Shown: piece after piece, positions 1 to 64,000 of the stretch | Layout of the letters: every line of letters begins with the position of its first letter | How positions within the stretch are numbered: the stretch's first letter is position 1 | NCBI RefSeq assembly: GCF_054482595.1 | Contig: NZ_CM137008.1 | Length of the DNA: 64,000 nucleotides | Direction: 5' to 3' (one strand) | Notes under the pieces: model-generated | Database searches by the model: none | Seen by the model: the letters and a program-made list of their open reading frames with translations, nothing else | What the model was told of the DNA's origin: nothing | Program-made: the position numbers and the translations under genes

Positions 1-182
1 GTGTTCAGGGGGCGGATATGAAGACGCTGGCACAAATTAGCGTTCGTCAGCCTTTGCCTCTGCAAGGATTACAATTCCGTGAACTGTTTAGCTGGTTATC
101 CAGTTCGCTGCGTTCGGTTTCCCGCTCCACGCCGGGAACGGAAGTTGTGCTGGAAGCGCCAAAAGGCTGGACGTCAGTGTGA
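1..182 (+). CDS. yegL: vWA-domain protein YegL, 3' end only (partial)
   Basis: Frame 3 is open from the window edge to TGA at 180-182; position upstream of yegK matches K-12 order; stop overlaps the GTG start of next gene. Confidence 0.6.
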
Positions 183-940
183 GCTGGCGTCTGGTCTATG
201 CATCAACCGTTGGAACGTCGCACATCAGCGCGGACTTGCCTTGTCAGGATGCCTGCCAGATGCAGATTGCCTGGTTAAATGACCAGCAGCCATTATTGTC
301 GGTATTTGTCGCTGATGGCGCAGGCAGTGTCTCGCAGGGTGGCGAAGGCGCGATGCTCGCCGTCAATGAAGCGATGGCTTATATGTCGCAAAAAGTGCAG
401 GGCGGGGAATTGGGGCTTAATGATGTCCTCGCCACAAATATGGTACTGACCATTCGTCAACGACTTTTTGCCGAGGCGGAAGCCAAAGAATTAGCGGTTC
501 GCGATTTTGCCTGCACATTTCTGGGACTGATTTCATCGCCTGACGGCACCTTGATTATGCAGATTGGCGATGGCGGCGTGGTGGTAGATTTGGGTCACGG
601 TCTGCAATTGCCTCTCACGCCGATGGCGGGTGAATATGCCAACATGACGCATTTCATTACCGACGAAGATGCCGTTTCCAGACTGGAAACTTTCACCAGC
701 ACTGGGCGTGCGCACAAAGTTGCAGCATTTACGGATGGTATCCAGCGACTGGCGTTAAATATGCTGGATAATTCTCCTCATGTGCCTTTCTTTACCCCGT
801 TTTTCAATGGACTGGCGGCAGCAACGCAGGAACAACTCGATTTATTACCTGAATTGTTAAAGCAGTTTTTGTCCAGCCCGGCGGTAAACGAGCGTACGGA
901 TGATGATAAAACGTTGGCACTGGCGCTGTGGGCAGAGTGA
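179..940 (+). CDS. yegK: PP2C-family Ser/Thr protein phosphatase
   Basis: 253-aa ORF with GTG start; metal-binding motifs typical of PP2C (VADGAGS, DG near C-term); K-12 yegK/pphC length and position. Confidence 0.85.
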
Positions 941-949
941 GTTTCTCAT

Positions 950-977
950 GGCGGTTGAAGACAACAATTCAACCGCC
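950..977. terminator. Hairpin between convergent yegK and yegJ, possible bidirectional terminator
   Basis: 10-bp inverted repeat ggcggttgaa / ttcaaccgcc with 8-nt loop; weak T-run. Confidence 0.4.
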
Positions 978-1004
978 AGTTTAAACAATAAATATAACGG
1001 CTGA

Positions 1005-1466
1005 TTAGCGAACTAATTTTGCTCTTAGCTCGTCGGCTTCTTCTTTTGGATAGGTGACCAATAAAGGATCAATGGTATAACCGCCGTAAATTTTATCCCC
1101 GCGCGTATACATCCAGTCTGAAATATCTTCTTTCTTGATTTTCCACTCCTGGCCATATTCTACGTTTGTAACAATACCAGGGTCATTGCTGATTACGCCA
1201 ATAAACATGCCGTTAGAATAAGTGACATCCGTAAGCCAGAAATGCTCGGTTCTTCCGTGATCGGTTATCGGGGCTTTGACTGCGAAAGTATCGGCATCTT
1301 TTTTATTCATAACCTCGATGAATTTATCGGTTTCTTTCCGCGCATGTTTAATCGCGTCAGACATCGCTTGTTTATCATAACCTCCCGTCACTAACGTATC
1401 CGAAACTTCACTAAAGCCCGCGGTAGTAAAAAATAGCAGACTCAACATAAGTAATATCTTTTTCAT
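1005..1466 (-). CDS. yegJ: Exported DUF2314-like protein with N-terminal signal peptide
   Basis: 153-aa ORF, hydrophobic N-terminus MKKILLMLSLLFFTTAGFS; K-12 yegJ length and position. Confidence 0.85.
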   Translation of the reverse strand: MKKILLMLSLLFFTTAGFSEVSDTLVTGGYDKQAMSDAIKHARKETDKFIEVMNKKDADTFAVKAPITDHGRTEHFWLTDVTYSNGMFIGVISNDPGIVTNVEYGQEWKIKKEDISDWMYTRGDKIYGGYTIDPLLVTYPKEEADELRAKLVR

Positions 1467-1665
1467 TTTTTCTCCAGAATCCCTTTGTAGTCAAAGTTAG
1501 CAAAAACCTGTGGAAGTTAATCATTATCAGGCCGAAATTGAATTGTATCCTGATAAAATTGCATTATCATTTTTATTCTTGAGTGGGTTTTCCCCATATA
1601 GAAATAATTTTAATGGTTAGTTGTTATTATTCATTGAAATATAATATAACTACCCGCGAAATATT

Positions 1666-3612
1666 ATGAAAACAAATATAAAAGTATTTACATCGACAGG
1701 TGAATTGACCACTCTTGGCCGTGAACTGGGCAAAGGTGGTGAAGGCGCGGTTTATGATATCGAGGAGTTTGTCGATAGCGTCGCCAAGATTTATCACACG
1801 CCGCCACCCGCCTTAAAACAGGACAAACTTGCCTTTATGGCTGCGACAGCTGACGCGCAGTTGTTGAATTATGTCGCCTGGCCGCAGGCAACGCTTCACG
1901 GTGGACGAGGCGGAAAAGTTATCGGTTTTATGATGCCAAAAGTTTCTGGTAAAGAACCGATTCATATGATCTATAGCCCGGCACATCGTCGCCAGAGTTA
2001 CCCTCATTGTGCGTGGGATTTTCTACTCTATGTTGCGCGCAATATTGCTTCATCTTTTGCTACGGTTCACGAGCACGGGCACGTCGTGGGTGACGTAAAC
2101 CAGAACAGTTTTATGGTAGGTCGCGACAGCAAAGTGGTACTGATTGATAGCGACTCCTTTCAGATTAACGCCAATGGCACACTGCATTTATGCGAAGTCG
2201 GCGTGTCGCATTTTACGCCGCCAGAGCTACAAACCTTGTCGTCATTTGTCGGCTTTGAACGCACAGAAAATCACGATAATTTTGGCCTTGCGTTGCTGAT
2301 TTTTCACGTCTTGTTTGGTGGCCGGCATCCTTATTCTGGTGTGCCGCTTATCTCTGATGCGGGTAATGCGCTGGAGACGGATATTACCCATTTCCGTTAT
2401 GCCTACGCGTCAGATAATCAGCGACGTGGTTTAAAACCGCCGCCACGATCGATTCCGCTATCGATGTTACCGAGTGATGTTGAAGCCATGTTTCAGCAGG
2501 CATTCACGGAAAGTGGCGTGGCAACCGGGCGTCCGACGGCTAAAGCGTGGGTAGCGGCACTTGATTCTCTGCGCCAACAGTTAAAGAAATGTCCCGTTTC
2601 GGCAATGCATGTTTATCCCGCTCATTTGACCGACTGCCCGTGGTGTGCGCTGGATAATCAAGGCGTTATCTATTTTATTGATCTCGGCGAAGAGGTCATT
2701 ACCACCAGCGGTGATTTTGTGCTGGCGAAAGTCTGGGCGATGGTGATGGCGTCAGTAGCACCGCCAGCATTGCAATTGCCATTACCCGATCATTTCCAAC
2801 CGACTGGCAGGCCGCTTCCTTTAGGCCTGTTACGGCGCGAATACATCATTCTGATTGAGATCGCACTGTCAGCGTTATCGCTGTTGCTTTGCGGCCTTCA
2901 GGCAGAACCGCGTTATATTATTTTGGTTCCTGTGCTGTCGGCTATCTGGATTATTGGCAGTCTGACAAGCAAAGCGTACAAAGCAGAAGTTCAGCAACGC
3001 CGTGAGGCATTTAATCGCGCGAAAATGGACTATGACCATTTAGTCAGCCAGATCCAACAGTTGGGCGGGCTGGAAGGTTTTATCGCCAAACGGACGATGC
3101 TCGAAAAAATGAAGGACGAAATGCTCGGGTTACCGGAAGAAGAAAAACGTGCTCTGGCAGCACTTCACGACACCGCAAGGGAACGGCAGAAGCAGAAGTT
3201 TCTGGAGGGATTTTTTATTGATGTTGCCTCTATTCCCGGCGTTGGCCCTGCGCGTAAAGCGGCGTTACGGTCCTTTGGTATTGAAACAGCAGCGGATGTT
3301 ACCCGTCGTGGGGTTAAGCAAGTGAAAGGGTTTGGTGATCATCTGACCCAGGCAGTTATCGACTGGAAAGCAAGTTGCGAACGCCGTTTTGTGTTCAGGC
3401 CGAATGAAGCGGTAACGCCAGCAGACAGACAAGCGGTAATGGCGAAAATGACCGCCAAACGACATCGGCTGGAATCGACGTTGACTGTCGGCGCGACAGA
3501 GTTGCAGCGATTCCGCCTTCATGCTCCAGCACGGACCATGCCGTTGATGGAACCGTTACGTCAGGCGGCAGAAAAACTGACTCAGGCGCAGGCTGATTTA
3601 AGCCGCTGCTGA
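1666..3612 (+). CDS. yegI: Ser/Thr protein kinase-like protein with two predicted TM helices and C-terminal helix-hairpin-helix
   Basis: 648-aa ORF; kinase-like N-terminal region (GKGGEGAVY glycine loop, HGHVVGDVN catalytic-loop-like); hydrophobic segments ~2836-2970; HhH-like IPGVGPARKAALRSFGIETAADV. Confidence 0.9.
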   Translation: MKTNIKVFTSTGELTTLGRELGKGGEGAVYDIEEFVDSVAKIYHTPPPALKQDKLAFMAATADAQLLNYVAWPQATLHGGRGGKVIGFMMPKVSGKEPIHMIYSPAHRRQSYPHCAWDFLLYVARNIASSFATVHEHGHVVGDVNQNSFMVGRDSKVVLIDSDSFQINANGTLHLCEVGVSHFTPPELQTLSSFVGFERTENHDNFGLALLIFHVLFGGRHPYSGVPLISDAGNALETDITHFRYAYASDNQRRGLKPPPRSIPLSMLPSDVEAMFQQAFTESGVATGRPTAKAWVAALDSLRQQLKKCPVSAMHVYPAHLTDCPWCALDNQGVIYFIDLGEEVITTSGDFVLAKVWAMVMASVAPPALQLPLPDHFQPTGRPLPLGLLRREYIILIEIALSALSLLLCGLQAEPRYIILVPVLSAIWIIGSLTSKAYKAEVQQRREAFNRAKMDYDHLVSQIQQLGGLEGFIAKRTMLEKMKDEMLGLPEEEKRALAALHDTARERQKQKFLEGFFIDVASIPGVGPARKAALRSFGIETAADVTRRGVKQVKGFGDHLTQAVIDWKASCERRFVFRPNEAVTPADRQAVMAKMTAKRHRLESTLTVGATELQRFRLHAPARTMPLMEPLRQAAEKLTQAQADLSRC

Positions 3613-3623
3613 GCCATTTTCTT

Positions 3624-4976
3624 TTAACGAAATACCACTTCTGCCCAGCGTGCCAGCCCGGCGGTGACGGAGCCAAAGTCATCGCCGCCTGCAATCGGAA
3701 TGCCCGGCAACTGTTCTGCCAGCGCTTTTTTAATCAGCGGCGAACGGGCGCTACCGCCGGTCAGGTAGATAACGTCCGGTTTTTCCTGGGCGTTATCCAG
3801 CGCCAGTTGCACCTGTTCCAGAATCCGCGCCAGTGGCTGGCTGAGGGCGCTTTCCAGCCCTTGCTGGCTAATCAGCGTAGCCAGTTCATCGCTGATAAAC
3901 GGCAGTGAGGCGCGGGTTTCCGCAGTGCTTGAAAGGGCGATTTTGCTCTCTTCTGCGCTACGCACCAGGCGATAGCTTAAACGCTGACGCCAGACTTTCT
4001 GTAACAGGGCCACTTTTTCCGGTTCGCGGGCATCGCGTACCAGATCGTTAAGCAGACGACCGTTGGCACTACTGTAGAAATCACTCTGTGCAGGAACGTC
4101 GTTGATGGCAACCGCATTCCACCACGGCAGAATCGGCAGGGCGATGCCTTTTTCGGTTTCGCCACCCATGCCCAGTAACGGCATCAGGTTTTTAAACGCC
4201 AGCGCGATATCCAGATCGTTACCGCCAATACGGCAACCACTGTGACCCAGCAGGCTGGCTTCACGATCGAGACGCGAACGCCACTGCGGCCCCATCAGCA
4301 GCAATGAACAGTCAGTCGTACCACCGCCGATATCCACCACCAGCACCCGTTTTTCTTCCTGCAAGGTGGCTTCGTAATCCAGCCCAGCCGCGACCGGCTC
4401 GTACTGGAATACCACGTCCCTGAATCCGGCACGCTTCGCCGCGCGTTCCAGAATCCCTTGCGCCTGGGTGTTTGCTTCATCACCGCCCAGCCCCTGGAAG
4501 TTGATCGGACGACCAATCACCGCCTGAGTAATCGCTTCTGGCAGCTGTGCCTGCGCCTGCTGGCGAATGTGCAACATCATTGCGCAGACCAGATCCTCAA
4601 ACAGCGCTACCTGCTGCGGTTTTAAGCCGCTGGCACCGAGGAACGATTTTGGTGATTTCACAAACCACACTTCTTCTGGATCATCAATGTACTGTGCCAG
4701 TGAGGAAAGACCGAACTGCACGCTTTTCGCCGTAACATCGATATCTTCTTCGCGGTTATAACGAATCGCCCGACGTAACAGCGCCTGCGTTTCATCGTCG
4801 TCTGCCGGAACATCATGATGGCGGTACAGCCATTCGCTTACCGCTTCACGCGTTGGCGCGCAAAGCATTGAAGGCAGCAGCGTGCTGTCGTTTTCCATTT
4901 TTAGCAAATGCGGTTTACCGTCACGCATGACCGCCACTGAACAGTTTGCTGTACCGTAATCAAAACCAATAAACAC
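3624..4976 (-). CDS. yegD: Hsp70-family (actin-like ATPase) chaperone YegD
   Basis: 450-aa ORF, N-terminal FIGFDYGTANCSVAV phosphate-1 motif of Hsp70/actin fold. Confidence 0.9.
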   Translation of the reverse strand: MFIGFDYGTANCSVAVMRDGKPHLLKMENDSTLLPSMLCAPTREAVSEWLYRHHDVPADDDETQALLRRAIRYNREEDIDVTAKSVQFGLSSLAQYIDDPEEVWFVKSPKSFLGASGLKPQQVALFEDLVCAMMLHIRQQAQAQLPEAITQAVIGRPINFQGLGGDEANTQAQGILERAAKRAGFRDVVFQYEPVAAGLDYEATLQEEKRVLVVDIGGGTTDCSLLLMGPQWRSRLDREASLLGHSGCRIGGNDLDIALAFKNLMPLLGMGGETEKGIALPILPWWNAVAINDVPAQSDFYSSANGRLLNDLVRDAREPEKVALLQKVWRQRLSYRLVRSAEESKIALSSTAETRASLPFISDELATLISQQGLESALSQPLARILEQVQLALDNAQEKPDVIYLTGGSARSPLIKKALAEQLPGIPIAGGDDFGSVTAGLARWAEVVFR

Positions 4977-5109
4977 GAATTAATCCCCATGCCGGTGAAG
5001 AAGGGGCGTGACTTTAGCGAAATGTTGCCGTCGCGACAACCGGAATATGAAAGCAAAGCGTAGCGTCTGAATAACGTTTATGCTGAAAGCGGATGAATAA
5101 GGAGATGCG

Positions 5110-5958
5110 ATGTATACCCTGAACTGGCAGCCGCCGTATGACTGGTCGTGGATGTTGGGATTTCTCGCCGCCCGTGCGGTGAGCGGTGTGGAAACGGTCG
5201 CGGACAGTTATTATGCCCGTAGTCTGGCGGTGGGCGAATATCGCGGCGTGGTGACTGCTATTCCGGATATAGCCCGCCATACTCTGCACATAAATTTAAG
5301 TGCAGGTTTAGAACCTGTTGCCGCAGAGTGTCTGGCGAAAATGAGCCGCCTGTTTGATCTGCAATGTAACCCACAAATTGTTAACGGTGCGTTGGGCAGG
5401 TTAGGCGCGGCGCGGCCCGGATTGCGTTTACCCGGCAGTGTTGATGCTTTTGAGCAGGGCGTGCGGGCGATTTTAGGCCAACTGGTGAGCGTGGCGATGG
5501 CGGCAAAATTGACTGCCAAAGTGGTACAGCTTTATGGCGAACGGCTGGATGATTTTCCGGAGTATATCTGCTTCCCCACGCCTCAGCGGCTGGCAGCAGC
5601 CGACCCGCAGGCATTAAAAGCGTTAGGTATGCCGTTGAAACGGGCAGAGGCGCTGATTCATCTGGCAAATGCGGCGCTGGAGGGCACCTTACCAATGACA
5701 ATACCGGGCGATGTGGAGCAGGCGATGAAAACGCTGCAAACTTTTCCGGGTATCGGGCGCTGGACGGCGAATTATTTTGCTTTGCGTGGCTGGCAGACGA
5801 AAGATGTTTTCCTGCCGGATGATTATCTGATTAAACAGCGATTTCCGGGAATGACACCGGCACAAATCCGCCTTTATGCCGAACGCTGGAAGCCCTGGCG
5901 TTCTTATGCGCTGTTGCATATCTGGTATACGGAAGGCTGGCAACCAGACGAAGCATGA
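5110..5958 (+). CDS. alkA: 3-methyladenine DNA glycosylase II
   Basis: 282-aa ORF, HhH-GPD glycosylase region (FPGIGRWTANYFALRG), matches AlkA. Confidence 0.9.
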   Translation: MYTLNWQPPYDWSWMLGFLAARAVSGVETVADSYYARSLAVGEYRGVVTAIPDIARHTLHINLSAGLEPVAAECLAKMSRLFDLQCNPQIVNGALGRLGAARPGLRLPGSVDAFEQGVRAILGQLVSVAMAAKLTAKVVQLYGERLDDFPEYICFPTPQRLAAADPQALKALGMPLKRAEALIHLANAALEGTLPMTIPGDVEQAMKTLQTFPGIGRWTANYFALRGWQTKDVFLPDDYLIKQRFPGMTPAQIRLYAERWKPWRSYALLHIWYTEGWQPDEA

Positions 5959-5965
5959 CGTTGGT

Positions 5966-6050
5966 CGCCGGATGCGGTGCGAGCGCCTTATCCGGCCTGG
6001 AGAATGAGCGATTTGTAGGCATGATAAGACGCGTTAGCGTCGCATCAGGC
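5966..6050. repeat. REP (repetitive extragenic palindrome) pair between convergent alkA and dgcE
   Basis: gccggatgcg...cgccttatccggcc and gtaggc...gataagacgcg...cgtcgcatcaggc REP consensus. Confidence 0.7.
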
Positions 6051-6066
6051 GATGGGGAAGCACGCC

Positions 6067-9000
6067 TCAGTTAATCGCGAAATAACTACTATTCACCAGC
6101 AAATCCAGCGGTTGGGCATCGGCAATCACATCACCATAAATCAGATCGACGCCGATGCCAGAAAGCGTATCCATCACTAAGGGTAAAACGACTGGCCCGG
6201 CGATGGTTTTCATCCCGAGTCGCTGAGCGTGCCCCTGAATAATCGTAATCAGCATCTCATCCATCAAATTACCCTGCACGTTGGCGCATAACTCACCATC
6301 AAGTAGCAGGTAATCTGCCATATTCGCTTTCAGCGAGTTGAAGATTTGCAGATCGCGGCCCACCTGGCTGAGTATTATCCGACATCCCGCCAGCCGCAGT
6401 TTTTGCACGCTTTCTGCGTGATCTAAAATCGCTTCAGCCGGAATAATCAGATGTAATAACCGTGGTGGTAGAGGGCTATTTTCCAGCTGCTCAAGCAGAT
6501 CATTCACCAGCGTGGCGCTACTCAAACCGGCAACGGAAAGGGGGAGGGCGATGCTTATGCCTTTACTGGCAACCGCTTTTGCGGCCTGCTGGAAAAATTC
6601 GTGGAATACCCGGCGGTCAAAAGCATGGCTAAGCGCCGGATCGCTGAAGCTACGACGAAATGTTTGTTCATCAATAATCTCGCCTTCGCAACTCCAGAGC
6701 TTAAGTGAAATCAGCCACAAATTACGCGCTTCCGGGATCCGTGGCGAAGCGACACCGTGGGCCATCATCATCAACTGATTCTCTTTAATCATCCGCCACT
6801 GTTCATCAAGCGACATCGCCGCCCGTTCGCTATGTGCGGCAGCTTGCTGCGGTTCGTAAACCGTCACCCGGCCCCGGCCACCATTTTTGGAGGCATAACA
6901 GGCGATATCAGCCTGCGACATCACTTCTGCCGCCTGATGATTGTTGTCATCGATCAAGGTAATCCCGGCGCTGGCACCTACCCGATGTACACGTCCTTCC
7001 CAGATAAAGTGATAGTCATTCACAGCACTGATAATACGTGTAGCGATAAAACGCGCACTTTCGACATTGCAGTCTGGCAGCAGCAGACCAAATTCATCAC
7101 CGCCGAGCCGCGCCAGCACGTCGCTGGAGCGCAGCATGCTCAGCATCAACGACGCCAGTTCGCGCAGCAAAGCGTCGCCAGCGGCATGCCCGGCGCTGTC
7201 ATTCACCGCTTTAAAGCGATCAAGATCGATAAACACCAGTGCATGTCGCTGATGCGTACTGTTTACCGTTTGCAGCAGGATACGCAGTTGTTTCTCAAAA
7301 CTGGCGCGGTTGGCGAGATGCGTCAGTGCATCATGGGAGGCGCTGTAGCTCAGCTGGCGCAGCATTTTGCGTGATTCGGTAACGTCCTGAATCACCAGAA
7401 CCGAACCAATATTGCTGCCGTCCAGAGTACTTAACGGCGTAATACTGTAATGCACGTCGTAACTGCCGCCGCTCCGACAGTGCAACACCACATCTTGTTC
7501 GATCGCGGAACGTGAGGTGTCGGCACTGTAAATGTTCTCCATTAATGGTCCGTTGTCGCCAAAAGTAATATGCAACACCGTCAGGAGCGGAACACCTAAC
7601 GCTTCTTCCTGCGTCCAGCCGCTCATCTTCTCCGCCACTGGATTCATAAAGGTAATTTTCATCGCCATATCAATACAGACCACGGCTTCGCCGATGGAGT
7701 CCAGCGTAATGTGCAGGCGCTCTTTTTCCTGAAACAATGCCTCGTTAAGCTGTTTAACCTCGGTCATATCCATATTAATGCCGAGCAGGCGTTCGACTTC
7801 GCCTTCTTTATTCAGTACCCGGTTGGCGAGGGCGCGGATATGGCGGATGCCATCTTTCACGGCAATGCGAAATTCCAGCTTAAAGGGCGAGCGTGATTGC
7901 AACGAATCACGAATCACTTTTTCGGCATGCTGGCGATCTTCCGGCAGCACGCACTCGTACCACACCTGCCAGTTCGGTTTGATATGCGGAGGAATTTCAT
8001 ACAGCTCGAACATCCGCTTATCCCAGCTAAAAATATTCGGCTTCAACTCCCACTCCCAGATGCCAATCCCGCCCGCTTCGTTAGCCAGCGTGATGCGTTC
8101 CATCAGTTGCTGATTCACCTGTTCGGTGCGTTTTAGCTCGTTAATGTCTTCAATCTGAGCGATAAAATAGAGCGGCGTGCCATCCGTGTGGCGCACCAGT
8201 GAGACGGCAAGCAACGCCCAGACAACATCGCCATTACGGTTGTAGTAGCGTTTTTCCATTGAATAGGTGTTTATTTCACCGCTTATCAGCTTTTCAACCT
8301 GTTGGAGATCTTTATTGAGATCCTCCGGCCAGGTCAGTTGCTGAAAGGTGAGTCCGCGCAGCTCTTCCTGACTGTAACCGAGAAACTGGCAGAGTGCTTT
8401 GTTGGATTGCAGCCATTGTCCCTCGGTGCCCACTAATGCCATGCCGATGGCGGAATATTCCATGGCGTTCCGAAAGCGGGTTTCGCTTTCGGAAATGTGT
8501 TTGCGTTCCGCACGAAAGGCATACATCACCATGGTCATGATGTTGGCGGGCAGCAGGATCAGCAAAAACGGTAGCCACGGCATATGGGTCATCAGGTACG
8601 TACGCGGCGTAGCAAGCAGGGAGGGATCCGCGGCCATCATCAGCGACACCATCATCACCGTGGTAAGGAAGATCAAAAAGGCTTCCATTCGTGGCAGGCG
8701 CACGGCGCTCCACATCAACAGCACAATAATGAAAGTAAAAGGCCACGGCAGATACAGCATCGAAAGCCAGCTTAACGTCAGTGTGATGGCTAACGTAAGC
8801 AGCGACTCAAAAAGCAATCGTGGGTTGCGATGGCGCAGCAGATAGTGTGGTTTAAATAACAATCCCAGCGGCACCAGTGCCAGAGCGCCGATGGATTCTG
8901 ACAGTACCCATATCAAAAATGCCCTGAGAGGATCGTCTCCGGGCGTCAGCAGGACAACCAGAACACCCCCCAACAGAGGCGGAACAATGGCGCTGCCGAG

Positions 9001-9384
9001 TGCCAGACGCAGCCAGTCAGCCAGATTTTGCAAGGGGTTATACCACGGCAGCAATTTACGTAGCAGCACTGCCCCGACCACGGCTTCAACAATATTGATG
9101 GTCGTCCAGGTCATGTTCAGCGAGCTGGTGGAAAAAAGCAGGATGGATGCGGCGATATTTCCCAGCGAACAGCTCAGCGCAATTCCCGGCCACATGCGCC
9201 CGGCATGGCGATAAAACGCCACCATCATGATGGACGTCGGGAACCACAGTGGGGCGAGTTGGGTGCCAAACTGCGAAAGCTCAAGCGAGAAAAGGGTGAA
9301 GATAAACGAGACTAAACCTAAACTGACCAGGTGAAGCAGCGGGTGGGGCAGGGCAATTAATACATGCTGTGATTGTTTGCTCAT
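6067..9384 (-). CDS. dgcE: Diguanylate cyclase DgcE (MASE1-PAS-GGDEF with EAL-like C-terminus)
   Basis: 1105-aa ORF; multi-TM N-terminus, PAS regions, RLGGDEFGLLL GGDEF motif; K-12 yegE length. Confidence 0.9.
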   Translation of the reverse strand: MSKQSQHVLIALPHPLLHLVSLGLVSFIFTLFSLELSQFGTQLAPLWFPTSIMMVAFYRHAGRMWPGIALSCSLGNIAASILLFSTSSLNMTWTTINIVEAVVGAVLLRKLLPWYNPLQNLADWLRLALGSAIVPPLLGGVLVVLLTPGDDPLRAFLIWVLSESIGALALVPLGLLFKPHYLLRHRNPRLLFESLLTLAITLTLSWLSMLYLPWPFTFIIVLLMWSAVRLPRMEAFLIFLTTVMMVSLMMAADPSLLATPRTYLMTHMPWLPFLLILLPANIMTMVMYAFRAERKHISESETRFRNAMEYSAIGMALVGTEGQWLQSNKALCQFLGYSQEELRGLTFQQLTWPEDLNKDLQQVEKLISGEINTYSMEKRYYNRNGDVVWALLAVSLVRHTDGTPLYFIAQIEDINELKRTEQVNQQLMERITLANEAGGIGIWEWELKPNIFSWDKRMFELYEIPPHIKPNWQVWYECVLPEDRQHAEKVIRDSLQSRSPFKLEFRIAVKDGIRHIRALANRVLNKEGEVERLLGINMDMTEVKQLNEALFQEKERLHITLDSIGEAVVCIDMAMKITFMNPVAEKMSGWTQEEALGVPLLTVLHITFGDNGPLMENIYSADTSRSAIEQDVVLHCRSGGSYDVHYSITPLSTLDGSNIGSVLVIQDVTESRKMLRQLSYSASHDALTHLANRASFEKQLRILLQTVNSTHQRHALVFIDLDRFKAVNDSAGHAAGDALLRELASLMLSMLRSSDVLARLGGDEFGLLLPDCNVESARFIATRIISAVNDYHFIWEGRVHRVGASAGITLIDDNNHQAAEVMSQADIACYASKNGGRGRVTVYEPQQAAAHSERAAMSLDEQWRMIKENQLMMMAHGVASPRIPEARNLWLISLKLWSCEGEIIDEQTFRRSFSDPALSHAFDRRVFHEFFQQAAKAVASKGISIALPLSVAGLSSATLVNDLLEQLENSPLPPRLLHLIIPAEAILDHAESVQKLRLAGCRIILSQVGRDLQIFNSLKANMADYLLLDGELCANVQGNLMDEMLITIIQGHAQRLGMKTIAGPVVLPLVMDTLSGIGVDLIYGDVIADAQPLDLLVNSSYFAIN

Positions 9385-9701
9385 TACCGCTTTATCCGCA
9401 AGACCTGGTCGCCAGTATTCGTTTCTGTGTTTATGCTAGTACAAAAGTTTTACATTTTATATGCGAATTGCTCATAAAGTGACGTAAAGGCGGATAATTT
9501 GCGCAACTGCGTATAACATTTTTTACCTTACATAAAACTGATCAATGTAATTTGCCACCGGGAATTCTTCGTCAACAATTAACTCTGAGCGCGCGGCAAC
9601 GCTATTCGACTGGTATCAGGCGGATGAAATCCCTATAATTGCCGCGTTTGGCGCTTCGTCGCCCCCTTCCTAACATCCAGGTTAATCAGGTCGCTAAATA
9701 T

Positions 9702-10343
9702 ATGACTGATCAGTCTCATCAGTGCGTCATTATCGGTATCGCTGGCGCATCGGCTTCCGGCAAGAGTCTTATTGCCAGTACCCTTTATCGTGAATTACGT
9801 GAGCAAGTCGGTGATGAACACATCGGCGTAATTCCCGAAGACTGCTATTACAAAGATCAAAGCCATCTGTCGATGGAAGAACGCGTTAAGACCAACTACG
9901 ACCATCCCAGCGCGATGGATCACAGCCTGCTGCTTGAGCATTTACAAGCGTTGAAACGCGGCTCGGCAATTGACCTGCCGGTTTACAGCTATGTTGAACA
10001 TACGCGTATGAAAGAAACGGTGACGGTTGAGCCGAAGAAGGTCATCATTCTCGAAGGCATTTTGTTGCTGACGGATGCGCGTTTGCGTGACGAACTTAAC
10101 TTCTCCATTTTCGTTGATACCCCGCTGGATATCTGCCTGATGCGCCGCATCAAGCGTGACGTTAACGAGCGTGGGCGTTCAATGGATTCAGTGATGGCGC
10201 AATATCAAAAAACCGTGCGCCCGATGTTCCTGCAATTCATTGAGCCTTCTAAACAATATGCGGACATTATCGTGCCGCGCGGCGGGAAAAACCGCATCGC
10301 GATCGATATATTGAAAGCGAAAATAAGTCAGTTCTTTGAATAA
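9702..10343 (+). CDS. udk: Uridine/cytidine kinase
   Basis: 213 aa from ATG at 9702 ([23 protein letters not shown]-loop); the track ORF start at 9639 is an upstream extension. Confidence 0.95.
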
Positions 10344-10434
10344 GCTTGATAAATTGTGTACCGTTCAGTGATAACCTGGTATGCCCTTGACGTAATTGGC
10401 GTTAAGGGAGTGATGCGCGAAAGGAGAAAATGCC

Positions 10435-11016
10435 ATGCGTCTGTGTGACCGAGATATTGAAGCCTGGCTTGATGAAGGCCGTTTGTCGATCAACCCACGT
10501 CCGCCAGTGGAGCGTATTAACGGCGCGACGGTGGATGTACGCCTGGGCAATAAATTTCGTACCTTCCGTGGTCACACGGCAGCGTTTATCGATCTGAGCG
10601 GTCCCAAAGATGAAGTGAGCGCCGCGCTTGACCGCGTGATGAGCGATGAGATCGTTCTCGACGAGGGCGAGGCGTTCTATCTTCACCCAGGAGAGCTGGC
10701 GCTGGCGGTGACGCTGGAGTCGGTGACGCTGCCAGCCGATCTGGTGGGCTGGCTGGACGGGCGTTCCTCACTGGCGCGTCTGGGGCTGATGGTGCACGTC
10801 ACCGCGCACCGTATCGATCCGGGCTGGTCTGGTTGCATTGTGCTGGAGTTCTACAACTCCGGTAAGCTGCCGCTGGCGCTGCGTCCGGGCATGTTAATTG
10901 GTGCGCTGAGCTTTGAGCCGCTTTCCGGCCCGGCGGCGCGACCTTACAACCGCCGTGAAGATGCGAAATATCGCAACCAGCAGGGCGCGGTAGCCAGCCG
11001 AATCGATAAAGACTAA
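10435..11016 (+). CDS. dcd: dCTP deaminase
   Basis: 193-aa ORF matching Dcd. Confidence 0.95.
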
Positions 11017-11037
11017 TTCAGGCCCATTGAGGATACC

Positions 11038-12891
11038 ATGAGACGATTTCTGACGACGCTGATGATACTCCTGGTCGTGCTGGTGGCCGGGTTATCTGCG
11101 TTAGTGTTGCTGGTGAATCCGAATGATTTCCGCGACTATATGGTCAAGCAAGTTGCTGCACGTAGCGGTTATCAATTGCAGCTCGACGGGCCACTGCGTT
11201 GGCACGTCTGGCCGCAGCTTAGTATCCTCTCCGGGCGAATGTCTCTCACCGCCCAGGGCGCAAGCCAGCCACTGGTTCGCGCCGACAACATGCGTCTGGA
11301 CGTGGCGCTTTTACCACTACTGAGTCATCAACTGAGCGTTAAGCAGGTGATGCTAAAAGGGGCAGTGATCCAACTGACGCCGCAGACGGAAGCGGTGCGC
11401 AGTGAAGACGCTCCGGTTGCACCGCGCGACAATACCTTGCCGGATCTGTCAGACGATCGCGGATGGTCGTTTGATATATCCAGTCTTAAGGTGGCGGACA
11501 GCGTGCTGGTGTTCCAGCATGAAGATGACGAGCAGGTGACAATCCGCAATATTCGCCTGCAAATGGAACAAGATCCCCAACATCGTGGTTCATTTGAGTT
11601 CTCCGGGCGGGTTAATCGCGATCAGCGCGATCTCACGATATCCCTTAACGGTACGGTAGATGCTTCTGATTATCCGCATGATTTAACGGCGGCTATTGAA
11701 CAAATTAACTGGCAGTTGCAGGGTGCCGATTTACCAAAACAAGGTATTCAGGGGCAGGGGAGTTTCCAGGCCCAGTGGCAGGAGTCACATAAACGCCTTT
11801 CATTTAACCAAATTAGTTTGACCGCCAATGATAGTACGCTAAGCGGGCAAGCACAGGTTACGCTGACAGAGAAACCGGAATGGCAGCTGAGGCTGCAATT
11901 CCCGCAACTGAATCTTGACAACCTCATCCCGCTTAATGAAACCGCGAATGGTGAAAACGGTGCCGCGCAGCAGGGGCAGAGCCAATCAACGTTGCCGCGC
12001 CCGGTCATTTCTTCGCGTATTGATGAACCGGCCTATCAGGGACTGCAAGGCTTTACGGCTGATATTTTGTTGCAGGCCAGTAACGTGCGCTGGCGCGGAA
12101 TGAATTTTACAGATGTTGCCACGCAAATGACCAACAAGTCGGGTTTGCTGGAAATTACTCAACTGCAGGGCAAACTTAACGGTGGACAGGTTTCACTGCC
12201 GGGCACGCTGGACGCGACATCAATAAATCCGCGGATAAACTTCCAGCCACGGCTGGAAAACGTTGAGATTGGTACCATTCTGAAGGCGTTTAACTATCCG
12301 ATTTCGTTGACCGGAAAAATGTCACTGGCTGGTGATTTCTCCGGTGCTGACATAGATGCCGACGCATTCCGCCACAACTGGCAAGGACAGGCACATGTCG
12401 AAATGACCGACACGCGCATGGAAGGGATGAACTTCCAGCAGATGATTCAGCAAGCGGTAGAGCGTAATGGCGGTGATGTGAAGGCCGCTGAAAACTTTGA
12501 TAACGTGACGCGGCTTGACCGCTTTACCACCGATTTGACGTTGAAGGATGGCGTCGTGACGTTAAACGACATGCAAGGTCAATCGCCTGTGCTGGCGCTG
12601 ACAGGGGAAGGCATGTTGAATCTGGCAGATCAAACCTGCGACACCCAGTTTGATATTCGGGTCGTGGGTGGCTGGAACGGGGAAAGCAAACTGATTGATT
12701 TCCTGAAAGAAACGCCAGTACCGCTGCGGGTTTATGGCAACTGGCAGCAACTCAATTACAGCCTGCAAGTGGATCAGTTACTGCGCAAACATCTACAGGA
12801 CGAAGCGAAACGTCGCCTGAATGACTGGGCCGAGCGGAATAAAGATTCCCGTAATGGCAAAGATGTGAAGAAGTTGCTGGAGAAGATGTAG
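11038..12891 (+). CDS. asmA: Outer-membrane assembly protein AsmA
   Basis: 617-aa ORF with N-terminal membrane anchor; K-12 asmA follows dcd. Confidence 0.9.
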   Translation: MRRFLTTLMILLVVLVAGLSALVLLVNPNDFRDYMVKQVAARSGYQLQLDGPLRWHVWPQLSILSGRMSLTAQGASQPLVRADNMRLDVALLPLLSHQLSVKQVMLKGAVIQLTPQTEAVRSEDAPVAPRDNTLPDLSDDRGWSFDISSLKVADSVLVFQHEDDEQVTIRNIRLQMEQDPQHRGSFEFSGRVNRDQRDLTISLNGTVDASDYPHDLTAAIEQINWQLQGADLPKQGIQGQGSFQAQWQESHKRLSFNQISLTANDSTLSGQAQVTLTEKPEWQLRLQFPQLNLDNLIPLNETANGENGAAQQGQSQSTLPRPVISSRIDEPAYQGLQGFTADILLQASNVRWRGMNFTDVATQMTNKSGLLEITQLQGKLNGGQVSLPGTLDATSINPRINFQPRLENVEIGTILKAFNYPISLTGKMSLAGDFSGADIDADAFRHNWQGQAHVEMTDTRMEGMNFQQMIQQAVERNGGDVKAAENFDNVTRLDRFTTDLTLKDGVVTLNDMQGQSPVLALTGEGMLNLADQTCDTQFDIRVVGGWNGESKLIDFLKETPVPLRVYGNWQQLNYSLQVDQLLRKHLQDEAKRRLNDWAERNKDSRNGKDVKKLLEKM

Positions 12892-12911
12892 GTTACCAGG
12901 TGACCAGTCCT

Positions 12912-12948
12912 GTAGGCCTGATAAGACGCGTAAAGCGTCGCATCAGGC
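12912..12948. repeat. REP element downstream of asmA
   Basis: gtaggcctgataagacgcg...cgtcgcatcaggc. Confidence 0.7.
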
Positions 12949-13164
12949 GTTCGTGGCGGCATCATTATATTCTGAATATGTAAGATCGAAGGCTGTTCCG
13001 TTCACTTGATGTTCCTCGCTACTATGGAACGCTCAAGCCGGTGAACGTGCCAGGGTGGCTCAATCTCCACCACCCTGGCAACCCGGGCTCCCGGCGGTAA
13101 ATCGCCGATGGCGCGGTTCCCTCATCTTATTCCTTTCGGCTATTGGGTAAAATGACCGATACCA

Positions 13165-14748
13165 TCACACCTCGTACTCCATCTCGCCATCCTTACGCAG
13201 CGGTATAATCTGCACCTTCTGCACGCGATGGCTTTCTACCTGCAACGTTTTAAGCAAATAATCCCCCACCTGAACTTCTTCGCCAGGTTTTGGAATACGC
13301 TGCAAATACTCCATCAACAGCCCGGCAATGGTGTGATATTCACGTTTTTCATCCAGCGGCAGCGGCACATATTGCACCAGATCCTCCAGCGGCATATGAC
13401 CATTCGCCGTCCAGGAACCGTCCGCATTCTTCTGAATATCATGGCGGGCGTCGATCTCTTCCACTTCGTTCGGTAAGTTACCGGCAATGGTTTCAGTGAC
13501 GTCACTTAATGTCACAATCCCTTCCACCGAGCCAAACTCATCCACCACAAAAGCAAAGTGCGTGCGGGCATTACGGAACTGCTCCAGGGCAGGTAACAAC
13601 GGCAAGGTTTCCGGGAACACCAGCGGCTGGCGAATCAACACCCGCAGGTTGAGCGGTTCGCCGCGCAGAGACTGTTGTAGCAGGTCGATAACGTGAACAA
13701 CACCGAGCAAATCTTCTGCGTCATCACCGTCGGTAACCACCAGCCGCGTATGCTGATTTCGCTCCAGCAACTGGCGGATTTCTTCTTCCGGCGCGTTGAG
13801 ATCGATATGCTCAATATCGTGGCGCGACGTCATAATGCTGCTGACGGTACGCTGGTTAAGATTAAGTACCCGCTCAATCATCCGCCGTTCCTGCGGATTA
13901 AAGATCTGCTGGTTACCATGATCCACCAGCATGGACGCGGTTTCGGCGTCCAGTTCCGCATCTTCTTTTTGCCCGCTAAGCAGGCGCATTACCGCTTCGG
14001 TAGTCCGCTGGCGCAGCGTCTGGTTAGCGGAAAGAAAACGTCGCCGGTTAAAGATAGCCAACTGATTGAGCGCCTCGATCATCACCGAGAAACCAATGGC
14101 AGCGTACAGGTAGCCTTTCGGAATGACGAAGCCGAAACCTTCTGCCACCAGGCTAAAGCCAATCATCAACAGGAAGCTTAAGCAGAGAATAACGATGGTC
14201 GGGTGACTGTTAACAAATTGCGTTAACGGCTTGCTGGCCATCAACATCAGGCTGATAGCGATAACCACGGCGGCCATCATGACCAGTAAATGGTCGACCA
14301 TCCCGACGGCGGTAATCACTGAGTCGAGTGAGAAAATGGCGTCCAGTACCACAATTTGCGTCACCACGCCCCAGAACTTCGCACCTTTGCGTTGTGTGGG
14401 ATTATTGCTGTCTTTCCCTTCCAGCCGTTCGTTCAGCTCCATCGTGGCTTTGAACAACAGGAAGAAACCACCAAACAGCATGATTAAGTCGCGGGCGCTA
14501 AAGGTAAACGAGCGGAAGCTGAACAGCGGTTGAGTCAGGGTGACCAGCCAGGAGATTGACGCCAGCAGTAACAGGCGCATTAACATTGCCAGCAGCAGCC
14601 CGGTAACCCGTGCGCGGTCACGCTGCTTCGGCGGTAGTTTTTCGGCGAGGATGGCAATAAAGACCAGGTTATCAATGCCGAGGACCAGTTCGATCACAAT
14701 CAGCGTGATTAACCCGGCCCAGATAGACGGATCGGCAATCCATTCCAT
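13165..14748 (-). CDS. yegH: TerC-family membrane protein with CBS and CorC domains (YegH)
   Basis: 527 aa from ATG at 14748 ([10 protein letters not shown]); the track ORF extends to a TTG at 14814. Confidence 0.85.
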
Positions 14749-15190
14749 AGTAAGTACAAAACCTATTCGTTGTATGACAAATGTCACAATTCGATCATGG
14801 ATAAATCGGGGCAAAAATGCAATGTTGTAGCACTATTTATCTCATATTATTTGAGGGTAATAACCTCACATTATCCCTGAATTAAAAGTGGTAATAATAA
14901 AACATTATTTAAGAAATATCGCATGTGGAGACACTATATTAAATATTGTCAACCTAAAGAAACTCCTAAAAACCATATTGAATGACACTTAATATAATTC
15001 TTAAAAATAGCCAATTACCGAATTGTTATCTTGCCTGCTATTCCGTTAGCTGTAACACTTCCTCCTGCATTATTGGAAAGCCAATATTCAATTACCATAA
15101 TGTCACCTTATATTCGGAAGTTAATTTCCGTAATAACCCTTTCTCATCAACGACTGCATGCTGAGAGGGTGTGAAAAATTAAACTAAATC

Positions 15191-15229
15191 AGTGTATTGG
15201 TAGCTAAAAAGCCAGGGGCGGTAGCGTGT
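15191..15229 (+). promoter_or_regulatory. JUMPStart element with ops (RfaH recruitment) site in the wza leader
   Basis: cagtg...ggtagc...agccaggggcggtagcgtg; ops core GGCGGTAGCGTG at 15217-15228. Confidence 0.8.
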
Positions 15230-15406
15230 CTGGATGCCTGAAAGACCAGTCTGAATTATTCTGTCAATAGCCTGCGGATGAAATCAATTTTTTTAGGACT
15301 GATGCCAGTTAAATTTTTATTCAATTAACTGCAAGGTAAATGTGCATGGCGACATTGCTATTAATAGTGCACAGGATAATTACTCTGCCAAAGTGATAAA
15401 TAAACA

Positions 15407-16546
15407 ATGATGAAATCCAAAATGAAATTGATGCCATTATTGGTGTCAGTAACCTTGATAAGCGGTTGCACAGTACTTCCGGGCAGCAATATGTCGACGA
15501 TGGGCAAAGACGTCATCAAACAGCAGGACGCTGATTTCGATCTCGACAAAATGGTGAATGTTTATCCGCTGACCCCGCGCCTGATTGACCAATTACGCCC
15601 ACGCCCGAATGTAGCGCGCCCCAATATGACGCTGGAAAGTGAGATCGCGAATTACCAGTATCGCGTCGGGCCGGGGGACGTTCTTAATGTCACCGTCTGG
15701 GATCACCCGGAACTCACCACGCCAGCCGGTCAGTACCGCAGCTCCAGCGACACCGGCAACTGGGTACAGCCTGACGGCACTATGTTTTACCCGTATATCG
15801 GCAAGGTCCACGTAGTCGGGAAAACGCTCGCTGAAATCCGCAGTGATATTACCGGGCGCTTAGCGACGTACATCGCTGACCCGCAGGTGGACGTTAATAT
15901 CGCCGCCTTCCGCTCACAAAAGGCCTATATCTCCGGTCAGGTGAATAAATCCGGTCAACAGGCGATCACCAACGTGCCACTGACTATTCTCGACGCCATC
16001 AACGCCGCAGGTGGCCTGACCGACACCGCTGACTGGCGCAACGTGGTGCTAACACACAATGGTCGTGAAGAGCGCATTTCTTTGCAGGCGCTGATGCAAA
16101 ACGGCGACCTCAACCAGAATCGCCTGCTTTACCCCGGCGATATTCTCTACGTGCCACGTAATGATGATCTGAAAGTATTTGTGATGGGTGAAGTGAAGAA
16201 ACAGAGCACCCTGAAAATGGACTTTAGCGGCATGACCCTGACTGAAGCCCTGGGCAATGCTGAAGGCATCGACATGACCACCTCCAACGCCAGCGGCATC
16301 TTTGTCATTCGTCCGCTGAAAGGCGAGGGCGGGCGTAACGGCAAGATTGCCAATATCTACCAGCTGGATATGTCCGATGCCACGTCGCTGGTGATGGCGA
16401 CAGAATTCCGCCTGCAACCTTATGACGTGGTGTATGTCACCACCGCCCCGGTTTCCCGCTGGAACCGTCTGATCAATCAGTTGCTGCCAACTATTAGCGG
16501 TGTCCGTTACATGACGGATACAGCCAGCGACATTCATAACTGGTAA
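15407..16546 (+). CDS. wza: Colanic acid outer-membrane polysaccharide export lipoprotein
   Basis: 379-aa ORF, lipoprotein signal (LISGCT), matches Wza. Confidence 0.95.
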
Positions 16547-16551
16547 TCGTC

Positions 16552-16995
16552 ATGTTTAACAACATCTTAGTTGTCTGTGTCGGCAATATTTGCCGTTCCC
16601 CGACGGCGGAACGCTTACTGCAACGTTATCACCCGGAGCTGAAAGTGGAGTCCGCTGGACTCGGCGCGCTGGTCGGTAAGGGCGCTGATCCTACCGCTAT
16701 CAGCGTCGCCGCAGAACATCAACTGTCTCTGGAAGGTCACTGTGCCCGTCAAATCAGCCGCCGTCTGTGTCGCAACTACGACCTGATTTTGACCATGGAA
16801 AAGCGCCATATCGAACGCTTATGCGAGATGGCACCGGAGATGCGCGGCAAAGTGATGCTGTTTGGTCACTGGGATAACGAATGTGAAATCCCCGATCCGT
16901 ATCGCAAAAGCCGGGAAACGTTTGCAGCGGTGTACACATTACTTGAACGGTCTGCCCGCCAGTGGGCGCAGGCATTGAACGCAGAGCAGGTATAA
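16552..16995 (+). CDS. wzb: Low-molecular-weight protein-tyrosine phosphatase
   Basis: 147-aa ORF, CVGNICRSP active-site P-loop. Confidence 0.95.
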   Translation: MFNNILVVCVGNICRSPTAERLLQRYHPELKVESAGLGALVGKGADPTAISVAAEHQLSLEGHCARQISRRLCRNYDLILTMEKRHIERLCEMAPEMRGKVMLFGHWDNECEIPDPYRKSRETFAAVYTLLERSARQWAQALNAEQV

Positions 16996-16997
16996 GA

Positions 16998-19160
16998 ATG
17001 ACAGAAAAAGTAAAACAACATGCCGCTCCGGTAACGGGCAGTGATGAAATCGATATTGGTCGCCTGGTCGGCACCGTCATTGAAGCGCGCTGGTGGGTGA
17101 TTGGCATCACCACCGTATTCGCCCTCTGTGCCGTGGTTTACACCTTCTTCGCCACGCCGATTTATAGTGCCGACGCACTGGTACAAATCGAGCAAAACAG
17201 CGGCAATTCGTTAGTGCAGGACATTGGTTCGGCATTAGCCAACAAACCGCCTGCATCGGACGCCGAGATCCAGTTGATTCGTTCGCGTCTGGTGCTTGGT
17301 AAAACGGTGGACGATCTCGACCTCGATATTGCAGTGAGCAAAAACACGTTCCCGATTTTCGGTGCGGGCTGGGATCGCCTGATGGGACGTCAGAACGAGA
17401 CGGTGAAAGTGACCACCTTTAACCGCCCGAAAGAGATGGCGGATCAGGTGTTTACGCTTAATGTGCTGGACAACAAAAACTACACCCTGAGCAGCGACGG
17501 CGGCTTTAGCGCCCGGGGGCAAGCGGGCCAGATGCTGAAAAAAGAAGGCGTCACGCTGATGGTTGAAGCCATTCACGCCAGCCCGGGCAGTGAGTTTACC
17601 GTCACCAAATACTCCACGCTGGGGATGATCAACCAACTGCAAAACAGCCTGACGGTAACGGAGAACGGCAAAGACGCTGGCGTTTTGAGCCTGACTTATA
17701 CCGGTGAAGATCGTGAACAGATCCGCGACATTCTTAACAGCATCGCCCGTAACTATCAGGAACAAAATATTGAGCGCAAATCGGCGGAAGCGTCGAAAAG
17801 CCTCGCCTTCCTCGCGCAACAGTTACCGGAAGTACGTAGCCGCTTGGATGTTGCCGAAAACAAACTGAATGCCTTCCGTCAGGATAAAGATTCTGTTGAT
17901 CTGCCGCTGGAAGCGAAAGCGGTGCTCGATTCGATGGTGAACATCGACGCCCAGTTGAACGAACTGACCTTTAAAGAGGCGGAAATCTCCAAGCTGTACA
18001 CCAAAGTTCACCCGGCGTACCGCACGCTGCTGGAGAAACGTCAGGCGCTGGAAGACGAAAAAGCCAAACTTAACGGTCGCGTAACGGCGATGCCGAAAAC
18101 CCAGCAGGAGATTGTCCGTCTGACCCGCGATGTCGAGTCTGGTCAGCAGGTCTATATGCAACTGCTGAATAAAGAGCAGGAGCTGAAAATCACCGAAGCC
18201 AGCACCGTCGGCGATGTGCGCATTGTTGACCCGGCAATCACCCAGCCAGGTGTACTGAAACCGAAGAAAGGGCTGATTATCCTTGGGGCGATTATTCTTG
18301 GCCTGATGCTCTCTATCGTGGGTGTGCTGCTGCGCTCGTTGTTTAATCGCGGCATCGAAAGCCCGCAGGTGCTGGAAGAACACGGTATCAGCGTCTATGC
18401 CAGCATCCCGTTGTCGGAATGGCAGAAAGCGCGCGATAGCGTCAAAACCATCAAAGGGATTAAACGCTATAAACAGAGCCAGCTACTGGCGGTGGGGAAT
18501 CCAACCGATCTGGCGATTGAAGCCATCCGCAGTCTGCGTACCAGTCTGCACTTCGCGATGATGCAGGCGCAGAACAATGTGTTGATGATGACCGGGGTTA
18601 GCCCGTCAATCGGTAAAACCTTTGTCTGCGCCAACCTGGCGGCGGTGATCAGCCAGACCAATAAACGCGTGTTGTTGATCGACTGCGATATGCGCAAAGG
18701 CTACACCCACGAGCTGTTGGGCACCAATAACGTCAATGGCCTGTCGGAAATTCTGATTGGTCAGGGCGATATTACTACCGCAGCTAAACCGACCTCTATT
18801 GCCAAATTTGACCTGATCCCGCGCGGTCAGGTGCCGCCAAATCCTTCTGAACTGTTGATGAGCGAACGCTTTGCCGAACTGGTGAACTGGGCGAGTAAAA
18901 ACTATGACCTGGTGTTGATTGATACGCCGCCGATTCTGGCAGTGACCGATGCGGCAATTGTTGGTCGTCATGTCGGAACCACATTAATGGTGGCGCGTTA
19001 TGCGGTCAACACATTGAAAGAAGTGGAAACCAGTCTGAGCCGCTTTGAGCAAAACGGTATTCCGGTGAAAGGGGTGATTCTGAACTCCATCTTCCGCCGC
19101 GCCAGCGCGTATCAGGATTATGGCTATTACGAATACGAATATAAGTCGGATGCGAAATAA
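16998..19160 (+). CDS. wzc: Tyrosine autokinase / polysaccharide co-polymerase (BY-kinase)
   Basis: 720 aa from ATG at 16998; Walker A GVSPSIGKT; C-terminal tyrosine cluster YQDYGYYEYEYKSDAK. Confidence 0.95.
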   Translation: MTEKVKQHAAPVTGSDEIDIGRLVGTVIEARWWVIGITTVFALCAVVYTFFATPIYSADALVQIEQNSGNSLVQDIGSALANKPPASDAEIQLIRSRLVLGKTVDDLDLDIAVSKNTFPIFGAGWDRLMGRQNETVKVTTFNRPKEMADQVFTLNVLDNKNYTLSSDGGFSARGQAGQMLKKEGVTLMVEAIHASPGSEFTVTKYSTLGMINQLQNSLTVTENGKDAGVLSLTYTGEDREQIRDILNSIARNYQEQNIERKSAEASKSLAFLAQQLPEVRSRLDVAENKLNAFRQDKDSVDLPLEAKAVLDSMVNIDAQLNELTFKEAEISKLYTKVHPAYRTLLEKRQALEDEKAKLNGRVTAMPKTQQEIVRLTRDVESGQQVYMQLLNKEQELKITEASTVGDVRIVDPAITQPGVLKPKKGLIILGAIILGLMLSIVGVLLRSLFNRGIESPQVLEEHGISVYASIPLSEWQKARDSVKTIKGIKRYKQSQLLAVGNPTDLAIEAIRSLRTSLHFAMMQAQNNVLMMTGVSPSIGKTFVCANLAAVISQTNKRVLLIDCDMRKGYTHELLGTNNVNGLSEILIGQGDITTAAKPTSIAKFDLIPRGQVPPNPSELLMSERFAELVNWASKNYDLVLIDTPPILAVTDAAIVGRHVGTTLMVARYAVNTLKEVETSLSRFEQNGIPVKGVILNSIFRRASAYQDYGYYEYEYKSDAK

Positions 19161-19169
19161 CGACATCCG

Positions 19170-19280
19170 CTGTCGGATGCGATGCTGACGCATCTTATCC
19201 GACCTACCTTCACGCCGCATCCGGCAAGCAAACCAGCTCCGTAGGCCGGATAAGGCGCTCACGCCGCATCCGGCAACAGA
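19170..19280. repeat. REP/BIME cluster between wzc and wcaA
   Basis: Several REP-like palindromes (gatgcgacgc / cttatccg / gccggatgcggcgtg types). Confidence 0.65.
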
Positions 19281-19337
19281 ACCCGTAAACAAGCTTATAA
19301 ACCGGCAGAACATCTCGATACTCCGGGAGAACAACCT

Positions 19338-20177
19338 ATGAAAGACAATCCGCTGATCTCAATCTATATGCCGACCTGGAACCGCCAACAACTGGCGATT
19401 CGGGCGATAAAATCGGTCCTGCGCCAGGACTACAGCAACTGGGAGATGATCATCGTGGATGATTGCTCCACCTCCTGGGAACAACTGCAACAGTACGTCA
19501 CCGCCCTCAACGATCCGCGTATTACCTACATTCACAACGACATTAACAGCGGGGCGTGCGCGGTACGTAACCAGGCGATTATGCTGGCGCAAGGGGAATA
19601 CATTACCGGGATCGATGACGATGATGAATGGACGCCCAACCGCCTGAGCGTCTTCCTCGCCCATAAACAGCAACTGGTCACTCACGCCTTTTTGTACGCT
19701 AACGACTACGTATGCCAGGGAGAAGTTTATTCCCAACCGGCAAGCTTACCACTGTATCCCAAATCGCCGTACTCACGCCGCCTGTTCTATAAACGCAATA
19801 TCATTGGCAATCAGGTTTTTACCTGGGCGTGGCGTTTCAAAGAGTGCTTGTTCGATACCGAACTGAAAGCAGCACAGGATTACGACATCTTCCTGCGGAT
19901 GGTGGTGGAGTATGGCGAGCCGTGGAAAGTGGAAGAGGCGACGCAGATCCTGCATATCAATCACGGTGAAATGCAGATCACCTCGTCACCGAAAAAATTC
20001 TCCGGGTACTTCCACTTTTACCGCAAGCACAAAGATAAATTTGACCGTGCAAGCAAAAAATATCAGCTGTTTACCCTCTACCAGATCCGCAATAAACGTA
20101 TGACCTGGCGCACTTTGCTGACGCTGCTTTCGGTGCGTAACGGCAAACGTCTGGCTGATGGTATTCGGGGGCGCTAA
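19338..20177 (+). CDS. wcaA: Colanic acid glycosyltransferase (GT2)
   Basis: 279-aa ORF; GT2 DxD region IVDDCS ... DDDDEW. Confidence 0.9.
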   Translation: MKDNPLISIYMPTWNRQQLAIRAIKSVLRQDYSNWEMIIVDDCSTSWEQLQQYVTALNDPRITYIHNDINSGACAVRNQAIMLAQGEYITGIDDDDEWTPNRLSVFLAHKQQLVTHAFLYANDYVCQGEVYSQPASLPLYPKSPYSRRLFYKRNIIGNQVFTWAWRFKECLFDTELKAAQDYDIFLRMVVEYGEPWKVEEATQILHINHGEMQITSSPKKFSGYFHFYRKHKDKFDRASKKYQLFTLYQIRNKRMTWRTLLTLLSVRNGKRLADGIRGR

Positions 20178-20179
20178 AG

Positions 20180-20668
20180 ATGCTGGAAGATCTGTGCGCC
20201 AACAGCTGGAGTTTACGTCCGTGCTGCATGGTTCTAGCCTATCGCGTCGCTCATTTTTGTTCGGTGTGGCGCAAAAAGAACGTCCTCAACAATATTTGGG
20301 CGGCCCCGCTGCTGGTGCTGTATCGCATTATCACCGAATGCTTTTTCGGTTATGAAATCCAGGCTGCCGCGACCATTGGCCGCCGCTTTACTATCCATCA
20401 CGGTTACGCCGTAGTGATCAATAAAAACGTGGTGGCGGGGGATGATTTCACCATTCGCCACGGCGTCACTATCGGCAATCGTGGTGCCGATAACATGGCA
20501 TGTCCACATATTGGCAACGGCGTCGAACTCGGTGCCAACGTTATTATTCTTGGTGATATCACGCTTGGTAACAACGTCACCGTGGGTGCGGGCAGCGTGG
20601 TGCTCGACTCTGTCCCGGACAACGCGCTGGTGGTGGGAGAAAAAGCGCGAGTGAAGGTAATTAAATGA
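20180..20668 (+). CDS. wcaB: Colanic acid acetyltransferase (hexapeptide repeat)
   Basis: 162-aa ORF with left-handed beta-helix hexapeptide repeats. Confidence 0.9.
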   Translation: MLEDLCANSWSLRPCCMVLAYRVAHFCSVWRKKNVLNNIWAAPLLVLYRIITECFFGYEIQAAATIGRRFTIHHGYAVVINKNVVAGDDFTIRHGVTIGNRGADNMACPHIGNGVELGANVIILGDITLGNNVTVGAGSVVLDSVPDNALVVGEKARVKVIK

Positions 20669-21882
20669 ATATTTTGCAATTTAATGTGCGACTGGCGGAA
20701 GGCGGGGCAGCAGGTGTGGCGTTAGATCTCCACCAGCGTGCGCTGCAACAGGGGCTAGCGTCACATTTTGTCTACGGTTACGGCAAAGGCGGCAAAGAGA
20801 GCGTCAGCCATCAAAACTATCCGCAGGTCATCAAACATACGCCGCGGATGACCGCGATGGCGAATATTGTCCTGTTTCGTCTGTTTAATCGCGATCTGTT
20901 TGGCAATTTCAATGAGTTATATCGCACCATTACTCGCACACCGGGTCCGGTGGTCCTGCATTTTCATGTGCTGCACAGCTACTGGCTAAATCTTAAGAGC
21001 GTGGTGCGCTTTTGCGAAAAAGTGAAAAACCATAAACCGGACGTCACTCTGGTCTGGACGCTGCACGACCACTGGAGTGTTACCGGACGCTGCGCCTTTA
21101 CCGACGGTTGCGAAGGCTGGAAAACAGGCTGCCAGAAATGCCCGACCTTAAATAATTATCCGCCGGTGAAGATTGATCGGGCGCACCAGCTGGTGGCGGG
21201 CAAACGCCAGTTATTCCGTGAGATGCTGGCGCTGGGCTGTCAGTTTATTTCCCCCAGCCAGCATGTGGCTGACGCTTTCAATAGCCTGTACGGTCCAGGG
21301 CGTTGCCGGATTATCAATAATGGCATTGATATGGCAACCGAAGCGATTCTGGCGGACTTGCCTCCGGTGCGCGAAACCCAGGGTAAGCCGAAAATCGCGG
21401 TGGTGGCGCATGACCTGCGTTACGACGGCAAAACTAACCAGCAACTGGTGCGTGAGATGATGGCGCTGGGCGACAAAATCGAACTGCATACCTTTGGTAA
21501 GTTCTCGCCGTTCACCGCTGGTAACGTGGTTAATCACGGCTTTGAAACCGACAAACGTAAGCTGATGAGCGCGCTCAATCAGATGGATGCGCTGGTGTTC
21601 AGTTCTCGCGTCGATAACTACCCGCTGATTTTGTGTGAGGCGCTATCGATTGGCGTGCCGGTGATTGCCACCCATAGCGATGCGGCGCGTGAAGTGCTGC
21701 AAAAATCCGGCGGTAAAACCGTCAGTGAAGAAGAGGTGCTGCAACTGGTGCAGTTAAGCAAACCGGAAATCGCGCAGGCGATATTTGGTACCACGCTGGC
21801 TGAGTTCAGCCAACGCAGCCGCGCCGCCTACAGTGGACAACAGATGCTGGAGGAGTATGTCAACTTCTATCAGAATCTGTAG
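20665..21882 (+). CDS. wcaC: Colanic acid glycosyltransferase (GT1-like)
   Basis: 405-aa ORF, position and length match WcaC. Confidence 0.9.
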   Translation: MNILQFNVRLAEGGAAGVALDLHQRALQQGLASHFVYGYGKGGKESVSHQNYPQVIKHTPRMTAMANIVLFRLFNRDLFGNFNELYRTITRTPGPVVLHFHVLHSYWLNLKSVVRFCEKVKNHKPDVTLVWTLHDHWSVTGRCAFTDGCEGWKTGCQKCPTLNNYPPVKIDRAHQLVAGKRQLFREMLALGCQFISPSQHVADAFNSLYGPGRCRIINNGIDMATEAILADLPPVRETQGKPKIAVVAHDLRYDGKTNQQLVREMMALGDKIELHTFGKFSPFTAGNVVNHGFETDKRKLMSALNQMDALVFSSRVDNYPLILCEALSIGVPVIATHSDAAREVLQKSGGKTVSEEEVLQLVQLSKPEIAQAIFGTTLAEFSQRSRAAYSGQQMLEEYVNFYQNL

Positions 21883-23074
21883 CTACCTGCTGCTGCCGCT
21901 GATCTACCTGCTGGTTAACGTCAAAATCGCCCAGCTTGGCGAAAGTTTCCCCATCACTATCGTCACTTTTTTACCTGTCTTGTTACTGCTGTTTTTAGAA
22001 CGCATCAGCGTTAAAAAATTGATGATTGCCTTAGGGATTGGTGCGGGACTCACGGCGTTTAACTACCTGTTTGGTCAGTCGCTGGATGCCGGTAAATACG
22101 TCACTTCAACCATGCTGTTTGTCTATATTGTGATCATTATTGGCATGGTGTGGAGTATTCGTTTTAAAACAATTTCGCCACACAACCATCGCAAGATATT
22201 ACGTTTCTTTTATCTGGTGGTCGGGCTGGTGGTGGCGCTGGCGGCGGTGGAGATGGCACAAATTATCCTCACCGGTGGCAGCAGTATTATGGAGTCGATT
22301 TCGAAATATCTGATTTACAGCAACAGCTATGTGCTGAATTTCATTAAATTCGGCGGCAAGCGCACGACAGCACTTTATTTCGAACCGGCATTTTTCGCTC
22401 TGGCATTAATCTCAATTTGGCTCAGCATCAAACAGTTTGGTATCAAAACGCCTAAAACAGATGCTATGATTCTCGCAGGGATAATATTATCCGGATCGTT
22501 TTCAGGGGTTATGACCTTTATCCTGTTTTATTTGCTGGAGTGGGCATTTCAATATCTGAATAAAGAGGCGATTAAGAAAAAGTTACCGTTAGCATTGATT
22601 TCTCTGGCTGTATTCCTGGTTGGTGTGGTAATCGCGTTTCCTTATATTTCCACCCGTCTGGGCGATTTAGGTACGGAAGGATCGTCATCATATTATCGTA
22701 TTGTCGGTCCGCTGGTGATGGTCGGTTATTCTTTGACCCATATTGACGGTGTAGTCAGATTTGGCTCACTTTATGAATATGTCGCATCATTCGGAATATT
22801 TAACGGTGCGGATGTCGGAAAAACCATAGACAATGGTTTGTATCTGCTGATTATTTATTTTTCCTGGTTCGCAGTGTTTTTATCGCTGTGGTACATGGGG
22901 AAAGTGATAAAAATGATGATCAACGCTTTTGGTGATAACCGCAATTTTCGCGTGCAATTATATCTTTTTACTCCGGTGTCGCTGTTTTTTACCGGTTCGA
23001 TATTTAGCCCGGAATATGCATTTTTAATCGTCTGTCCGTTTATTTTGCGAAAAGCGTTAAATATTACGAGGTAA
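21857..23074 (+). CDS. wcaD: Colanic acid polymerase (Wzy-like)
   Basis: 405 aa from ATG at 21857 preceded by GGAGG; polytopic membrane protein; overlaps wcaC 3' end. Confidence 0.9.
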
Positions 23075-23084
23075 GAATAAGAAC

Positions 23085-23831
23085 ATGTTGCTTAGCATAA
23101 TCACTGTCGCGTTTCGTAACCTCGAAGGGATAGTCAAAACACATGCCTCGCTGGCGCATCTGGCGCAGGCGGAAGATATCAGCTTCGAATGGATTGTTGT
23201 CGATGGCGGTTCCAATGACGGCACCCGTGAGTATCTGGAAAATCTCAATGGTATCTATAACCTACGCTTTGTCAGCGAGCCAGATAACGGTATCTACGAC
23301 GCCATGAACAAAGGCATTACGATGGCACAAGGCAAGTTCGCGTTGTTTCTCAATTCGGGCGATATTTTTCATCAGGATGCCGCAAATTTTGTCCGTAAGT
23401 TAAAAATGCAAAAAGATAACATGATGATCACCGGCGATGCGCTGCTGGATTTTGGCGACGGGCATAAAATTAAACGTAGCGCCAAACCGGGCTGGTATAT
23501 TTATCACAGCCTGCCCGCCAGTCATCAGGCGATATTTTTCCCTGTATCCGGCTTGAAAAAATGGCGTTATGACCTGGAATATAAAGTTTCTTCCGACTAC
23601 GCGCTGGCAGCCAAAATGTATAAAGCCGGTTATGCATTTAAAAAACTCAATGGCCTGGTGTCTGAATTTTCCATGGGTGGGGTATCTACCACCAATAATA
23701 TGGAATTGTGCGCGGACGCCAAAAAAGTCCAACGGCAAATATTACATGTGTCTGGCTTCTGGGTTGAATTATCCTGGCATTTACGCCAGCGCACGACGGG
23801 TAAGACTAAAGCCTTATATAACAAAGTCTGA
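23085..23831 (+). CDS. wcaE: Colanic acid glycosyltransferase (GT2)
   Basis: 248-aa ORF, GT2 motifs ([10 protein letters not shown]). Confidence 0.9.
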
Positions 23832-23846
23832 ATATAAGGAATACCA

Positions 23847-24395
23847 ATGCAAGATTTAAGCGGTTTCTCGGTGCCGAAAGGATTCCGGGGCGGCAACGCT
23901 ATTAAAGTGCAATTATGGTGGGCAGTACAGGCAACAATATTTGCCTGGTCGCCACAAGTATTGTATCGCTGGCGGGCATTTTTATTACGTTTATTCGGGG
24001 CAAAAATAGGAAATAACGTAGTTATTCGTCCGTCAGTAAAAATTACCTATCCGTGGAAATTAACCTTAGGTGATTACGCGTGGGTCGGCGATGACGTCAA
24101 TTTATATACCCTCGGTGAAATAACCATTGGCGCACATTCGGTGATATCGCAAAAAAGTTATTTATGCACCGGGAGCCACGACCATGCAAGTCAACATTTC
24201 ACCATAAACGCCACGCCCATTGTGATTGGCGAGAAATGCTGGCTGGCAACCGATGTTTTTGTTGCTCCTGGCGTCACGATCGGCGACGGCACCGTCGTGG
24301 GTGCGCGAAGCAGTGTTTTTAAATCGCTTCCGGCAAATAGAGTTTGTCGGGGGAATCCCGCAGTGGTGATACGCGAACGCGTTGAAACTGAATAA
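23847..24395 (+). CDS. wcaF: Colanic acid acetyltransferase (hexapeptide repeat)
   Basis: 182-aa ORF with hexapeptide repeats. Confidence 0.9.
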   Translation: MQDLSGFSVPKGFRGGNAIKVQLWWAVQATIFAWSPQVLYRWRAFLLRLFGAKIGNNVVIRPSVKITYPWKLTLGDYAWVGDDVNLYTLGEITIGAHSVISQKSYLCTGSHDHASQHFTINATPIVIGEKCWLATDVFVAPGVTIGDGTVVGARSSVFKSLPANRVCRGNPAVVIRERVETE

Positions 24396-24421
24396 ATTCA
24401 AAAAATACAGAGGAATAAGAC

Positions 24422-25543
24422 ATGTCAAAAGTCGCTCTCATCACCGGTGTAACCGGACAAGACGGTTCTTACCTGGCAGAGTTTCTGCTGGAAAAAGGTT
24501 ACGAGGTGCATGGTATTAAGCGTCGTGCATCGTCATTCAACACCGAGCGCGTGGATCATATTTATCAGGATCCGCATACCTGTAACCCGAAATTCCATCT
24601 GCATTATGGCGACCTGAGTGATACCTCCAACCTGACGCGTATTTTGCGTGAAGTGCAGCCGGATGAAGTGTACAACCTGGGCGCAATGAGCCACGTTGCG
24701 GTTTCTTTTGAGTCACCGGAATATACCGCTGACGTCGACGCGATGGGTACGCTGCGCCTGCTCGAGGCGATCCGCTTCCTCGGTCTGGAAAAGAAAACCC
24801 GTTTCTATCAGGCTTCCACCTCTGAACTGTATGGTCTGGTGCAGGAAATTCCGCAGAAAGAAACCACGCCGTTCTACCCGCGATCTCCGTATGCGGTCGC
24901 CAAACTGTACGCCTACTGGATCACCGTTAACTACCGCGAATCCTACGGCATGTACGCCTGCAACGGTATTCTCTTCAACCATGAATCCCCGCGCCGTGGC
25001 GAAACCTTCGTTACCCGCAAAATAACCCGCGCAATCGCCAACATCGCCCAGGGGCTGGAGTCGTGCCTGTACCTCGGCAATATGGATTCCCTGCGTGACT
25101 GGGGCCACGCCAAAGACTACGTAAAAATGCAGTGGATGATGCTGCAACAGGAACAGCCAGAAGATTTCGTTATTGCTACCGGCGTTCAGTACTCCGTGCG
25201 TCAGTTCGTAGAAATGGCGGCAGCACAGCTGGGCATCAAACTGCGCTTTGAAGGCACGGGCGTTGAAGAGAAGGGCATTGTGGTTTCCGTCACCGGGCAT
25301 GACGCGCCGGGCGTTAAACCGGGTGATGTGATTATCGCTGTTGACCCGCGTTACTTCCGTCCGGCTGAAGTTGAAACGCTGCTCGGCGACCCGACCAAAG
25401 CGCACGAAAAACTGGGCTGGAAACCGGAAATCACCCTCAGAGAGATGGTGTCTGAAATGGTGGCTAATGACCTCGAAGCGGCGAAAAAACACTCTCTGCT
25501 GAAATCTCACGGCTACGACGTGGCGATCGCGCTGGAGTCATAA
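24422..25543 (+). CDS. gmd: GDP-mannose 4,6-dehydratase
   Basis: 373-aa ORF; Rossmann [13 protein letters not shown] catalytic YAVAK. Confidence 0.95.
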
Positions 25544-25545
25544 GC

Positions 25546-26511
25546 ATGAGTAAACAACGAGTTTTTATTGCTGGTCATCGCGGGATGGTCGGTTCCGCCA
25601 TCAAGCGACAGCTCGAACAGCGCGGTGATGTGGAGCTGGTATTACGCACCCGCGATGAACTGAACCTGCTGGACAGCCGCGCGGTGCATGATTTCTTTGC
25701 CAGCGAAAGCATTGACCAGGTCTATCTGGCGGCGGCGAAAGTGGGCGGCATTGTTGCCAACAACACGTATCCGGCGGATTTCATCTACCAGAACATGATG
25801 ATTGAGAGCAACATCATTCACGCCGCGCATCAGAACGACGTGAACAAACTGCTGTTTCTCGGATCGTCCTGTATCTACCCGAAACTGGCAAAACAGCCGA
25901 TGGCAGAAAGCGAGTTATTGCAGGGCACGCTGGAGCCGACCAACGAGCCTTATGCCATTGCCAAAATTGCCGGGATCAAACTGTGCGAATCTTACAACCG
26001 CCAGTACGGACGCGATTACCGCTCAGTCATGCCGACCAACCTGTATGGCCCGCATGACAACTTCCACCCGAGTAATTCGCATGTGATCCCAGCATTGTTG
26101 CGTCGCTTCCACGAGGCGACGGCACAGAATGCGCCGGACGTTGTGGTATGGGGCAGCGGTACACCGATGCGTGAATTCCTGCACGTCGATGATATGGCGG
26201 CGGCCAGCATTCACGTGATGGAGCTGGCGCACGAAGTCTGGCTGGAGAACACCCAGCCGATGCTGTCGCACATTAACGTCGGTACCGGTGTTGACTGCAC
26301 TATCCGCGAGCTGGCGCAAACCATCGCCAAAGTGGTGGATTACAAAGGTCGGGTGGTTTTTGATGCCAGCAAGCCGGATGGTACGCCGCGCAAACTGCTG
26401 GATGTGACGCGCCTGCATCAGCTTGGCTGGTATCACGAAATCTCACTGGAAGCGGGGCTTGCCAGCACTTACCAGTGGTTCCTTGAGAATCGAGACCGCT
26501 TTCGGGGGTAA
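25546..26511 (+). CDS. fcl: GDP-L-fucose synthase
   Basis: 321-aa [15 protein letters not shown](P)-binding motif. Confidence 0.95.
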
Positions 26512-26513
26512 TG

Positions 26514-26993
26514 ATGTTTTTACGTCAGGAAGACTTTGCCACGGTAGTGCGCTCCACACCGCTTGTCTCTCTCGACTTTATTGCCGAGAACAGTCGCGGC
26601 GAGTTTCTGCTTGGCAAAAGAACCAACCGCCCGGCGCAGGGTTACTGGTTTGTGCCGGGAGGGCGCGTGCAGAAAGACGAAACGCTGGAAGCCGCATTTG
26701 AGCGGCTGACGATGGCGGAACTGGGGCTGCGTCTGCCGATAACAGCAGGCCAGTTTTACGGTGTCTGGCAGCACTTTTATGACGATAACTTCTCTGGCAC
26801 GGATTTCACCACTCACTATGTGGTGCTCGGTTTTCGCTTCAGAGTCGCTGAAGAAGATCTGATACTGCCGGATGAGCAGCATGACGATTACCGCTGGCTG
26901 ACGCCGGACGCGCTGCTCGCCAGTAACGATGTTCACGCTAACAGCCGCGCCTATTTTCTCGCTGAGAAGCGTGCCGGAGTACCCGGATTATGA
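26514..26993 (+). CDS. gmm: GDP-mannose mannosyl hydrolase (Nudix)
   Basis: 159 aa from second ATG (MFLRQEDF...); Nudix-type fold; start overlaps fcl stop. Confidence 0.9.
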
Positions 26994-28213
26994 AAATACT
27001 GGTCTACGGCATTAACTACTCGCCGGAGTTAACCGGTATCGGCAAATACACCGGCGAGATGGTGGAATGGCTGGCGGCGCAAGGTCATGAGGTGCGGGTT
27101 ATTACCGCACCGCCTTACTACCCGCAGTGGCAGGTGGGCGAGAACTATTCCGCCTGGCGCTACAAACGAGAAGAGGGGGCCGCCACGGTGTGGCGCTGCC
27201 CGCTGTACGTGCCAAAACAGCCGAGCACCCTGAAACGCTTGTTGCATCTCGGCAGTTTTGCCGTCAGCAGTTTTTTCCCGTTGATGGCGCAACGTCGCTG
27301 GAAGCCGGATCGCATTATCGGCGTGGTGCCAACGCTGTTTTGCACGCCGGGAATGCGCCTGCTGGCGAAACTCTCTGGTGCACGTACCGTGCTGCATATT
27401 CAGGATTACGAAGTGGACGCCATGCTGGGGCTGGGCCTTGCCGGAAAAGGCAAAGGCGGCAAAGTGGCACAGCTGGCAACGGCGTTCGAACGTAGCGGAC
27501 TGCATAACGTCGATAACGTCTCCACGATTTCGCGTTCGATGATGAATAAAGCCATCGAAAAAGGCGTGGCGGTGGATAACATCATTTTCTTCCCCAACTG
27601 GTCGGAAATCGCCCGTTTTCAGCATGTTGCAGACGCCGATGTTGATGCCCTTCGTAACCAGCTTGGCCTGCCGGATAACAAAAAAATCATTCTTTACTCC
27701 GGCAATATTGGTGAAAAGCAGGGACTGGAAAACGTTATTGAAGCTGCCGATCGCCTGCGCGATGAACCGCTGATTTTTGCCATTGTCGGGCAGGGCGGCG
27801 GCAAAGCGCGGCTGGAAAAAATGGCGCAGCAGCGTGGACTGCGCAACATGCAATTTTTCCCGCTGCAATCGTATGACGCTTTACCCGCACTGCTGAAGAT
27901 GGGCGATTGCCATCTGGTGGTGCAAAAACGCGGCGCGGCAGATGCCGTATTGCCGTCGAAACTGACCAATATTCTGGCAGTAGGTGGTAACGCGGTGATT
28001 ACCGCAGAGGCCCACACAGAACTGGGGCAGCTTTGCGAAACCTTTCGGGGCATTGCGGTTTGCGTAGAACCGGAATCGGTCGAGGCGCTGGTGGCGGGGA
28101 TCCGTCAGGCGCTTCTGTTGCCCAAACACAACACGGTGGCACGTGAATATGCCGAACGCACGCTCGATAAAGAGAACGTGTTACGTCAATTTATAAATGA
28201 TATTCGGGGATAA
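26990..28213 (+). CDS. wcaI: Colanic acid glycosyltransferase (GT1)
   Basis: 407-aa ORF matching WcaI. Confidence 0.9.
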
Positions 28214-28215
28214 TT

Positions 28216-29652
28216 ATGGCGCAGTCGAAACTCTATCCAGTTGTGATGGCAGGTGGCTCCGGTAGCCGCTTATGGCCGCTTTCCCGCGTACTTTACCCCA
28301 AGCAGTTTTTATGCCTGAAAGGCGATCTCACCATGCTGCAAACCACCATCTGCCGCCTGAACGGCGTGGAGTGCGAAAGCCCGGTGGTGATTTGCAATGA
28401 GCAGCACCGCTTTATTGTCGCGGAACAGTTGCGTCAACTGAATAAACTTACCGAGAACATTATTCTCGAACCGGCAGGGCGTAACACTGCACCTGCCATT
28501 GCGTTGGCGGCGCTGGCGGCAAAACGTCATAGCCCGGAGAGCGACCCGTTAATGCTGGTGCTGGCGGCGGATCATGTGATTGCCGATGAAGACGCGTTCC
28601 GTGCCGCCGTGCGTAATGCCATGCCATATGCCGAAGCGGGCAAGCTGGTGACCTTCGGCATTGTGCCGGATCTACCTGAAACCGGATATGGCTATATTCG
28701 TCGCGGTGAAGTGTCTGCGGGTGAGCAGGATACGGTGGCCTTTGAAGTGGCGCAGTTTGTCGAAAAACCGAATCTGGAAACCGCCCAGGCCTATGTGGCA
28801 AGCGGCGAATATTACTGGAACAGCGGTATGTTCCTGTTCCGCGCCGGACGCTATCTCGAAGAACTGAAAAAATATCGCCCGGATATTCTCGATGCCTGTG
28901 AAAAAGCGATGAGCGCCGTCGATCCGGATCTTGATTTTATTCGTGTGGATGAAGAAGCGTTTCTCGCCTGCCCGGAAGAGTCGGTGGATTACGCGGTCAT
29001 GGAACGTACGGCAGATGCTGTTGTGGTGCCGATGGATGCGGGCTGGAGCGATGTTGGTTCCTGGTCTTCATTATGGGAGATCAGCGCCCACACCGCCGAG
29101 GGCAACGTTTGCCACGGCGATGTGATTAATCACAAAACTGAAAACAGCTATGTGTACGCCGAATCTGGCCTGGTCACCACCGTCGGGGTGAAAGATCTGG
29201 TAGTGGTGCAGACCAAAGATGCGGTGCTGATTGCCGACCGTAACGCGGTGCAGGATGTGAAAAAAGTGGTCGAGCAGATCAAAGCCGATGGTCGCCATGA
29301 GCATCGGGTGCATCGCGAAGTGTATCGTCCGTGGGGCAAATATGACTCTATCGACGCGGGCGACCGCTACCAGGTGAAACGCATCACCGTGAAACCGGGC
29401 GAGGGCTTGTCGGTACAGATGCACCATCACCGCGCGGAACACTGGGTAGTGGTCGCGGGAACGGCAAAAGTCACCATTGATGGTGATATCAAACTGCTTG
29501 GTGAAAACGAGTCCATTTATATTCCGCTGGGGGCGACGCACTGCCTGGAAAATCCGGGGAAAATTCCGCTCGATTTAATTGAAGTGCGCTCCGGCTCTTA
29601 TCTCGAAGAGGATGATGTGGTGCGCTTCGCGGATCGCTACGGACGGGTGTAA
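28216..29652 (+). CDS. cpsB: Mannose-1-phosphate guanylyltransferase
   Basis: 478-aa ORF; nucleotidyltransferase [11 protein letters not shown] motif plus C-terminal cupin. Confidence 0.95.
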
Positions 29653-29653
29653 A

Positions 29654-29755
<102 letters not shown>

Positions 29756-29844
29756 ATGAATGCGAAACCGAGATGTAAATAACGACAAAAACAAAATTGG
29801 CCGTTTCGGTCAGGGCCAACTATTGCCTGAAAAAGGGTAACGAC

Positions 29845-31215
29845 ATGAAAAAATTAACCTGCTTTAAAGCCTATGATATTCGCGGGAAATTAGGCGAAGA
29901 ACTGAATGAAGATATCGCCTGGCGCATTGGTCGCGCCTATGGCGAATTTCTCAAACCGAAAACCATTGTGTTAGGCGGTGATGTCCGTCTCACCAGCGAA
30001 ACCTTAAAACTGGCGCTGGCAAAAGGTTTACAGGATGCGGGCGTTGACGTGCTGGATATCGGTATGTCCGGCACCGAAGAGATCTATTTCGCCACGTTCC
30101 ATCTCGGCGTGGATGGCGGCATTGAAGTCACCGCCAGCCATAATCCGATGGATTATAACGGCATGAAGCTGGTGCGCGAAGGGGCTCGCCCGATCAGCGG
30201 TGATACCGGACTGCGCGATGTCCAGCGCCTGGCTGAAGCCAACGACTTTCCTCCCGTCGATGAAACCAAACGCGGTCGCTATCAGCAAATCAACCTGCGT
30301 GACGCTTACGTTGATCACCTGTTCGGTTATATCAATGTCAAAAATCTCACGCCGCTCAAGCTGGTGATCAACTCCGGGAATGGCGCAGCGGGTCCGGTGG
30401 TGGACGCCATTGAAGCCCGCTTTAAAGCCCTCGGCGCGCCCGTGGAATTAATCAAAGTACACAACACACCGGACGGCAATTTCCCCAACGGTATTCCTAA
30501 CCCGCTGCTACCGGAATGTCGCGACGACACCCGCAATGCGGTCATCAAACACGGCGCGGATATGGGCATTGCCTTTGATGGCGATTTTGACCGCTGTTTC
30601 CTGTTTGACGAAAAAGGGCTGTTTATCGAGGGCTATTACATTGTCGGCCTGCTGGCAGAAGCATTCCTCGAAAAAAATCCCGGCGCGAAGATCATCCACG
30701 ATCCACGTCTCTCCTGGAACACCGTTGATGTGGTGACTGCCGCAGGTGGCACGCCGGTAATGTCGAAAACCGGACACGCCTTTATTAAAGAACGTATGCG
30801 CAAGGAGGACGCCATCTACGGTGGCGAAATGAGCGCTCACCATTACTTCCGTGATTTCGCTTACTGCGACAGCGGCATGATCCCGTGGCTACTGGTAGCC
30901 GAACTGGTGTGCCTGAAAGAGAAAACGCTGGGCGAACTGGTACGCGACCGGATGGTGGCGTTTCCGGCAAGCGGTGAGATCAACAGCAAACTGGCGCAAC
31001 CCGCTGAGGCGATTAACCGCGTGGAACAGCATTTTAGCCGTGAGGCGCTGGCGGTGGATCGTACCGATGGCATCAGTATGACCTTTGCCGACTGGCGTTT
31101 TAACCTGCGCTCCTCCAACACCGAACCGGTGGTGCGGTTGAATGTGGAATCGCGCGGTGATGTGCCGCTGATGGAAGCGCGAACGCGAACTCTGCTGACG
31201 TTGCTGAACGAGTAA
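29845..31215 (+). CDS. cpsG: Phosphomannomutase
   Basis: 456 aa from ATG at 29845 ([14 protein letters not shown]); active-site TASHNP. Confidence 0.95.
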
Positions 31216-31269
31216 TGTCGGATCTTCCCTTACCCCACTGCGGGTAAGGGGCTAATAACAGGAACAACG

Positions 31270-32664
31270 ATGACAAATCTAAAAAAGCGCGAGCGAGCGA
31301 AAACCAATGCATCGTTAATCTCTATGGTGCAACGCTTTTCAGATATCACCATCATGTTTGCCGGACTATGGCTGGTTTGCGAAGTGAGCGGCCTGTCATT
31401 CCTCTACATGCACCTGTTGGTGGCACTGATTACGCTGGTGGTGTTCCAGATGCTGGGCGGCATCACCGATTTTTATCGCTCATGGCGCGGTGTTCGGGCA
31501 GCGACAGAATTTGCTCTGTTGCTACAAAACTGGACGTTAAGCGTGATTTTCAGCGCCGGACTGGTGGCGTTCAACAATGATTTCGACACGCAACTGAAAA
31601 TCTGGCTGGCGTGGTATGGGCTGACCAGCATCGGACTGGTGGTTTGCCGTTCATGTATTCGTATTGGGGCGGGCTGGCTGCGTAATCATGGCTATAACAA
31701 GCGCATGGTCGCCGTAGCGGGGGATTTAGCCGCCGGACAAATGCTGATGGAGAGCTTCCGTAATCAGCCGTGGTTAGGGTTTGAAGTGGTGGGGGTTTAC
31801 CACGACCCGAAACCGGGCGGCGTTTCTAACGACTGGGCGGGTAACCTGCAACAGCTGGTCGAGGATGCTAAAGCGGGTAAGATTCATAACGTCTATATCG
31901 CGATGCAAATGTGCGACGGCGCGCGAGTGAAAAAACTGGTCCATCAACTGGCGGACACCACCTGTTCGGTGCTGCTGATCCCCGATGTCTTTACCTTCAA
32001 CATTCTCCATTCACGTCTCGAAGAGATGAACGGCGTTCCGGTGGTGCCGCTGTATGACACGCCGCTTTCCGGGGTTAACCGCCTGCTAAAACGTGCGGAA
32101 GACATTGTGCTGGCGACGCTGATCTTGCTGCTGATCTCCCCGGTGCTGTGCTGTATTGCGCTGGCGGTGAAACTCAGTTCACCTGGGCCGGTTATTTTCC
32201 GCCAGACTCGCTATGGCATGGATGGCAAGCCGATCAAAGTGTGGAAGTTCCGTTCCATGAAAGTGATGGAGAACGACAAAGTGGTGACTCAGGCGACGCA
32301 GAACGATCCGCGCGTCACCAAAGTGGGGAACTTTCTGCGCCGCACCTCGCTGGATGAACTGCCGCAGTTTATCAATGTGCTGACCGGGGGGATGTCGATT
32401 GTCGGTCCACGTCCGCACGCAGTAGCGCATAACGAACAGTATCGCCAGCTCATTGAAGGCTACATGCTGCGCCACAAAGTGAAACCGGGCATTACCGGCT
32501 GGGCGCAGATTAATGGCTGGCGCGGCGAAACCGACACGCTGGAGAAAATGGAAAAACGCGTCGAGTTCGACCTTGAGTACATCCGCGAATGGAGCGTCTG
32601 GTTCGATATCAAAATCGTTTTCCTGACGGTGTTCAAAGGTTTCGTTAACAAAGCGGCATATTGA
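31270..32664 (+). CDS. wcaJ: UDP-glucose:undecaprenyl-phosphate glucose-1-phosphate transferase
   Basis: 464-aa ORF; bacterial sugar transferase C-terminal domain (PRPHAVAHNEQY...GITGWAQINGWRG). Confidence 0.95.
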   Translation: MTNLKKRERAKTNASLISMVQRFSDITIMFAGLWLVCEVSGLSFLYMHLLVALITLVVFQMLGGITDFYRSWRGVRAATEFALLLQNWTLSVIFSAGLVAFNNDFDTQLKIWLAWYGLTSIGLVVCRSCIRIGAGWLRNHGYNKRMVAVAGDLAAGQMLMESFRNQPWLGFEVVGVYHDPKPGGVSNDWAGNLQQLVEDAKAGKIHNVYIAMQMCDGARVKKLVHQLADTTCSVLLIPDVFTFNILHSRLEEMNGVPVVPLYDTPLSGVNRLLKRAEDIVLATLILLLISPVLCCIALAVKLSSPGPVIFRQTRYGMDGKPIKVWKFRSMKVMENDKVVTQATQNDPRVTKVGNFLRRTSLDELPQFINVLTGGMSIVGPRPHAVAHNEQYRQLIEGYMLRHKVKPGITGWAQINGWRGETDTLEKMEKRVEFDLEYIREWSVWFDIKIVFLTVFKGFVNKAAY

Positions 32665-32665
32665 T

Positions 32666-34144
32666 ATGAGCTTACGTGAAAAAACCATCAGCGGCGCGAA
32701 GTGGTCGGCGATTGCCACGGTGATCATCATCGGCCTCGGGCTGGTGCAGATGACCGTGCTGGCGCGGATTATCGACAACCACCAGTTCGGCCTGCTGACT
32801 GTGTCGCTGGTGATTATCGCGCTGGCAGATACGCTTTCTGACTTCGGTATCGCTAACTCGATTATTCAGCGAAAAGAAATCAGTCACCTTGAACTCACCA
32901 CGTTGTACTGGCTGAACGTCGGGCTGGGGATCGTGGTGTGCGTGGCGGTGTTTTTGTTGAGTGATCTCATCGGCGACGTGCTGAATAACCCGGACCTGGC
33001 ACCGTTGATTAAAACATTGTCGCTGGCGTTTGTGGTGATCCCCCACGGGCAACAGTTCCGCGCGTTGATGCAGAAGGAGCTGGAGTTCAACAAAATCGGC
33101 ATGATCGAAACCAGCGCGGTGCTGGCGGGCTTCACTTTTACGGTGGTTAGCGCCCATTTCTGGCCGCTGGCGATGACCGCGATCCTCGGTTATCTGGTCA
33201 ATAGTGCGGTGAGAACGCTGCTGTTTGGCTACTTTGGTCGAAAAATTTATCGCCCCGGTCTGCATTTCTCGCTGGCGTCTGTGGCACCAAACTTACGTTT
33301 TGGTGCCTGGCTGACGGCGGACAGCATCATCAACTATCTCAATACCAACCTTTCAACGCTGGTGCTGGCGCGTATTCTCGGCGCGGGCGTGGCAGGGGGA
33401 TACAACCTGGCGTACAACGTGGCCGTTGTGCCGCCGATGAAGCTGAACCCAATCATCACCCGTGTGTTGTTTCCGGCGTTTGCCAAAATTCAGGACGATA
33501 CCGAAAAGCTGCGCGTCAACTTCTACAAGCTGCTGTCGGTGGTGGGGATTATCAACTTTCCGGCGCTGCTCGGGCTGATGGTGGTGTCAAATAACTTTGT
33601 ACCGCTGGTATTTGGCGAAAAGTGGAACAGCATTATTCCGGTGCTGCAATTGCTGTGTGTGGTGGGGCTACTGCGCTCCGTGGGTAACCCGATTGGTTCG
33701 CTGCTGATGGCGAAAGCGCGGGTCGATATCAGCTTTAAATTCAACGTATTCAAAACATTTCTGTTTATTCCGGCGATTGTTATTGGTGGGCAGATGGCGG
33801 GCGCAATCGGCGTCACGCTCGGTTTCCTGCTGGTGCAGATTATCAACACCATTCTGAGTTACTTCGTGATGATTAAACCGGTTCTTGGTTCCAGTTATCG
33901 CCAGTACATCCTGAGTTTGTGGCTGCCGTTTTATCTCTCGTTGCCGACGCTGGTGGTCAGTTATGCGCTGGGCATTGTGCTGAAAGGGCAACTGGCGCTG
34001 GGGATGCTGCTGGCGGTGCAAATAGCCGCGGGCGTGCTGGCGTTTGTGGTGATGATTGTGCTGTCGCGCCATCCGCTGGTGGTGGAAGTGAAGCGTCAGT
34101 TTTGTCGCAGCGAAAAAATGAAAATGCTTTTACGGGCGGGGTGA
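32666..34144 (+). CDS. wzxC: Colanic acid repeat-unit flippase (Wzx/PST family)
   Basis: 492-aa polytopic membrane ORF. Confidence 0.9.
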   Translation: MSLREKTISGAKWSAIATVIIIGLGLVQMTVLARIIDNHQFGLLTVSLVIIALADTLSDFGIANSIIQRKEISHLELTTLYWLNVGLGIVVCVAVFLLSDLIGDVLNNPDLAPLIKTLSLAFVVIPHGQQFRALMQKELEFNKIGMIETSAVLAGFTFTVVSAHFWPLAMTAILGYLVNSAVRTLLFGYFGRKIYRPGLHFSLASVAPNLRFGAWLTADSIINYLNTNLSTLVLARILGAGVAGGYNLAYNVAVVPPMKLNPIITRVLFPAFAKIQDDTEKLRVNFYKLLSVVGIINFPALLGLMVVSNNFVPLVFGEKWNSIIPVLQLLCVVGLLRSVGNPIGSLLMAKARVDISFKFNVFKTFLFIPAIVIGGQMAGAIGVTLGFLLVQIINTILSYFVMIKPVLGSSYRQYILSLWLPFYLSLPTLVVSYALGIVLKGQLALGMLLAVQIAAGVLAFVVMIVLSRHPLVVEVKRQFCRSEKMKMLLRAG

Positions 34145-34187
34145 GTTGTTGTTTTCGGTTCCGACAACGGTTGCCGGGTGCAGCGTA

Positions 34188-34358
34188 AAACGCCTTATCC
34201 ATCCTACGGTTCTGTGCTCGGGTCTTGTAGGCCTGATAAGACGCGTCAGCGTCGCATCAGGCACTGAATGCCGGATGCGGCGTGAACGCCTTATCCGGCC
34301 TACGGTTCTGTGCTCGGGTCTTGTAGGCCTGATAAGACGTGCCAGCGTCGCATCAGGC
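34188..34358. repeat. BIME: two near-identical ~72-bp REP-containing units in tandem
   Basis: Unit at 34191-34262 and unit at 34287-34358 differ at only a few positions. Confidence 0.75.
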
Positions 34359-34419
34359 AAAAAACGGCAACGAACACAACAAACACAGCCTCACCTGGCA
34401 TCAAATTTATGAGGAAAAA

Positions 34420-45228: not shown

Positions 45229-46244
45229 AAGTTGATGCAGTAATCTTATGGGTAGATGGTAATGATCCAAAATGGCAGGAAGAATACAATAAATATTGTA
45301 AGCCGGCCTCTCGAATTGAGAATGGTGTACAAAGATATAGAGATTGGGATACACTACGATATGTAATTCGTGGAATAGAATATAACCTTCCTTGGATTGA
45401 CAAAATACATTTTGTGACATGTGGTCAAAAGCCAAGTTGGATGGTTGGATATCATCCAAAACTCAATTTTGTACATCATAACGATATTTTTGAGAATGAT
45501 ACATTTTTACCCACATTTAATTCAAGTGCAATAGAGTTAAATCTGTCAAGGATAAAGGGATTAAGTGAGAGGTTTATATATTTTAATGATGATATGCTTG
45601 TGCTTAAAAACACTCCTCTTCAGAGGTTTTTTGTAAATGATTTACCGGTGGATTTTTTAATTGAAGCTTTCCCACGGCGTGGGTTATTGTATGAAAAAAT
45701 ACGTTCCAACTCAACTTGGGTTTCAATGATAAATAATTGCACTTCGCTCATAAATAGAGTGTATCACAAGAATAAATATATACAGGATAATCGTAATTTA
45801 TATTATAACATGAACTATGGACGACATGTCATTGCTAATGTACTGGCGTCCCCTTTTAAGCAGTTTTTGGCTTTTAAACACTATCATCATCCTCAAGCAT
45901 ATCTTAAAAAGACATTACAATCCGTTGAGCGTGAGTTCCCAGTGGAGTTTAACTTAACATGCAAATCTAGATTCCGAGAACATGATAATATCTCACAGGC
46001 GTTGTTTAGATATTACCAATTGGTAACTGGTAGTTTTTATCCGTGCTATTATAATGATCATGCCTGTGTTAATGTAGTAAATAAAAAATCTGCAAGCCAG
46101 TGTATTGAAGCTCTTCATCAAAAACGATTTGTGTGTATAAATGATGAGATTAATGACGACTTAGATGATAGTTCAATTTTAATAAATGATATAATTAAAG
46201 AGTTGGATTTGATTCTTCCAAATAAATCAAGTTTTGAGATCTAA
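45225..46244 (+). CDS. Stealth-family hexose-1-phosphate transferase (glycosyl-phosphotransferase)
   Basis: 339-aa ORF; Stealth CR1-like DAVILWVDGNDPKW, CR2-like TLRYVIRGIEYNLPWIDKIHFVT, CR3-like YFNDDM. Confidence 0.75.
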   Translation: MKVDAVILWVDGNDPKWQEEYNKYCKPASRIENGVQRYRDWDTLRYVIRGIEYNLPWIDKIHFVTCGQKPSWMVGYHPKLNFVHHNDIFENDTFLPTFNSSAIELNLSRIKGLSERFIYFNDDMLVLKNTPLQRFFVNDLPVDFLIEAFPRRGLLYEKIRSNSTWVSMINNCTSLINRVYHKNKYIQDNRNLYYNMNYGRHVIANVLASPFKQFLAFKHYHHPQAYLKKTLQSVEREFPVEFNLTCKSRFREHDNISQALFRYYQLVTGSFYPCYYNDHACVNVVNKKSASQCIEALHQKRFVCINDEINDDLDDSSILINDIIKELDLILPNKSSFEI

Positions 46245-46250
46245 ATTAAT

Positions 46251-47069
46251 ATGAATTCGTTTGATGAGTTTAATGTGCTACTATCTCTTTATAAAAATGA
46301 GAGCCCCGATAATCTGGATGCGTGTTTTCAAAGCATAAGCACTCAATCTTTGAAAAGATTTAAAATAATACTTGTCATAGATGGTCCTATTTCTTCTGAG
46401 TTAAATGAGGTTGTCGGAAAGTGGAAGTCACTATTACCTATTAAAATTATCAATCTCGAACGTAATGTTGGCTTAGGTAATGCTTTAAATATAGGTTTGA
46501 AATATTGCAGTTGTGATTATGTGTTTCGTATGGATACAGATGATATTTGTCATCCGGATAGGTTTTCCATACAATTTAGTTATCTGAGGAAACACCCCGA
46601 TATTGATTTGCTTGGTGGACAGATTGTAGAATTCCATGAATGCATAGAGGAGCCTAACGGTATGCGGTTAGTACCTTCTAAATATGAGGAAATTCTTCAG
46701 TATTGTAAACTTAAAAACCCATTTAATCATATGACAGTTGTGTTTAAAAGAGAGAGTGTACTTAAGGTCGGTGGATATAAACATCATTTATATATGGAGG
46801 ATTATAATCTTTGGCTTCGTATGATATCAATTGGTTGCAAAGTGGAAAATTTAGATGATGTGATTGTTTTTGCCCGAACAGACGTGAATTCATTAATGAG
46901 ACGTAGAGGGTGGCAATATGTTAAAAGTGAATGGAAATTAGCACTGTTAAAAATAAAGTTAAGAATAAATAATCCTATTGTTTCTTTATCTGTTTTTATC
47001 CTCCGATCTATACCTCGATTATTACCTATTATGTTGATTCGTAGAATTTATGCCCACAACCGCAAGTGA
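46251..47069 (+). CDS. Glycosyltransferase family 2
   Basis: 272-aa ORF; FNVLLSLYKNE ... VIDGP ... MDTDD motifs. Confidence 0.8.
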   Translation: MNSFDEFNVLLSLYKNESPDNLDACFQSISTQSLKRFKIILVIDGPISSELNEVVGKWKSLLPIKIINLERNVGLGNALNIGLKYCSCDYVFRMDTDDICHPDRFSIQFSYLRKHPDIDLLGGQIVEFHECIEEPNGMRLVPSKYEEILQYCKLKNPFNHMTVVFKRESVLKVGGYKHHLYMEDYNLWLRMISIGCKVENLDDVIVFARTDVNSLMRRRGWQYVKSEWKLALLKIKLRINNPIVSLSVFILRSIPRLLPIMLIRRIYAHNRK

Positions 47070-47217
47070 ATTTTTTTAAGTCATATTGAGTAATTGAGTA
47101 ATAGTTTTCCTATGTAATCAAAATTAACTATCAGTTTTATTATTAGTTGGGTAATATCTCTCTATATCTCAACCAGTGCAGTCATTGCATGGTGAACACC
47201 CCTGACAGGAGTAAACA

Positions 47218-48624
47218 ATGTCAAAGCAACAGATTGGCGTCGTCGGTATGGCAGTGATGGGGCGCAACCTTGCGCTCAACATCGAAAGCCGTGGTTATAC
47301 CGTCTCTATTTTCAACCGTTCCCGTGAAAAGACGGAAGAAGTGATTGCCGAAAATCCAGGCAAAAAACTGGTTCCTTACTATACGGTGAAAGAGTTTGTT
47401 GAATCTCTGGAAACGCCTCGTCGCATCCTGTTAATGGTGAAAGCAGGTGCAGGCACGGATGCTGCTATTGATTCCCTCAAGCCATACCTCGATAAAGGTG
47501 ACATCATCATTGATGGTGGTAATACTTTCTTCCAGGACACCATTCGTCGTAACCGTGAACTTTCTGCCGAAGGCTTTAACTTCATTGGTACCGGTGTTTC
47601 CGGTGGTGAAGAAGGCGCGCTGAAAGGGCCTTCCATTATGCCTGGTGGCCAGAAAGAAGCCTATGAACTGGTTGCACCGATCCTCACCAAAATCGCCGCA
47701 GTGGCTGAAGACGGTGAGCCATGCGTTACCTATATTGGTGCCGATGGAGCAGGTCACTATGTGAAGATGGTTCACAACGGTATTGAATACGGCGATATGC
47801 AGCTGATTGCTGAAGCCTATTCTCTGCTTAAAGGTGGCCTGAATCTTTCCAACGAAGAACTGGCGCAGACGTTTACCGAGTGGAATAACGGTGAACTGAG
47901 CAGCTACCTGATCGACATCACCAAAGATATCTTCACCAAAAAAGATGAAGACGGTAACTACCTGGTTGATGTGATTCTGGATGAAGCAGCAAACAAAGGT
48001 ACGGGCAAATGGACCAGCCAGAGTGCGCTGGATCTCGGCGAACCGTTGTCGCTGATTACCGAGTCTGTGTTTGCTCGTTATATCTCTTCTCTGAAAGATC
48101 AGCGTGTTGCCGCATCTAAAGTTCTCTCTGGCCCGCAAGCACAGCCAGCAGGCGACAAGGCTGAGTTCATCGAAAAAGTTCGTCGTGCGCTGTATCTGGG
48201 CAAAATCGTTTCTTACGCCCAGGGCTTCTCTCAGCTGCGTGCTGCGTCTGAAGAGTACAACTGGGATCTGAACTACGGCGAAATCGCGAAGATTTTCCGT
48301 GCTGGTTGCATCATCCGTGCGCAGTTCCTGCAGAAAATCACCGATGCATACGCCGAAAATCCGCAGATCGCTAACCTGCTGCTGGCTCCGTACTTCAAGC
48401 AAATTGCCGATGACTACCAGCAGGCGCTGCGCGATGTCGTCGCTTATGCGGTACAGAACGGTATCCCGGTTCCGACCTTCGCCGCTGCGGTTGCCTATTA
48501 TGACAGCTACCGCGCCGCAGTTCTGCCTGCGAACCTGATCCAGGCACAGCGTGACTATTTCGGTGCGCATACTTATAAGCGCATTGATAAAGAAGGTGTG
48601 TTCCATACCGAATGGTTGGATTAA
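47218..48624 (+). CDS. gnd: 6-phosphogluconate dehydrogenase (decarboxylating)
   Basis: 468-aa [22 protein letters not shown]-binding motif. Confidence 0.95.
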
Positions 48625-48650
48625 TCTGATCTAACCAACAATAAATTTAG

Positions 48651-48678
48651 GCCCGGCGTATATTGCGCCGGGCTTTTT
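48651..48678 (+). terminator. GC-rich hairpin plus T-run after gnd (gnd terminator or IS200 left-end terminator)
   Basis: gcccggcg / cgccgggc stem with 7-nt loop, then TTTTT. Confidence 0.6.
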
Positions 48679-48821
48679 GTGCACAGAAAACCCCCAGCTA
48701 GGCTGGGGGTTCCGGAAAGCTATCAGCTTTGAGCCAGTTATTAAAACCCCTTTTGATTTGTTAAAACACCTTGCGGTCTGGCAACTGCAAGTGTCAAACA
48801 AGAAATCAAAAGGGGGTCCCA

Positions 48822-49280
48822 ATGGGGAACGAAAAGAGCTTAGCGCACACCCGATGGAACTGTAAATATCACATAGTTTTTGCGCCAAAATACTGAAGAC
48901 AAGTGTTCTACAGAGAGAAACGTAGAGCAATAGGCAGTATTTTGAGAAAGCTGTGTGAGTGGAAAAGCGTACGGATTCTTGAAACTGAATGCTGTGCAGA
49001 TCATATCCATATGCTTGTGGAGAGCCCGCCCAAAATGAGCGTATCCGGCTTTATGGGATATCTGAAAGGGAAAAGCAGTCTGATGCTTTACGAGCAGTTT
49101 GATGATTTGAAATTCAAATACAGGAACAGGGAGTTCTGGTGCAGAGGGTACTACGTCGATACGGTGGGTAAGAACACGGCGAAGATACAGGATTACATAA
49201 AGCACCAGCTTGAAGAGGATAAAATGGGAGAGCAGTTATCGATTCCCTATCCGGGCAGCCCGTTTACGGGCCGTAAGTAA
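48822..49280 (+). pseudogene. tnpA: IS200 tnpA (Y1 HuH transposase) interrupted by an in-frame TGA at codon 25
   Basis: MGNEKSLAHTRWNCKYHIVFAPKY, TGA at 48894-48896, then the same frame continues through HIHMLVE (HuH motif) to the stop at 49280. Confidence 0.75.
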
Positions 49281-49361
49281 CGAAGTTGGATGCAAATGTC
49301 AGATCGTGTGCGCCTGTTAGGGCGCGGCTGGTAAGAGAGCCTTATAGGCGCATTTGAAAAA

Positions 49362-49392
49362 CCTCCGGCTATGCCGGAGGATATTTATTTTT
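49362..49392 (+). terminator. Hairpin plus T-run at the IS200-like right end
   Basis: cctccggc / gccggagg stem with 3-nt loop, followed by atatttattttt. Confidence 0.55.
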
Positions 49393-49573
49393 GCCAATTA
49401 TCTTATAGACTAAATTTCACTGCTTAATATTAACTTAATAAATATCAGCTATTCTTATAAAGAAAATCTGAATTGTTTTTCGTTGCGTTGACCATCTGAC
49501 AACGTAGCGTTAAAACTTTTAGCTCTTATCAGGATGCTAAAAACATCATGATTCACAGTTAAGTTAATTCTGA

Positions 49574-50749
<1,176 letters not shown>

Positions 50750-50759
50750 CATCCTGTTA

Positions 50760-50790
50760 TCAGGGCGATTTTCGCCCTGATTCTCTTATG
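50760..50790 (+). terminator. Putative terminator hairpin after ugd
   Basis: atcagggcg / cgccctgat stem with 5-nt loop, then a U-rich tail. Confidence 0.5.
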
Positions 50791-50895
50791 TTCCCTTTGT
50801 AATAATTCATTATTTTTATCATTTATCCTATAGCATTCATGGCGATTATCGCTAAACTATGGCGACTTAAAATTATTTCGTCCGTTAGGGTAATG

Positions 50896-51876
50896 ATGAG
50901 AGTAGAAAATAATAATGTTTCTGGGCAAAACCATGACCAGGAACAGATTGATTTGATTGATTTACTGGTGCAGTTGTGGCGTGGCAAGATGACAATTATC
51001 ATCTCTGTCATTGTTGCTATTGCCCTGGCTATTGGGTATTTGGCGGTAGCGAAGGAGAAATGGACGTCAACAGCAATTATCACTCAGCCTGACGTGGGGC
51101 AAATTGCTGGCTATAACAATGCCATGAATGTTATCTATGGTCAGGCTGCACCTAAAGTGCCGGATTTACAGGAGGCGTTAATTGGTCGCTTCAGTTCTGC
51201 CTTCTCTGCATTAGCAGAAACGCTGGATAATCAGAAAGAACCAGAAAAACTTACCATCGAACCTTCTGTAAAGAACCAGCAATTACCATTGACTGTTTCT
51301 TATGTTGGGCAAACTGCAGAGGACGCACAAATGAAATTGGCCCAATACATTCAGCAAGTTGATGATAAAGTAAATCAAGAGCTAGAAAAGGATCTCAAGG
51401 ACAACCTTGCTTTGGGACGGAAAAACTTGCAGGACTCTTTAAGAACTCAGGAAGTGGTTGCGCAGGAGCAGAAAGATCTGCGTATCCGTCAGATTCAGGA
51501 AGCGTTGCAGTATGCGAATCAGGCGCAGGTGACAAAACCGCAGATTCAACAGACTGGCGAAGATATCACACAAGATACGTTGTTCCTTTTGGGGAGCGAA
51601 GCGCTGGAGTCGATGATTAAGCATGAGGCAACTCGTCCGTTGGTGTTTTCGCCAGACTACTATCAGACTCGTCAAAACCTGCTGGATATCGAAAACTTAA
51701 AGGTTGACGATCTTGATATTCATGCTTACCGTTATGTGATGAAACCGACGTTACCTATTCGTCGCGATAGCCCGAAAAAGGCAATTACCTTGATTCTGGC
51801 GGTGCTGCTGGGCGGCATGGTTGGCGCGGGGATTGTGTTGGGGCGTAATGCTCTGCGTAATTACAACTCGAAGTAA
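50896..51876 (+). CDS. wzzB: O-antigen chain-length determinant (polysaccharide co-polymerase 1)
   Basis: 326 aa from ATG at 50896 (MRVENNNVSG); two TM segments flanking a periplasmic coiled-coil region. Confidence 0.9.
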   Translation: MRVENNNVSGQNHDQEQIDLIDLLVQLWRGKMTIIISVIVAIALAIGYLAVAKEKWTSTAIITQPDVGQIAGYNNAMNVIYGQAAPKVPDLQEALIGRFSSAFSALAETLDNQKEPEKLTIEPSVKNQQLPLTVSYVGQTAEDAQMKLAQYIQQVDDKVNQELEKDLKDNLALGRKNLQDSLRTQEVVAQEQKDLRIRQIQEALQYANQAQVTKPQIQQTGEDITQDTLFLLGSEALESMIKHEATRPLVFSPDYYQTRQNLLDIENLKVDDLDIHAYRYVMKPTLPIRRDSPKKAITLILAVLLGGMVGAGIVLGRNALRNYNSK

Positions 51877-51898
51877 TCTTTTCGGTTTTAAAGAAAAT

Positions 51899-51931
51899 GG
51901 GCAGGGTGGTGACACCTTGCCCGTTTTTTTT
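51899..51931. terminator. Bidirectional rho-independent terminator between convergent wzzB and hisI
   Basis: gggcaggg / ccttgccc stem followed by TTTTTTTT on the plus strand; U-rich on the minus strand as well. Confidence 0.65.
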
Positions 51932-51972
51932 GCCGGATGCGACGACAATATCGCATCCGCTTACCCCGCAAC

Positions 51973-52577
51973 TCACTGATGCCGTTTACGCAGGTTCTCA
52001 ATCACCGTCGTTAAGTCCAGATCCTGATCCTGCAATAGCACCAGCAGGTGATACATCAAATCAGATGCCTCGTTGGTCAGCTCAAAGCGGTCATGTACTG
52101 TCGCTGCCAGTGCGGTTTCCACGCCTTCTTCGCCCACTTTCTGCGCAATGCGCTTGGTGCCGCTGGCATACAGTTTGGCGGTATAGGAGGTTTCCGGGTC
52201 GGCAGATTTACGTTCGGCGAGCAGTTGTTCCAGTTGATACAGGAACAGCCACTGGTGAGCGGTGTCGCCGAAGCAGCTGCTGGTGCCTTTGTGGCAGGTC
52301 GGGCCGATGGGATTCGCCAGCAACAGTAACGTGTCGTTGTCGCAGTCCGGCGTAATATTTACTACGTTGAGGAAATTGCCCGACGTTTCGCCTTTGGTCC
52401 ACAGTCGCTGTTTAGTGCGCGAGAAGAAGGTGACTTTGCCGCTTTCGATGGTTTTGTCCAGGGCTTGCGGGTTCATATAGCCCAGCATTAACACTTCACC
52501 GGATACCGCGTGTTGCACAATCACCGGCATAAGTCCGTCGGTTTTTTCCCAGTCCAGTTCGCGACGTTGTTGTTCTG

Positions 52578-52584
<7 letters not shown>
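51973..52584 (-). CDS. hisI: Bifunctional phosphoribosyl-AMP cyclohydrolase / phosphoribosyl-ATP pyrophosphatase
   Basis: 203-aa ORF matching HisIE. Confidence 0.95.
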
Positions 52585-54662
<2,078 letters not shown>

Positions 54663-54663
<1 letters not shown>

Positions 54664-55729
54664 TACAGCACTCCTTTCGACGAGGGCAGGGTATCGCCTT
54701 CCACGCGGATGGCCTGGCGCAGGGTGCGACCAAAAGCTTTGAACAGGCTCTCTACACGGTGATGATCGTTTTTACCTTTGGTTTTCAGGTGCAACGTCAC
54801 GCCCATGGTGTAAGAGAGCGAACGGAAGAAGTGCTCGATCATTTCAGTGCTGAGATCGCCCACGCGCTGGTAGGTAAATTCAGCTTTATATTCCAGGTGC
54901 GGGCGACCAGAGATATCCAGTGCGCAGCGGGCAAGGCATTCGTCCATCGGCAGCACAAAACCAAAGCGGCAAATACCGCGTTTGTCGCCAAGAGCAATTT
55001 TTAACGCTTCGCCCAGCGCCAGGCCGGTATCTTCGACGGTGTGGTGATCGTCGATATAGAGGTCGCCTTTGACGTTGATTTCCATCCGGAAACCGCCGTG
55101 GGTGGCGATCTGATCCAGCATGTGATCAAAGAAGCCAACGCCGGTGTTAATCTTGCTGCCACCTTCGCGATCCAGCCACACCTGGACGTCAATTTGCGTC
55201 TCTTTGGTGTTGCGCACCACATGGGCGTAACGGTCTCGTTTAGTGAGCTGCTCGCCAATCATTGGCCAGTTCAGGGTTTCGCGGTCATAGCGTAAACCAT
55301 TAATGCCCATGTTTTCCGCCAGTTGAATGTCGGTCGCGCGATCGCCAATCACATAACTGTTGGCACGGTCCATCGCTTGCTCAGCCAGATAACGCTCTAC
55401 CAGTTTTACTTTCGGCTTACGGCAGTCGCACTCATCGGCGGGCAGGTGCGGACAAATCAGCACTTCATCAAACTGCACGCCTTGCGAGGTGAAGATCTGC
55501 ATCATCAGGTTGTGCGGGCCATCAAAATCCGCCTGCGGGAAACTTTGTGTTCCCAGACCATCCTGATTAGTGATCATCACCAGCTTGTAGCCCGCTTTTT
55601 GCAGCTTCAGTAGCTCCGGGATCACGCCCGGTTCAAAGGCGAGTTTGTCAAAACGGTCCACCTGAAAATCACTCGGCGGTTCGCTAATCAGGGTTCCATC
55701 GCGATCGATAAAAAGATACTTCTGACTCA

Positions 55730-55730
<1 letters not shown>
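54663..55730 (-). CDS. hisB: Bifunctional histidinol-phosphatase / imidazoleglycerol-phosphate dehydratase
   Basis: 355 aa from [14 protein letters not shown] (HAD motif). Confidence 0.95.
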
Positions 55731-58101
<2,371 letters not shown>

Positions 58102-58106
58102 GGCGA

Positions 58107-59006
58107 TCACTCCATCATCTTCTCAATCGGCAGGACCAGGATTGAACTGGCACCCAGCGCTTTCAGTTTTTCCATGGTTTCCCAGAACAGGGTTTCGCTA
58201 CTGACCATGTGCATCGCTACGCGCTGTTGATCACCCGCCAGCGGTAGAATAGTTGGGCGTTCGGCACCTGGCAGCAGGGCGATGACTTCATCCAGACGTT
58301 CGGTCGGTGCGTGCATCATGATGTATTTTGATTCGCGCGCCTGGATCACACCCTGAATACGGGTCAGCAGTTTGTCGATCAGTTGCTGTTTGGATTCTTC
58401 CATTTCGCCATCGCGCTGGATCAGGCAGGCTTTCGAGCGGTAGATAACTTCGACTTCGCGCAGGCCGTTAGCTTCCAGCGTGGCACCGGTGGAAACCAGA
58501 TCGCAAATCGCATCCGCCAGTCCGGCACGCGGGGCGACTTCAACAGAACCGTTCAGTAAGCAGGATTTAAAAGAGATGCCTTTCTGGTCGAGATAACGCT
58601 TGAGCAGGTGAGGATAAGAGGTGGCGATACGTTTACCGTTTAAGGAGAGCGGGCCGTCCCAGGCTTCATCAACTGGCGTTGCCAGCGAAAGACGGCAGCC
58701 GCCGAAATCCAGACGACGCAGGGTAAAGTAGCGTGGATCTTCACCCTGGGCGCGGCGGTTAAGCAGCTCTTCTTCCAGCACGTTTTCGCCGATAATCCCA
58801 AGGTCTACCACGCCATCCATTACCAGACCGGGAATGTCGTCGTCACGCACGCGCAGAATATCAATCGGCATGTTTTCTGCCATCGCGATCAGGCGCTGGG
58901 TGTGAAGATTGATTTTAATGCCACAGCGCGCCAGCAATTCGCGTGAGTCATCACTTAAACGGCCGGATTTCTGCATAGCTATGCGTAAACGAGTGTTGTC
59001 TGTCAT
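58107..59006 (-). CDS. hisG: ATP phosphoribosyltransferase
   Basis: 299 aa from [18 protein letters not shown]. Confidence 0.95.
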
Positions 59007-59061
59007 TTTCTTATTCCTCTTTAAACCTGTCTGAACCGTTATCAACCGCGCAATAAAAAAG

Positions 59062-59094
59062 CCCCCGGAAGGTGATCTTCCGGGGGCTTTCTCA
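59062..59094 (-). terminator. his attenuator terminator hairpin
   Basis: Minus strand reads agcccccggaag-atcac-cttccgggggct followed by UUUUUAUU, between hisL and hisG. Confidence 0.85.
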
Positions 59095-59151
59095 TGCGTT
59101 CATGCACCACTGGAAGATCTGAATGTCTTCCAGCACACATCGCCTGAAAGA

Positions 59152-59202
59152 CTAGTCAGGATGATGGTGATGATGGTGGTGTTTAAATTGAACGCGTGTC
59201 AT
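59152..59202 (-). CDS. hisL: his operon leader peptide
   Basis: Minus strand encodes MTRVQFKHHHHHHHPD-stop, with seven consecutive His codons. Confidence 0.9.
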   Translation of the reverse strand: MTRVQFKHHHHHHHPD

Positions 59203-59452
59203 AAAAGTCTCTGTGAATGTTTATTCAACTGATGTCTTTTAACCTAAACCACTTTCACGTTAGAAAGCAAGGGCTTTTTTATATATTTTATGGCGATGGA
59301 TTTGTTTAATGAATGAGCGGGGAAAGGAGGGCGCTAAGAGGACTGTCCTCTAACCTGACGGTACCCAAAATAGCGAAGCCTGGATTTTTCGTCTCACTGA
59401 CAATGTCTTGATCTACAAACTAATTAATAAATAGTGAATCAACGTCTATCAT

Positions 59453-59470
59453 TGTACAATAAGCTGTACA
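59453..59470. promoter_or_regulatory. yefM-yoeB operator (paired TGTACA motifs)
   Basis: tgtacaataagctgtaca, 15 nt upstream of the yefM ATG. Confidence 0.65.
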
Positions 59471-59485
59471 AAAGAGGAGATTGAC

Positions 59486-59737
59486 ATGCGTACAATTAGT
59501 TACAGCGAAGCGCGTCAGAATTTGTCGGCAACAATGATGAAAGCCGTTGAAGATCATGCCCCGATCCTTATTACTCGTCAGAATGGAGAGGCTTGTGTTC
59601 TGATGTCACTCGAAGAATACAACTCGCTGGAAGAGACGGCTTATCTACTGCGTTCCCCCGCTAACGCCCGGAGATTGATGGACTCAATCGATAGCCTGAA
59701 AGCAGGCAAAGGAACGGAAAAGGACATTATTGAGTGA
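59486..59737 (+). CDS. yefM: Antitoxin YefM (Phd family)
   Basis: 83-aa [18 protein letters not shown]; 4-bp overlap with yoeB. Confidence 0.95.
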
Positions 59738-59988
59738 AACTAATCTGGTCTGAGGAGTCATGGGATGATTATCTGTACTGGCAGGAAACAGATAAGCGAA
59801 TTGTTAAAAAGATCAATGAACTTATCAAAGATACCCGCAGAACACCATTTGAAGGTAAGGGGAAGCCAGAACCCCTGAAGCATAATTTGTCAGGCTTCTG
59901 GTCCCGACGCATTACAGAGGAGCACCGTCTGGTATACGCGGTTACTGACGATTCACTGCTCATTGCAGCATGTCGTTATCATTATTGA
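59734..59988 (+). CDS. yoeB: Toxin YoeB (RelE-family ribosome-dependent mRNA interferase)
   Basis: 84-aa ORF matching YoeB. Confidence 0.95.
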
Positions 59989-60070
59989 ACAGATTCATTC
60001 ATAGAATGAATTGTCAGTTTTGATACGCTAGCGTAGCCTTATAGATCTAAGGTGTATCAGGAGATAACGG

Positions 60071-64000: not shown

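Follow-up and report, generated by a model that had tools for sequence, protein, structure and literature searches.

What kind of system is encoded by the vWA, phosphatase and kinase genes that open the 64,000-nt stretch of DNA analysed here (the window), and which of these genes belong together? As a sequence-only reading of this DNA had claimed, positions 1-3612 contain four open reading frames: the 3' end of yegL (1..182, + strand; codons 160-219 plus the stop) and the co-directional pphC (yegK; 179..940, +), with 4 nt shared between the yegL stop and the pphC start, followed by yegJ on the opposite strand (1005..1466, −) and by the kinase gene yegI (1666-3612, +). Positions 1-5000 are 100% identical to the E. 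coli genome NZ_CP019245, in which the annotated order is yegL / pphC / yegJ / yegI / yegD. The yegL-pphC-yegI locus is already named and known, and the PphC and YegI enzymes have been characterised in vitro; they represent the only known E. coli pair of a eukaryote-like kinase and a PP2C phosphatase. The initial description of the module as under-characterised holds for its trigger and target and undersells the rest, as the biochemistry of PphC and YegI, the membrane topology of YegI and the yegJ polymorphism of E. coli have all been published. Our analysis adds that the genes constitute a mobile three-gene cassette of the TerY-P type, with an invariant zinc ribbon and a probable membrane-associated DNA-binding module in the kinase, and an invariant Ser-rich tail in YegL.

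The real unit consists of three genes, yegL-pphC-yegI, rather than four. In the yegJ-less O157:H7 these genes form a tight operon with a stop/start codon overlap of 4 nt, whereas in the present strain the triad is split by an unrelated insertion. Comparison of positions 880-1740 with the corresponding O157 sequence (L002:3880-4020) delimits a 785-bp segment carrying yegJ (932..1716; GC content 0.37-0.41 versus ~0.5 in the flanks), which stands in place of a stretch that in yegJ-less E. coli runs from the last two codons of pphC through the ATGA overlap of stop and start to about codon 17 of yegI. Of 5426 E. coli genomes, 1933 (36%) carry this segment. The encoded YegJ is a 153-aa DUF2314 protein (Pfam, 2.9e-25) with a predicted Sec-type signal sequence (signal-like N-terminal MKKILLMLSLLFFTTAGFS). 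Its gene was found neither in O157 nor at any of the 14 triad loci outside Escherichia, nor in any other genus examined. Because 64% of E. coli genomes and all the triad loci of other genera lack yegJ, it cannot be retained as a member of the module, which is where the sequence-only reading had placed it. The proposal that all four genes form one module and that exported YegJ works in it, for which the position of yegJ between pphC and yegI and the 199-bp divergent intergenic region common to yegJ and yegI would speak, is thus largely refuted by this distribution and very unlikely; the low GC content of the insert and the predicted export of YegJ, as opposed to the cytoplasmic domains of the triad, also argue against it. 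Within the insert, between the convergent pphC and yegJ, lies a perfect 10-bp inverted repeat, GGCGGTTGAA-(8 nt)-TTCAACCGCC (950..977), which is possibly a bidirectional terminator. The terminator scan missed this repeat because no T-run follows it, and promoter and terminator scans of the locus returned nothing beyond weak consensus matches.

The triad locus was matched in 5423 of 5426 complete E. coli genomes. It is core and syntenic, occupying a fixed site amid housekeeping genes, with the DNA-repair gene alkA nearby and the TerC-family gene yegH 9.5 kb off. The dN/dS values (0.04 for yegL, 0.17 for pphC versus the O157 allele, and 0.14 for yegI) indicate purifying selection. Together with the near-universal presence of intact genes, these values argue for selection and against the very unlikely idea that the E. 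coli locus is a silent relic without current function, even though no condition is known to give robust expression, yegJ interrupts the operon in a third of strains, and databases contain truncated or fused forms of YegI. The adjacent yegD was rejected as a fourth component, as it adjoins the triad in no other genus. In an NCBIfam search YegD alone matched its equivalog, and the triad proteins returned nothing but far-below-cutoff kinase or PP2C fragments.

The assignment of the three proteins to vWA, PP2C and Ser/Thr kinase families is well founded, although by different routes: Pfam supports the vWA, PP2C_2 and DUF2314 calls, whereas for YegI it does not return Pkinase, and the call stands on fold, residues, relatives and biochemistry. 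The vWA call for YegL leans on the identical genome record, because all but the last 60 codons, and with them nearly the whole vWA/MIDAS domain, lie upstream of the window; full-length YegL (219 aa) matches Pfam VWA at residues 23-173 (1.8e-9). The MIDAS residues D27, S29, S31, T94 and D131 are invariant across YegL-type proteins and the TerY1 and TerY2 proteins of tellurite-resistance (ter) plasmids. The part of YegL encoded in the window is a conserved, Ser-rich TerY-family tail ending in GW, in which F189, S193, S195 and S200 are invariant among 13 sequences, including ter-plasmid TerY1 and TerY2. PphC is a 253-aa Mn2+-dependent PP2C-type Ser/Thr phosphatase (Pfam PP2C_2, 6.4e-52); it has been reported to be active in vitro with Mn2+ and to dephosphorylate YegI, removing its activation-loop phosphates.

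YegI is a kinase, as judged from its predicted fold, invariant catalytic residues, Pkinase-matching relatives and published assays. Its N-terminal domain (residues 1-303; 1666..2574, +) is an atypical Hanks-type kinase, with a glycine loop (G22-G27), K41, catalytic D143/N145 and DSD (161-163) in place of DFG; the canonical HRD is likewise replaced, by VGD. K41, D143, N145 and D161 are invariant in the YegI alignment. The Pfam scan of YegI gave no Pkinase match and a phmmer search against PDB sequences none below E = 0.1, yet Pkinase is matched by 27 of 31 length-variant relatives, and the AF2 model (pLDDT 93.4) retrieves PknB, PknA and Aurora B in Foldseek (E ~1e-7, target-normalised TM-scores 0.62-0.72). 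Published work shows that YegI autophosphorylates activation-loop serines with second-order kinetics and prefers Mn2+, and that the K39D and D141N mutants (REL606 numbering) are inactive. Overexpression of YegI slows growth. Expression of the locus was very low in all published conditions tried, and yegI can reportedly be detected in stationary phase alone. A genome-wide SOS screen, in which only 5% of genes score, classed both YegL and YegI, when overproduced, as 'DNA-damaging proteins', so that two of the three triad proteins already count as DNA-damage inducers; the YegI result could be non-specific, because membrane proteins are generally enriched among proteins that damage DNA on overproduction.

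The kinase domain is followed by a zinc-ribbon-like element (residues 306-331; 2581..2658, +) with the motif C309-x5-H315-x8-C324-P-W-C327, modelled as two short strands and a helix. Its four putative ligands (C309, H315, C324 and C327) are invariant in alignments of 48 and 31 sequences. Hydropathy peaks and model helices then delineate a transmembrane hairpin (about residues 391-411 and 417-437; 2836..2985, +), in agreement with the published topology of YegI, an inner-membrane protein that passes the membrane twice and keeps both termini in the cytoplasm. The cytoplasmic C-terminal module (2986..3609, +; model pLDDT 95.4) comprises three parts: a coiled coil that reaches about residue 513, a domain that is likely to be an (HhH)2 (residues 517-573; 3214-3384, +), and a long terminal helix (residues 585-647). 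The (HhH)2 assignment, which is statistically marginal, draws on two conserved G-h-G hairpins, on matches to Pfam HHH_5 (E = 0.0025 for YegI, 9.8e-6 for one relative), on a profile match to the (HhH)2 of L32e (E = 0.045), and on a local Foldseek match to the N-terminal domain of Rad51 (probability 0.94); structure searches with the C-terminal module returned coiled coils alone. Neither an OB fold nor a beta-barrel is present in the modelled C-terminus. The likely (HhH)2 is a probable DNA-binding module. Some YegI relatives carry Zn_ribbon_Top1 at their C-terminus in place of the HhH.

Is the triad then related to the Ter-type stress and defence loci to which it had been linked at the outset? 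Sequence comparison indicates that each of the three proteins has a homologue in the TerY-P triad carried by ter plasmids, as defined by Anantharaman, Iyer & Aravind 2012 (as cited in PMC11090510 and PMC4978471). The features that define this triad, a MIDAS-containing vWA protein, an adjacent PP2C and a kinase with a C-terminal zinc ribbon, are all found in yegL-pphC-yegI, and the genes are contiguous and co-directional in O157 and at 14/14 other-genus loci, the present locus being interrupted by the yegJ segment. The triad of the Klebsiella pneumoniae ter plasmid CP138680 (L014) has the same order of vWA, PP2C and kinase genes. The alignment of YegL with TerY1 and TerY2 (tblastn, 2e-16) covers the entire protein, PphC shares a PP2C_2-type core with the plasmid phosphatase (BLASTP, 3e-7), and YegI aligns with the plasmid kinase in the last part of the C-lobe and in the CPxC zinc ribbon, CPYC in the plasmid protein (2e-4); in both kinases an RPTA..W..AL helix precedes a C...CPxC zinc ribbon. 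The plasmid set is more elaborate: it has three vWA paralogues and a TerD-family gene, its phosphatase is 577 aa long and its kinase a soluble protein of 499 aa, and ter genes lie alongside. The E. coli triad, by contrast, is minimal (one 219-aa vWA protein, the 253-aa PP2C and no adjacent ter genes), and it is YegI that possesses in addition a transmembrane hairpin, a coiled coil and the likely (HhH)2 module. The Ter link accordingly stands for the proteins and falls short for the locus, which has no ter genes and was not called as a TerY-P defence system by PADLOC; according to the literature, association with ter genes is frequent, not obligatory, in the TerY-P family. YegL matched the PADLOC TerY model at E = 0.032, and PphC and YegI matched no TerY-P model. 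As a positive control the canonical triad of the ter plasmid was searched in the same way; it scores nothing either, so that the TerY-P models are narrow and this negative is weak.

Several better-studied systems resemble the triad in composition. The anti-phage TerY-P system of Gao et al. 2020 is likewise a stand-alone three-gene cassette of vWA, PP2C and Ser/Thr kinase genes, and its kinase also ends in a domain of a nucleic-acid-binding type, an OB fold in that system and a hairpin plus HhH in YegI. These related TerY-P-like triads protect against T7-like phages (Gao et al. 2020), protection having been demonstrated for those systems. We found no published phage-resistance test of yegL-pphC-yegI in the literature. 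The best PADLOC matches of YegI were the PD-T4-6 kinase models (1.2e-4), weak and confined to the kinase core. In single-kinase or kinase/phosphatase abortive-infection systems such as Staphylococcus Stk2/Stp and the E. coli PD-T4-6, a Hanks-type kinase is the effector and a cognate phosphatase is possibly its brake; unlike the triad, these systems have no vWA partner, membrane hairpin or HhH module. In Sulfolobus (ArnA/ArnB with ArnC/D and PP2A) and in the Deinococcus DRA0331-0334 operon, a vWA protein is likewise coupled to Ser/Thr kinases and a phosphatase. Both share domain types with the triad; they differ from it in needing an FHA-domain partner, which the triad lacks, and in their kinase and phosphatase subfamilies. 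The vWA protein ArnB is phosphorylated close to its C-terminus, the precedent on which the YegL tail is proposed as a phospho-acceptor. The Deinococcus vWA-kinase-FHA-PP2C operon has been tied to DNA-damage-responsive kinases.

Outside Escherichia, the vWA (~220 aa), PP2C (~255 aa) and kinase (~610-720 aa) genes were found in the same order, as an operon, at all 14 loci, confirming that the triad is real and not peculiar to E. coli. These loci span Alpha-, Beta- and Gammaproteobacteria as well as Deinococcus, are in many cases plasmid-borne and have unrelated flanks; identity between E. coli and Betaproteobacteria is roughly 60%, and the gene order is kept down to about 31-35% YegI identity. 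The family as a whole comprises more than 3000 sequence clusters. Within 8 kb of the triad, genes for BrxR, JetB, ScoMcrA-like and SLFN-helicase proteins occur at L003, AbiH, KAP NTPase and Tn7-like genes at L004, GmrSD, a type I R-M system and SymE at L005, a type I R-M system and Mrr at L009, DUF262 and UvrD at L017, and an integrase and GIY-YIG at L018. Housekeeping flanks are seen at L007, L010 and L012, an observation that goes against a role in conflict. LexA lies near the triad at L007, umuD-like and Y-family polymerase genes stand directly upstream of it on two Pseudomonas megaplasmids, and heavy-metal ATPase or cation-transporter genes occur sporadically (L018 and L019). No TerD, TerZ or TerB gene adjoins any YegI-type triad examined.

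From these gene neighbourhoods we infer a defence role, and we tentatively favour the view that the triad, a TerY-P-type Ser/Thr phospho-switch that is complete in itself and moves horizontally, serves in conflict or stress rather than as a housekeeping regulator. The conflict would most likely be directed against invading DNA or phage, in a manner resembling abortive infection. PphC would hold YegI off in the resting cell, and its partner YegL would either accept phosphate or serve as a metal-dependent adaptor or sensor. The cytoplasmic zinc ribbon and (HhH)2, held at the membrane by the coiled-coil stalk, may tie the activation or the output of YegI to DNA, and a kinase that wins over PphC would bring about DNA damage, with SOS induction, and growth arrest. 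A link to DNA is suggested by the HhH motifs, by the Zn_ribbon_Top1 of relatives and by the SOS screen of overproduced YegL and YegI, and the phage protection given by related TerY-P-like triads also speaks for this view. The E. coli locus is atypical for defence cargo, since it is core, at a fixed site and amid housekeeping genes, and this is where a different reading gains ground: the triad may be a domesticated chromosomal module for stationary phase, envelope stress or endogenous DNA damage, in which YegI phosphorylates ordinary host proteins and PphC resets them, with no role against phages or plasmids. Such a module, possible though less probable, would account for the synteny in 5423 of 5426 genomes, the purifying selection, the reported stationary-phase detection of yegI, the SOS induction by overproduced YegL and YegI, the DNA-repair genes near the triad (alkA in E. 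coli, LexA at L007, the umuD-like and polymerase genes of the Pseudomonas megaplasmids) and the Deinococcus link to DNA-damage kinases. What it explains poorly is the patchy spread across classes, the frequent plasmids and the unrelated flanks, which fit a mobile cassette and not a conserved regulon member, as well as the recurrence of restriction and abortive-infection genes as neighbours; the literature moreover reports no host phenotype or substrate.

A metal-sensing role was first proposed for TerY-P in a published hypothesis. Applied to the present triad, the YegL MIDAS would read a divalent metal or tellurite-type stress and gate the Mn2+-dependent kinase/phosphatase pair. We regard this as quite unlikely: the invariant MIDAS of a TerY-family protein, the preference of both YegI and PphC for Mn2+, the metal-ATPase or cation-transporter genes at L018 and L019 and the proximity of the TerC-family yegH are in its favour, but such neighbours are sporadic, TerD, TerZ and TerB are absent beside the triads examined, and the reading leaves the conserved zinc-ribbon, HhH or Top1-finger modules of the kinase unexplained. 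The zinc ribbon and the HhH are central to a bolder version of the conflict reading, namely that the triad is a near-universal, stand-alone immune sensor of E. coli in which DNA detected at the membrane throws a kinase switch and infection is aborted. Here the membrane-tethered (HhH)2 and zinc ribbon would detect DNA entering or damaged at the inner membrane, detection would drive trans-autophosphorylation of YegI past the PphC brake, and the phosphorylated Ser-rich tail of YegL would lead to DNA damage and growth arrest. This version is improbable as it stands; if it is true, the best-studied bacterium would possess an immunity pathway in which a Ser/Thr kinase senses DNA. An immune or DNA-surveillance function of the triad would account for the near-universal presence of the operon in E. 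coli and for a family of this size; otherwise the triad stays a routine, partly characterised signalling pair.

The locus was found in no sequenced phage, and a phage origin of the triad was rejected. All three proteins match full-length, near-identical 'unknown function' families in PHROGs, entries that we read as chromosomal DNA swept into prophage predictions.

The triad of yegL (vWA domain protein), pphC (PP2C phosphatase, formerly yegK) and yegI (membrane protein kinase) proved to be a conserved and mobile operon, of which the window carries all but the 5' part of the first gene. Open reading frames listed in six frames over window positions 1-8000 include the 3' end of yegL, which enters from beyond the left edge and runs to 182 on the plus strand; pphC (179-940, plus strand, 253 aa); yegJ (1005-1466, minus strand, 153 aa); yegI (1666-3612, plus strand, 648 aa); and yegD (3624-4976, minus strand, 450 aa, convergent with yegI), which encodes an Hsp70-like chaperone. 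The RefSeq names on the chromosome NZ_CP019245, which is 100% identical to window 1-5000 in a megablast search of 5,426 complete E. coli genomes, are the same (yegL, pphC, yegJ, yegI and yegD), and the coordinates and gene order that the sequence-only reading had given for 1-3612 are correct. The same query matched the locus in 5423 of the 5426 genomes, with at least 80% query coverage in 5379.

The E. coli neighbours are mdtABCD and ibs toxin genes upstream, and alkA, dgcE, udk, dcd, asmA and yegH downstream. Upstream of yegL, O157:H7 has an ibs type I toxin array of three copies (L002:1587-2302) where the strain type of the window has two (L001:7914-8302), and dgcE of O157:H7 is annotated as a frameshifted pseudogene (L002:8325-10266). 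Of the 'Ter' genes, only yegH (L001:22165-23000) occurs close to the triad in E. coli; it is annotated as TerC-family and located ~9.5 kb past yegI, from roughly 13.2 kb in the window, and its presence there is probably coincidental.

Outside Escherichia, we examined 14 loci, found in Piscinibacter, Chromobacterium and Klebsiella spallanzanii, on five metagenomic contigs, and on plasmids of Pseudomonas amygdali, Pseudomonas fulva, Rhizobium rhizogenes, Sphingobium and Deinococcus radiophilus. In all 14, spanning four classes, genes for a vWA protein (~220 aa), a PP2C_2 phosphatase (~255 aa) and a kinase (610-720 aa) follow one another in this order, mostly overlapping or abutting, within wholly unrelated flanks. 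The co-occurrence in other genera on which the sequence-only reading had staked its proposal is thus borne out, and the triad is both a single operon and mobile; plasmids of Cupriavidus, Mesorhizobium and Sinorhizobium yielded further full-length copies by tblastn. YegI belongs to a large family: among 1.84 billion representatives, phmmer found 9,789 matches at E ≤ 1e-3, of which 3,264 reached E ≤ 1e-30, and more than 100 clusters at 50% identity share 35-50% identity with YegI across its full ~645 aa. Conservation is highest in YegL (58-85% identity, versus 31-62% for YegI). Between this strain and O157, dN/dS amounts to 0.04 for yegL, 0.17 for pphC and 0.14 for yegI, values that place all three under purifying selection. 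YegL, PphC and YegI also match full-length, near-identical PHROGs families of unknown function (phrog_28389, phrog_37072 and phrog_37888), and the triad locus was found in none of the 50,697 phage genome records searched; these families probably derive from chromosomal DNA taken into prophage prediction.

Domain searches supported most, though not all, of the assignments made from the sequence. Full-length YegL, taken from NZ_CP019245 since the window covers only its last 60 codons, matches VWA (1.8e-9) and also VWA_2 in Pfam; PphC matches PP2C_2 (6.4e-52), and YegJ, which begins with a typical Sec-type signal sequence, matches DUF2314 (2.9e-25). YegI, on the other hand, has no Pfam kinase match, and phmmer retrieved no PDB sequence better than E = 0.1; its kinase nature is upheld instead by alignment, structural modelling and published assays. 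In an alignment of 48 full-length relatives (33-62% identity), the ATP-binding K41, the catalytic D143 together with N145, and D161/D163 of the DSD motif that stands for DFG are all invariant (numbering of this strain). The AlphaFold2 model built from this alignment is confident (pLDDT 93.4, pTM 0.80), and Foldseek fits its residues 1-300 to PknB, PknA, Aurora B and BRAF with target-normalised TM-scores of 0.62-0.72; of 31 length-variant relatives, 27 do reach Pfam Pkinase. Rajagopalan & Dworkin showed that YegI autophosphorylates on activation-loop serines with second-order kinetics and a preference for Mn2+, that the K39D and D141N mutants are dead and the DSD motif indispensable, that the protein crosses the membrane twice with both ends cytoplasmic, and that PphC is a Mn2+-dependent PP2C which removes phosphate from YegI. 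Expression is reported to be very low under all conditions tried.

The proposed kinship with the vWA/PP2C/kinase triad of tellurite-resistance plasmids (TerY-P) is supported because all three parts show homology. On the ter-type K. pneumoniae plasmid CP138680, the gene order is VWA, TerD-family gene, VWA, TerY-C protein, 577-aa PP2C and 499-aa kinase. Its two TerY proteins align end to end with YegL and share with it the metal-binding MIDAS residues D27, S29, S31, T94 and D131 as well as the C-terminal signature F189-x-W-x-S193-x-S195...S200; this tail is the portion of yegL that falls within the window. The C-terminal half of the plasmid phosphatase aligns with PphC (3e-7), and the plasmid kinase aligns with YegI (2e-4) exactly over the final helix of the C-lobe together with a C...CPxC element. 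In YegI this element reads C309-x5-H315-x8-C324-P-W-C327, its four ligand-position residues being invariant in both alignments, and it fits the zinc ribbon to which TerY-P kinases are described as being fused. The PADLOC TerY-P defence models did not recognise the E. coli triad proteins, but they likewise missed the canonical ter-plasmid triad used as positive control, so that this negative result says little.

Beyond the zinc ribbon, YegI crosses the membrane as a hairpin (about 391-411 and 417-437), continues with a long coiled coil and two probable helix-hairpin-helix (HhH) motifs (IPGVGPARKAAL... and VKGFGDHLTQAV...), and ends in a terminal helix of 60 residues; residues 436-648 modelled alone reach a pLDDT of 95.4. 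The HhH assignment, a label also given to YegI by JGI and NCBI, rests on several observations: a marginal HHH_5 match over residues 517-552, the only Pfam match of YegI (E = 0.0025, with 9.8e-6 for HhH in a relative); hairpin glycines G527, G555 and G557 kept in at least 90% of sequences; a profile match (E = 0.045) to archaeal L32e in its (HhH)2 extension; and a local Foldseek match to the N-terminal domain of Rad51. Relatives carry Zn_ribbon_Top1, SH3 or TPR modules in place of the HhH C-terminus, and the validated TerY-P defence systems of Gao et al. bear on their kinase an OB fold, which YegI lacks. Nucleic-acid-binding modules are thus a recurrent feature of the kinase C-terminus.

The four-gene module of the sequence-only reading has to be reduced to three genes, since yegJ is absent from O157:H7, from every triad locus examined outside Escherichia, and from all but 1933 of the 5426 complete E. 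coli genomes (36%). In O157:H7, yegL, pphC and yegI are consecutive with 4-nt stop/start overlaps. Comparison of the junctions showed that window ~932-1716 stands in place of ~56 bp of O157, namely the two final codons of pphC, the ATGA overlap and ~17 codons at the start of yegI. The yegJ segment has a GC content of 0.37-0.41 (~0.5 in the flanks), and the new yegI 5' sequence is AT-rich and divergent. The N-terminus encoded on the insert (MKTNIKVFTSTGELTTLG...; MKPTLYTATGECVTPG in O157) agrees with the family consensus; a divergent 5' end of yegI therefore appears to have come in with the insert. Judged from these sequence features, a foreign yegI-type locus may have supplied the segment by recombination. 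In the genomes that carry it, yegI gains an upstream region of its own, and the polymorphism itself has been described before. Just 3' of the pphC stop, the insert contains a perfect 10-bp inverted repeat (GGCGGTTGAA...TTCAACCGCC, window 950-977), and its first 64 bp match a second, unrelated site in one E. coli genome, hinting at a possible small repeated element. A 602-aa E. coli protein matches PP2C_2 and is 94% identical to YegI across 74% of its length; in some strains, a frameshift in the ATGA overlap has apparently fused PphC to YegI. According to a 2026 report (PMC13232886), YegJ interacts with the N-terminal half of RNase E in a bacterial two-hybrid assay, which sits oddly with the clear signal sequence of YegJ, and yegD mRNA increases on yegJ overexpression.

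Clues to what the triad serves come from its neighbourhoods and from overproduction phenotypes. Recognised conflict genes lie within 8 kb at no fewer than five of the longer non-Escherichia loci: a BrxR/WYL regulator, JetB, ScoMcrA-like, SLFN-helicase, MazG-like and NYN genes at L003; AbiH, KAP NTPase and Tn7-like TniQ/TniB at L004; GmrSD, type I R-M and SymE at L005; type I R-M and Mrr at L009; and DUF262 and UvrD at L017. This association is suggestive, and TerY-P-like triads have been reported to confer resistance to T7-like phages; a role in conflict or defence is the reading we favour, while holding it at somewhat under an even chance. Housekeeping genes flank the triad at L007, L010 and L012, and the E. 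coli locus is core and syntenic. An SOS-reporter screen (Xia et al.) that returned 208 'DNA-damaging proteins' on overproduction (5% of genes) placed YegL among its ten strongest clones and YegI at ≥5-fold, and YegI overexpression impairs growth. A domesticated role in stress or DNA-damage signalling is somewhat less likely than conflict or defence, metal sensing is improbable, and the remaining readings rank lower still. In the mechanism we propose, PphC would hold YegI off; YegL would be the regulated partner, either accepting phosphate on its invariant Ser-rich tail or binding in a MIDAS-dependent manner; the zinc ribbon together with the HhH modules could couple the switch to DNA at the membrane; and kinase activity left unchecked might lead to DNA damage and growth arrest.

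Much of this is already known: the genes have names, biochemical characterisation covers two of the three proteins (in work described in J Bacteriol 2018 and FEBS Lett 2020), the triad concept dates from 2012 and the yegJ polymorphism is published. Added here are the 14/14 operon conservation over four classes and on plasmids, the three-way ter-plasmid homology, which takes in the common tail of YegL and an invariant CHCC ribbon, the exact bounds of the yegJ replacement and the link to the DNA-damage screen.

Several further associations were observed. On two different Pseudomonas megaplasmids, the triad is preceded at a distance of about 0.8-1.3 kb by genes for an umuD-like S24 peptidase and a Y-family DNA polymerase (L015:3110-4811 and L016:2608-4306); no more than two small hypothetical genes intervene. 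On the R. rhizogenes plasmid (L017:2401-9575), the His-Xaa-Ser radical-SAM system hxsB-hxsC-hxsA directly precedes the triad and an SH3 protein gene follows it; on a Rhizobiaceae plasmid of A. vaccinii (L020:1614-6266), the same hxsBCA and SH3 genes enclose no more than a remnant of 293 aa, which equals the C-terminal module of YegI. A distant metagenomic triad has a radical-SAM/SPASM gene four genes upstream (L012:1065-2534). Elsewhere in the window, Rfam matches at the gathering threshold fall at seven sites (15190-15228, 29791-29840, 34230-34300, 40845-40883, 48689-48812, 59053-59176 and 61916-61990) and comprise algC RNA, naRNA4, STnc490, the His operon leader, STnc240 and two JUMPstart elements, the last presumably marking the colanic-acid and O-antigen clusters.

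Follow-up and report, generated by a model that had tools for sequence, protein, structure and literature searches.

The minus strand of a 64,000-nucleotide stretch of E. coli DNA (hereafter the window) encodes, between positions 6067 and 9384, a diguanylate cyclase that ends in an EAL-like domain. The initial annotation could find no canonical EAL signature in that domain and proposed that it is catalytically inactive and serves a regulatory role. The locus thus raises a series of questions: whether the domain is still an EAL domain at all, whether it can hydrolyse or bind c-di-GMP and, if it does neither, what keeps it in the protein.

The dgcE gene and its surroundings

The reading frame (1105 codons plus stop) is dgcE, also called yegE. 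The annotated dgcE genes of many E. coli strains are 100 % identical to it, and its product matches the NCBIfam equivalog NF007298 over residues 1–1105 (profile positions 1–1111 covered) with 2068.4 bits against a cut-off of 1135, a whole-length match exceeding the curated threshold that places it in the DgcE orthologue group. Of 5426 complete E. coli genomes, 5416 carry the gene. Matching the neighbouring reading frames of the window to the annotated dgcE context of strain 99-3165 gave the usual E. coli arrangement, with udk-dcd upstream and alkA-yegD-yegI downstream.

Among the downstream neighbours, yegD (3624–4976, minus strand) encodes an Hsp70-like protein of 450 aa and yegI (1666–3612, plus strand) a protein kinase-like product of 648 aa. 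In the annotated genome these are followed by pphC and yegL, and the resulting kinase/phosphatase/vWA cluster adjoining dgcE belongs to the ordinary surroundings of the gene in E. coli. The alkA and dgcE genes are convergent and separated by 108 bp (5959–6066), a gap in which a simple scan detected neither a consensus intrinsic terminator nor a promoter-like site. The gene called as alkA-like in the Salmonella loci extends about 30 nt into the 3' end of dgcE. An Rfam scan of positions 5000–10000 matched no family. Two antisense open reading frames (6512–6778 and 6757–7374) were judged to be spurious, as both lie wholly inside dgcE, a gene under purifying selection.

An intact diguanylate cyclase module

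The protein has the order MASE1-PAS-PAS-PAS-GGDEF followed by the degenerate EAL domain. The MASE1 membrane domain occupies residues 19–294 (positions 8503–9330; Pfam PF05231, 124 bits) and is followed by a PAS region of three PAS domains at residues ~303–672 (7369–8478), recognised by the Pfam families PAS, PAS_3, PAS_4 and PAS_9 and, in three stretches, by TIGR00229. The GGDEF domain (residues 682–838, positions 6871–7341) matches PF00990 with 155.8 bits over profile positions 1–160 of 161.

The active-site motif GGDEF, which had been reported as intact within RLGGDEFGLLL, is indeed present as residues 761–765 (7090–7104); it is invariant in 11 E. coli alleles and occurs in all ten full-length relatives examined. 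Five residues upstream, in the context LRSSDVLARLGGDEF, lies the RxxD I-site RSSD (residues 752–755, positions 7120–7131), and the same RSSD/VLARL/GGDEF combination has been tabulated for dgcE (PMC11327459). The protein therefore carries the motif pair of an active diguanylate cyclase, a GG[D/E]EF A-site with an RxxD I-site five residues upstream. The output of DgcE has been reported to require the GGDEF motif (PMC6510439).

The C-terminal domain retains the EAL fold

Behind the GGDEF domain, a short linker and the degenerate EAL domain (EALdeg) occupy positions 6070–6810, with the EAL-like domain starting near residue 859 (nucleotide ~6810) and running to residue 1105, as delimited with Pfam, AlphaFold2 and Foldseek. 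The interval to which the EAL-like region had first been assigned, 6067–6600, holds only residues 929–1105 and the stop codon, that is 177 aa and not the roughly 250 residues ascribed to it, and it leaves outside the position of the EAL motif (6706–6714) as well as those equivalent to Q161 and R179 of RocR.

The Pfam EAL profile PF00563 gives a weak yet significant match to residues 897–1088, with 74.9 bits against a gathering score of 31.3 (E=8e-21). The alignment is partial, and since it spans only profile positions 38–234 of 236, the motif-bearing start of the profile is left unaligned. Sequence matches of the domain in the PDB were all EAL-domain proteins, including FimX, RbdA/PA0861 and PA3825. 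An AlphaFold2 model built from a 28-sequence alignment is predicted with confidence (mean pLDDT 91.4, pTM 0.88), and its strands and helices alternate as in an EAL barrel. When this model was compared with the PDB by Foldseek, all 50 matches listed were EAL domains (TM 0.72–0.82, E down to 2e-15), the top ones being FimX, RbdA, TBD1265, LapD, MorA and RocR with TM values of 0.76–0.82. A significant profile match together with a modelled beta/alpha barrel assigns the domain to the EAL family; as far as the predicted structure goes, it is a real EAL domain that has retained its fold.

Loss of the catalytic and most recognition residues

Residues were scored with the RocR set of catalytic/metal and c-di-GMP recognition positions defined by Seshasayee et al. 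(PMC2952852). For this purpose the last 259 residues of DgcE were used as query in an exhaustive HMMER search, which yielded a 140-sequence domain alignment; the active E. coli phosphodiesterases PdeL and PdeH were added by hand as references. Both are absent from the set extracted by local phmmer with the DgcE domain as query, an indication of how strongly the domain has diverged. Full-length relatives were taken from an exhaustive search of representatives, a word-indexed homologue search having returned mostly fragments of 450 aa or less. A three-sequence MAFFT alignment of DgcE, PdeL and PdeH proved unreliable in the N-terminal third, where gaps scattered the EAL motifs, and was superseded by the 140-sequence alignment. 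In the latter PdeH is a few residues off at the EAL-motif column, with Q in place of the glutamate of its ELL motif; the placement of DgcE is unaffected.

None of the seven catalytic/metal residues is kept in DgcE. In RocR numbering, E175 is replaced by L891, N233 by P948, E265 by I980, E268 by A983, D295 by S1006, K316 by L1027 and E352 by G1063. Of the four recognition residues only one remains, D1029 as the equivalent of D318, the others being H876 for Q161, K895 for R179 (a conservative change) and Q1007 for D296. The residues equivalent to E322 and Q339 of PdeL are V1066 and Y1083. At the level of motifs, the EAL position (6706–6714) reads LIS, for L891-I892-S893, in a column where 99 of 100 distant relatives have E, and the DDFGTG loop position (6352–6369), a motif that metal coordination requires (PMC5301497), reads SQVGRD (S1006–D1011).

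The absence of an EAL signature is not a matter of chance, because the Pfam match is significant and the positions in question are kept in distant relatives. Each scored position is conserved in 92 to 100 of 100 more distant relatives, most of which score 10 or 11 of 11. In the AlphaFold2 model the substitutions map to predicted strands or their ends, the usual place of the active-site residues of the barrel. The domain accordingly has neither the seven-residue set of active EAL phosphodiesterases nor their E-A/V/L-L signature and DDFGTG loop, and it lacks the combination of Q161, R179, D296 and D318 that marks receptors of the FimX/LapD type, only the last being kept. The check suggested at the outset, a Pfam EAL alignment with inspection of the catalytic residues, thus joins a significant fold match to a complete loss of the catalytic set, the very opposite of the alignment with all EAL catalytic residues in place that would have spoken against degeneration. 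Judged by its residues, the domain is most probably inactive, and its retained fold makes the case for a dead EAL domain strong. Since all residues for metal binding and c-di-GMP hydrolysis have been lost, EALdeg should be unable to act as a phosphodiesterase.

Age of the degeneration and conservation between genera

The substitutions are old. Orthologues at 49–65 % identity carry the same catalytic-site substitutions as DgcE, and a Salmonella orthologue has the same alkA-yegD neighbours as in E. coli. Further out, down to about 24 % identity in the domain, members of the MASE1-PAS-GGDEF-EALdeg clade are equally degenerate, the replacing residues not always being the same; one of them, P0063 at 42 % identity, has dcd-udk and yegD as syntenic neighbours. 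The glycine that replaces the catalytic glutamate, G1063 in DgcE, is invariant in 18 of 18 clade members, and the position equivalent to R179, a lysine in E. coli DgcE, is an arginine in many orthologues. GGDEF is kept throughout the clade. The reading frame and the full length of the domain are likewise preserved across it, to about 24 % identity. That the degeneration is shared by the whole clade may be a small addition to published knowledge.

Outside the degenerate clade, the nearest relatives, with P0092 (1142 aa) the closest that has a complete EAL set, combine all 11 residues with an intact GGDEF motif and have the same length; the MASE1/PAS content of this long architecture was deduced from a full-length alignment. 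Because P0092 shares the long architecture, the DgcE lineage probably descends from an ancestor in which GGDEF and EAL were both intact.

Between E. coli and Salmonella, EALdeg gives pN 0.20 and pS 0.70, and hence a dN/dS of about 0.11, an approximate ratio as dS is saturated; against a 42 %-identical orthologue the ratio is about 0.23. By these values, purifying selection acts on the domain between genera. Together with MASE1, EALdeg is nonetheless the least conserved domain across the family, and its conservation is uneven. The most conserved block, residues 1009–1084 (positions 6133–6360), comprises alpha5, beta6, alpha6, beta7, alpha7 and beta8 and includes LMDEMLITIIQGHAQRLG and IAGPV. 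Among the 18 clade members its mean identity is 0.55 (0.68 in the alpha6 helix) versus 0.41 in the N-terminal part of the domain. The clade-specific motifs LMDEMxxTIIQGHAQR and IAGP are strongly conserved, and LMDEMLITIIQGHAQR, residues 1040–1056, lies inside the block.

Variation within E. coli

Positions 6070–6846 of the window (residues 846–1105) were compared with loci L004–L006 and L012–L018. Among 11 E. coli alleles, 32 of the 49 amino-acid-polymorphic codons of dgcE fall in EALdeg, a domain that accounts for 23.5 % of the length of DgcE. For every synonymous polymorphic codon there are 1.07 amino-acid-polymorphic ones in EALdeg and 0.12 in the remainder of the protein (Fisher p=3e-10, odds ratio 9.0). 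The variation is restricted to residues 848–1008 and 1085–1089, and the block 1009–1084 holds just one of the 32 codons. Pairwise dN/dS of EALdeg is 0.13–0.39 in five of six pairs and 1.8 between the window and K-12, the latter value resting on tiny counts. As far as these alleles tell, constraint on EALdeg within E. coli is much weaker than on the other domains of DgcE, and part of EALdeg may be close to neutral. The K-12 allele, which represents the same gene at 98.1 % DNA identity, has the same architecture, GGDEF motif and I-site and identical residues at all 11 catalytic-site-equivalent positions; six of its ten amino-acid differences lie in EALdeg, none at those positions.

The excess of polymorphism may reflect a relaxation of constraint, or else a regulatory surface under diversifying selection. 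A bolder reading makes residues ~848–1008 a hotspot of adaptive or relaxed variation around a fixed alpha5–beta8 part, with alleles that tune the strength of DgcE auto-inhibition or its choice of contact partners (e.g., PdeR); we regard this as speculative and rather unlikely. Were it correct, the thresholds at which individual strains produce curli and cellulose would depend on their natural EALdeg alleles. As an observation, the concentration of E. coli amino-acid polymorphism in the N-terminal part of EALdeg may be a second small addition to what has been published.

Two of 11 additional alleles sampled (12 with the window) are annotated as pseudogenes, L011 from E. coli O157:H7 (Z1769) and L016 from strain CE0026a; one is frameshifted, its in-frame translation first stopping at codon 178, and the other is interrupted by a stop at codon 124. 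Published work likewise describes dgcE as a pseudogene in Shigella flexneri and in several E. coli pathogens (PMC11327459). In a predicted protein of 427 aa (P0004) the end of GGDEF and EALdeg follow a transposase-like N-terminal segment (Pfam PF13737); this is probably a chimeric reading frame created by an IS insertion in dgcE. A Shigella sonnei 'putative sensor protein' of 296 aa (P0001), with 747 member sequences, resembles a truncated dgcE.

A dead enzyme probably kept as a regulatory module

That EALdeg is degenerate and inhibitory is already known for this very gene. Pfiffer et al. stated in 2019 that essentially all binding and catalytic residues of the domain are not conserved (PMC6510439). 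In the same study, deletion of the EAL domain raised both DgcE output and protein level, EALdeg dimerised in two-hybrid assays, and higher DgcE oligomers appeared only without the EAL domain. EALdeg exerted its effect independently of RdcA/RdcB, the activating GTPase system with MASE1 as its docking site, and steric interference with oligomerisation was put forward by the authors as a hypothesis (PMC6510439). The regulatory role proposed for the inactive domain thus finds its backing in published deletion genetics, with which purifying selection between genera is consistent. Taking fold, residues and genetics together, we hold with high confidence that the C-terminal domain of DgcE has an intact EAL fold, has lost the catalytic set, is no phosphodiesterase and is kept as a module for regulatory protein-protein interaction. 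The present analysis supplied the fold, the catalytic loss, the long standing of the degeneration and the signal of purifying selection; inhibition, self-interaction and the effect on oligomers come from the literature.

Other roles can be imagined for a domain with this history. The closest PDB matches by both sequence and fold include two inactive EAL domains that bind c-di-GMP, those of FimX and LapD, so that EALdeg could likewise be a receptor for c-di-GMP (or pGpG) and give DgcE product feedback by way of its C-terminal domain. The retained D1029 and the conservative lysine at the R179 position, an arginine in many orthologues, would fit. However, with a single recognition residue of four left and an RxxD I-site already available in DgcE for product feedback, a receptor of the FimX/LapD type is improbable. 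The seven metal/phosphate-site residues have all gone, including the glutamate of the EAL motif; the c-di-GMP-binding residues are not conserved according to Pfiffer et al. (PMC6510439), and Seshasayee et al. considered c-di-GMP binding unlikely in EAL-only proteins without a catalytic site (PMC2952852). Phosphodiesterase activity from a non-canonical active site has even less to recommend it and can be dismissed for practical purposes. Nothing beyond the retained fold speaks for it, the seven catalytic positions are now filled by small or hydrophobic residues (L, P, I, A, S, L, G), which cannot chelate Mg2+, and the deletion phenotype has been ascribed to oligomerisation and not to hydrolysis (PMC6510439).

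A further explanation holds that EALdeg is a functionless remnant, decaying neutrally since catalysis was lost. The crowding of E. coli amino-acid polymorphism into the domain, its pairwise dN/dS values within the species (including the 1.8 based on tiny counts) and its low rank, with MASE1, in family-wide conservation are what such decay might leave behind. Against this stand the dN/dS of ~0.11 to Salmonella and ~0.23 to the 42 %-identical orthologue, the preservation of the frame and of full domain length down to ~24 % identity, the confident AlphaFold2 model, and the strong conservation of LMDEMxxTIIQGHAQR and IAGP. Moreover, deletion of the domain has a gain-of-function phenotype (PMC6510439), and we consider neutral decay highly improbable, somewhat more so than ligand sensing.

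The regulatory interaction module can be pictured as follows. EALdeg self-associates and, on the published genetics, would inhibit DgcE by opposing a productive oligomerisation, which itself is driven by the PAS region and by docking of RdcA/RdcB on MASE1. The classic EAL dimer interface is formed by helices alpha5 and alpha6 (PMC5301497). Both fall in the most conserved EALdeg block, and for this reason residues 1009–1084 are likely to provide, by analogy, the self-association or inhibitory surface. The variable N-terminal part of the domain would have lost most of its constraint along with catalysis.

DgcE among other degenerate EAL proteins

Compared with active EAL phosphodiesterases such as RocR, PdeL/YahA, PdeH, TBD1265 and PA3825, DgcE shares the barrel fold (TM ~0.8) and the EAL profile over positions 38–234, but identity is only 12–28 %, and DgcE has substitutions at all seven catalytic/metal positions as well as in the EAL motif and the DDFGTG loop. 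FimX and LapD are likewise GGDEF-EAL proteins with a catalytically dead, regulatory EAL domain at the C-terminus, and they are among the nearest PDB matches. In these two proteins degeneration extends to the GGDEF domain, and c-di-GMP is sensed by the EAL domain. DgcE, in contrast, has an active GGDEF domain and an EAL-like domain without most of the recognition residues, and the role published for its EALdeg is inhibition through control of oligomers instead of ligand sensing (PMC6510439).

E. coli has other degenerate EAL proteins, namely RflP/YdiV, BluF/YcgF and CsrD (PMC5635695). With these DgcE shares the reuse of an EAL fold for macromolecular interactions without c-di-GMP turnover. However, they are stand-alone or differently combined proteins that act on external partners, whereas the domain of DgcE acts in cis on its own cyclase. 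Since its EAL domain is dead and both the GGDEF motif and the RxxD I-site are intact, DgcE would be a dedicated cyclase. The dead EAL domain would thus explain DgcE as a pure source of c-di-GMP, with the domain itself as a built-in brake.

Follow-up and report, generated by a model that had tools for sequence, protein, structure and literature searches.

The closest described relatives of the element reported here carry two names in the literature. TRIP1 is a structured repeat of ~265 nt that is found in the Enterobacteriaceae (Rudd 1999; Li et al. 2024, PMC10888264), and the Replication Risk Sequence (RRS) was described by the Cox and Goodman laboratories (Pham et al. 2023, 2024; PMC10287960, PMC10592627); TRIP1a (lysO) and TRIP1c (dusC) are the elements called RRS in the latter work (PMC10287960, PMC10592627). 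Five TRIP1 loci and two RRS are named in the literature. The published RRS G-quadruplex is GGGGGTGCAGGGGGCGGCGG, and at dusC the G-quadruplex strand is the lagging-strand template (PMC10287960, PMC10592627). Prominent RecA/SSB gap peaks were reported at only two sites genome-wide, lysO and dusC, and cells in which both RRS are deleted survive only via a 2-3-fold amplification of the 200-kb insH7-insH8 segment, MG1655 2,102,912-2,288,976 (PMC10287960, PMC10592627). In a 2026 replisome study the complementary RRS strand, which is without the G-quadruplex, blocked about 66% of encounters in vitro via its secondary structure.

Two further systems are relevant. Dar and Sorek (2018) observed that Rho-terminated transcripts have precise ends just past stable stem-loops without U-tracts, and that such stem-loops protect against PNPase and RNase II, with rut sites just beyond. 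The structured RNA TwoAYGGAY was predicted in 2015 to bind CsrA.

The gap between the convergent genes asmA and yegH of Escherichia coli K-12 contains a new, previously unlisted, truncated member of the TRIP1/RRS family, one helix of which (P2) is a perfect hairpin. The element shares with TRIP1 and RRS homologous sequence (78-87% identity), the same helices, a high GC content and an intergenic position downstream of genes, and the asmA-yegH locus shows the in-place inversion and recombination described for TRIP1. In contrast, asmA-yegH is not one of the five TRIP1 or two RRS sites already named, with neither the TRIP1 group (PMC10888264) nor the RRS group (PMC10287960, PMC10592627) mentioning asmA or yegH, and the K-12 copy retains 154 of ~270 nt, is without strong G-runs and presumably has its G-rich strand as the leading-strand template. 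Like the REP/BIME elements that stabilise mRNA 3' ends, P2 is a repeat-derived intergenic hairpin at mRNA 3' ends between convergent genes, but it derives from an unrelated sequence family and lies 100 nt away from a genuine REP. P2 also resembles the Rho-dependent 3'-end protective stem-loops: it is stable without a U-tract, RNA ends precisely a few nucleotides past it, and on the asmA-sense strand a Rho-dependent, C-rich region follows; it differs from them in that a single palindromic, repeat-derived hairpin serves both convergent transcripts, and its protective action is one that we infer.

The hairpin in the asmA-yegH gap

The window, that is, the whole stretch of 64,000 nucleotides analysed, is identical to E. 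coli K-12 sequence, and the gap at 12892-13164 corresponds to MG1655 2,139,486-2,139,758, where the curated MG1655 record holds no annotated feature. The locus is made up as follows.

11038-12891, plus strand: asmA coding sequence, from the list of open reading frames and the RefSeq annotation of the identical DNA; the transcript extends into the gap
13165-14748, minus strand: yegH coding sequence (TerC family), from the same two sources; the transcript enters the gap from the opposite side
12916-12948, no strand assigned: REP element distinct from the hairpin, recognised as an inverted repeat and a sub-threshold naRNA4/REP match (Rfam)
13048-13080, no strand assigned: helix P2, whose perfect stem of 11 bp encloses a loop of 11 nt (13059-13069)

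The original prediction had placed a 10-bp perfect inverted repeat with a 12-nt loop at 13069-13100, in the convergent asmA-yegH gap and apart from the REP. The convergent setting and the separation from the REP are borne out by these coordinates, and the quoted arms are present and perfect, but their true site lies ~20 bases further left. The 10-bp core (GCCAGGGTGG and CCACCCTGGC) is found at 13049-13058 and 13070-13079 and belongs to a full stem of 11 bp, the arms of which, TGCCAGGGTGG at 13048-13058 and CCACCCTGGCA at 13070-13080, are 100% complementary. The core encloses a loop of 11 nt, and a search pattern with a 12-N loop finds nothing. On the minus strand, an extra G.U pair gives a 12-bp stem with a 9-nt loop. 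With free energies of -23 and -24 kcal/mol for the two strands as RNA, and -13.6 as DNA, P2 is the strongest structure in the present-day K-12 gap. As had been stated, no T-run adjoins it: the stem is followed by ACCCGGGC on one strand and by CGTTCACC on the other, neither of which is the U-run that follows the GC-rich stem of an intrinsic terminator, and a terminator scan of both strands returned none.

Within the gap, REP-like matches are limited to 12915-12987, and a test for the REP consensus palindrome was negative for the hairpin. An Rfam scan of the gap produced sub-threshold REP/naRNA4 matches only and left the hairpin unmatched; a promoter scan of the gap found none, and a search of a phage collection gave no match. 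Folding of the gap as a whole is much more stable than that of shuffled controls, with z of -4.8 and -5.0 for the two strands, and the hairpin has other helices on either side of it. By themselves, the chance statistics are only suggestive: first-order Markov simulations with the dinucleotide composition of the window predict 0.37 perfect hairpins per 64 kb (stem of at least 11 bp, loop of 3-15 nt), with at least one in 22% of the simulated sequences, and the window holds five. The evidence that P2 is real comes instead from its conservation by compensatory change and from mapped RNA 3' ends. The four other perfect hairpins of this kind (949-978, 8468-8494, 59058-59090 and 63760-63785), which bring the total well above the 0.37 expected, are probably terminators.

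A truncated TRIP1/RRS copy and the fold of its family

The hairpin is not autonomous but belongs, as one of several helices, to a truncated copy of TRIP1/RRS, a point that the original prediction missed. A family profile of 45 members, from which every asmA-yegH-type copy had been excluded, was run against the 64-kb window with nhmmer and gave one match only, from 13147 to 12994 on the minus strand (E=3.4e-24, 80 bits, profile positions 116-267 of 269). The matched copy is 78-81% identical to K-12 TRIP1a/c and 98% identical to a long allele of the same gap. Full-length members are defined by a length of 222-273 bp and a 'double-Y' fold, a definition that includes the long allele of other strains and excludes the window copy. 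Both family membership and truncation are established by this comparison, and the parts of the remnant are listed here.

12994-13147, minus strand: truncated TRIP1/RRS-like repeat of 154 bp, from the profile match; on its G-rich strand it comprises the 3' ~57% of the element
12999-13047, no strand assigned: helix P1, with CGTTCAC (12999-13005) paired to GTGAACG (13041-13047) and an inner stem, from the consensus fold
13067-13084, minus strand: G-run segment GGGTTGCCAGGGTGGTGG, the homologue of the RRS G-quadruplex, from mapping of the published sequence onto the alignment
13091-13107, no strand assigned: one half of the long-range helix P3, CCGGCGGTAAATCGCCG, left without its pairing partner by the K-12 deletion; from the consensus structure set against the long allele
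13141-13149, no strand assigned: deletion junction TATTGGGTA, from comparison with the long allele (L004)

In other E. coli strains, the long allele continues after GGCTATCGGGTA with ~178 extra bases that are equally rich in hairpins. In K-12 these ~178 bp, including two GGA-loop hairpins, are missing, the loss having occurred between short TYGGGTA repeats (TCGGGTA and TTGGGTA), and P1 and P2 are both intact in folds of the window. The full-length form is found at asmA-yegH in E. coli and in other Escherichia lineages, in either orientation, and its presence in those other lineages identifies it as ancestral. Among 5,426 complete E. coli genomes, about 2,400 have the deletion junction of K-12; their allele, with 95-100% identity, still has a perfect P2 stem. 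Some 56% of E. coli genomes are without the K-12 junction: the element is full-length in roughly a quarter, and other gaps hold either no element (REP only) or a toxin-antitoxin module, so that the role of P2 in K-12 must be a dispensable one. Two single-base differences also separate K-12 from the long allele, a G to T change in the P2 loop (13066) and a C to A change at 13108; with the latter the small helix P4 loses its closing pair, a minor indication that constraint is relaxed outside P2.

The asmA-yegH gap is a rearrangement hot spot (strain alleles L015, L016, L002 and L003). Its alleles include a REP-only gap of 67 bp (Nissle type), a HigB/HigA-like toxin-antitoxin pair in O157:H7, a toxin-antitoxin remnant accompanied by the element and an IS, and a whole TRIP1-like element inverted between two inverted REPs, a flanking pair that explains the inversion. 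A mobile-element reading, prompted by the presence/absence alleles and by the two orientations, was rejected, as no terminal inverted repeats or target duplications were found. Within the family, an IS110-family element (~1.38 kb, annotated as 'RNA-guided transposase') interrupts the P8 loop of two different TRIP1/RRS copies at the same position, one in the asmA-yegH gap of strain GPEC1352 (L083, 146-1521) and the other between aqpZ and dusC in strain CUVET16-465 (L084, from about 2550 onward). The insertion junction, in which GAGGTAACAT precedes the IS and TCCTGTAAAACG follows it, is present in 174 of the 5,426 E. coli genomes, and the IS110-family element appears to use the P8 loop as a specific target, in the manner of IS621 with REP.

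A sensitive search with the long form revealed a dispersed family that extends to Klebsiella and Citrobacter and has a median of 3 and a maximum of 10 places per E. coli genome. Paralogues are found in the aqpZ/lysO, putP/efeU and dusC/yohP gaps and at proX, the first three being the published TRIP1a, b and c (Rudd 1999; Li et al. 2024, PMC10888264). The proX copy (strain ETEC4071, L005 2499-2769, between proX and an MFS transporter gene) lies outside the five named loci and is 78% identical to the asmA-yegH long allele. TRIP1c/RRS-dusC is found in opposite orientations in the dusC-yohP gaps of K-12 (L012) and O157:H7 (L008), in agreement with the variable direction described by Li et al. 2024 (PMC10888264).

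The fold was examined in a sample of 66 loci, with one genome per species, from which 51-53 full-length copies were aligned (Escherichia, Citrobacter, Trabulsiella and Raoultella). The consensus comprises 76 pairs, in which 96.7% of cells are paired, compared with 87% for shuffled partners and 37-46% for slid partners, and changes on both sides are seen in 32 pairs; such covariation counts overstate the number of independent events because the copies are related, a relatedness that the slid controls share. In P1, double compensatory changes are present in 3 of 7 pairs. P2 is paired in 95% of cells across 51 copies, with double changes in 8 of 12 pairs and a covariation score of 0.54 against 0.23 for shuffled alignments (reached by none of 500 shuffles), and its stem exists in at least six versions across the family, all of them complementary. 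Covariation of the helices is thus established, and the pattern in P2, whose stem sequence changes freely while pairing stays, is that of a folded single strand rather than of a sequence-specific duplex site. Conservation across the Enterobacteriaceae had been suggested as a check on the hairpin; the helix is indeed conserved, as part of a dispersed repeat family and not at the asmA-yegH locus, whose gap varies greatly among E. coli strains.

Also significant is the strand on which pairing is maintained. On the minus strand, the wobble cells comprise 205 G.U and 17 A.C, compared with 40 and 63, respectively, on the plus strand, and the covarying pairs show the series C-G / U.G / U-A. Such one-sided wobble pairing indicates that the fold is selected on one strand, the G-rich strand, which is the yegH-sense strand in the window. 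This asymmetry is equally well explained by folding of single-stranded DNA on the lagging-strand template and by an RNA role.

In TRIP1a/c, the right arm of P2 and the adjoining C-run, read as their reverse complement, give the published G-quadruplex sequence GGGGGTGCAGGGGGCGGCGG, and by this correspondence the window hairpin is homologous to the RRS segment shown to block DNA polymerases. The equivalent window segment, GGGTTGCCAGGGTGGTGG, has a G4Hunter score of 1.0-1.2, compared with 2.3 for GGGGGTGCAGGGGGCGGCGG, and weak G-runs of 3-3-2-2, and does not qualify as an RRS G-quadruplex. Scores of at least 1.5 were obtained for 15 of 51 family copies, all of E. coli type. The P2 hairpin is conserved by compensatory change in all genera sampled, and G-quadruplex potential is not. 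The window copy is inverted relative to RRS-dusC and lies on the same replichore, so its G-rich strand would be the leading-strand template and not, as at dusC, the lagging one.

Outside the part kept in K-12, the right domain of the long allele, read on the G-rich strand, matches the full Rfam model TwoAYGGAY (RF01731) with 31.5 bits (e.g. L004 807-950, minus strand), and TRIP1a scores 30.6 bits, both scores lying below the gathering threshold of 43; the window itself contains no match to this model. In 48 of 52 copies both right-domain hairpin loops read CANGGANG, on the strand favoured by the G.U test, a strikingly conserved motif that resembles CsrA-binding sites and is the CsrA/RsmA recognition consensus. 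The resemblance to TwoAYGGAY thus consists of a G-rich-strand alignment over the full length of the model and of two hairpins with ANGGAY loops; the differences are the sub-threshold score, one element loop that reads AGGGAU or AAGGAC and not AYGGAY, and the deletion of the whole domain in the window. A link between TRIP1/RRS and TwoAYGGAY was not found in the literature searched.

RNA 3' ends, Rho and the competing explanations

Published Term-seq and bicyclomycin data for MG1655 (Adams et al. 2021, PMC7815308) establish the positions of the RNA ends and the Rho dependence of the asmA-sense transcript. Coordinates were converted as window = 2152650 - MG1655, and the conversion was checked against the printed context sequences, which are those of the P2 hairpin.

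13084, plus strand: dominant asmA-sense RNA 3' end, 4 nt past the stem (MG1655 2139566, minus strand; Term-seq, Supplementary file 1)
13043, minus strand: dominant yegH-sense RNA 3' end, 5 nt past the stem (MG1655 2139607, plus strand; Term-seq)
13174, plus strand: peak of the region where Rho terminates asmA-sense RNA, which lies antisense to the 3' end of yegH (MG1655 2139476, minus strand; Supplementary file 2)

Reads at the asmA-sense end, 2139566, number about 42,000 (LB, OD 0.4) and about 32,000 (M63); this end is absent from the curated Term-seq list for LB at OD 2.0 (PMC7815308), while the yegH-sense end at 2139607 has about 2,700-4,200 reads in all three growth conditions (Adams et al. 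2021, PMC7815308). In the bicyclomycin experiment, a Rho score of 7.69 (p=1.1e-18) was obtained at 2139476 on the minus strand, 90 nt past the asmA-sense end, in calls that use 800-nt windows and so do not place the release site precisely (PMC7815308). No Rho region is listed here for the yegH-sense strand (Adams et al. 2021, PMC7815308). The 120 nt that follow the asmA-sense end are C-rich (C/G = 1.48), and P2, as an RNA hairpin of -23 to -24 kcal/mol, sits at the extreme 3' end. Mapping of transcript ends had been proposed as a second check, and dominant MG1655 ends do adjoin the stem on both strands; together with the Rho region just downstream, they support the earlier suggestion of an RNA-processing structure. 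A hairpin that was unconserved and had no transcript ends nearby was to have been discarded, and P2 survives on both counts.

In our assessment the best explanation, to which we assign a probability of about 0.72 as a whole, is that the P2 helix of a decayed TRIP1/RRS copy now acts as a stem-loop without a U-tract that sets the steady-state 3' ends of both convergent transcripts. Ends lying 4-5 nt past a very stable stem on both strands of a convergent pair would also suit a non-canonical bidirectional intrinsic terminator, one that halts RNA polymerase by itself in either direction and needs no U-tract; this is decidedly unlikely, considering that neither side has a U-run and the terminator scan is empty, that bicyclomycin raises asmA-sense read-through and that Dar and Sorek (2018) describe such ends as processed and Rho-dependent. 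The hairpin could, with low but appreciable probability, be a neutral relic, a leftover of the repeat whose RNA ends are an incidental by-product without consequence for the cell. The locus is highly polymorphic, many strains are without the element, and the broken P4 pair and altered P2 loop amount to small decay in K-12; against this stand a P2 stem that is still perfect throughout the common K-12 allele and RNA ends that are dominant and reproducible across conditions. A site for a DNA-binding protein, the other function originally suggested, has a negligible probability: apart from the palindromic symmetry of P2, no data in favour of it were found, and the six stem versions, with pairing kept throughout, point to a folded single strand and away from such a site.

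The homology of the remnant with RRS, in which P2 is the polymerase-blocking segment, also admits a reading as a weak working RRS, whose hairpins in the single-stranded lagging template would stall DNA polymerase and leave a post-replication gap. Both strands of the remnant fold well as single-stranded DNA (z -5.2 and -4.2), and the structure of the RRS C-strand alone blocks encounters in vitro. However, the folding energy of the remnant is -35 kcal/mol compared with -84 kcal/mol for intact RRS (~40% kept), and this low value, the weak G-runs, the leading-template orientation of the G-rich strand and the restriction of the reported prominent RecA/SSB peaks to lysO and dusC make residual RRS activity unlikely, and the reading as a whole very much so. 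The amplified insH7-insH8 segment contains the asmA-yegH remnant (2,139,5xx), which may be a coincidence since the segment was noted for the dusC locus; there is a slender chance that the remnant is a cryptic, weak fourth RRS of K-12, extra copies of which could compensate for the lost canonical RRS. It is similarly improbable, to a high degree, that P2 is part of a functional structured RNA, with TRIP1 a relative of TwoAYGGAY that binds CsrA via two GGA hairpin loops. The full-model match of the long allele, the recurrence of CANGGANG on the G.U-favoured strand and the CsrA binding predicted for TwoAYGGAY speak for such an RNA; both GGA hairpins, however, are lost from the K-12 asmA-yegH copy, the Rfam score falls short of the gathering threshold, Term-seq shows no dominant 3' ends in the canonical copies, dusC and ybjE are not flagged as bound in CsrA CLIP-seq, and between tandem genes the G-rich strand is sense in 11 cases and antisense in 11. 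A CsrA sponge was rejected on the lack of GGA loops in the K-12 copy and the lack of support from Term-seq and CLIP-seq at canonical copies, and a co-transcribed 3'-UTR function for the family on the 11:11 orientation between tandem genes.

Proposed origin of the structure and its significance

The explanation of P2 as the stem-loop that sets both 3' ends can be set out as a sequence of events. The ancestral asmA-yegH locus would have carried a full element of ~270 nt, from which, in the K-12 lineage, slippage between the two TYGGGTA microrepeats would have removed ~178 bp, leaving P1, P2 and orphaned half-helices. The perfect stem of P2 would have been inherited from a family whose helix is selected for single-strand folding of the G-rich strand. 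In present-day cells, RNA polymerase coming from asmA would run past P2 and be stopped by Rho in the C-rich stretch downstream, after which 3'-to-5' exonucleases would trim the asmA-sense RNA back to the foot of the P2 stem; the yegH-side RNA would end likewise on the opposite strand. The trimming and protection step, and the involvement of Rho on the yegH-sense strand, are those parts of the scheme that we infer.

For asmA-yegH, an unannotated gap of the reference E. coli genome is thereby explained, with the asmA and yegH mRNAs acquiring defined 3' ends and a likely mechanism for them; in this respect the role of P2 is a known kind of RNA role. For the repeat family, one locus is added to those already named. 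For the study of RRS, the whole fold is supported by compensatory changes on the G-rich strand and the helix equivalent to P2 is kept across genera, whereas strong potential for the G-quadruplex, the proposed basis of RRS activity, is confined to copies of the E. coli type. This contrast suggests that the ancestral selected property of the family is single-strand hairpin folding rather than the quadruplex itself.

Follow-up and report, generated by a model that had tools for sequence, protein, structure and literature searches.

The 39-nucleotide (nt) element cagtgtattggtagctaaaaagccaggggcggtagcgtg, found on the plus strand at positions 15190–15228 of the 64-kb stretch of DNA analysed here (the window), is very probably the JUMPstart of the colanic acid (wza–wcaM, ‘cps/wca’) operon, with a 3′ end that forms a canonical, RfaH-recruiting ops. 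Family model, strand, position and conservation agreed in placing a JUMPstart/ops element in the wza leader, as an earlier, sequence-only reading had proposed. The Rfam JUMPstart model (RF01707) matched at 15190–15228 with a score well above the gathering threshold (57.3 bits versus 35; E = 1.6 × 10−10 for the whole window), the match spanning model positions 1–38 of 38, and the same element is present in K-12. The string quoted in the sequence-only reading was recovered on the plus strand, but one base upstream of the coordinates given there (15191–15229). Its ops 12-mer, GGCGGTAGCGTG, occupies 15217–15228 on the non-template (sense) strand for wza and is an exact match to the pattern GGCGGTAGNNTG, bearing out the description of the ops core as perfect. 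Measured against the 12-nt GGCGGTAGnnTG form, the RfaH-contact bases C3, G4, G5, T6, A7 and G8 are all intact, as are T11 and G12. The element also carries the GGTAGC-N15-GGTAGC direct repeat, a described JUMPstart feature, with the upstream copy at 15200–15205 (plus strand) and the second at 15221–15226, inside ops. By published ops numbering, the pause falls at T11 (15227 here) and is followed by G12 (15228). The placement of the element is that of a JUMPstart as well: it is non-coding, co-oriented with the downstream polysaccharide cluster and separated from wza by 178 nt (ops end to the ATG at 15407), close to the ~180 bp first estimated.

The first gene of the operon, wza (15407–16546, plus strand), was recognized by its Pfam domains (Poly_export, SLBB_2 and Wza_C) and by the wza annotation in K-12 and other genomes, and the divergent yegH (13165–14748, minus strand; TerC family, from K-12 annotation and alignment and the Pfam domains TerC, CBS and CorC_HlyC) bounds the intergenic region on the other side. 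With the yegH ATG at 14748 on the minus strand, as in the K-12 annotation, the non-coding gap measures 658 bp (14749–15406); the earlier figure of ~590 bp corresponds to the longest yegH open reading frame (ORF), whose start codon is the TTG at 14814. Downstream, the colanic acid operon extends from wza to wcaM (15407–38322, plus strand; ~23 kb) and comprises 20 co-oriented genes rather than the 19 previously counted, each of the 20 annotated K-12 wza–wcaM genes having a matching ORF in the window (96.6–99.6% identity by blastn). The leader is AT-rich (28–40% GC versus 50–59% in the flanks), a composition that fits H-NS binding. No intrinsic terminators were found in the wza leader, and terminator-like sites inside the operon were not enriched (25 versus 23.3 expected), so that whatever obstacle RfaH overcomes there (Rho, H-NS or pauses) is invisible in the sequence.

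The leader was next compared with K-12 and with other Escherichia coli. Between window positions 14740 and 15420, 680 of 681 bases are identical to the MG1655 yegH–wza region, and the lone difference, at 14828, leaves the 39-mer intact; the comparison with the K-12 leader suggested by the sequence-only reading, for which absence of the element was to count against it, thus found the element present. The K-12 colanic acid (cps/wza) JUMPstart/ops is the same element in the same place between yegH and wza, in a different host strain: the window carries an O160-type O-antigen cluster, and its identity to MG1655 is 99.6% near wza and 96–98% farther along. Hobbs and Reeves (in 1994) and Stout (in 1996) are said to have described this K-12 JUMPstart/ops. 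Among 5,426 complete E. coli genomes, the leader was present in 4,838, in a single copy each, and the 39-mer was 100% identical in 4,140 (one copy per genome), with one mismatch in a further 437; in the two variants inspected, the changes were confined to 39-mer positions 5–7 and ops was intact. The JUMPstart is unannotated in the sampled RefSeq records. Many RefSeq E. coli genomes have a 49-amino-acid (aa) ‘hypothetical protein’ annotated within the yegH–wza gap (~14949–15098, minus strand), which runs across the conserved promoter blocks and is probably an annotation artefact. In one genome (NZ_CP115186.1; H1, strain MY203L1, a duck isolate), an IS1A interrupts the counterpart of window positions 14700–15450, where it could alter colanic acid expression.

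To place the element in a broader context, we scanned for Wza proteins in one genome per species, which yielded 80 loci from at least 18 named Enterobacteriaceae genera, and assembled a set of 80 leaders (the window and 79 loci with upstream sequence). An ops-type 12-mer was found upstream of wza in 77 of the 80, and in 76 of the 80 the distance from the end of ops to the ATG was 174–187 nt (mode, 178). Mean identity of the other 79 leaders to the window rose from 0.58 for the intergenic region to 0.86 for the JUMPstart and 0.96 for ops. Across 58 distinct JUMPstart sequences, ops positions C3–C9 and T11 were invariant, G2 and G12 were at least 90% conserved and G10 was free to vary, and the first copy of the direct repeat read GGTAAC in roughly half the other genera. 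Published mutational analysis found RfaH recruitment lost in G4C, G5A, A7T and G8C and reduced in C3G and T6A; pausing at U11 requires G12, and the hairpin in the non-template DNA owes its shape to a C3:G8 pair (PMC5995543). The cross-genus pattern of ops conservation matches what these data lead one to expect: strong purifying selection tracks the bases that RfaH needs. Natural exceptions were few. A Citrobacter ops (L005, Citrobacter sp. On2M, at 2813) carries a G2-to-A variant, GACGGTAGCGTG, and its element still scores 41.8 bits, and in Citrobacter amalonaticus S646 (L045, 2666–2974) the spacer from ops to the wza ATG is lengthened to 296 nt by an insertion of ~118 nt. In three leaders of the Pseudescherichia clade (L035, L036 and L039; ~330 nt upstream of wza), no JUMPstart was found within 3 kb in an Rfam scan at the gathering score, nor any match in 7 kb. 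These leaders are ~90 nt shorter and retain the promoter blocks and an unchanged ATG-adjoining block, which looks like natural loss of the JUMPstart; the three cases suggest that some lineages can do without the element.

The window holds a second JUMPstart (40845–40883, plus strand; Rfam, 51.1 bits), with its ops, GGCGGTAGCTTG, at 40872–40883, between galF (39718–40611) and the O160-type O-antigen genes and 77 nt before the wzx ATG (40961). The O-antigen cluster (40961–47069) was assigned to the O160 family by annotation in identical genomes. Like the wza copy, this O-antigen (rfb) JUMPstart is a leader element of a long polysaccharide operon, and the two share 33 of 39 bases, including GCCAGGGGCGGTAGC and the TG pause dinucleotide. 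They differ at ops positions 9–10 (CT in the O-antigen copy, CG in the wza copy), in the distance to the first gene (77 versus 178 nt) and in setting, the O-antigen copy following galF rather than lying in a divergent promoter region.

Several other features were recognized in the window. Within the operon, the Rfam algC RNA motif (RF02929; 78.2 bits) lies at 29791–29840 (plus strand) in the cpsB–cpsG gap, directly before the cpsG/manB start; REP-type palindromic repeats (19161–19337; gccggataaggcg...catccggc units) occupy the wzc–wcaA gap, which is ~85 nt longer than in K-12; and a naRNA4/REP match (79.7 bits; 34230–34300, minus strand) falls between wzxC and wcaK. Between wcaM and galF there is a 331-aa ORF for an NAD-dependent epimerase/dehydratase (PF01370; 38480–39475, plus strand), with no K-12 counterpart at that place. 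Farther along, Rfam matches to STnc490 (48689–48812, plus strand, downstream of gnd), the histidine operon leader (59053–59176, minus strand) and STnc240 (61916–61990, plus strand) fit the gnd–ugd–wzz–his neighbourhood.

A wza-leader JUMPstart/ops, RfaH as its binding factor and occupancy at the same site are already known and published, and the ops mechanism, RfaH occupancy and the Rcs and RfaH dependence of colanic acid given here are as reported in the literature. Stout is said by others to have found in 1996 that distal genes of the operon depend on rfaH and ops, and Navasa (in 2014) reportedly also dealt with RfaH regulation of colanic acid. The 12-nt ops, a consensus pause, is present in the leader of all RfaH-controlled operons. 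RfaH attaches to the non-template DNA of the complex paused there, is retained until transcription terminates and keeps NusG off; it can also recruit the 30S subunit to leaders lacking Shine–Dalgarno (SD) elements (PMC5995543). Colanic acid has been described as JUMPstart–RfaH antiterminated and RcsA/RcsB activated (PMC9976346; PMC3101779). The most direct parallel comes from uropathogenic E. coli strain CFT073, in which an RfaH ChIP signal was found at the wza ops GGCGGTAGCGTG, at −190 from wza, in a Δhns ΔstpA background (Hustmyer et al. 2022, PMC9765446, Data set S2): the 12-mer is identical and the offset from ops start to gene start is the same 190 nt that separates 15217 from 15407 here. 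CFT073 is nonetheless a different strain, with RfaH occupancy seen only after removal of H-NS and StpA and with the transcription start listed as NA. The ops sites of waaQ (rfaQ), hly, kps and tra share the same 12-nt consensus pause (Zuber et al. 2018, PMC5995543), of which the central GGTAG is read by the RfaH N-terminal domain in the RfaH:ops structure (PMC5995543), and the wza 12-mer is the same as that of rfaQ in CFT073 Data set S2 (PMC9765446). Unlike the colanic acid operon, these operons serve lipopolysaccharide core, haemolysin, group 2 capsule and conjugation, and in operons of this type ops and the first gene lie 40 to 634 nt apart (Data set S2).

Combining these reports with the features of the window, we propose the following course of events. 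Transcription would start at an Rcs-dependent, H-NS-silenced promoter, presumably 150–225 nt upstream of ops; RNA polymerase would transcribe into ops and pause at T11/G12 (15227/15228), where the exposed non-template strand would form a small hairpin (a C3:G8 stem presenting G5 and T6) that RfaH could recognize. RfaH would then remain on the polymerase, excluding NusG, and would suppress pausing, Rho-dependent polarity and H-NS roadblocks along the ~23-kb, 20-gene operon; it may, in addition, aid ribosome loading at the SD-less wza start.

Three other explanations of the element were weighed against this one. A chance resemblance in an AT-rich intergenic region has in its favour that the motif is short and that its 8-mer core, GGCGGTAG, occurs six times in the window (versus 1.23 expected). 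The full pattern GGCGGTAGNNTG, however, was found twice on the two strands of the window where 0.08 would be expected (none of 100 shuffles gave two), and JUMPstart context accompanies only the two leader copies. The four further 8-mer copies (14630–14641, 42104–42115 and 51042–51053 on the plus strand and 3751–3758 on the minus strand; three of them in yegH, wzx and wzz) have neither JUMPstart context nor TG at positions 11–12, and are therefore not expected to recruit RfaH. The low expectation, the Rfam score and E value and the position kept across genera refute chance as an explanation. A different objection accepts the motif as real but treats it as a conserved pause or a vestigial ops, with expression set at initiation by RcsAB and H-NS and RfaH playing a marginal part. 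Such a reading could draw on wild-type CFT073 grown in rich medium, in which the wza locus was H-NS-bound and silent with no RNA polymerase or RfaH signal (PMC9765446), and on the Pseudescherichia leaders, which have kept the rest of the leader but no JUMPstart. The silence of the wild-type locus implies that the site acts only once initiation is induced, and when silencing was lifted RfaH was indeed recruited at the wza ops (PMC9765446). The literature, moreover, treats colanic acid as RfaH-regulated (PMC9976346; PMC3101779), and over at least 18 genera it is the bases contacted by RfaH that are invariant, whereas G10, which RfaH does not need, varies. We thus consider a marginal role for RfaH extremely improbable.

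The third explanation concerns the molecule on which the signal is carried: the JUMPstart might act mainly as a structured cis-regulatory RNA in the nascent transcript, the 27 nt before ops being the functional part. Rfam classes the family among cis-regulatory RNAs and models a hairpin of 5 bp, which in the window would pair TTGGT (15197–15201) with GCCAG (15211–15215) according to the cmscan structure line (15197–15215, plus strand). Conservation of the 5′ part extends well beyond ops (0.82 identity), and the Rfam stem can pair in 99.3% of cells across the 58 distinct sequences, compared with 12–58% when the partner columns are slid. Yet no stem pair has changed on both sides: the changes are one-sided only (U–G to U–A or C–G), and two pairs never vary. 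The 39-mer RNAs were no more stable than shuffles (z = −0.03 and +0.29), the minimum free energy structure of the wza copy differs from the Rfam hairpin, and according to published work it is in non-template DNA that ops is recognized (PMC5995543). A pseudoknot-like stem (alignment columns 5–8 with 18–21) was also considered and rejected, as it pairs in only 89.7% of cells and fails in E. coli-type sequences. Since two-sided stem changes are absent and folding is no better than in shuffles, the data fit selection at the level of sequence, as for a protein/DNA signal, and do not require an RNA hairpin; a mainly RNA-based JUMPstart appears very unlikely, although a hairpin could be a layer added to the DNA signal rather than a replacement for it.

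The wza transcription start was reportedly mapped by Stout in 1996. Start coordinates were not found in the literature searched on RcsAB box, wza and transcription start, and the CFT073 Data set S2 lists NA. Candidate promoters were sought in the leader itself. The block CTTAATATAATTCTTAAAA (14988–15006, plus strand; mean identity 0.87 across species) contains the −10-like hexamers TAATAT (14990–14995) and TATAAT (14993–14998) and, as a first candidate wza promoter, would place the start near 15003–15006. An alternative, with a weaker case, is the conserved block TTGCCTGCTATTCCGTTAGCTGTAACACTTCCTC (15031–15064, plus strand; TTGCCT-16-TAACAC, identity 0.79), from which transcription might start near 15065. 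A sigma-70 scan of the leader returned a single weak site (TTGGAA-17-CATAAT, 15073–15101), fewer than expected by chance and in a poorly conserved stretch, and we did not take it as the principal promoter. All three candidates are upstream of ops, and both promoter models would put ops well downstream of the start; the conserved promoter-like blocks suggest that ops is inside the transcribed leader. Small plus-strand ORFs at 14982–15164 and 15031–15174 were considered as possible leader peptides and rejected, as they fall in the least conserved segment.

Candidate sites for Rcs activation were similarly sought upstream. The 14-bp RcsAB-box consensus, reportedly from Wehland and Bernhard, is TaAGaatatTCctA, and no 14-mer within three mismatches of this consensus was found in the leader. 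Two putative sites may nevertheless be named. Site A, TAAGAAATATCGCA (14910–14923, plus strand; identity 0.72), has the six upper-case consensus positions, T.AG.....TC..A, a loose core that is not enriched (21 found versus 22.8 expected). Site B, TAAAGAAACTCCTA (14955–14968, plus strand), a possible RcsAB or RcsB site, differs from the consensus at more than three positions but lies within the conserved block TGTCAACCTAAAGAAACTCCTAAAAA (14947–14972, plus strand; identity 0.79–0.80), and its 3′ half in other genera (ATTCCTA or AATCCTA) agrees with the 3′ half of the consensus. Literature text searches for the candidate box sequences of sites A and B returned nothing relevant.

Conservation resumes between ops and the wza ATG. 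This 178-nt leader (15229–15406, plus strand) contains three blocks, at 15255–15283, 15294–15312 and 15368–15406, with identities of 0.80, 0.90 and 0.92 across the ~80 Enterobacteriaceae leaders against the intergenic mean of 0.58, and the last of them abuts the wza start codon. Between −20 and −4, an SD core of at least 4 nt is absent from all 80 wza leaders, and RNAalifold found no consensus structure downstream of ops (−2.2 kcal/mol, the covariation term being unfavourable). Gain of an SD in the JUMPstart-less leaders was considered and rejected, since none was seen and their ATG-adjoining block is unchanged. The blocks and the fixed spacing might together represent an undescribed cis-regulatory module on top of the JUMPstart/ops function; it could, for instance, load ribosomes in concert with RfaH or be bound by an unknown factor or small RNA. 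On the conservation pattern we give such a module only a small chance, but the post-ops blocks are the only part of the locus in which something undescribed might remain.

Together, these results add to the published account of the wza JUMPstart/ops a cross-genus footprint on the RfaH-contact bases, a constant ops-to-ATG spacing and an apparent natural loss of the element from Pseudescherichia-clade leaders. Recognition of the element is useful for annotation, given that RefSeq records leave the JUMPstart unannotated, and for engineering colanic acid production. The element would also explain how a ~23-kb, 20-gene capsule operon is transcribed to its end after it has been switched on by Rcs.

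Follow-up and report, generated by a model that had tools for sequence, protein, structure and literature searches.

What is the repeated sequence that lies between wzxC and wcaK in the colanic-acid (wca) operon, how did it reach its present length, and does it do anything for the operon that carries it? We addressed these questions in a stretch of 64,000 nucleotides of contig NZ_CM137008.1 (assembly GCF_054482595.1), here called the window, and in the corresponding junctions of other E. coli and Enterobacteriaceae genomes.

The wca operon and its long intergenic gaps

A preliminary description of this DNA had placed the repeats inside an operon, with wzxC on one side and wcaK on the other, and profile matches on both flanks together with the ORFs of the wca operon bear this out. 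The upstream gene is the colanic-acid flippase gene wzxC (32666-34144, + strand, stop codon TGA at 34142-34144; NCBIfam PRK10459, 835 bits against a cut-off of 273), the downstream gene the colanic-acid pyruvyl transferase gene wcaK (34420-35700, + strand; TIGR04006 wcaK, 926 bits against a cut-off of 727), and RefSeq likewise uses the names wzxC and wcaK at a 100%-identical match. The gap between them measures 275 nt. Close to its end lies the GAGG ribosome-binding site of wcaK (34411-34414, + strand), which is unpaired in the predicted fold of the gap and falls outside all predicted stems. The entire wca operon is encoded on the + strand of the window, from the JUMPstart element at 15190 to the end of wcaM at 38322.

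Only three long gaps are found within the operon, and each of them contains REPs. The wzc-wcaA gap (19161-19337) carries two head-to-head REPs (19172-19207 and 19241-19274) with a linker of 33 nt, while the cpsB-cpsG gap (29653-29844) begins with half a z2 REP (29653-29666) directly after the cpsB stop, followed by a y REP (29674-29707), the 11-nt linker GGTTCGGGTTT and a z2 REP (29719-29754). This 11-nt linker resembles the 19-nt linker of the wzxC-wcaK array. The same REP-pair gap also holds an Rfam algC RNA motif (29791-29840, 78.2 bits, gathering score 33.8) just upstream of the start of cpsG, which codes for phosphomannomutase.

Several further features of the window were recorded. JUMPstart elements occur at 15190-15228, upstream of wza in the wca operon, and at 40845-40883, upstream of the O-antigen block (40961-47069). 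An extra ORF of 331 amino acids (38480-39475) is located between wcaM and a galF-like ORF; it gives weak matches of the NAD-dependent sugar epimerase/dehydratase type, all below the curated cut-offs, and K-12 has no gene between wcaM and galF. The gnd-ugd gap (48625-49582) is unusually long (~960 nt) and holds an Rfam STnc490 match at 48689-48812 (144 bits), and an STnc240 match is present at 61916-61990. NZ_CP033401.1 matches positions 33900-34700 at 100%, and is collinear with the window, position for position, only over ~24.5-38.4 kb. Beyond wcaM its gene content is clearly different (another O-antigen region); upstream, its gene coordinates are off by only ~1 nt, and the register was probably lost through a small indel. 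The window comes from a different strain, with which the wca segment is shared as a mosaic block. Since the two are collinear over ~24.5-38.4 kb only, genes were called from the window's own ORFs and the annotation of NZ_CP033401.1 was not transferred.

Structure and identity of the array

Self-alignment of the junction returned two copies of 75 nt (34189-34263 and 34285-34359), identical at 71 of 75 positions (95%) and spaced 96 nt from start to start; the probability of at least 71 matches in 75 by chance at one given offset is ~7e-38. The near-identical direct repeats reported earlier are therefore real. Tandem Repeats Finder described them as a single array (34172-34359, period 96, 1.9 copies, 91% matches), and the full units 34168-34263 and 34264-34359 align with a mean column identity of 94%. 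What had to be redrawn were the boundaries: rather than two units of ~72 bp (34191-34262 and 34287-34358) with a short spacer between them, we find contiguous units of 96 bp, and the presumed spacer (~34263-34284) is made up of a 7-nt tail-to-tail linker and the 5' half of the second y REP. Likewise, the array does not begin at 34188/34191 but at 34172, the unit-1 counterpart (34172-34188) being more diverged. In total, 34172-34358 contains 1.9 head-to-tail copies of the 96-bp unit.

On the + strand, which is also the mRNA strand, each unit consists of a y REP, a 19-nt linker, a z2 REP and a 7-nt linker. REP1 (34172-34207) is an inverted y-type REP with a 3' CCTAC that aligns to REP3 and is decayed, its CTTATCC..CCTAC end carrying 2 mismatches. 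It is followed by the 19-nt head-to-head linker GGTTCTGTGCTCGGGTCTT (34208-34226), read from the sequence at the position of the BIME-2 motif 'S', and by REP2 (34227-34262), which is of z2 type, starts with GTAGG and matches the z2 pattern without mismatches. The 7-nt tail-to-tail linker ACTGAAT (34263-34269, likewise read from the sequence) leads to REP3 (34270-34303), an inverted, canonical y-type REP that matches the y pattern without mismatches and whose CCTAC end is at 34303. A second 19-nt head-to-head linker (34304-34322), identical to that at 34208-34226, precedes REP4 (34323-34358), again of z2 type with a 5' GTAGG and one mismatch to the pattern; all of these coordinates refer to the + strand. 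The 7-nt linker is invariant across all multi-unit alleles. The array lies in extragenic sequence, within the gap at 34145-34419. Two ORFs that span it (34146-34412 on the + strand and 34130-34360 on the - strand) have no NCBIfam match and are made of REP sequence, and we rejected a coding reading.

The two units did not diverge evenly. In the 5' part of the y REP they differ at 6 of 22 aligned positions, one of them an indel, compared to only 4 differences in the remaining 75 positions, and the decayed first y REP is the same copy as that found in one-unit alleles. On these two grounds, a single recent duplication of one unit was rejected as the full story.

The claim that the element is a BIME composed of REP palindromes was confirmed as well. 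The strings that we take to be the y and z2 consensus, an assumption corroborated by REP325 and by dispersed genome matches, are matched here with 0-1 mismatches, and no such pattern matches are expected in shuffled sequence. REPs are imperfect palindromes of 30-40 nt; their foot bears the conserved tetranucleotide GTAG/CTAC, and their stem is interrupted by a mismatch that forms a bulge (PMC3333891). Here, the feet are given by GTAGG at 34227 and 34323 and by CCTAC ending at 34207 and 34303, and an internal mismatch is present in each REP stem in the predicted folds. Across the window, 11 REP-foot matches were counted (0.9 expected). A query containing the REPs found a median of at least 38 places per E. 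coli genome among the matches listed, including a site beside rayT.

Within this family, the array conforms to BIME-2, in which y and z2 REPs alternate in orientation (PMC3333891; PMC2817692): read along the + strand, the REPs follow one another as y (inverted), z2, y (inverted), z2, and tandem copies vary between strains (1.9 copies here, 0-6 units elsewhere). The linkers of BIME-2 elements vary in length and sequence (PMC3333891), and those of the present array are short (19 nt head-to-head and 7 nt tail-to-tail), in the places of the BIME-2 motifs S and s/l/r. BIME-1, which combines y with z1 and has a long L linker with an IHF site, was also considered and rejected, as there is no z1 and the linkers measure only 7 and 19 nt. 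The IHF consensus WATCAANNNNTTR has no match on either strand of the wzxC-wcaK gap.

At the same locus, K-12 MG1655 has a wzxC-wcaK gap of 275 nt that is collinear with that of the window. A supplementary table of a 2026 preprint (Harris et al.) lists REP144 at 2118467-2118652, in the tandem pair wzxC to wcaK, 27 nt from the wzxC stop and 61 nt from the wcaK start, and these offsets are the same in the window, as are the four REPs with their linkers. The two alleles differ at a few points: the first linker ends in GGGACCT in K-12 and in GGGTCTT in the window, and REP1 is more decayed in the window than in REP144. The feature table of the K-12 record contains no REP features, and a literature search for the name 'REP144' found nothing relevant. 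We are hence almost certain that the wzxC-wcaK element is a two-unit allele of a known BIME-2-type REP array, REP144 in K-12; as such it is an already named and catalogued REP cluster.

Unit number, an older hairpin and other genera

A query made of the flanks only matched 4,706 of 5,426 complete E. coli genomes. Gap classes were counted in 60 rows spaced evenly down the match ranking, and representatives of each class were read. As had been predicted from the repeat structure, length varies from strain to strain, and it does so in steps of ~96 bp: gaps of ~71 nt (no unit; 6 genomes), ~179 nt (one unit; 9), ~275 nt (two units; 19), ~372 nt (three units; 4), ~468 nt (four units; 5), ~564 nt (five units; 7) and ~661 nt (six units; 2) were found. 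A further 4 genomes carry an unrelated BoxC-type repeat in place of the BIME (gap ~161 nt), and 4 are odd cases, with internal deletions of 145 nt and 359 nt, a divergent 17-nt junction and a match to the wcaK flank only. Clonal groups are uniform, with two units in each of four K-12 derivatives and one unit in each of four O157:H7 genomes. Array length is polymorphic between lineages, not hypervariable. The polymorphism of this gap is already in the literature: in 2011, O157 strains were described as differing in REP number at wcaK-wzxC, and the gap was suggested as a recombination junction (PMC3158064). We also observed that in NZ_CP073994.1 (446-606 of the extracted locus) the gap of 161 nt holds a BoxC/PIT-type repeat together with a ribosome site of the GAGGTCATA type, as in other genera, and that in NZ_CP041433.1 (601-617 of the extracted locus) the 17-nt wzxC-wcaK junction has flanks that are only ~79% identical. 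Both junctions suggest imported or deeply diverged wca segments.

Long arrays hold duplicated blocks of two units; in the Nissle array, for example, a period of 193 (3.0 copies, 97%) beats a period of 96 (5.9 copies, 93%). A 46-nt query centred on the 19-nt linker found 1-4 places per genome (median 1), which shows the linker to be specific to the locus. Because the linker is locus-specific and two-unit blocks are duplicated, the array appears to grow and shrink locally by whole units or unit pairs, not by new insertions of dispersed copies. Unequal recombination between units, or slippage during replication, may account for their gain and loss, with strand exchange through RayT possibly assisting; BIME-2 copy number is known to be variable, and RayT catalyses REP recombination in vitro (PMC3333891).

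In the predicted folds, REP2, REP3 and REP4 form stable hairpins (-21.9, -21.3 and -19.6 kcal/mol; z -5.4, -4.3 and -4.8), and that of REP1 is weak (-8.6 kcal/mol, z -0.85). As an alternative, the REP2-REP3 pair is predicted to fold as a single hairpin of 81 nt (-52 kcal/mol), and the whole wzxC-wcaK gap has a predicted folding energy of -130.8 kcal/mol (z -6.6). In this capacity to fold as one long hairpin, the inverted REP2-REP3 pair resembles the REPINs that are linked to RayT (TnpA_REP), and the E. coli rayT gene is itself flanked by y/z2 BIME-2 elements. Unlike in that system, RayT is not encoded in the window, the changes in the array look like local duplication or deletion of units rather than transposition, and a flanking 8-bp direct repeat, as described below, is not expected from a mechanism of the IS200/IS605 type.

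An older hairpin, whose extended stem takes in the wzxC stop codon, surrounds the BIME array, which occupies its loop. The arms of this hairpin, 34146-34163 and 34365-34382 (both + strand), form an inverted repeat of 18 nt with 83% complementarity, and the stem is extended at its base by GGTGAG (34140-34145, + strand), which includes the stop codon and pairs with CTCACC (34390-34395, + strand) in the folds of both the full gap and a BIME-less allele (L004). BIME-less alleles have the form GTTGTTGTTTTCG-GTTCCGGCAA-CGAAAACAACAAC, in which GTTGTTGTTTTCG and CGAAAACAACAAC make a perfect 13-bp stem; with the GGTGAG/CTCACC extension, L004 is predicted to fold at -29.5 kcal/mol (minimum free energy, z -4.1). 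In Escherichia whittamii, the same hairpin encloses a single z2 REP.

An 8-bp direct repeat (CGRCAACG) brackets the BIME. The left copy (34162-34169, + strand) is CGACAACG in the window and CGGCAACG in other strains, the right copy (34365-34372, + strand; the first 8 nt of the right hairpin arm) is CGGCAACG, and the two are identical at 8 of 8 positions in Nissle and ZH193. Comparison of alleles revealed that exactly one copy is kept in four empty alleles, which belong to three flank haplotypes. One empty allele has a rare left flank in common with a one-unit allele, and another has the right flank of filled alleles. A single ancient empty lineage is harder to reconcile with these mixed flanks than precise deletion that recurred between the two 8-bp copies, or recombination. 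The 8-bp repeat might also be a target-site duplication, an origin at odds with the IS200/IS605-type chemistry that has been proposed for RayT.

The mixed flanks also bear on the proposal that the array is mainly a break and join point at which segments with O-antigen and colanic-acid genes are exchanged between lineages. In its favour, the same rare left-flank haplotype occurs with no unit and with one unit, the right flank of filled alleles occurs in an empty one, and a shift in similarity exactly at the wcaK-wzxC gap, with REP-containing indels at junction points, has been described (PMC3158064). This evidence is correlative, however: breakpoints would be seen in whichever intergenic gap lies close to the O-antigen hotspot, and the authors of that study themselves found only a few cases. 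Serving as a recombination junction would moreover be a consequence rather than a function and is compatible with the other readings. As the main explanation of the array we regard it as quite unlikely.

With a degenerate pattern for the WcaK N-terminus, we retrieved 119 loci, of which 112 had a measurable junction. The wzxC-wcaK gap in these Enterobacteriaceae has a median length of 30 nt and is 40 nt or shorter in 73 of the 112; the ancestral junction was therefore short. Host-type REPs are present in 9 of the longer gaps, among them those of Citrobacter amalonaticus, another Citrobacter, a gut Enterobacteriaceae and Salmonella enterica arizonae, as well as E. coli E69 and E. whittamii, where the element is the same as in the window. 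BoxC/PIT-type repeats occupy 15 junctions, and several others contain small hairpins. The junction was thus colonised many times independently by structured repeats, in many genera. The BoxC motif family has been described as intrastrand-triplex repeats (PMC4666352); its members sit at the same wzxC-wcaK junction as the BIME in ~7% of the sampled E. coli and in 15 other enterobacterial species, but they form an unrelated sequence family (blocks CCCTCACCC, CCCTCTCCC and GGGAGAGGG) and are not REPs. Since alleles with no unit, with a 17-nt junction and with BoxC-type repeats coexist in E. coli, and since most junctions elsewhere are short, the BIME at wzxC-wcaK is dispensable.

Possible roles of the array

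The preliminary description held that a BIME inside an operon can stabilise mRNA or partly terminate its transcription. This activity is drawn from the literature on REPs in general and on REP325, and would extend to the present locus by analogy. According to the mechanism we propose, the array would be co-transcribed with the wca operon, as all wca genes lie on the + strand downstream of JUMPstart and neither promoter-like (sigma-70) nor intrinsic-terminator-like sites are present on either strand of 33600-34900. REP hairpins in the transcript would then block 3'->5' exonucleases and protect the cpsG-wcaJ-wzxC segment, and they could pause or partly terminate transcription, in part through Rho, before wcaK-wcaL-wcaM. 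In this way the array would set the ratio of upstream to downstream expression, as has been measured for REP325. An intrinsic (Rho-independent) terminator was rejected, as a GC-rich hairpin with a U run is not found and REP4 is followed by AAAAAA.

Intra-operon REPs with a proposed protective role are known from malE-malF and hisJ-hisQ, where REP hairpins likewise stand between cistrons of one transcript and have been proposed to protect the upstream mRNA from 3'->5' decay (references in PMC3158064); those are different loci, and the likeness rests on the literature. The closest counterpart is REP325 (naRNA1-6) between yjdM and yjdN. Like the wca array, it consists of alternating y/z2 tandem units of ~100 bp between co-oriented genes of one operon, and both arrays are matched by the same Rfam family (RF02564). 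REP325 has 6 units with a period of 100, compared to 2 units with a period of 96 in the wca array, and the linkers (12 and 17 nt in REP325, 7 and 19 nt here) are unrelated. Read in the direction of the operon, REP325 has the order [GTAG-y, 12 nt, z2-CTAC, 17 nt] x 6 and the wca array [y-CTAC, 19 nt, GTAG-z2, 7 nt] x 2, which means that the latter is inverted relative to REP325. The measured functions belong to REP325 alone.

REP325 stabilises the upstream yjdM mRNA and reduces downstream yjdN ~8-10-fold; its dependence on Rho is partial, occurs only with the long array and is not detectable in fragments of 2-4 hairpins (2026 preprint, Harris et al.). Genome-wide, tandem gene pairs that contain REPs have a higher upstream/downstream ratio, with large scatter (same preprint). 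Given that the wca array is of the same family as REP325, in the same tandem context and probably likewise co-transcribed, a modest exonuclease barrier combined with partial attenuation is the favoured form of such a role. Two indirect hints concern Rho. The C/G ratio, 0.53 ahead of the array, reaches 1.7 over the 78 nt that follow, a weak hint that would agree with Rho loading. REP144 is also listed as touching a NusG-dependent region of in-vitro Rho binding, but on the strand antisense to wca (2026 preprint).

Several observations speak against a role at the RNA level. The allele has only three good hairpins, a number at which REP325 fragments (2-4 hairpins) had no detectable Rho dependence; the array is inverted relative to its operon when compared with REP325; and the element is dispensable across strains and species. 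The JUMPstart/RfaH antitermination signal of the operon should in addition blunt Rho-dependent attenuation. In the DESeq table of the 2026 preprint, wzxC and wcaK have baseMean values of 36 and 91, in an almost silent operon and with counts that are not length-normalised; an attenuator should give a ratio biased towards the upstream gene, and these values do not. Weighing these points, we would not go quite as far as an even chance that the array has a measurable role at the RNA level, as stabiliser and partial attenuator.

The serious rival to such a role is that the array is a nearly neutral passenger, a selfish or tolerated repeat in one of the rare long gaps of the operon whose length shifts by slippage or recombination without a selected effect on wca. 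The coexistence in E. coli of 0-6 units with 17-nt and BoxC-type alleles, junctions of at most 40 nt in 73 of 112 Enterobacteriaceae and the decay of REP1 all agree with it, as do wcaK read counts that are not below those of wzxC in one dataset and the inconsistent effects of REPs on reporters and mRNA half-lives genome-wide in the literature. On the other hand, the same architecture has large measured effects at yjdM-yjdN, and a segment of 190 nt that folds at ~-130 kcal/mol within an mRNA is unlikely to be without consequence. The independent colonisation of the junction by structured repeats in many genera could reflect either tolerance or benefit. Overall, we consider the passenger explanation unlikely, though to be taken seriously.

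The match to RF02564 raises the alternative that the REP2-REP3 pair is transcribed as a naRNA4-like, HU-binding noncoding RNA that would serve to bridge cruciforms and to compact the chromosome. This Rfam family was defined on y/z2 units of REP325 (PMC4550694), and its model matches 34230-34300 (REP2, linker and REP3) with 79.7 bits on the - strand, above the gathering score of 59.5. On the transcribed strand we rejected membership, as the match on the + strand of the operon reaches only 55.4 bits; the asymmetry is explained by the inverted orientation of the wca array relative to transcription in comparison with REP325, on which the model was built. The passing match is antisense to the operon, both strands lack a promoter-like site, the model would be matched by any y/z2 pair, and REP325/naRNA4 itself gave no measurable nucleoid compaction, with REP-REP contacts not seen (2026 preprint). 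The match reflects shared REP sequence and is no evidence of an antisense RNA, and we give the naRNA4-like alternative next to no credence.

An element acting at the level of DNA is also conceivable, in that a BIME-2 might serve as a site of DNA gyrase binding and cleavage and relieve supercoiling across the operon, which is 20 kb long and under strong induction by Rcs. BIME-2 elements are reported to bind gyrase more strongly than BIME-1 and to be cleaved by it in vivo (cited in PMC1475751 and PMC2817692), and REPs are present in all three long gaps of the wca operon. Against this stand the strains and species that lack the element, and we found no gyrase data for the wzxC-wcaK locus. A gyrase site is accordingly very unlikely in our judgement.

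Taken together, we lean slightly towards the explanation that combines a BIME-2 allele of REP144, local dynamics of its units and a role in cis at the RNA level. A bolder extension, which we think decidedly unlikely, is that unit number (0-6 and stable within clones) is a heritable dial for the attenuation of wcaK-wcaL-wcaM and the protection of transcripts ending with wzxC. If this were true, longer arrays would bring stronger, partly Rho-dependent attenuation and stronger protection, lineages would differ in the balance of the finishing enzymes (WcaK pyruvylation, WcaL and WcaM) relative to the flippase, and the amount or the pyruvylation of colanic acid would differ between lineages.

As a catalogued REP cluster of a well-described family, the element has little importance beyond annotation. 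Three small additions come from the present analysis. The allelic series spans 0-6 units and holds evidence that arrays grow in blocks of units; the array is nested in an older hairpin and flanked by an 8-bp repeat; and in other genera this junction has been colonised repeatedly and independently. The natural series of alleles (0-6 units, BoxC and the 17-nt junction) in otherwise similar operons is well suited for testing the claim of a stabiliser and attenuator whose effect depends on length, and a comparison of empty with filled alleles, which have the 8-bp repeat at their flanks, could shed light on the gain and loss of BIMEs.

Follow-up and report, generated by a model that had tools for sequence, protein, structure and literature searches.

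The gnd allele beside an Escherichia coli O160 O-antigen cluster most likely arrived with it in one recombined block of about 12.3 kb

Introduction

Does a housekeeping gene that adjoins an O-antigen gene cluster share the history of its chromosome or that of the cluster? For gnd, hitch-hiking with rfb/O-antigen recombination has been described in E. coli and Salmonella (Bisercic, Feutrier & Reeves 1991; Nelson & Selander 1994), with the O55/O157 pair as a further case (Tarr et al. 2000), all as cited in PMC5429811 and PMC2884935. The latter describes gnd alleles as serogroup-specific and co-inherited with the O-antigen cluster (PMC2884935), and O-serogroup typing schemes are based on this gene (Gilmour et al. 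2007, PMC2884935; Cookson et al. 2017, PMC5429811; gndDb, PMC6696633). Here, we ask to which of the two, chromosome or cluster, the gnd allele of a 64,000-nucleotide stretch of E. coli DNA (contig NZ_CM137008.1; the window) belongs, and where the segment that it travelled with begins and ends.

Materials and Methods

The search set comprised 5,426 complete E. coli genomes other than that of the window, 5,316 of which gave a gnd match. The locus with 20-kb flanks was taken from 12 O160 genomes, and every difference was mapped to window coordinates; XH987, LR025096 and FXCREC004 were left out, being taken, on the basis of strain name, record length or agreement of their search rows, as near-duplicates of XH989, EC-JS426 and FXCREC035, respectively.

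Results

An intact gnd in its canonical position

The gene under study and the elements that belong to it are the following:

47218-48624, + strand: gnd (6-phosphogluconate dehydrogenase), from the NF006765 match and DNA identity to O160 genomes
47513-47623, + strand: nested 36-codon open reading frame within gnd, +2 frame, an open frame at the position of the gndA microprotein sORF
48649-48679, + strand: intrinsic terminator of gnd, a hairpin (48649-48674) followed by a U-run, from RNA folding

The open reading frame of gnd encodes 468 amino acids from ATG to TAA without internal stops. It matches NF006765 with 774.1 bits (cut-off 413) over residues 1-467 of 468 and TIGR00873 over its full length with 770.2 bits (cut-off 426.7), and its DNA is 100% identical to the annotated gnd/gndA of 12 RefSeq E. 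coli chromosomes, with the product WP_000043458.1. The predicted product is thus the decarboxylating NADP-dependent 6-phosphogluconate dehydrogenase, an E. coli housekeeping enzyme. A Klebsiella/Citrobacter-like class of gnd, corresponding to a band of 80-90% identity with 712 genomes, was considered and rejected, as 4,167 genomes (78%) are 95-99% identical to the window allele, which is a typical E. coli-type gnd.

The gene starts 148 bp past the last gene of the O-antigen cluster. Its GC content of 50.5% compares with 27.7-33.3% in the six genes upstream and 53-58% further out. The window reads from the yeg genes through the wza-wcaM colanic-acid cluster, gnu, galF and six AT-rich genes to gnd, and onward through IS200, ugd, wzzB, hisIE to hisG (on the minus strand), yefM/yoeB, yeeZ, yeeY and plaP. 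With the order O-antigen cluster, gnd, ugd, wzzB and his, gnd occupies its canonical chromosomal position. An earlier note on this DNA had placed gnd between an AT-rich O-antigen cluster and an IS200, and every element was indeed found where that note had located it.

The terminator folds with -22.4 kcal/mol (z = -3.43), and none of 200 shuffled sequences was equally stable. When 46900-49650 was scanned for consensus promoters and terminators, the hits showed no excess over shuffled sequence and did not include the gnd terminator, which direct folding showed. The nested reading frame at 47513-47623 fits the published gndA microprotein sORF in its position; gndA is a microprotein nested in gnd with a reported role in heat shock, and residues 17-18 of GndA lie opposite residues S116/A117 of 6PGD (PMC11230408).

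The neighbouring cluster is of O160 type

Upstream and downstream of gnd the relevant features are:

38480-39475, + strand: gnu (Und-PP-GlcNAc 4-epimerase), within the block defined below, from RefSeq annotation of identical DNA
39718-40611, + strand: galF, within the block, from RefSeq annotation of identical DNA
40872-40879, + strand: ops element GGCGGTAG in the galF-wzx spacer (JUMPStart region), exact match
40961-47069, + strand: O160 O-antigen cluster of six genes, from open reading frames and DNA 100% identical to RefSeq O160 loci
40961-42208, + strand: wzx (O160 family), first of six genes that follow RefSeq annotation of identical DNA
42198-43199, + strand: GT2 glycosyltransferase, same basis
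43199-44131, + strand: GT-A glycosyltransferase, same basis
44128-45228, + strand: wzy (O160 family), same basis
45225-46244, + strand: Stealth protein (sugar-phosphate transferase family), same basis
46251-47069, + strand: GT glycosyltransferase, same basis
49583-50749, + strand: ugd, within the block, NF011631 with 893 bits
50896-51876, + strand: wzzB, outside the block, NF012015 with 601.7 bits from residue 20 of the open reading frame

Over 40900-47100 the window is 99.7-100% identical to loci in which RefSeq annotates an O160-family flippase and polymerase, and by its DNA the cluster between galF and gnd is of E. coli O160 type. The gene gnu lies directly upstream of galF, as expected for O160: according to PMC7685785, O160 uses gnu at this place, with GalNAc as the initial sugar. 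When the window is set beside the E. coli O160 cluster (Perepelov et al. 2015, cited in Liu et al. 2020, PMC7685785), the wzx/wzy DNA matches O160 loci, gnu has the same place and, judged from DNA alone, no difference was detected. The Stealth-family gene is in line with the title of the 2015 paper, which calls the O160 polysaccharide phosphate-containing.

The ops element is a mark of RfaH-dependent antitermination in O-antigen operons. In the window the 8-mer GGCGGTAG occurs six times (1.2 expected), at 14630, 15217, 40872, 42104 and 51042 on the + strand and at 3751 on the - strand. The copy at 40872 has the expected JUMPStart position upstream of wzx, those at 14630 and 15217 precede the colanic-acid cluster, and those at 42104, 51042 and 3751 lie inside genes.

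Further variation at this locus was seen among the other O160 genomes. In six of the 12 examined, a complete mannan cluster of the ABC-transporter kind, O8 or O9 in type, separates wzzB from hisIE (about 31000-44200 in the extracted loci), with O9-family wzm/wzt in L002, L005 and L007 and O8-family wzm/wzt in L009, L010 and L011. In these six genomes the O160 Wzx/Wzy cluster holds the galF-gnd site beside a second O-antigen locus; in O8/O9 strains, K-antigen loci are known at the galF-gnd site alongside the O-antigen locus. The window has no O8/O9 cluster here, wzzB ending at 51876 and hisIE lying at 51973-52584. In CUWW10 (L012, about 20097-22336) an IS1 is inserted in wzx and the next genes are lost, and FXCREC035 (L013, about 15248-22381) has ISApl1 in gnu and in wzx and an IS3 after galF. 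Both strains are probably rough or O-non-typeable, and both have kept the O160-linked gnd allele.

The gnd allele is linked to O160

At an identity of at least 99%, the gnd allele of the window is present in 14 of the 5,316 gnd-bearing genomes, the next best match being 98.4% identical. The O160 block (40900-47100) is found in 15 genomes, which are the 14 allele carriers and TUM12355. All 14 carriers of the allele are therefore O160, and 14 of the 15 O160 genomes carry it; the fifteenth, TUM12355, has the same allele with a synonymous mosaic patch of ~500 bp. Leaving TUM12355 aside, the gnd of the O160 genomes differs from that of the window by 0-3 nt. The closest of the O160 genomes are XH989, with no difference in the 9.3-kb core, and the 210205630 group, with two differences in 12.5 kb.

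The flanks give a different picture. None of the 15 O160 genomes ranks in the top 60 matches for window 1-20000 or for 52000-64000, or occurs among the 12 matches listed for 20001-38400. The genomes that are closest in the flanks have other O types: C3728 (O184) is identical to the window over 15093-18241 and has 56 differences in gnd; YZLc23-1, with a different cluster of dTDP-sugar type, has one difference over 26001-38604 and about 65 across the gnd alignment; and Ceylon31 (O3) has 0-2 differences per kb over 51001-58999 and 50 in gnd. For C3728 and Ceylon31, this amounts to a gnd allele that is 3.6-4.0% different from that of the window. Because the flank-closest genomes carry other O clusters together with other gnd alleles, the allele belongs with the O-antigen block rather than with the chromosome around it. 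This comparison of gnd with chromosome and O block, run within the 64-kb window, bears out the proposal of the earlier note that gnd hitch-hikes with O-antigen recombination, as the allele tracks the O160 cluster and diverges from the relatives of the flanks.

The flanks of the window are themselves a patchwork (15000-38600 and 50700-64000), with 1-4% divergence between matching stretches. By stretch, the nearest relative is C3728 (15093-18241), Ceylon31 (about 18.1-20 kb), YZLc23-1 (26.0-38.6 kb) and again Ceylon31 (50.7-59 kb). The region around rfb is a known recombination hot region, and the patchwork fits. Since the flanks are mosaic, they are an imperfect proxy for the clonal frame, and the background is judged here within the 64-kb window.

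Both limits of the shared block fall in conserved genes

Mapping of differences placed the two ends of the shared block as follows:

38429-38604, no strand: left crossover interval, covering the wcaM-gnu spacer and the first ~125 nt of gnu, from difference mapping
50741-50938, no strand: right crossover interval, covering the ugd stop, the ugd-wzzB spacer and the first ~43 nt of wzzB, from difference mapping

Between the window and 210205630 there are two differences in the 12,510 bp of 38429-50938, compared with 612 in 17,412 bp (3.5%) to the left of 38429 and 401 in 13,062 bp (3.1%, or 2.2% without the hypervariable wzzB) to the right of 50938. Within the block, galF shows 0-1 differences per kb and ugd none in comparison with the 210205630 group. 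Further away, over window 1-20000 (20-47 kb left of gnd), the identity with 210205630 is 97.94%; at 2% divergence ~29 differences would be expected in gnd, and none was observed. At the left junction, position 38428 is the last that differs from all O160 genomes and 38605 the first that differs from YZLc23-1; at the right junction, 50740 is the last that differs from Ceylon31 and 50939 the first that differs from 210205630. These intervals enclose both the O160 cluster and gnd, with gnd 2.1 kb inside the right junction. The earlier note had described gnd as immediately flanking the O-antigen block; it does adjoin the AT-rich genes, but it lies inside the transferred segment and not at its edge.

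The wzzB gene, just beyond the right junction, was observed to diverge from the O160 donor genomes far more than the 2-3% of the neighbouring genes. Over 51001-52000, it has 138-177 differences to O160 genomes (about 14%) and none to Ceylon31 (O3).

Could the shared allele simply reflect common ancestry of whole chromosomes, the O160 strains including that of the window being one clone? The core (40650-49950, 9.3 kb) is near-identical in all carriers, with 0-41 nt differences among them, and six of the genomes examined have identical left flanks over 34300-38400, as a clone would. However, this same core occurs in at least seven left-flank and at least five right-flank haplotypes. The haplotype groups differ from each other by 113-189 nt per 4.1 kb on the left (2.7-4.6%) and by 26-63 nt per 1.9 kb on the right (1.4-3.3%). 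Compared with the window, the wcaK-wcaM flank of the O160 genomes shows 163-189 nt differences per 4.1 kb, and their his flank shows 44-59 nt per 1.9 kb. In the local flanks examined, the O160 cluster and gnd haplotype thus occurs in divergent chromosomal backgrounds. Flanks only 1-20 kb away that differ by 2-4.6% among the carriers and from the window, the sharp steps in divergence at 38428/38429 and 50938/50939, flank relatives with other O types, and the extra O8 or O9 cluster between wzzB and hisI in six of the 12 carriers but not in the others all speak against clonal descent, which we regard as very improbable.

Alternatively, one crossover could have fallen inside gnd, leaving the window with a gene that is part donor and part recipient, as in the classic intragenic mosaics of gnd. 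Such mosaics do exist in the relatives: in TUM12355 all 24 gnd differences lie within 47604-48105, a patch that is 99.8% identical to the gnd of seven other genomes, and in TB06051, which carries the nearest non-O160 allele, 17 of 24 differences are clustered in the first third of gnd. Yet the window gnd shows no difference over 1,407 nt to 12 O160 genomes, and the identity extends across IS200 and ugd for another 2.1-2.3 kb, as far as 50741-50938. A crossover inside gnd is thereby refuted for the most recent transfer to the window lineage, and we give this account as a whole little credence; the O160-linked allele itself may have an older mosaic origin.

Variation in gnd is almost entirely synonymous

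The Gnd protein (WP_000043458.1) is the same in all O160 genomes and in TB06051, which is of a different O type. It is unchanged by the 22 nt differences that TB06051 shows within the gnd coding sequence and by the 24 of TUM12355, and the gnd alleles of O184, O3 and O102 genomes, with 50-61 nt differences, have 1-5 residue changes. Variation in gnd is almost purely synonymous, as expected of a neutral passenger under purifying selection. Across the gnd-bearing genomes, 21% have a gnd that is less than 95% identical to the window allele, while the corresponding share is 1.6% for the flank on the his side (12 kb) and 0.3% for that on the left (20 kb), a comparison that is rough since long queries average out variation. 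The high polymorphism of gnd that the earlier note had pointed to is thus seen here as well.

The very tight association of allele and serogroup might also arise if selection on gnd, acting on 6PGD function or on the nested gndA microprotein with its reported heat-shock role (PMC11230408), kept a co-adapted and not a passive allele with O160. The identical protein in TB06051 with a different O cluster, and in TUM12355 despite the 22-24 nt changes of these two, is at odds with such selection, as is the synonymous character of nearly all the variation, and physical linkage over 148 bp is a sufficient explanation. We therefore consider selection on gnd highly improbable.

The IS200 copy beyond gnd is inactive and most likely a passenger

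Directly past the gnd terminator lies an insertion sequence with the following parts:

48679-49383, + strand: IS200 copy of about 705 bp (ends +/-5 bp), within the block; this stretch is absent from the C3728, Ceylon31 and YZLc23-1 alignments
48689-48812, + strand: IS200 5'-UTR RNA element (Rfam STnc490), RF01405
48822-49280, + strand: IS200 tnpA pseudogene, NF033573 with 104.7 bits (remaining open reading frame)

The copy shares with IS200 and IS200C of the IS200/IS605 family the length of ~705 bp, the tnpA match, the terminal hairpins and a full-length match to Rfam STnc490 (RF01405, 144.4 bits against a gathering score of 56). It is therefore assigned to IS200 by its tnpA type, a length of ~700 bp and the structured 5' UTR, but its transposase is not intact: tnpA has a premature TGA at codon 25 (48894-48896), at a position (48894) that differs from the intact IS200C of WCHEC4533, and RefSeq notes an 'internal stop' on identical DNA. 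Unlike IS200 and IS200C, the window copy has a tnpA killed by a nonsense codon and spreads by homologous recombination with the block. All 15 O160 genomes have it at this site, and on nine of the 15 chromosomes no other IS200-like sequence is present; it has therefore spread with the block and not by transposition.

In total, 105 genomes have an IS200 at this site and in this orientation after the gnd terminator, namely the 15 O160 genomes with the tnpA nonsense codon and about 90 others, whose copies are ~98.3% identical. Among the latter is WCHEC4533 (O102; L016, about 14120-14825), in which RefSeq annotates an intact IS200C tnpA. Compared with the window, its IS differs by about 1.4% and the adjacent gnd and ugd by about 4.3%, which suggests either recurrent insertion at a preferred target or a separate exchange of the IS segment. 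The full-length match to STnc490, an Hfq-binding sRNA, persists in front of the dead transposase gene. It is conceivable, though we think it unlikely, that the site is an IS200 hot spot and that its surviving RNA, or its influence on gnd-to-ugd read-through, has been domesticated.

An IS within the block raises the question whether the IS200 beside gnd itself moved or captured the O160-gnd segment, and PMC7685785 describes IS elements as able to mediate non-homologous transfer of O-antigen genes. The block, however, ends in the conserved gnu and ugd/wzzB, at 10 kb and 1.4 kb from the ends of the IS, and tnpA has a premature stop; moreover, a composite transposon cannot be formed because only one IS copy is present. 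Mobilisation by IS200 is, in our view, scarcely credible.

Discussion

Based on the linkage of the allele with O160 and on the mapped limits, we propose with a probability of about 0.9 that the gnd allele of the window entered together with the O160 cluster as one block of ~12.3 kb from another O160 E. coli. The block would comprise gnu, galF, the six cluster genes (wzx, GT, GT, wzy, Stealth, GT), gnd, IS200 and ugd, and it would have replaced, by homologous recombination, whatever O-antigen locus stood there before. The crossovers would have taken place at the start of gnu on one side (38429-38604) and, on the other, where ugd meets wzzB (50741-50938). Both junctions fall in conserved sequence, which fits homologous recombination in flanking genes and not IS-mediated movement; replacement of O-antigen clusters via such recombination is described in PMC7685785. 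Transfer may have occurred by transduction or conjugation, followed by a RecA-dependent crossover.

Which lineage was the recipient? Because both junctions are seen in the window alone and the flank on either side carries on into haplotypes of non-O160 genomes, parsimony suggests that it was the lineage of the window. Selection would have acted on the O antigen and not on gnd, and the position of gnd 2.1 kb inside the right junction makes it a passive, hitch-hiking passenger and not a border. The presence of gnu in the imported block makes functional sense, because O160 needs gnu for its initiating sugar GalNAc. As to origin, the earlier note had expected the allele to be informative about the source of the transferred segment. 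This is borne out in so far as the donor indicated by the allele is an E. coli O160 strain; it does not extend to the ultimate source of the ~30%-GC, AT-rich genes.

Is this a new kind of event? The biology is already known, and the locus is an O160 instance of gnd hitch-hiking, with no difference in kind from the precedents: gnd adjoins the O-antigen cluster, a serogroup-specific allele occurs in unrelated backgrounds, variation is mostly synonymous and one relative (TUM12355) has an intragenic mosaic patch. The precise tract limits are the sole addition. In the O160 case the crossovers lie beyond gnd, in gnu and at ugd/wzzB, so that ugd and the IS200 relic hitch-hike too. Typing based on gnd rests on the correlation of allele and serogroup that was measured here (14 of 15 O160 genomes, 14 of 14 carriers), with the difference that the typing schemes use partial gnd (e.g. 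284 bp) whereas we compared full-length gnd.

In summary, the finding matters little beyond book-keeping and opens no new question, while it illustrates cleanly, and with numbers, how homologous recombination switches the O antigen in E. coli, with both crossover intervals shorter than 200 bp. The O160 genotype can be read reliably from gnd, which is useful for gnd-based typing, but neither gnd nor the wca-his region as a whole is suited to tracing clonal ancestry.

Follow-up and report, generated by a model that had tools for sequence, protein, structure and literature searches.

A defective IS200 element in the gnd terminator of Escherichia coli, probably a passenger of the O160 antigen block

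The spacer between gnd and ugd in the window (the whole 64,000-nt stretch of DNA analysed, from contig NZ_CM137008.1 of assembly GCF_054482595.1) carries an IS200 element of the IS200C type (about 48679-49388, + strand, 710 bp), the transposase gene of which is interrupted by an in-frame TGA. It is very probable that an IS200C copy inserted into the T-tract of the gnd terminator, that in the lineage of the O160 block a C-to-T transition later turned Arg25 (CGA) into a stop, that three further missense changes followed once selection on TnpA was gone, and that the element would since have spread only passively, with a galF-O160-gnd-ugd block of about 12 kb exchanged by homologous recombination between E. 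coli chromosomes. The insertion is an ordinary IS200 with a defective tnpA, the kind and state of which are already known and publicly annotated (RefSeq/PGAP labels identical copies 'tnpA', pseudogene, internal stop), and as a routine IS pseudogene it is in itself of little import. The features of the region, in window coordinates, are:

47218-48624, + strand: gnd (6-phosphogluconate dehydrogenase), an ORF of 468 aa annotated gndA in matching genomes; upstream of the IS and in the same orientation
48650-48678, + strand: native intrinsic terminator of gnd (GC hairpin and T5), predicted fold -21.8 kcal/mol, z = -4.9; target site of the insertion, outside the IS
48679-49388, + strand: IS200 (IS200C-type), from the empty-site alignment; its ends are common to copies at nine E. 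coli loci and fit the published 707-bp map (PMC4513863)
48689-48711, + strand: left-end perfect palindrome (IS200 nt 12-34), 10+10 nt, 100% complementary, -18.7 kcal/mol
48689-48812, + strand: Rfam RF01405 STnc490 (IS200 5'UTR / art200 region), 144.4 bits against a gathering score of 56, E 5.9e-31
about 48746-48815, + strand: 5'UTR stem-loop over the Shine-Dalgarno AAGGGGGT, a 16-nt inverted repeat, 94% complementary; role as in PMC4513863
48822-49280, + strand: tnpA pseudogene (Y1 HuH transposase, 152 codons), from the ORF, profile matches and the PGAP 'internal stop' on identical copies
48886-48944, + strand: inverted repeat CAAAATACTG / CAGTATTTTG, RNA fold -19.8 kcal/mol, z = -3.9
48894-48896, + strand: in-frame TGA at codon 25 (CGA in intact copies), from alignment with intact IS200C
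49362-49388, + strand: right-end hairpin CCTCCGGCTATGCCGGAGG and T-rich tail, terminator-like in both orientations
49583-50749, + strand: ugd, an ORF; downstream neighbour of the IS

The ends of the element were placed by comparison with the empty sites of K-12 and strain H6, which read GGCCCGGCG...CCGGGC, then T8, then GCCAA; the occupied site in the window has the same hairpin followed by T5, the element (GTGCACAGAAAACCCCC...CCGGAGGATATTTAT) and then TTTTGCCAA. Because the insertion lies within a T-run that varies in length between genomes, the end positions are uncertain by about 2 nt; the run is T8 in empty sites and T5-7 to the left and T2-4 to the right of the element in occupied ones, and this homopolymer variation masks any duplication of 0-2 nt. 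The first-pass annotation had correctly placed an element here, but the span that it gave (48646-49395) takes in 33 nt of the gnd terminator. Likewise, terminator-like hairpins were added at the left (48689-48711) and right (49362-49388) ends as it had claimed, but the one at 48650-48678 belongs to gnd and is also found, followed by T8, in the empty K-12 and H6 sites. The approximately 190 nt upstream of ugd match the empty-site genomes with a 2-nt difference at 49497-49498 as the sole change, and the promoter region of ugd itself has presumably been left untouched. The gnd-ugd spacer measures either about 250 or about 960 bp, a polymorphism relevant to PCR or typing schemes that cross it.

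Profile matches to Pfam Y1_Tnp (E 1.3e-36), NCBIfam NF033573 transpos_IS200 (147.5 bits against a cut-off of 55) and STnc490 lie far beyond chance and confirm that the element is IS200-like, as first annotated. The reconstructed TnpA, with codon 25 entered as X or R in the protein searches, matches the solved IS200-like/IS608 transposases 2EC2, 2F4F and 2A6M. With IS200C and IS200 of E. coli and Salmonella the copy shares its length of about 710 bp, the left-end palindrome at nt 12-34, the 5'UTR stem-loop over the Shine-Dalgarno, the right-end hairpin and a 152-codon Y1 HuH tnpA, and the published IS200 map shows the terminator at nt 12-34, the 5'UTR stem-loop at nt 69-138 and the catalytic residue Y125 (PMC4513863). 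The layout of the left palindrome, 5'UTR stem-loop and right hairpin is that of the IS200 group, with subterminal hairpins and not terminal inverted repeats. In Salmonella the left-end palindrome has been described as a bidirectional terminator that stops transcription from entering the element (PMC4513863). Our pattern scanner found only the right-end hairpin, overlooking the gnd terminator as well as the left-end palindrome, so folding and empty-site comparison were used. Rfam matches to Leu_leader, isrJ, PsrR1 and Ysr202 fell below their gathering scores, reflect terminator-like hairpins only and were rejected. The Ysr202 (Yersinia sRNA) match was partial (49357-49420, - strand, 34.8 bits against a gathering score of 315) and lies over the right-end hairpin, and it likely arises since the Yersinia model includes an IS1541 end.

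Read directly, the tnpA frame starts at ATG 48822, runs through MGNEKSLAHTRWNCKYHIVFAPKY to the TGA at 48894-48896 and, as the first-pass annotation had described, continues in the same frame as RQVFY...ADHIHMLVE...QDYIKHQ... to TAA 49278-49280, a total of 152 codons. The HuH motif (H61-I62-H63) is present at 49002-49010, and Y125, at 49194-49196, is the position of the Y125F catalytic mutant in PMC4513863. The transposase frame is nonetheless not uninterrupted, making this a defective member of the IS200 group. Codon 25 is CGA in all five other copies in our six-copy alignment at the gnd-ugd site (the window, EC2257, MMC-J-0020, OkiPb01685, YL03 and 510016), so that the stop results from a C-to-T change at 48894 and the nonsense change of CGA to TGA, not a frameshift, that the first-pass annotation had proposed proved right. 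The intact IS200C at the gnd-ugd site of EC2257 is 98.7% identical to the window copy (9 differences in 709 bp), but the latter has TGA in place of CGA and three private missense changes, the features of a non-autonomous pseudogene.

The frame does contain a single in-frame stop, but the view that this was the only damage is too simple, as the changes in the window copy relative to the six-copy consensus are R25stop, A55T, I68S and G94D together with three synonymous changes and one in the 5'UTR. The 510016 copy, which is intact and similarly diverged, has six synonymous changes and one missense. The direction of this contrast fits relaxed selection following inactivation, although the sites are few and the contrast is not statistically significant alone. 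Because three private missense changes accompany the stop, the gene looks like a decaying pseudogene and not a recoded one. Its product would be a peptide of at most 24 residues, incapable of supporting self-transposition; we infer this loss of TnpA activity, and the order of the events, from the sequence, the distribution of the allele and the pattern of substitutions, which were observed directly. The window copy differs by 1.3-2.1% from the other gnd-ugd copies and therefore looks older.

The distribution of the TGA allele was surveyed in a set of 5426 complete E. coli genomes that does not include the genome of the window. Fifteen independent complete assemblies, which come from different laboratories and hosts, match the 750-bp stretch of the window at 99.7-100% identity, and every one of them contains the exact 46-mer around the TGA, which makes a sequencing or assembly error, for which there is only the general possibility, an explanation that can practically be dismissed. 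The exact TGA 46-mer occurs in 16 of 20,395 records (1430 records match the 46-mer overall), of which 15 are the gnd-ugd copy and the sixteenth is a yicH-side copy in 2017.09.02CC. Since the yicH-side copy has the TGA without the other private changes of the window, it is read as an independent recurrence of the mutation. The R25 stop of this copy lies at about 3001-3046 of the stretch retrieved for 2017.09.02CC. The C-to-T change that makes the stop also turns a 9/10 inverted repeat (48886-48895 / 48935-48944) into a perfect 10-nt repeat, and its presence in the yicH-side copy could be due to quasipalindrome-templated mutation or plain coincidence.

The first-pass annotation had held the copy to be either inactive or dependent on readthrough; inactivity is what the sequence evidence supports, and readthrough is disfavoured by the decay of the gene and the lack of a recoding signal. 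Low-level readthrough of UGA occurs in E. coli, where stronger stop contexts than UGA followed by A exist, so that a UGA read through or recoded (e.g. as Trp) might give a little full-length TnpA, with the stop serving as an extra brake on transposition. The 127 codons that remain open past the stop, with HuH and Y125 intact, and the independent origin of the same C-to-T in the yicH-side copy would suit such a role, but the Arg that is replaced is conserved in the three solved Y1 transposases aligned (in the alignment with 2EC2, 2F4F and 2A6M, Arg25 falls on the first Arg of the KYRR/KHRR motif) and three more missense changes have accumulated. Furthermore, folding and an inverted-repeat search revealed no SECIS-like hairpin 3' of the UGA, which is itself paired within a stem, the stop occurs in none of the five other gnd-ugd copies, the exact TGA 46-mer is found in only 16 of the 1430 matching records, and descent of one O160 block can account for all carriers at gnd-ugd, rendering functional readthrough very improbable. 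A restart at GTG 48903 would open a 125-aa ORF only 7 nt past the stop and yield an N-truncated TnpA of 125 residues with a regulatory or dominant-negative role, but this GTG is not preceded by a Shine-Dalgarno-like sequence and the product would lose residues 1-27 and with them the conserved YHIVF...PKYRR segment, which can be aligned to the solved structures, and we consider it most unlikely that such a protein explains the allele.

Outside the coding sequence the element has changed very little. The left-end hairpin, the 5'UTR/STnc490 region and the right-end hairpin are conserved at the sequence level, with a single change among the 143 nt of the left end and none among the 108 nt of the right end; the STnc490 match spans the full model (positions 1-124 of 124), and 48717-48830 is predicted to fold at -39.4 kcal/mol (z = -4.1). 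Since the end hairpins and the 5'UTR/antisense region are intact, mobilisation in trans by another IS200 copy could persist and IS200 small RNAs may still be made. Other IS200 matches are absent in 11 of the 15 TGA-allele genomes, and there would therefore be no helper transposase in these. In Salmonella the 5'UTR RNA of IS200 regulates host genes (PMC5435999, PMC12594629), which suggests that the host might keep the copy for its RNAs (the 5'tnpA-derived sRNA and the antisense art200) or its terminators, the transposase being dispensable. The RNA and structural parts are nearly unchanged, at 1 change in 251 non-coding bases compared to 7 in the 459-nt CDS, and the STnc490 match is full length (144 bits), but at these counts the two substitution densities do not differ significantly, and the gnd-ugd site is empty in approximately 98% of complete E. 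coli genomes. Domestication of this kind is rather unlikely, though less so than readthrough or restart, and is compatible with decay and passive carriage, which it does not replace.

Between 38.5 and 50.9 kb the window (gne/galF, the O160 genes, gnd, IS200 and ugd; 12.4 kb) has no more than 3 differences from QA-1986 83, with which it is collinear, whereas the colanic-acid genes upstream and the wzzB-his region downstream differ by 3-5%. On the downstream side the breakpoint coincides with the beginning of wzzB (about 50.9-51.0 kb), and the bin at 51000-51499 contains 109 differences from QA-1986 83; the his region of the window is 99.6% identical to other E. coli. A near-identical block between diverged flanks indicates that the defective IS200 would be a passenger of an O160 block moved by homologous recombination, and the 12.4-kb pattern is, from the sequence comparison, what would be expected of a classic O-antigen block transfer. 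All nine TGA-allele genomes with surroundings examined (of 15) carry the O160 cluster wzx/wzy, and the TGA allele can serve as a clean marker for the recombining O160 block from galF to ugd.

The same O160 block is also found in EC71, beside an O9-type cluster; EC71 is 97-98% identical to the window and shows no similarity beyond about 52.0 kb. In this strain (8357-19337 of its retrieved stretch) the O9-type genes manC/manB/wzm/wzt/wbdA follow wzzB and the O160 Wzx/Wzy genes precede gnd, giving two O-antigen clusters at one locus; the O9-type genes are therefore a feature of EC71 that the window does not share.

IS200 as a whole is common in E. coli, with a match in 3099 of the 5426 complete genomes at up to 35 places per genome, and the gnd terminator joined to the IS200 left end was found in 107-114 of them (approximately 2%), in at least 6 O-antigen contexts and with copies that are intact, 7-bp-deleted (MMC-J-0020) or TGA-bearing. 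The insertion is thus not lineage-specific, a possibility that the first-pass annotation had left to a survey of this junction. Our literature search for IS200 between gnd and ugd gave nothing relevant. Between EC2257 and YL03 the divergence is 13.4% over 290 nt of flanking sequence and only 0.14% inside the element, and since the flanks are far more diverged than the IS, the best account, as far as the alignment can tell, is that at least one of the insertions into this terminator was independent, the alternative being gene conversion from other copies. A single ancient insertion behind every occupied gnd-ugd site was rejected as the sole account because of this same divergence.

Pseudogenised tnpA is common among other inactivated E. 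coli IS200 copies, as here, but each has a different lesion or locus. The 7-bp deletion of the MMC-J-0020 copy lies in the gnd-ugd element at about 2678-3129 of its retrieved stretch, and the IS200 copies of FDAARGOS_497 and 2016C-3878, which adjoin an MFS transporter gene, are labelled 'frameshifted; internal stop'.

The position of the element relative to the gnd terminator is shared with other members of the group, and this placement may be the only part of the analysis that merits a separate look. At 9/9 distinct E. coli IS200 loci (gnd, the yicH side, cof, uhpT, parE, lom, deoD, an MFS gene and the iraM side), five of which were chosen via flank similarity and the rest via an internal probe, the element lies directly after a GC-rich hairpin and T5-8, and the upstream gene is oriented as tnpA wherever it is annotated in the retrieved E. 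coli stretches. A wider scan with the left-end 19-mer, using one genome per species, gave 120 loci, including those in Yersinia pestis (IS1541), Vibrio, Brenneria, Edwardsiella, Oxalobacter, Mailhella, Desulfovibrio, Bacillota and Saccharibacteria assemblies. A hairpin ending no more than 6 nt from a T-run directly before the element was present in 93% of the 96 unique left flanks compared to 3% of 342 random controls, with mean folding energies of -18.9 and -7.2 kcal/mol, respectively (p about 3e-45). Placement of IS200-group elements directly after a terminator-like hairpin and T-run is well supported by these data.

The target rule of IS200 is regarded as poorly defined. As a tentative proposal, which we hold to be possible but less probable than not, IS200-group transposases may choose intrinsic terminators because a GC hairpin and T-run on single-stranded DNA mimics their own right end (hairpin and ATATTTATT), the copy then outliving its transposase as a small-RNA locus. 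Such a choice would account for the repeated hits on the gnd terminator, for tandem IS200/IS1541 copies and for elements that are transcriptionally insulated and harmless, and, if true, would help explain the harmless persistence of a nearly immobile element. In Yersinia pestis NCTC5923, IS1541/IS200 copies stand head to tail, the left flank of one being the right-end hairpin and ATATTTATT of another, and the right end itself therefore looks like a target. A 2025 preprint remarks at the family level that, among ISs, IS200/IS605 has the most pronounced terminator-like sequences upstream, and we found no paper stating a terminator rule for IS200 proper in a literature of which our coverage was partial. 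If not already described, terminator placement across very distant bacteria could interest transposon biologists. Group IIC introns show the same placement, inserting just after the stem-loops of intrinsic terminators (PMC7923331), but these are RNA-guided retroelements, whereas IS200 uses a Y1 single-strand DNA transposase.

The 19-nt left-end hairpin CCCCCAGCTAGGCTGGGGG was also found as an exact match in assemblies from distant phyla (Bacillota, Desulfovibrionaceae, Elusimicrobia, Saccharibacteria MAGs), often about 100 nt from contig ends; contamination of the MAGs is possible, and otherwise such identity across phyla suggests either wide recent transfer or extreme conservation of this hairpin.

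Follow-up and report, generated by a model that had tools for sequence, protein, structure and literature searches.

Whether a transposase gene is held silent by the structure of its own messenger RNA is the question raised by a pair of complementary segments immediately upstream of a tnpA start codon in the stretch of 64,000 nucleotides analysed here (hereafter, the window). An earlier note, made from the sequence alone, had proposed that these segments form a long-range stem burying the Shine-Dalgarno (SD) region, had read the arrangement as the known translational repression architecture of IS200, and had named RNA folding and conservation among other IS200 copies as the checks of that reading. 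We asked what the element is, what the repeat pairs with and in which strand it acts, and how far its conservation extends.

Results

An IS200 element between gnd and ugd

The map of open reading frames, together with a search against complete E. coli genomes, places the window in the E. coli chromosome. The gene order there is gnd (47218-48624), IS200, ugd (49583-50749), all on the + strand, and the element lies next to the O-antigen cluster. Comparison with the unoccupied spacer of strain XJ34 locates the insertion in the T-run that follows the terminator hairpin of gnd.

48651-48678, + strand: intrinsic terminator of gnd, hairpin GCCCGGCG...CGCCGGGC plus T-run; host sequence outside the element, and the insertion target
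48679-49389, + strand: IS200 element, IS200C-like, about 709-711 bp, delimited against the empty gnd-ugd site of strain XJ34
48822-49283, + strand: tnpA, a Y1 HUH transposase gene made a pseudogene by the in-frame stop TGA at 48894-48896

Elements of the IS200 group insert without target-site duplication. The empty site in XJ34 reads GGGC-T8-GCCAA, with eight T against the five plus five that flank the element here (right flank 49388-49392), a difference compatible with a duplication of 0-2 nt in a T-run of variable length. Because the insertion falls within this run, the ends of the element are fixed only to about 2 nt. A T-run followed by a TTGT-like sequence also stands immediately 5' of the left end in many other IS200-group loci. 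The sequences suggest that IS200 prefers the T-tracts of terminators as insertion sites. Rfam matches to Leu_leader and isrJ at 48610-48678 were rejected, as they fall below threshold and mirror the gnd terminator hairpin.

The segment 48679-49389 is identified by its sequence as an IS200 of the IS200 group, IS200/IS605 family. It has the expected length of about 700-710 bp, lacks terminal inverted repeats, carries subterminal hairpins at both ends (48689-48711 and 49360-49382), and encodes a single Y1 (HUH) transposase that matches Pfam PF01797 (Y1_Tnp). An intact copy, annotated in RefSeq as an intact IS200C transposase and occupying the same gnd-ugd site in another strain, is 98% identical to the window copy; identity to Salmonella IS200F is 91%.

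The transposase gene is broken by a premature stop, since translation and comparison with the intact IS200C give TGA (48894-48896) in place of CGA at codon 25. The RefSeq annotation of an identical sequence in the one genome inspected, strain 210205630, likewise reads 'IS200/IS605 family transposase, internal stop', and the identical 851-bp sequence is present in at least 11 complete E. coli genomes, those of strains 210205630, EC71 and XH989 among them. The remnant reading frame (48903-49280) still scores 96.4 bits against PF01797, compared with 130.7 bits for the intact allele and a cut-off of 23. Relative to intact IS200C, the coding sequence has 8 substitutions in 459 nt (the TGA at codon 25 and seven others), and the 5' UTR has a single loop-base difference in 143 nt; these differences are too few to show selection. 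With tnpA a pseudogene, no functional transposase is left to repress in the window copy, and any repression of it is vestigial.

A perfect stem over the Shine-Dalgarno sequence

The earlier note had paired CCCCTTTTGAT (48747-48757) with ATCAAAAGGGG (48805-48815) and had placed the tnpA ATG at 48822. The two segments are exact reverse complements at exactly these coordinates, and the ATG is read at 48822-48824; the extent of the pairing had been understated, as it is perfect over 13 bp (48747-48759 with 48803-48815). In a repeat search the arms lengthen to 16 nt (48747-48762 and 48800-48815) at 94% complementarity with one bulge.

48747-48759, + strand: 5' arm of the lower stem (anti-SD arm), CCCCUUUUGAUUU; its first seven positions, 48747-48753, correspond to -75 to -69 of the published LS mutant
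48803-48815, + strand: 3' arm of the lower stem, AAAUCAAAAGGGG, holding the first six SD bases
48810-48817, + strand: tnpA Shine-Dalgarno sequence, AAGGGGGU, the same SD as named in PMC4513863

Six of the eight bases of AAGGGGGU, AAGGGG, thus lie inside the 3' arm. A perfect 11-mer inverted repeat is not significant by itself: dinucleotide-shuffled 64-kb windows hold 1.6 +/- 1.3 perfect inverted repeats of at least 11 nt within 120 nt, and the real window holds 8. The significance of the stem comes instead from the placement of the repeat exactly over the SD, from the fold z-scores, from covariation in 72 loci and from the Rfam match described below.

The predicted fold buries the ribosome-binding site

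RNA folding of 48680-48830, 48717-48850 (roughly the reported tnpA transcript) and 48740-48824 paired 48747-48759 with 48803-48815 in both the minimum free energy structure and the centroid of all three segments. The SD was buried throughout, in agreement with the expectation of the earlier note, with a predicted pairing probability of 0.89 for the SD core of the window copy. The folds are far more stable than those of shuffled sequences, with z-scores of -5.34 (48740-48824), -4.27 (48717-48850) and -4.54 (48680-48830) and none of 200 shuffles as stable. The predicted structure comprises the 13-bp lower stem, two more pairs, an upper stem and a 4-bp mini-hairpin that presents the AUG, and a small hairpin precedes it.

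48716-48730, + strand: small hairpin AAAGCU-AUC-AGCUUU, found in the fold and as a helix of Rfam STnc490, spanning the position (about IS200 nt 40) at which tnpA transcription reportedly begins
48766-48794, + strand: upper stem, 48766-48777 with 48784-48794, and apical loop CUGGCA (48778-48783), found in the fold; 6 of the 7 pairs of this helix (helix 4) covary
48817-48828, + strand: AUG mini-hairpin UCCC-AAUG-GGGA with the AUG (48822-48824) in its loop, found in the folds and in the covariation of helix 5

Conservation and covariation of the stem

Salmonella IS200F and Yersinia IS1541A carry both arms of the lower stem unchanged. Among 5426 complete E. coli genomes, 2449 contain the 91-nt stem-loop, at 9409 places in total and mostly with 99% identity or more; over this region the window copy and intact copies have the same sequence (100% identity). 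A wider sample came from a scan, guided by protein sequence, of a single genome for each species, which returned 80 loci with close TnpA relatives from Enterobacterales, Vibrio, Desulfovibrio, Sutterella and many Clostridia. When thirteen proteobacterial copies and one from Bacillota were aligned, the arms were either identical or changed together, as the reading proposed in the earlier note would have it. The arms of the Vibrio copy are TTTCAAT and ATTGAAA where the window has TTTTGAT and ATCAAAA; the Bacillota copy has CTCC and GGAG in place of CCCC and GGGG, and GGGGG/CCCC becomes GGAGG/CTCC among distant copies.

A covariance model built from this alignment found the structure upstream of tnpA in 72 loci, from Enterobacterales, Vibrio and Clostridia, at E < 1e-7. 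In the helix that contains the SD (helix 3), all 15 pairs show compensatory changes on both sides and 93.8% of cells are paired. Taken over the structure as a whole, standard pairs occupy 92.7% of cells, compared with 42-46% when the partners are slid by 1-3 columns, and none of 500 column shuffles reached the observed value. Helix 5, the AUG mini-hairpin, covaries at 5 of 5 pairs with 87% of cells paired; helix 2, the small hairpin at 48716-48730, is weakly supported, with only 76% of cells paired. The start codon of the mini-hairpin sits in a 4-nt loop and the 3' half of its stem is made of coding codons 2-3, yet all five pairs covary.

As the 72-locus alignment was fitted to the structure of the model, and is therefore biased towards it, each locus was also folded alone, free of any alignment. 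In 76 of 77 loci, the SD core was predicted to pair, at a mean probability above 0.5, with sequence lying 20 nt or more upstream. Mean SD pairing across the 77 loci was 0.83, against 0.36 when the upstream part was shuffled, a control value that is not very low because a G-rich SD finds partners easily. The complementary arms can also be read by eye in single sequences, as in CTCCTAATGTGT / ACACATTAGGAGG and CTCCGATTGTG / CACAATCGGAGG.

In a search of the literature, we met no specific earlier account of the structure in copies from Firmicutes. Rfam family RF01405 already scores above threshold in many of these copies, and we therefore do not claim the conservation across phyla as new. Two incidental Rfam matches were met in the Clostridia loci, a tRNA gene just upstream of the IS200-like element in one (L074, 344-416) and a cobalamin riboswitch just upstream of the element in another (L019, 153-288).

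RF01405 (STnc490) matches the window at 48689-48812 on the + strand with 144.4 bits (E = 1.2e-30; gathering score 56) over the full length of the model, positions 1-124. Its consensus structure holds the same three hairpins as the window, the lower-stem helix included, but the model ends at 48812 and so leaves the last SD bases and the AUG outside. The family models the tnpA-sense strand, including the terminator at nt 12-34, whereas the primary papers describe STnc490, now art200, as an RNA of about 90 nt antisense to tnpA. RF01405 as modelled appears to describe the tnpA 5' region rather than the RNA whose name it bears. In the window and in 20 other loci alike, the match always lay on the tnpA-sense strand.

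Hairpins at the ends of the element

The earlier note had also pointed to a second perfect hairpin, CCCCCAGC-TAG-GCTGGGGG, at 48691-48709. This hairpin is exact and again longer than described, with 10 perfect pairs between 48689-48698 and 48702-48711, and it has a counterpart at the right end.

48689-48711, + strand: left-end hairpin AACCCCCAGC-TAG-GCTGGGGGTT, equivalent to the published bidirectional terminator at IS200 nt 12-34
49360-49382, + strand: right-end hairpin AACCTCCGGC-TAT-GCCGGAGGAT, terminator-like on both strands, the counterpart of the left-end hairpin

The left-end hairpin folds at -18.7 kcal/mol (z = -3.6), is identical in Salmonella and Yersinia, and as helix 1 of the 72-locus alignment has compensatory changes in 6 of its 10 pairs, with 98% of cells paired. 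It is followed by only UU on the + strand and by UUUUCUGUG on the - strand. A terminator scan called it on neither strand; within the element region the scan called the right-end hairpin only. The right-end sequence AACCTCCGGCTATGCCGGAGGAT (49360-49382) is very similar to the left-end AACCCCCAGCTAGGCTGGGGGTT, and the differences are compensatory. In many loci the RNA covariance model also matches the right-end hairpin, through model positions 8-30. An AACC...GG(T/A)T frame is common to the left and right ends in the majority of 70 loci. Co-variation between the left and right hairpins of one and the same element was not clear, with an identity of 0.66 to the own partner and 0.63 to those of other elements, so that only a shared architecture is indicated.

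IS200/IS605 transposases act on single-stranded DNA hairpins. IS608 and ISDra2 resemble the present element in carrying similar GC-rich hairpins near both ends and in using a Y1 HUH transposase; the hairpins of IS200 are perfect where those of IS608 are imperfect palindromes, and IS200 lacks tnpB. By this analogy, the left- and right-end hairpins are likely the recognition hairpins of the Y1 transposase on single-stranded DNA.

Two further records of the element were met in the searches. A 713-bp circular Salmonella 'plasmid' record, NZ_CP149227.1, consists of one IS200F and nothing else; it is an artefact of assembly or, alternatively, an IS200F excised as a circle. At 1513-1664 of the E. coli IncF plasmid CP099047.1, near iss, the left end and 5' UTR of IS200 survive as a relic of 74% identity, which several IncF plasmids carry; no tnpA stands behind it and its anti-SD arm is degraded, and the RNA model still scores it at 73 bits.

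A putative antisense RNA and its promoter

In Salmonella, art200 (formerly STnc490) is a 90-nt antisense RNA that begins at nt 153/154 and ends at about nt 64 (PMC4513863). Setting nt 1 of the published numbering to 48679 places it from 48831 to about 48742 in the window.

48741-48831, - strand: putative art200 (STnc490) antisense RNA, about 90 nt, with positions transferred from the published nt 153/154 to about nt 64
48832-48868, - strand: putative art200 promoter, TTTACA, 18-nt spacer, TAAGCT, within tnpA codons 4-16, the assignment of the hexamers being our own

The predicted start lies opposite tnpA codons 3-4, and the predicted end follows a U-tract, the complement of the A-run at 48743-48746. 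On the minus strand, the promoter region does not differ from that of Salmonella IS200F, where the promoter is described as having a good -35 and a poor, 'almost unrecognizable' -10 element (PMC4513863). A generic sigma-70 scan of 48600-49450 returned no promoter on either strand, neither for tnpA nor for art200; both are called weak or atypical in the published accounts. From the identity of this region, art200 is probably still made from the window copy. At the level of sequence, the RNA module and the art200 promoter are intact in this copy although its transposase is dead.

Discussion

Our findings place the repeat at 48747-48757 / 48805-48815 in the lower stem of the tnpA 5'-UTR stem-loop of IS200 (about nt 69-138), which sequesters the SD, a reading to which we assign a probability of about 0.92. 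The inverted repeat at nt 69-138 was described by Beuzon, Marques & Casadesus (1999), as related in PMC4513863 and PMC2515195, and Ellis, Trussler & Haniford (2015; PMC4513863) set out the terminator hairpin at nt 12-34, the SD-sequestering repeat at nt 69-138 and a tnpA transcription start at about nt 40. In window coordinates these fall at 48690-48712, 48747-48816 and about 48718; conversely, the window stem 48747-48815 is nt 69-137, compared with the published 69-138. Sittka et al. 2008 (PMC2515195) and Trussler et al. 2025 (PMC12594629) reported the same architecture for IS200-group elements in general. The three papers, with the mutational proof among them, bear out the earlier note in its appeal to the known IS200 repression. 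That proof is the LS mutant of Salmonella IS200, altered at nt -75 to -69, which raised the 30S toeprint 20-fold in vitro and expression of a tnpA-lacZ fusion 50-fold, and which was still repressed by art200, such that the stem acts independently of the antisense RNA (PMC4513863). The bases altered in that mutant are CCCCTTT (48747-48753) in the window and in Salmonella IS200F alike.

The Salmonella element shares with the window copy the arms of the lower stem, the SD and its distance to the AUG, the upper stem, the CUGGCA loop, the nt 12-34 hairpin and the antisense promoter region. Set against its 91% overall identity are a few substitutions in the middle of the upper stem (ACC versus ATC; AAGTGTCAA versus AAAAGTTCA) and a nonsense codon in tnpA that only the window copy has. 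Occlusion of the ribosome-binding site combined with a cis antisense RNA (RNA-OUT) and with protection from outside transcription, through fold-back inhibition of read-through transcripts, is also how IS10/Tn10 and IS50 are controlled, a parallel drawn in PMC4513863. The sequences of those elements are unrelated, however, their transposases are of the DDE type, and IS200 hides its SD already in the native transcript and not only in read-through RNA.

For the mechanism that follows, the sequence, the fold, the covariation and the identity of the tested bases come from the present analysis and the translational repression from the literature, while the dual roles of the hairpins are those that we infer. 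The tnpA mRNA would start about 30 nt upstream of the stem, from a weak, undefined promoter by which the window copy is presumed to be transcribed. In this mRNA, CCCCUUUUGAUUU (48747-48759) would pair with AAAUCAAAAGGGG (48803-48815), and the SD AAGGGGGU would be locked in a 13-bp helix capped by a stem-loop, keeping the 30S subunit off and leaving the transposase barely translated. Read on the other strand, the same repeat would form the body and presumably the terminator of art200, which would act as a second, independent repressor. The left-end hairpin would serve as a terminator that blocks read-through from the host gene (gnd), and is probably also a hairpin bound by the transposase. In the window copy this repression module would persist as a conserved remnant, still able to make both RNAs, with a nonfunctional transposase behind it.

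A stem of this kind may also be kept chiefly as the scaffold of a stable, processed small RNA that acts in trans on host genes. In Salmonella, the 5'tnpA sRNA, a processed hairpin of about 100 nt, affects invF and the SPI-1 and flagellar regulons (PMC5435999, PMC12594629), and a scaffold would be the sole function remaining to a copy whose transposase is dead. The single changed loop base in the 5' UTR beside 8 coding substitutions, and the complete identity of the 91-nt region to intact copies, fit such a use, but the counts (1/143 and 8/459 nt) are too small to argue for selection. The known targets (invF, PinT and the SPI-1 regulon) are moreover specific to Salmonella, with none known in E. 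coli, and a mere scaffold would not need to keep the SD inside the helix, as 76 of 77 loci do. We consider this role possible, at odds well below even, and as one that would be added to SD sequestration rather than replace it.

A related thought concerns the apical loop. Its sequence C-U-G-(G/C)-C-A and the pairs that close it hardly vary between E. coli and Clostridia, with 65-70 of 72 loci invariant, in contrast to the free covariation of the lower stem, and this pattern implies a sequence-specific role. In Salmonella, this loop is the first contact of art200 on the tnpA mRNA (PMC4513863). The near-invariance of the loop, together with the untouched stem-loop, antisense promoter and ends of an element whose transposase is dead, leaves room for the module to be more than a brake on the transposase, through a host RNA or protein partner of the loop or through domestication of the 5'tnpA/art200 pair in E. 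coli. Host domestication of this pair has been proposed for Salmonella; for the window copy we regard either extension as rather doubtful.

A sequence that forms a stem in the sense RNA necessarily forms one in the antisense RNA too, so that conservation by itself does not tell which strand brings the selective benefit. The repeat might accordingly be kept for art200, as its body and intrinsic terminator (the stem plus UUUU), with the pairing of the SD a by-product. Folded on its own, the minus-strand RNA from 48830 to 48741 has a z-score of -4.7, and its last bases are GGGG-UUUUAA. The U-tract of the minus strand corresponds to an A-run 5' of the anti-SD arm that is present in 59 of 72 loci and sits at the reported 3' end of art200 near nt 64, and the promoter region is, as noted, that of Salmonella. 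From these sequence features, the SD-sequestering stem probably does double as the intrinsic terminator of art200. That this should be the reason for its conservation is unlikely, given that the LS mutations raise ribosome binding in vitro and leave repression by art200 in place (PMC4513863). The alignments point the same way: the 3' arm follows the SD even where the SD sequence differs between loci; 63 of 71 sequences carry a G-U pair in the upper stem that becomes a C-A mismatch on the other strand; and the sense strand folds more stably than the antisense in 57 of 71 loci. On the strength of this SD tracking, the G-U pair and the stability of the sense fold, we hold it more likely that selection acts mainly on the sense RNA.

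That the repeat is instead a DNA-level hairpin used by the Y1 transposase in peel-and-paste transposition is highly improbable. Hairpins of that type are used by the transposases of the family and are present in this element at 48689-48711 and 49360-49382; they are subterminal, short and alike at both ends, unlike a 69-nt internal stem-loop. Neither the repeat search nor the RNA model found a right-end counterpart of the long stem in the element, and both the G-U pair and the stem's coupling to the SD speak for RNA. Functionless chance complementarity, for which the roughly 1.6 perfect repeats of at least 11 nt within 120 nt expected per window could be cited, is rejected with negligible remaining probability, as this perfect 13-bp stem lies in a fold with z about -5, covaries in 72 loci across phyla and has mutational proof in Salmonella.

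The SD-sequestering stem was thus already known, described since 1999 and proven by mutation in 2015, and the feature in the window is real but ordinary. Its recognition from sequence alone in the earlier note identified a true regulatory RNA structure, and missed only that tnpA is a pseudogene. For annotation, 48679-49389 is best recorded as an IS200 with a dead transposase and an intact RNA module, and the 72-locus set provides clean cross-phylum covariation data for the SD helix. If the side observations hold, namely the invariant apical loop, the stem as antisense terminator and the strand of the Rfam model, they would lead to a refined model of how IS200, a very old element, is silenced and may point to reuse of its RNA module by the host.

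Follow-up and report, generated by a model that had tools for sequence, protein, structure and literature searches.

The stretch of DNA analyzed here, 64 kb in length and referred to below as the window, is a segment of the E. coli chromosome comprising the yeg/mdt region, wca, galF, an O160-family O-antigen cluster, gnd, ugd, wzzB, the his operon, and plaP. The first gene of the his operon, hisG, was identified on the minus strand by its match to NCBIfam TIGR00070 (193 bits, with a cut-off of 75.75 bits for this family), and downstream of it hisD, C, B, H, A, F, and IE follow on the same strand as contiguous intact open reading frames (ORFs) to position 51973. All eight his genes, from 59006 to 51973, lie on the strand of the leader described here, and yefM-yoeB is located upstream in divergent orientation, at 59486-59988 on the plus strand. 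The features of the leader region, in the direction of transcription, are as follows.

59270..59241, minus strand: probable his promoter (hisLp), as read from the sequence
59202..59152, minus strand: hisL leader peptide ORF, 16 codons, MTRVQFKHHHHHHHPD plus a TAG stop, from translation
59181..59161, minus strand: seven tandem His codons (CAC CAC CAT CAT CAC CAT CAT), the regulatory (sensing) codons, from translation
59169..59134, minus strand: helix A:B, the first RF00514 consensus hairpin; −11.7 kcal/mol when folded alone
59152..59125, minus strand: helix B:C, GUCUUUCAG with CUGGAAGAC; −10.8 kcal/mol when folded alone
59133..59110, minus strand: helix C:D, CUGGAAGA, an 8-nt loop, and UCUUCCAG; about −12.7 kcal/mol; inverted repeat I3, complementary at 8 of 8 positions; the second RF00514 hairpin
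59132, minus strand: putative RNA polymerase pause site, a U lying 11 nt past the pause hairpin, with G-10 at 59141 and G+1 at 59131
59119..59074, minus strand: helix D:E, the antiterminator, GAUCUUCC... with ...GGAAGAUC; −16.7 kcal/mol; inverted repeat I2
59093..59052, minus strand: helix E:F (59093..59055) and U-run, the attenuator (an intrinsic terminator); inverted repeat I1; the third RF00514 consensus hairpin
59006..58107, minus strand: hisG (ATP phosphoribosyltransferase), the first structural gene under the attenuator

The surroundings of the his operon were also compared with other genomes. The O-antigen cluster between galF and gnd (window positions 40000-51900) belongs to the O160 family, wzx and wzy being annotated as O160 in the best-matching genomes, and at least 80% of the interval 40000-59300 was covered by only 7 genomes, with a top identity of 98.2%. 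The O111 strain E2863 was 96-100% identical to the window over approximately 57000-64000 (the 5′ half of hisD, hisG, hisL, and yefM to plaP), and only 80-85% identical over 52000-57000 (the 3′ half of hisD to hisIE). The latter value prompted the idea of a foreign his operon in the window, which was ruled out by 94-96% identity to other Escherichia (the range found for the window his allele against E. albertii and E. whittamii) and 98.2% identity to O160-type E. coli. Since the allele of the window is the ordinary Escherichia one, the divergent allele is that of E2863, with a recombination junction inside hisD near the O-antigen locus.

A search of the window against Rfam also returned several RNA elements away from the his leader. 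STnc490, an Hfq-binding RNA, was matched at 48689-48812 on the plus strand (144 bits), between gnd and ugd; the match adjoins an IS200/IS605 transposase pseudogene annotated in the best-matching genome and probably represents the 5′ end of one copy of IS200. Two JUMPstart RNA elements were found on the plus strand, at 15190-15228 (57 bits) and 40845-40883 (51 bits), of which the first presumably heads the colanic acid (wza) cluster, and the second, just past galF, heads the O-antigen cluster. The other matches above the gathering score were STnc240 at 61916-61990 on the plus strand, just before yoeI/plaP, an algC RNA motif at 29791-29840 on the plus strand, and naRNA4, a REP-like element, at 34230-34300 on the minus strand.

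The leader peptide, the terminator, and the identity of the element

An earlier note on this DNA, made from the letters alone, had reported a leader peptide with seven His codons, followed by a GC-rich hairpin and a U-run. Translation of 59202..59152 on the minus strand returned MTRVQFKHHHHHHHPD* exactly, and an identical sequence is annotated in E. coli as "hisL: his operon leader peptide" (WP_001364200.1). The run of seven CAY codons occurs once in the 64-kb window when both strands are counted, and it appeared in none of 100 dinucleotide-preserving shuffles of the window. A second short ORF on the same strand, encoding 32 amino acids at 59042..59140 and overlapping the terminator, was rejected as a chance ORF, as it falls inside conserved RNA helices and has no support.

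The hairpin and U-run were likewise found after the leader peptide, at 59090..59052 on the minus strand. The hairpin itself, AAAGCCCCCGGAAG / AUCAC / CUUCCGGGGGCUUU, occupies 59090..59058 and is followed by UUUAUU up to 59052. Its G+C core is formed by GCCCCCGGAAG and CUUCCGGGGGC, with AUCAC as the loop; the U-run reads UUUUUUAUU at 59060..59052. The stem comprises 14 bp (17 when G-U and A-U extensions are included) around a 5-nt loop; PMC10989985 likewise gives a stem of 14 bp, a loop of 5 nt, and a run of U. An inverted-repeat search recovered the same element as I1, with 19-nt arms separated by 5 nt; when folded alone, helix E:F reached −30.8 kcal/mol. The end of the U-run lies 46 nt from the hisG start codon (59006). 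A generic terminator scan of the window did not list the E:F hairpin, which reflects a limitation of the rules of the scan and not of the sequence.

To what family the region belongs was evident from Rfam. The His_leader model (RF00514) matched 59176..59053 on the minus strand with 131.6 bits (E = 1.4e-21; gathering score 49), covering model positions 1-126 of 126. Moreover, 501 nt around the leader were 100% identical to many E. coli chromosomes, in which hisL (his operon leader peptide), the "His leader region," yefM, and hisG are annotated under the match. The 153-nt leader was 100% identical to that of K-12 derivatives (an O16:H48 strain and TOP10), and it was matched in 5423 of 5426 complete E. 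coli genomes, with a median of one copy per genome and at least 99% identity in 5085 of the 5423 matching genomes; the match was absent from 3 of the 5426. In the same genome collection, one genome carried the leader in six places, and in one place it was located on a plasmid. The interval that the earlier note had given for the element, 59050-59202, is accurate, being bounded by the start codon and the end of the U-run.

We also considered whether a chance short ORF might simply sit beside an ordinary terminator, the two being uncoupled in regulation. Beyond the general frequency of short ORFs, nothing speaks for such an arrangement. The absence of the seven CAY codons from all 100 shuffles argues against it, as do the E value of the RF00514 match, the placement exactly upstream of hisG, and the retention of the element both within E. 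coli (5423 of 5426 genomes) and more widely in Enterobacteriaceae. In addition, yefM-yoeB is divergent, so that no convergent upstream gene needs a terminator at this position. We therefore put the likelihood of a chance arrangement at next to nil. By contrast, we hold with a probability of about 0.97 that the histidine biosynthesis operon of E. coli has its hisL leader and attenuator at 59050-59202 on the minus strand, and that this attenuator of transcription is of the ribosome-mediated type. Judged by its sequence, the element is the E. coli one itself, neither a relative nor a variant.

Alternative helices of the leader RNA

The earlier note had suggested folding the leader RNA into alternative terminator and antiterminator structures. 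This was carried out, and five overlapping helices, A:B, B:C, C:D, D:E, and E:F, corresponding to those of the classical model, were obtained, together with both the terminator and the antiterminator form. The fold of the 171-nt leader was far more stable than expected by chance, at −68.4 kcal/mol vs. −41.1 ± 3.5 kcal/mol for shuffles (z = −7.9). The last His codons contain segment A. Helix B:C overlaps A:B and also C:D, and the inner segments each have two mutually exclusive partners; helix D:E (59119..59074) overlaps segment E, the 5′ arm of the terminator (59093..59077), and so sequesters that arm. The inverted-repeat search independently recovered three of these helices, namely E:F (I1), D:E (I2), and C:D (I3).

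When the RNA was folded freely, the combination of A:B, C:D, and E:F was obtained at every length; this is the terminator form and coincides with the RF00514 consensus. A stalled ribosome was represented by masking its footprint, the fourth His codon being placed in the A site. With the His codons masked, the complete leader always adopted the terminator at equilibrium, and equilibrium folding was abandoned as a test of antitermination in favor of stepwise folding of a lengthening transcript. In the masked nascent RNA, B:C was the minimum-energy fold when the 3′ end lay between 59126 and 59114, C:D was slightly favored over B:C when it lay between 59108 and 59078, and B:C together with D:E was the minimum-energy fold when it reached 59072, where E has emerged and F has not yet; this combination is the antiterminator form in the classical model. 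Since the terminator was returned at equilibrium despite the mask, and C:D was favored midway, antitermination would depend on co-transcriptional kinetics. The attenuation decision is thus predicted to be kinetic and co-transcriptional, in line with the literature.

Helix A:B contains, in its inner part, a 5-bp hairpin (CCUGA/UCAGG, 59160..59143 on the minus strand), which is the his pause hairpin. Position 59132, with the flanking G residues listed above, is presumably the exact site of the pause. The sequence around 59132 conforms to the consensus for pausing, G-10 Y-1 G+1, and fits what PMC9291695 describes for the well-studied hisL pause, which depends on a hairpin.

Conservation in Enterobacteriaceae and further proposed roles

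Related leaders were collected by a pattern scan that required HHHHHHHPD*, with one genome per species, and was restricted to close relatives. It yielded 76 loci, essentially all from genera of Enterobacteriaceae or from unclassified MAGs; the genera included Escherichia, Salmonella, Citrobacter, Enterobacter, the Klebsiella-related Raoultella, Kluyvera, Kosakonia, Leclercia, and Atlantibacter. In an alignment of 59 distinct Enterobacteriaceae leaders, segments A to F were invariant or nearly so, and variation was found in the N-terminal codons of the peptide, the C:D loop, the spacer between D and E, the terminator loop, and the sequence past the U-run. Standard pairs made up 99.4% of the cells of the terminator form and 97.8% of those of the antiterminator form; when the partners were slid by 1-3 columns, the proportion fell to 37-57%. 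For individual helices, the paired cells across the 59 relatives amounted to 100% for A:B, 100% for B:C, and 99% for D:E.

The single frequent change within a stem was an A to G in segment C, present in 17 of the 59 leaders. Its partner is a U in B:C as well as in C:D, so that neither alternative helix is lost. No compensatory double substitution was found at any pair in these 59 close-relative leaders, in which only one-sided changes from A-U to G-U occurred; the stems being invariant in the sample, no pair had changed on both sides. The covariation test is accordingly uninformative rather than negative. In terms of sequence comparison, then, the pattern is one of strong conservation, consistent with a double pairing constraint and showing no covariation.

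The residues ahead of the His run varied among relatives (MTRVQFK, MISVQFK, MKSVQFK, MCVQFK, and others). In Pseudocitrobacter (three loci, L009, L012, and L073), the peptide is one codon shorter and starts with ATG TGC GTT CAA... (MCVQFKHHHHHHHPD), with the RNA helices unchanged; since the start differs while the helices do not, the residues before the His run appear free to vary. A different kind of change was observed in Trabulsiella odontotermitis: in strain TbOT1.10 (L068:1183-1359), a 9-nt tandem duplication (CACCATCAT) gives hisL ten consecutive His codons, compared with seven in strain 01 (L057).

The invariance of the stems bears on another conceivable role, in which the terminated leader transcript of ~180 nt would act in trans, either as a small RNA or via the HisL peptide. 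Strong purifying selection acting on an RNA that works in trans would produce the same picture, and the leader RNA left by termination is both discrete and stable (PMC10989985). However, the invariance is fully accounted for by the two pairing partners of each segment, the peptide residues before the His run vary freely, and none of our results indicated a target or a role in trans. We consider such a function highly improbable.

A protein-dependent switch in addition to attenuation was proposed in 2023, when it was suggested that DnaA binds "rDnaA boxes" in the leader RNA and thereby strengthens attenuation (PMC10989985). The proposal draws on immunoprecipitation of RNA and on reporter assays, both in E. 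coli, and on four 9-mers that resemble DnaA boxes, with two mismatches apiece, within or close to the leader (PMC10989985). Since the leader of the window equals that of K-12, whatever applies to K-12 would apply here too. Against this, 9-mers within two mismatches of TTWTNCACA numbered 1162 in the window vs. 1127 ± 31 in shuffles, or about one per 55 bp, so that four in roughly 250 nt is the chance expectation; as sequence evidence for a protein-dependent switch, the boxes were therefore set aside. The wording of the authors themselves is that DnaA "might" bind (PMC10989985), and the classical model needs no protein factor, which would leave DnaA at best as a modulating layer on ribosome-mediated attenuation. 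A leader that is additionally a switch of this type seems to us unlikely. Taken in general terms, that a protein factor, DnaA for instance, also reads the leader, or that the leader acts in trans as a small RNA, strikes us as distinctly improbable; if true, the extreme invariance of the stems in Enterobacteriaceae would be due to more than the constraint of pairing with two partners. The reading preferred here remains ribosome-mediated attenuation.

The mechanism of attenuation and what it means for the operon

The probable promoter, hisLp, was located by a −35-like TTGCTT at 59270..59265 and a −10-like TAGGTT at 59246..59241, the pair being preceded by an A/T-rich stretch. These hexamers are the ones that we take to be those of the his promoter. 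A consensus promoter scan did not list the site, which is explained by TAGGTT matching TATAAT at only three of six positions. Having missed both the his promoter and the attenuator, the generic promoter/terminator scan was discarded as uninformative here. From the position of the hexamers, we infer that transcription starts near 59234, and the leader RNA length of 180 nt given in PMC10989985 is consistent with the position assigned to hisLp.

The attenuator of the window may work as follows. Transcription would begin ~30 nt upstream of hisL, and formation of the A:B pause hairpin would cause RNA polymerase to pause while a ribosome loads on hisL, so that translation becomes coupled to transcription. 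When charged tRNA-His is plentiful, the ribosome would pass the seven His codons and reach the TAG stop, where its footprint would extend well into segment B and block B:C. With B:C blocked, C:D would form, E would be free to pair with F, and E:F with the U-run would terminate transcription before hisG. If no ribosome is loaded, A:B, C:D, and E:F would form, and termination would result as well. When charged tRNA-His is scarce, the ribosome would stall on the His codons and cover A, which would allow B:C and then D:E to form; D:E would prevent the terminator, and the polymerase would read through into hisGDCBHAFI. The mechanism of attenuation has been established experimentally in E. coli, and the in vivo response, a rise of read-through into the operon when charged tRNA-His is limiting, has been established for the identical E. 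coli/Salmonella sequence (both summarized in PMC10989985 and PMC9291695). Pausing, too, has been established for the identical sequence.

The hisL of E. coli K-12 and Salmonella (RF00514) has the same peptide, MTRVQFKHHHHHHHPD, the three consensus hairpins, and the U-run, and in K-12 it occupies the same position upstream of hisG and divergent from yefM-yoeB; no difference from K-12 was found within 59050-59202. Outside Escherichia, his leaders depart from this sequence only in the loops of the terminator and of C:D, the spacer between D and E, and the U-run; the U-run reads UUUUUUUU in most of these genera and UUUUUUAUU in the window and the other Escherichia. With trpL, pheL, thrL, leuL, and ilvL, the his leader shares a common logic: a short leader ORF contains cognate codons in tandem, the RNA can form alternative helices that overlap, an intrinsic terminator lies ahead of the first structural gene, and a pause that depends on a hairpin, putative in the window, couples translation to transcription (for the shared logic, PMC9291695, PMC1183508). 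These five are nevertheless separate families, with unrelated sequences and other regulatory codons. Among all these attenuators, the his leader has the longest uninterrupted codon run (seven), and it forms a chain of five overlapping helices, compared with four segments in trp.

The earlier note had called the element a textbook case of attenuation, intact in this DNA, and as far as its sequence can tell, this description is apt, the defining features all being present and correctly placed. The word "intact" is justified by what was observed at the locus, namely the ORF with its His codons, the position upstream of hisG, the terminator, the mutually exclusive pairings with their energies, the RF00514 match, and the identity to the annotated and experimentally studied hisL. 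The his attenuator of the window is already known, and no new biology is involved. Attenuation is the operon-specific control of the his operon, for which no dedicated repressor is known. The region can be labeled hisL/his attenuator with confidence, its significance being one of annotation only, and the his operon of this strain may be regarded, from its sequence features, as normally regulated.
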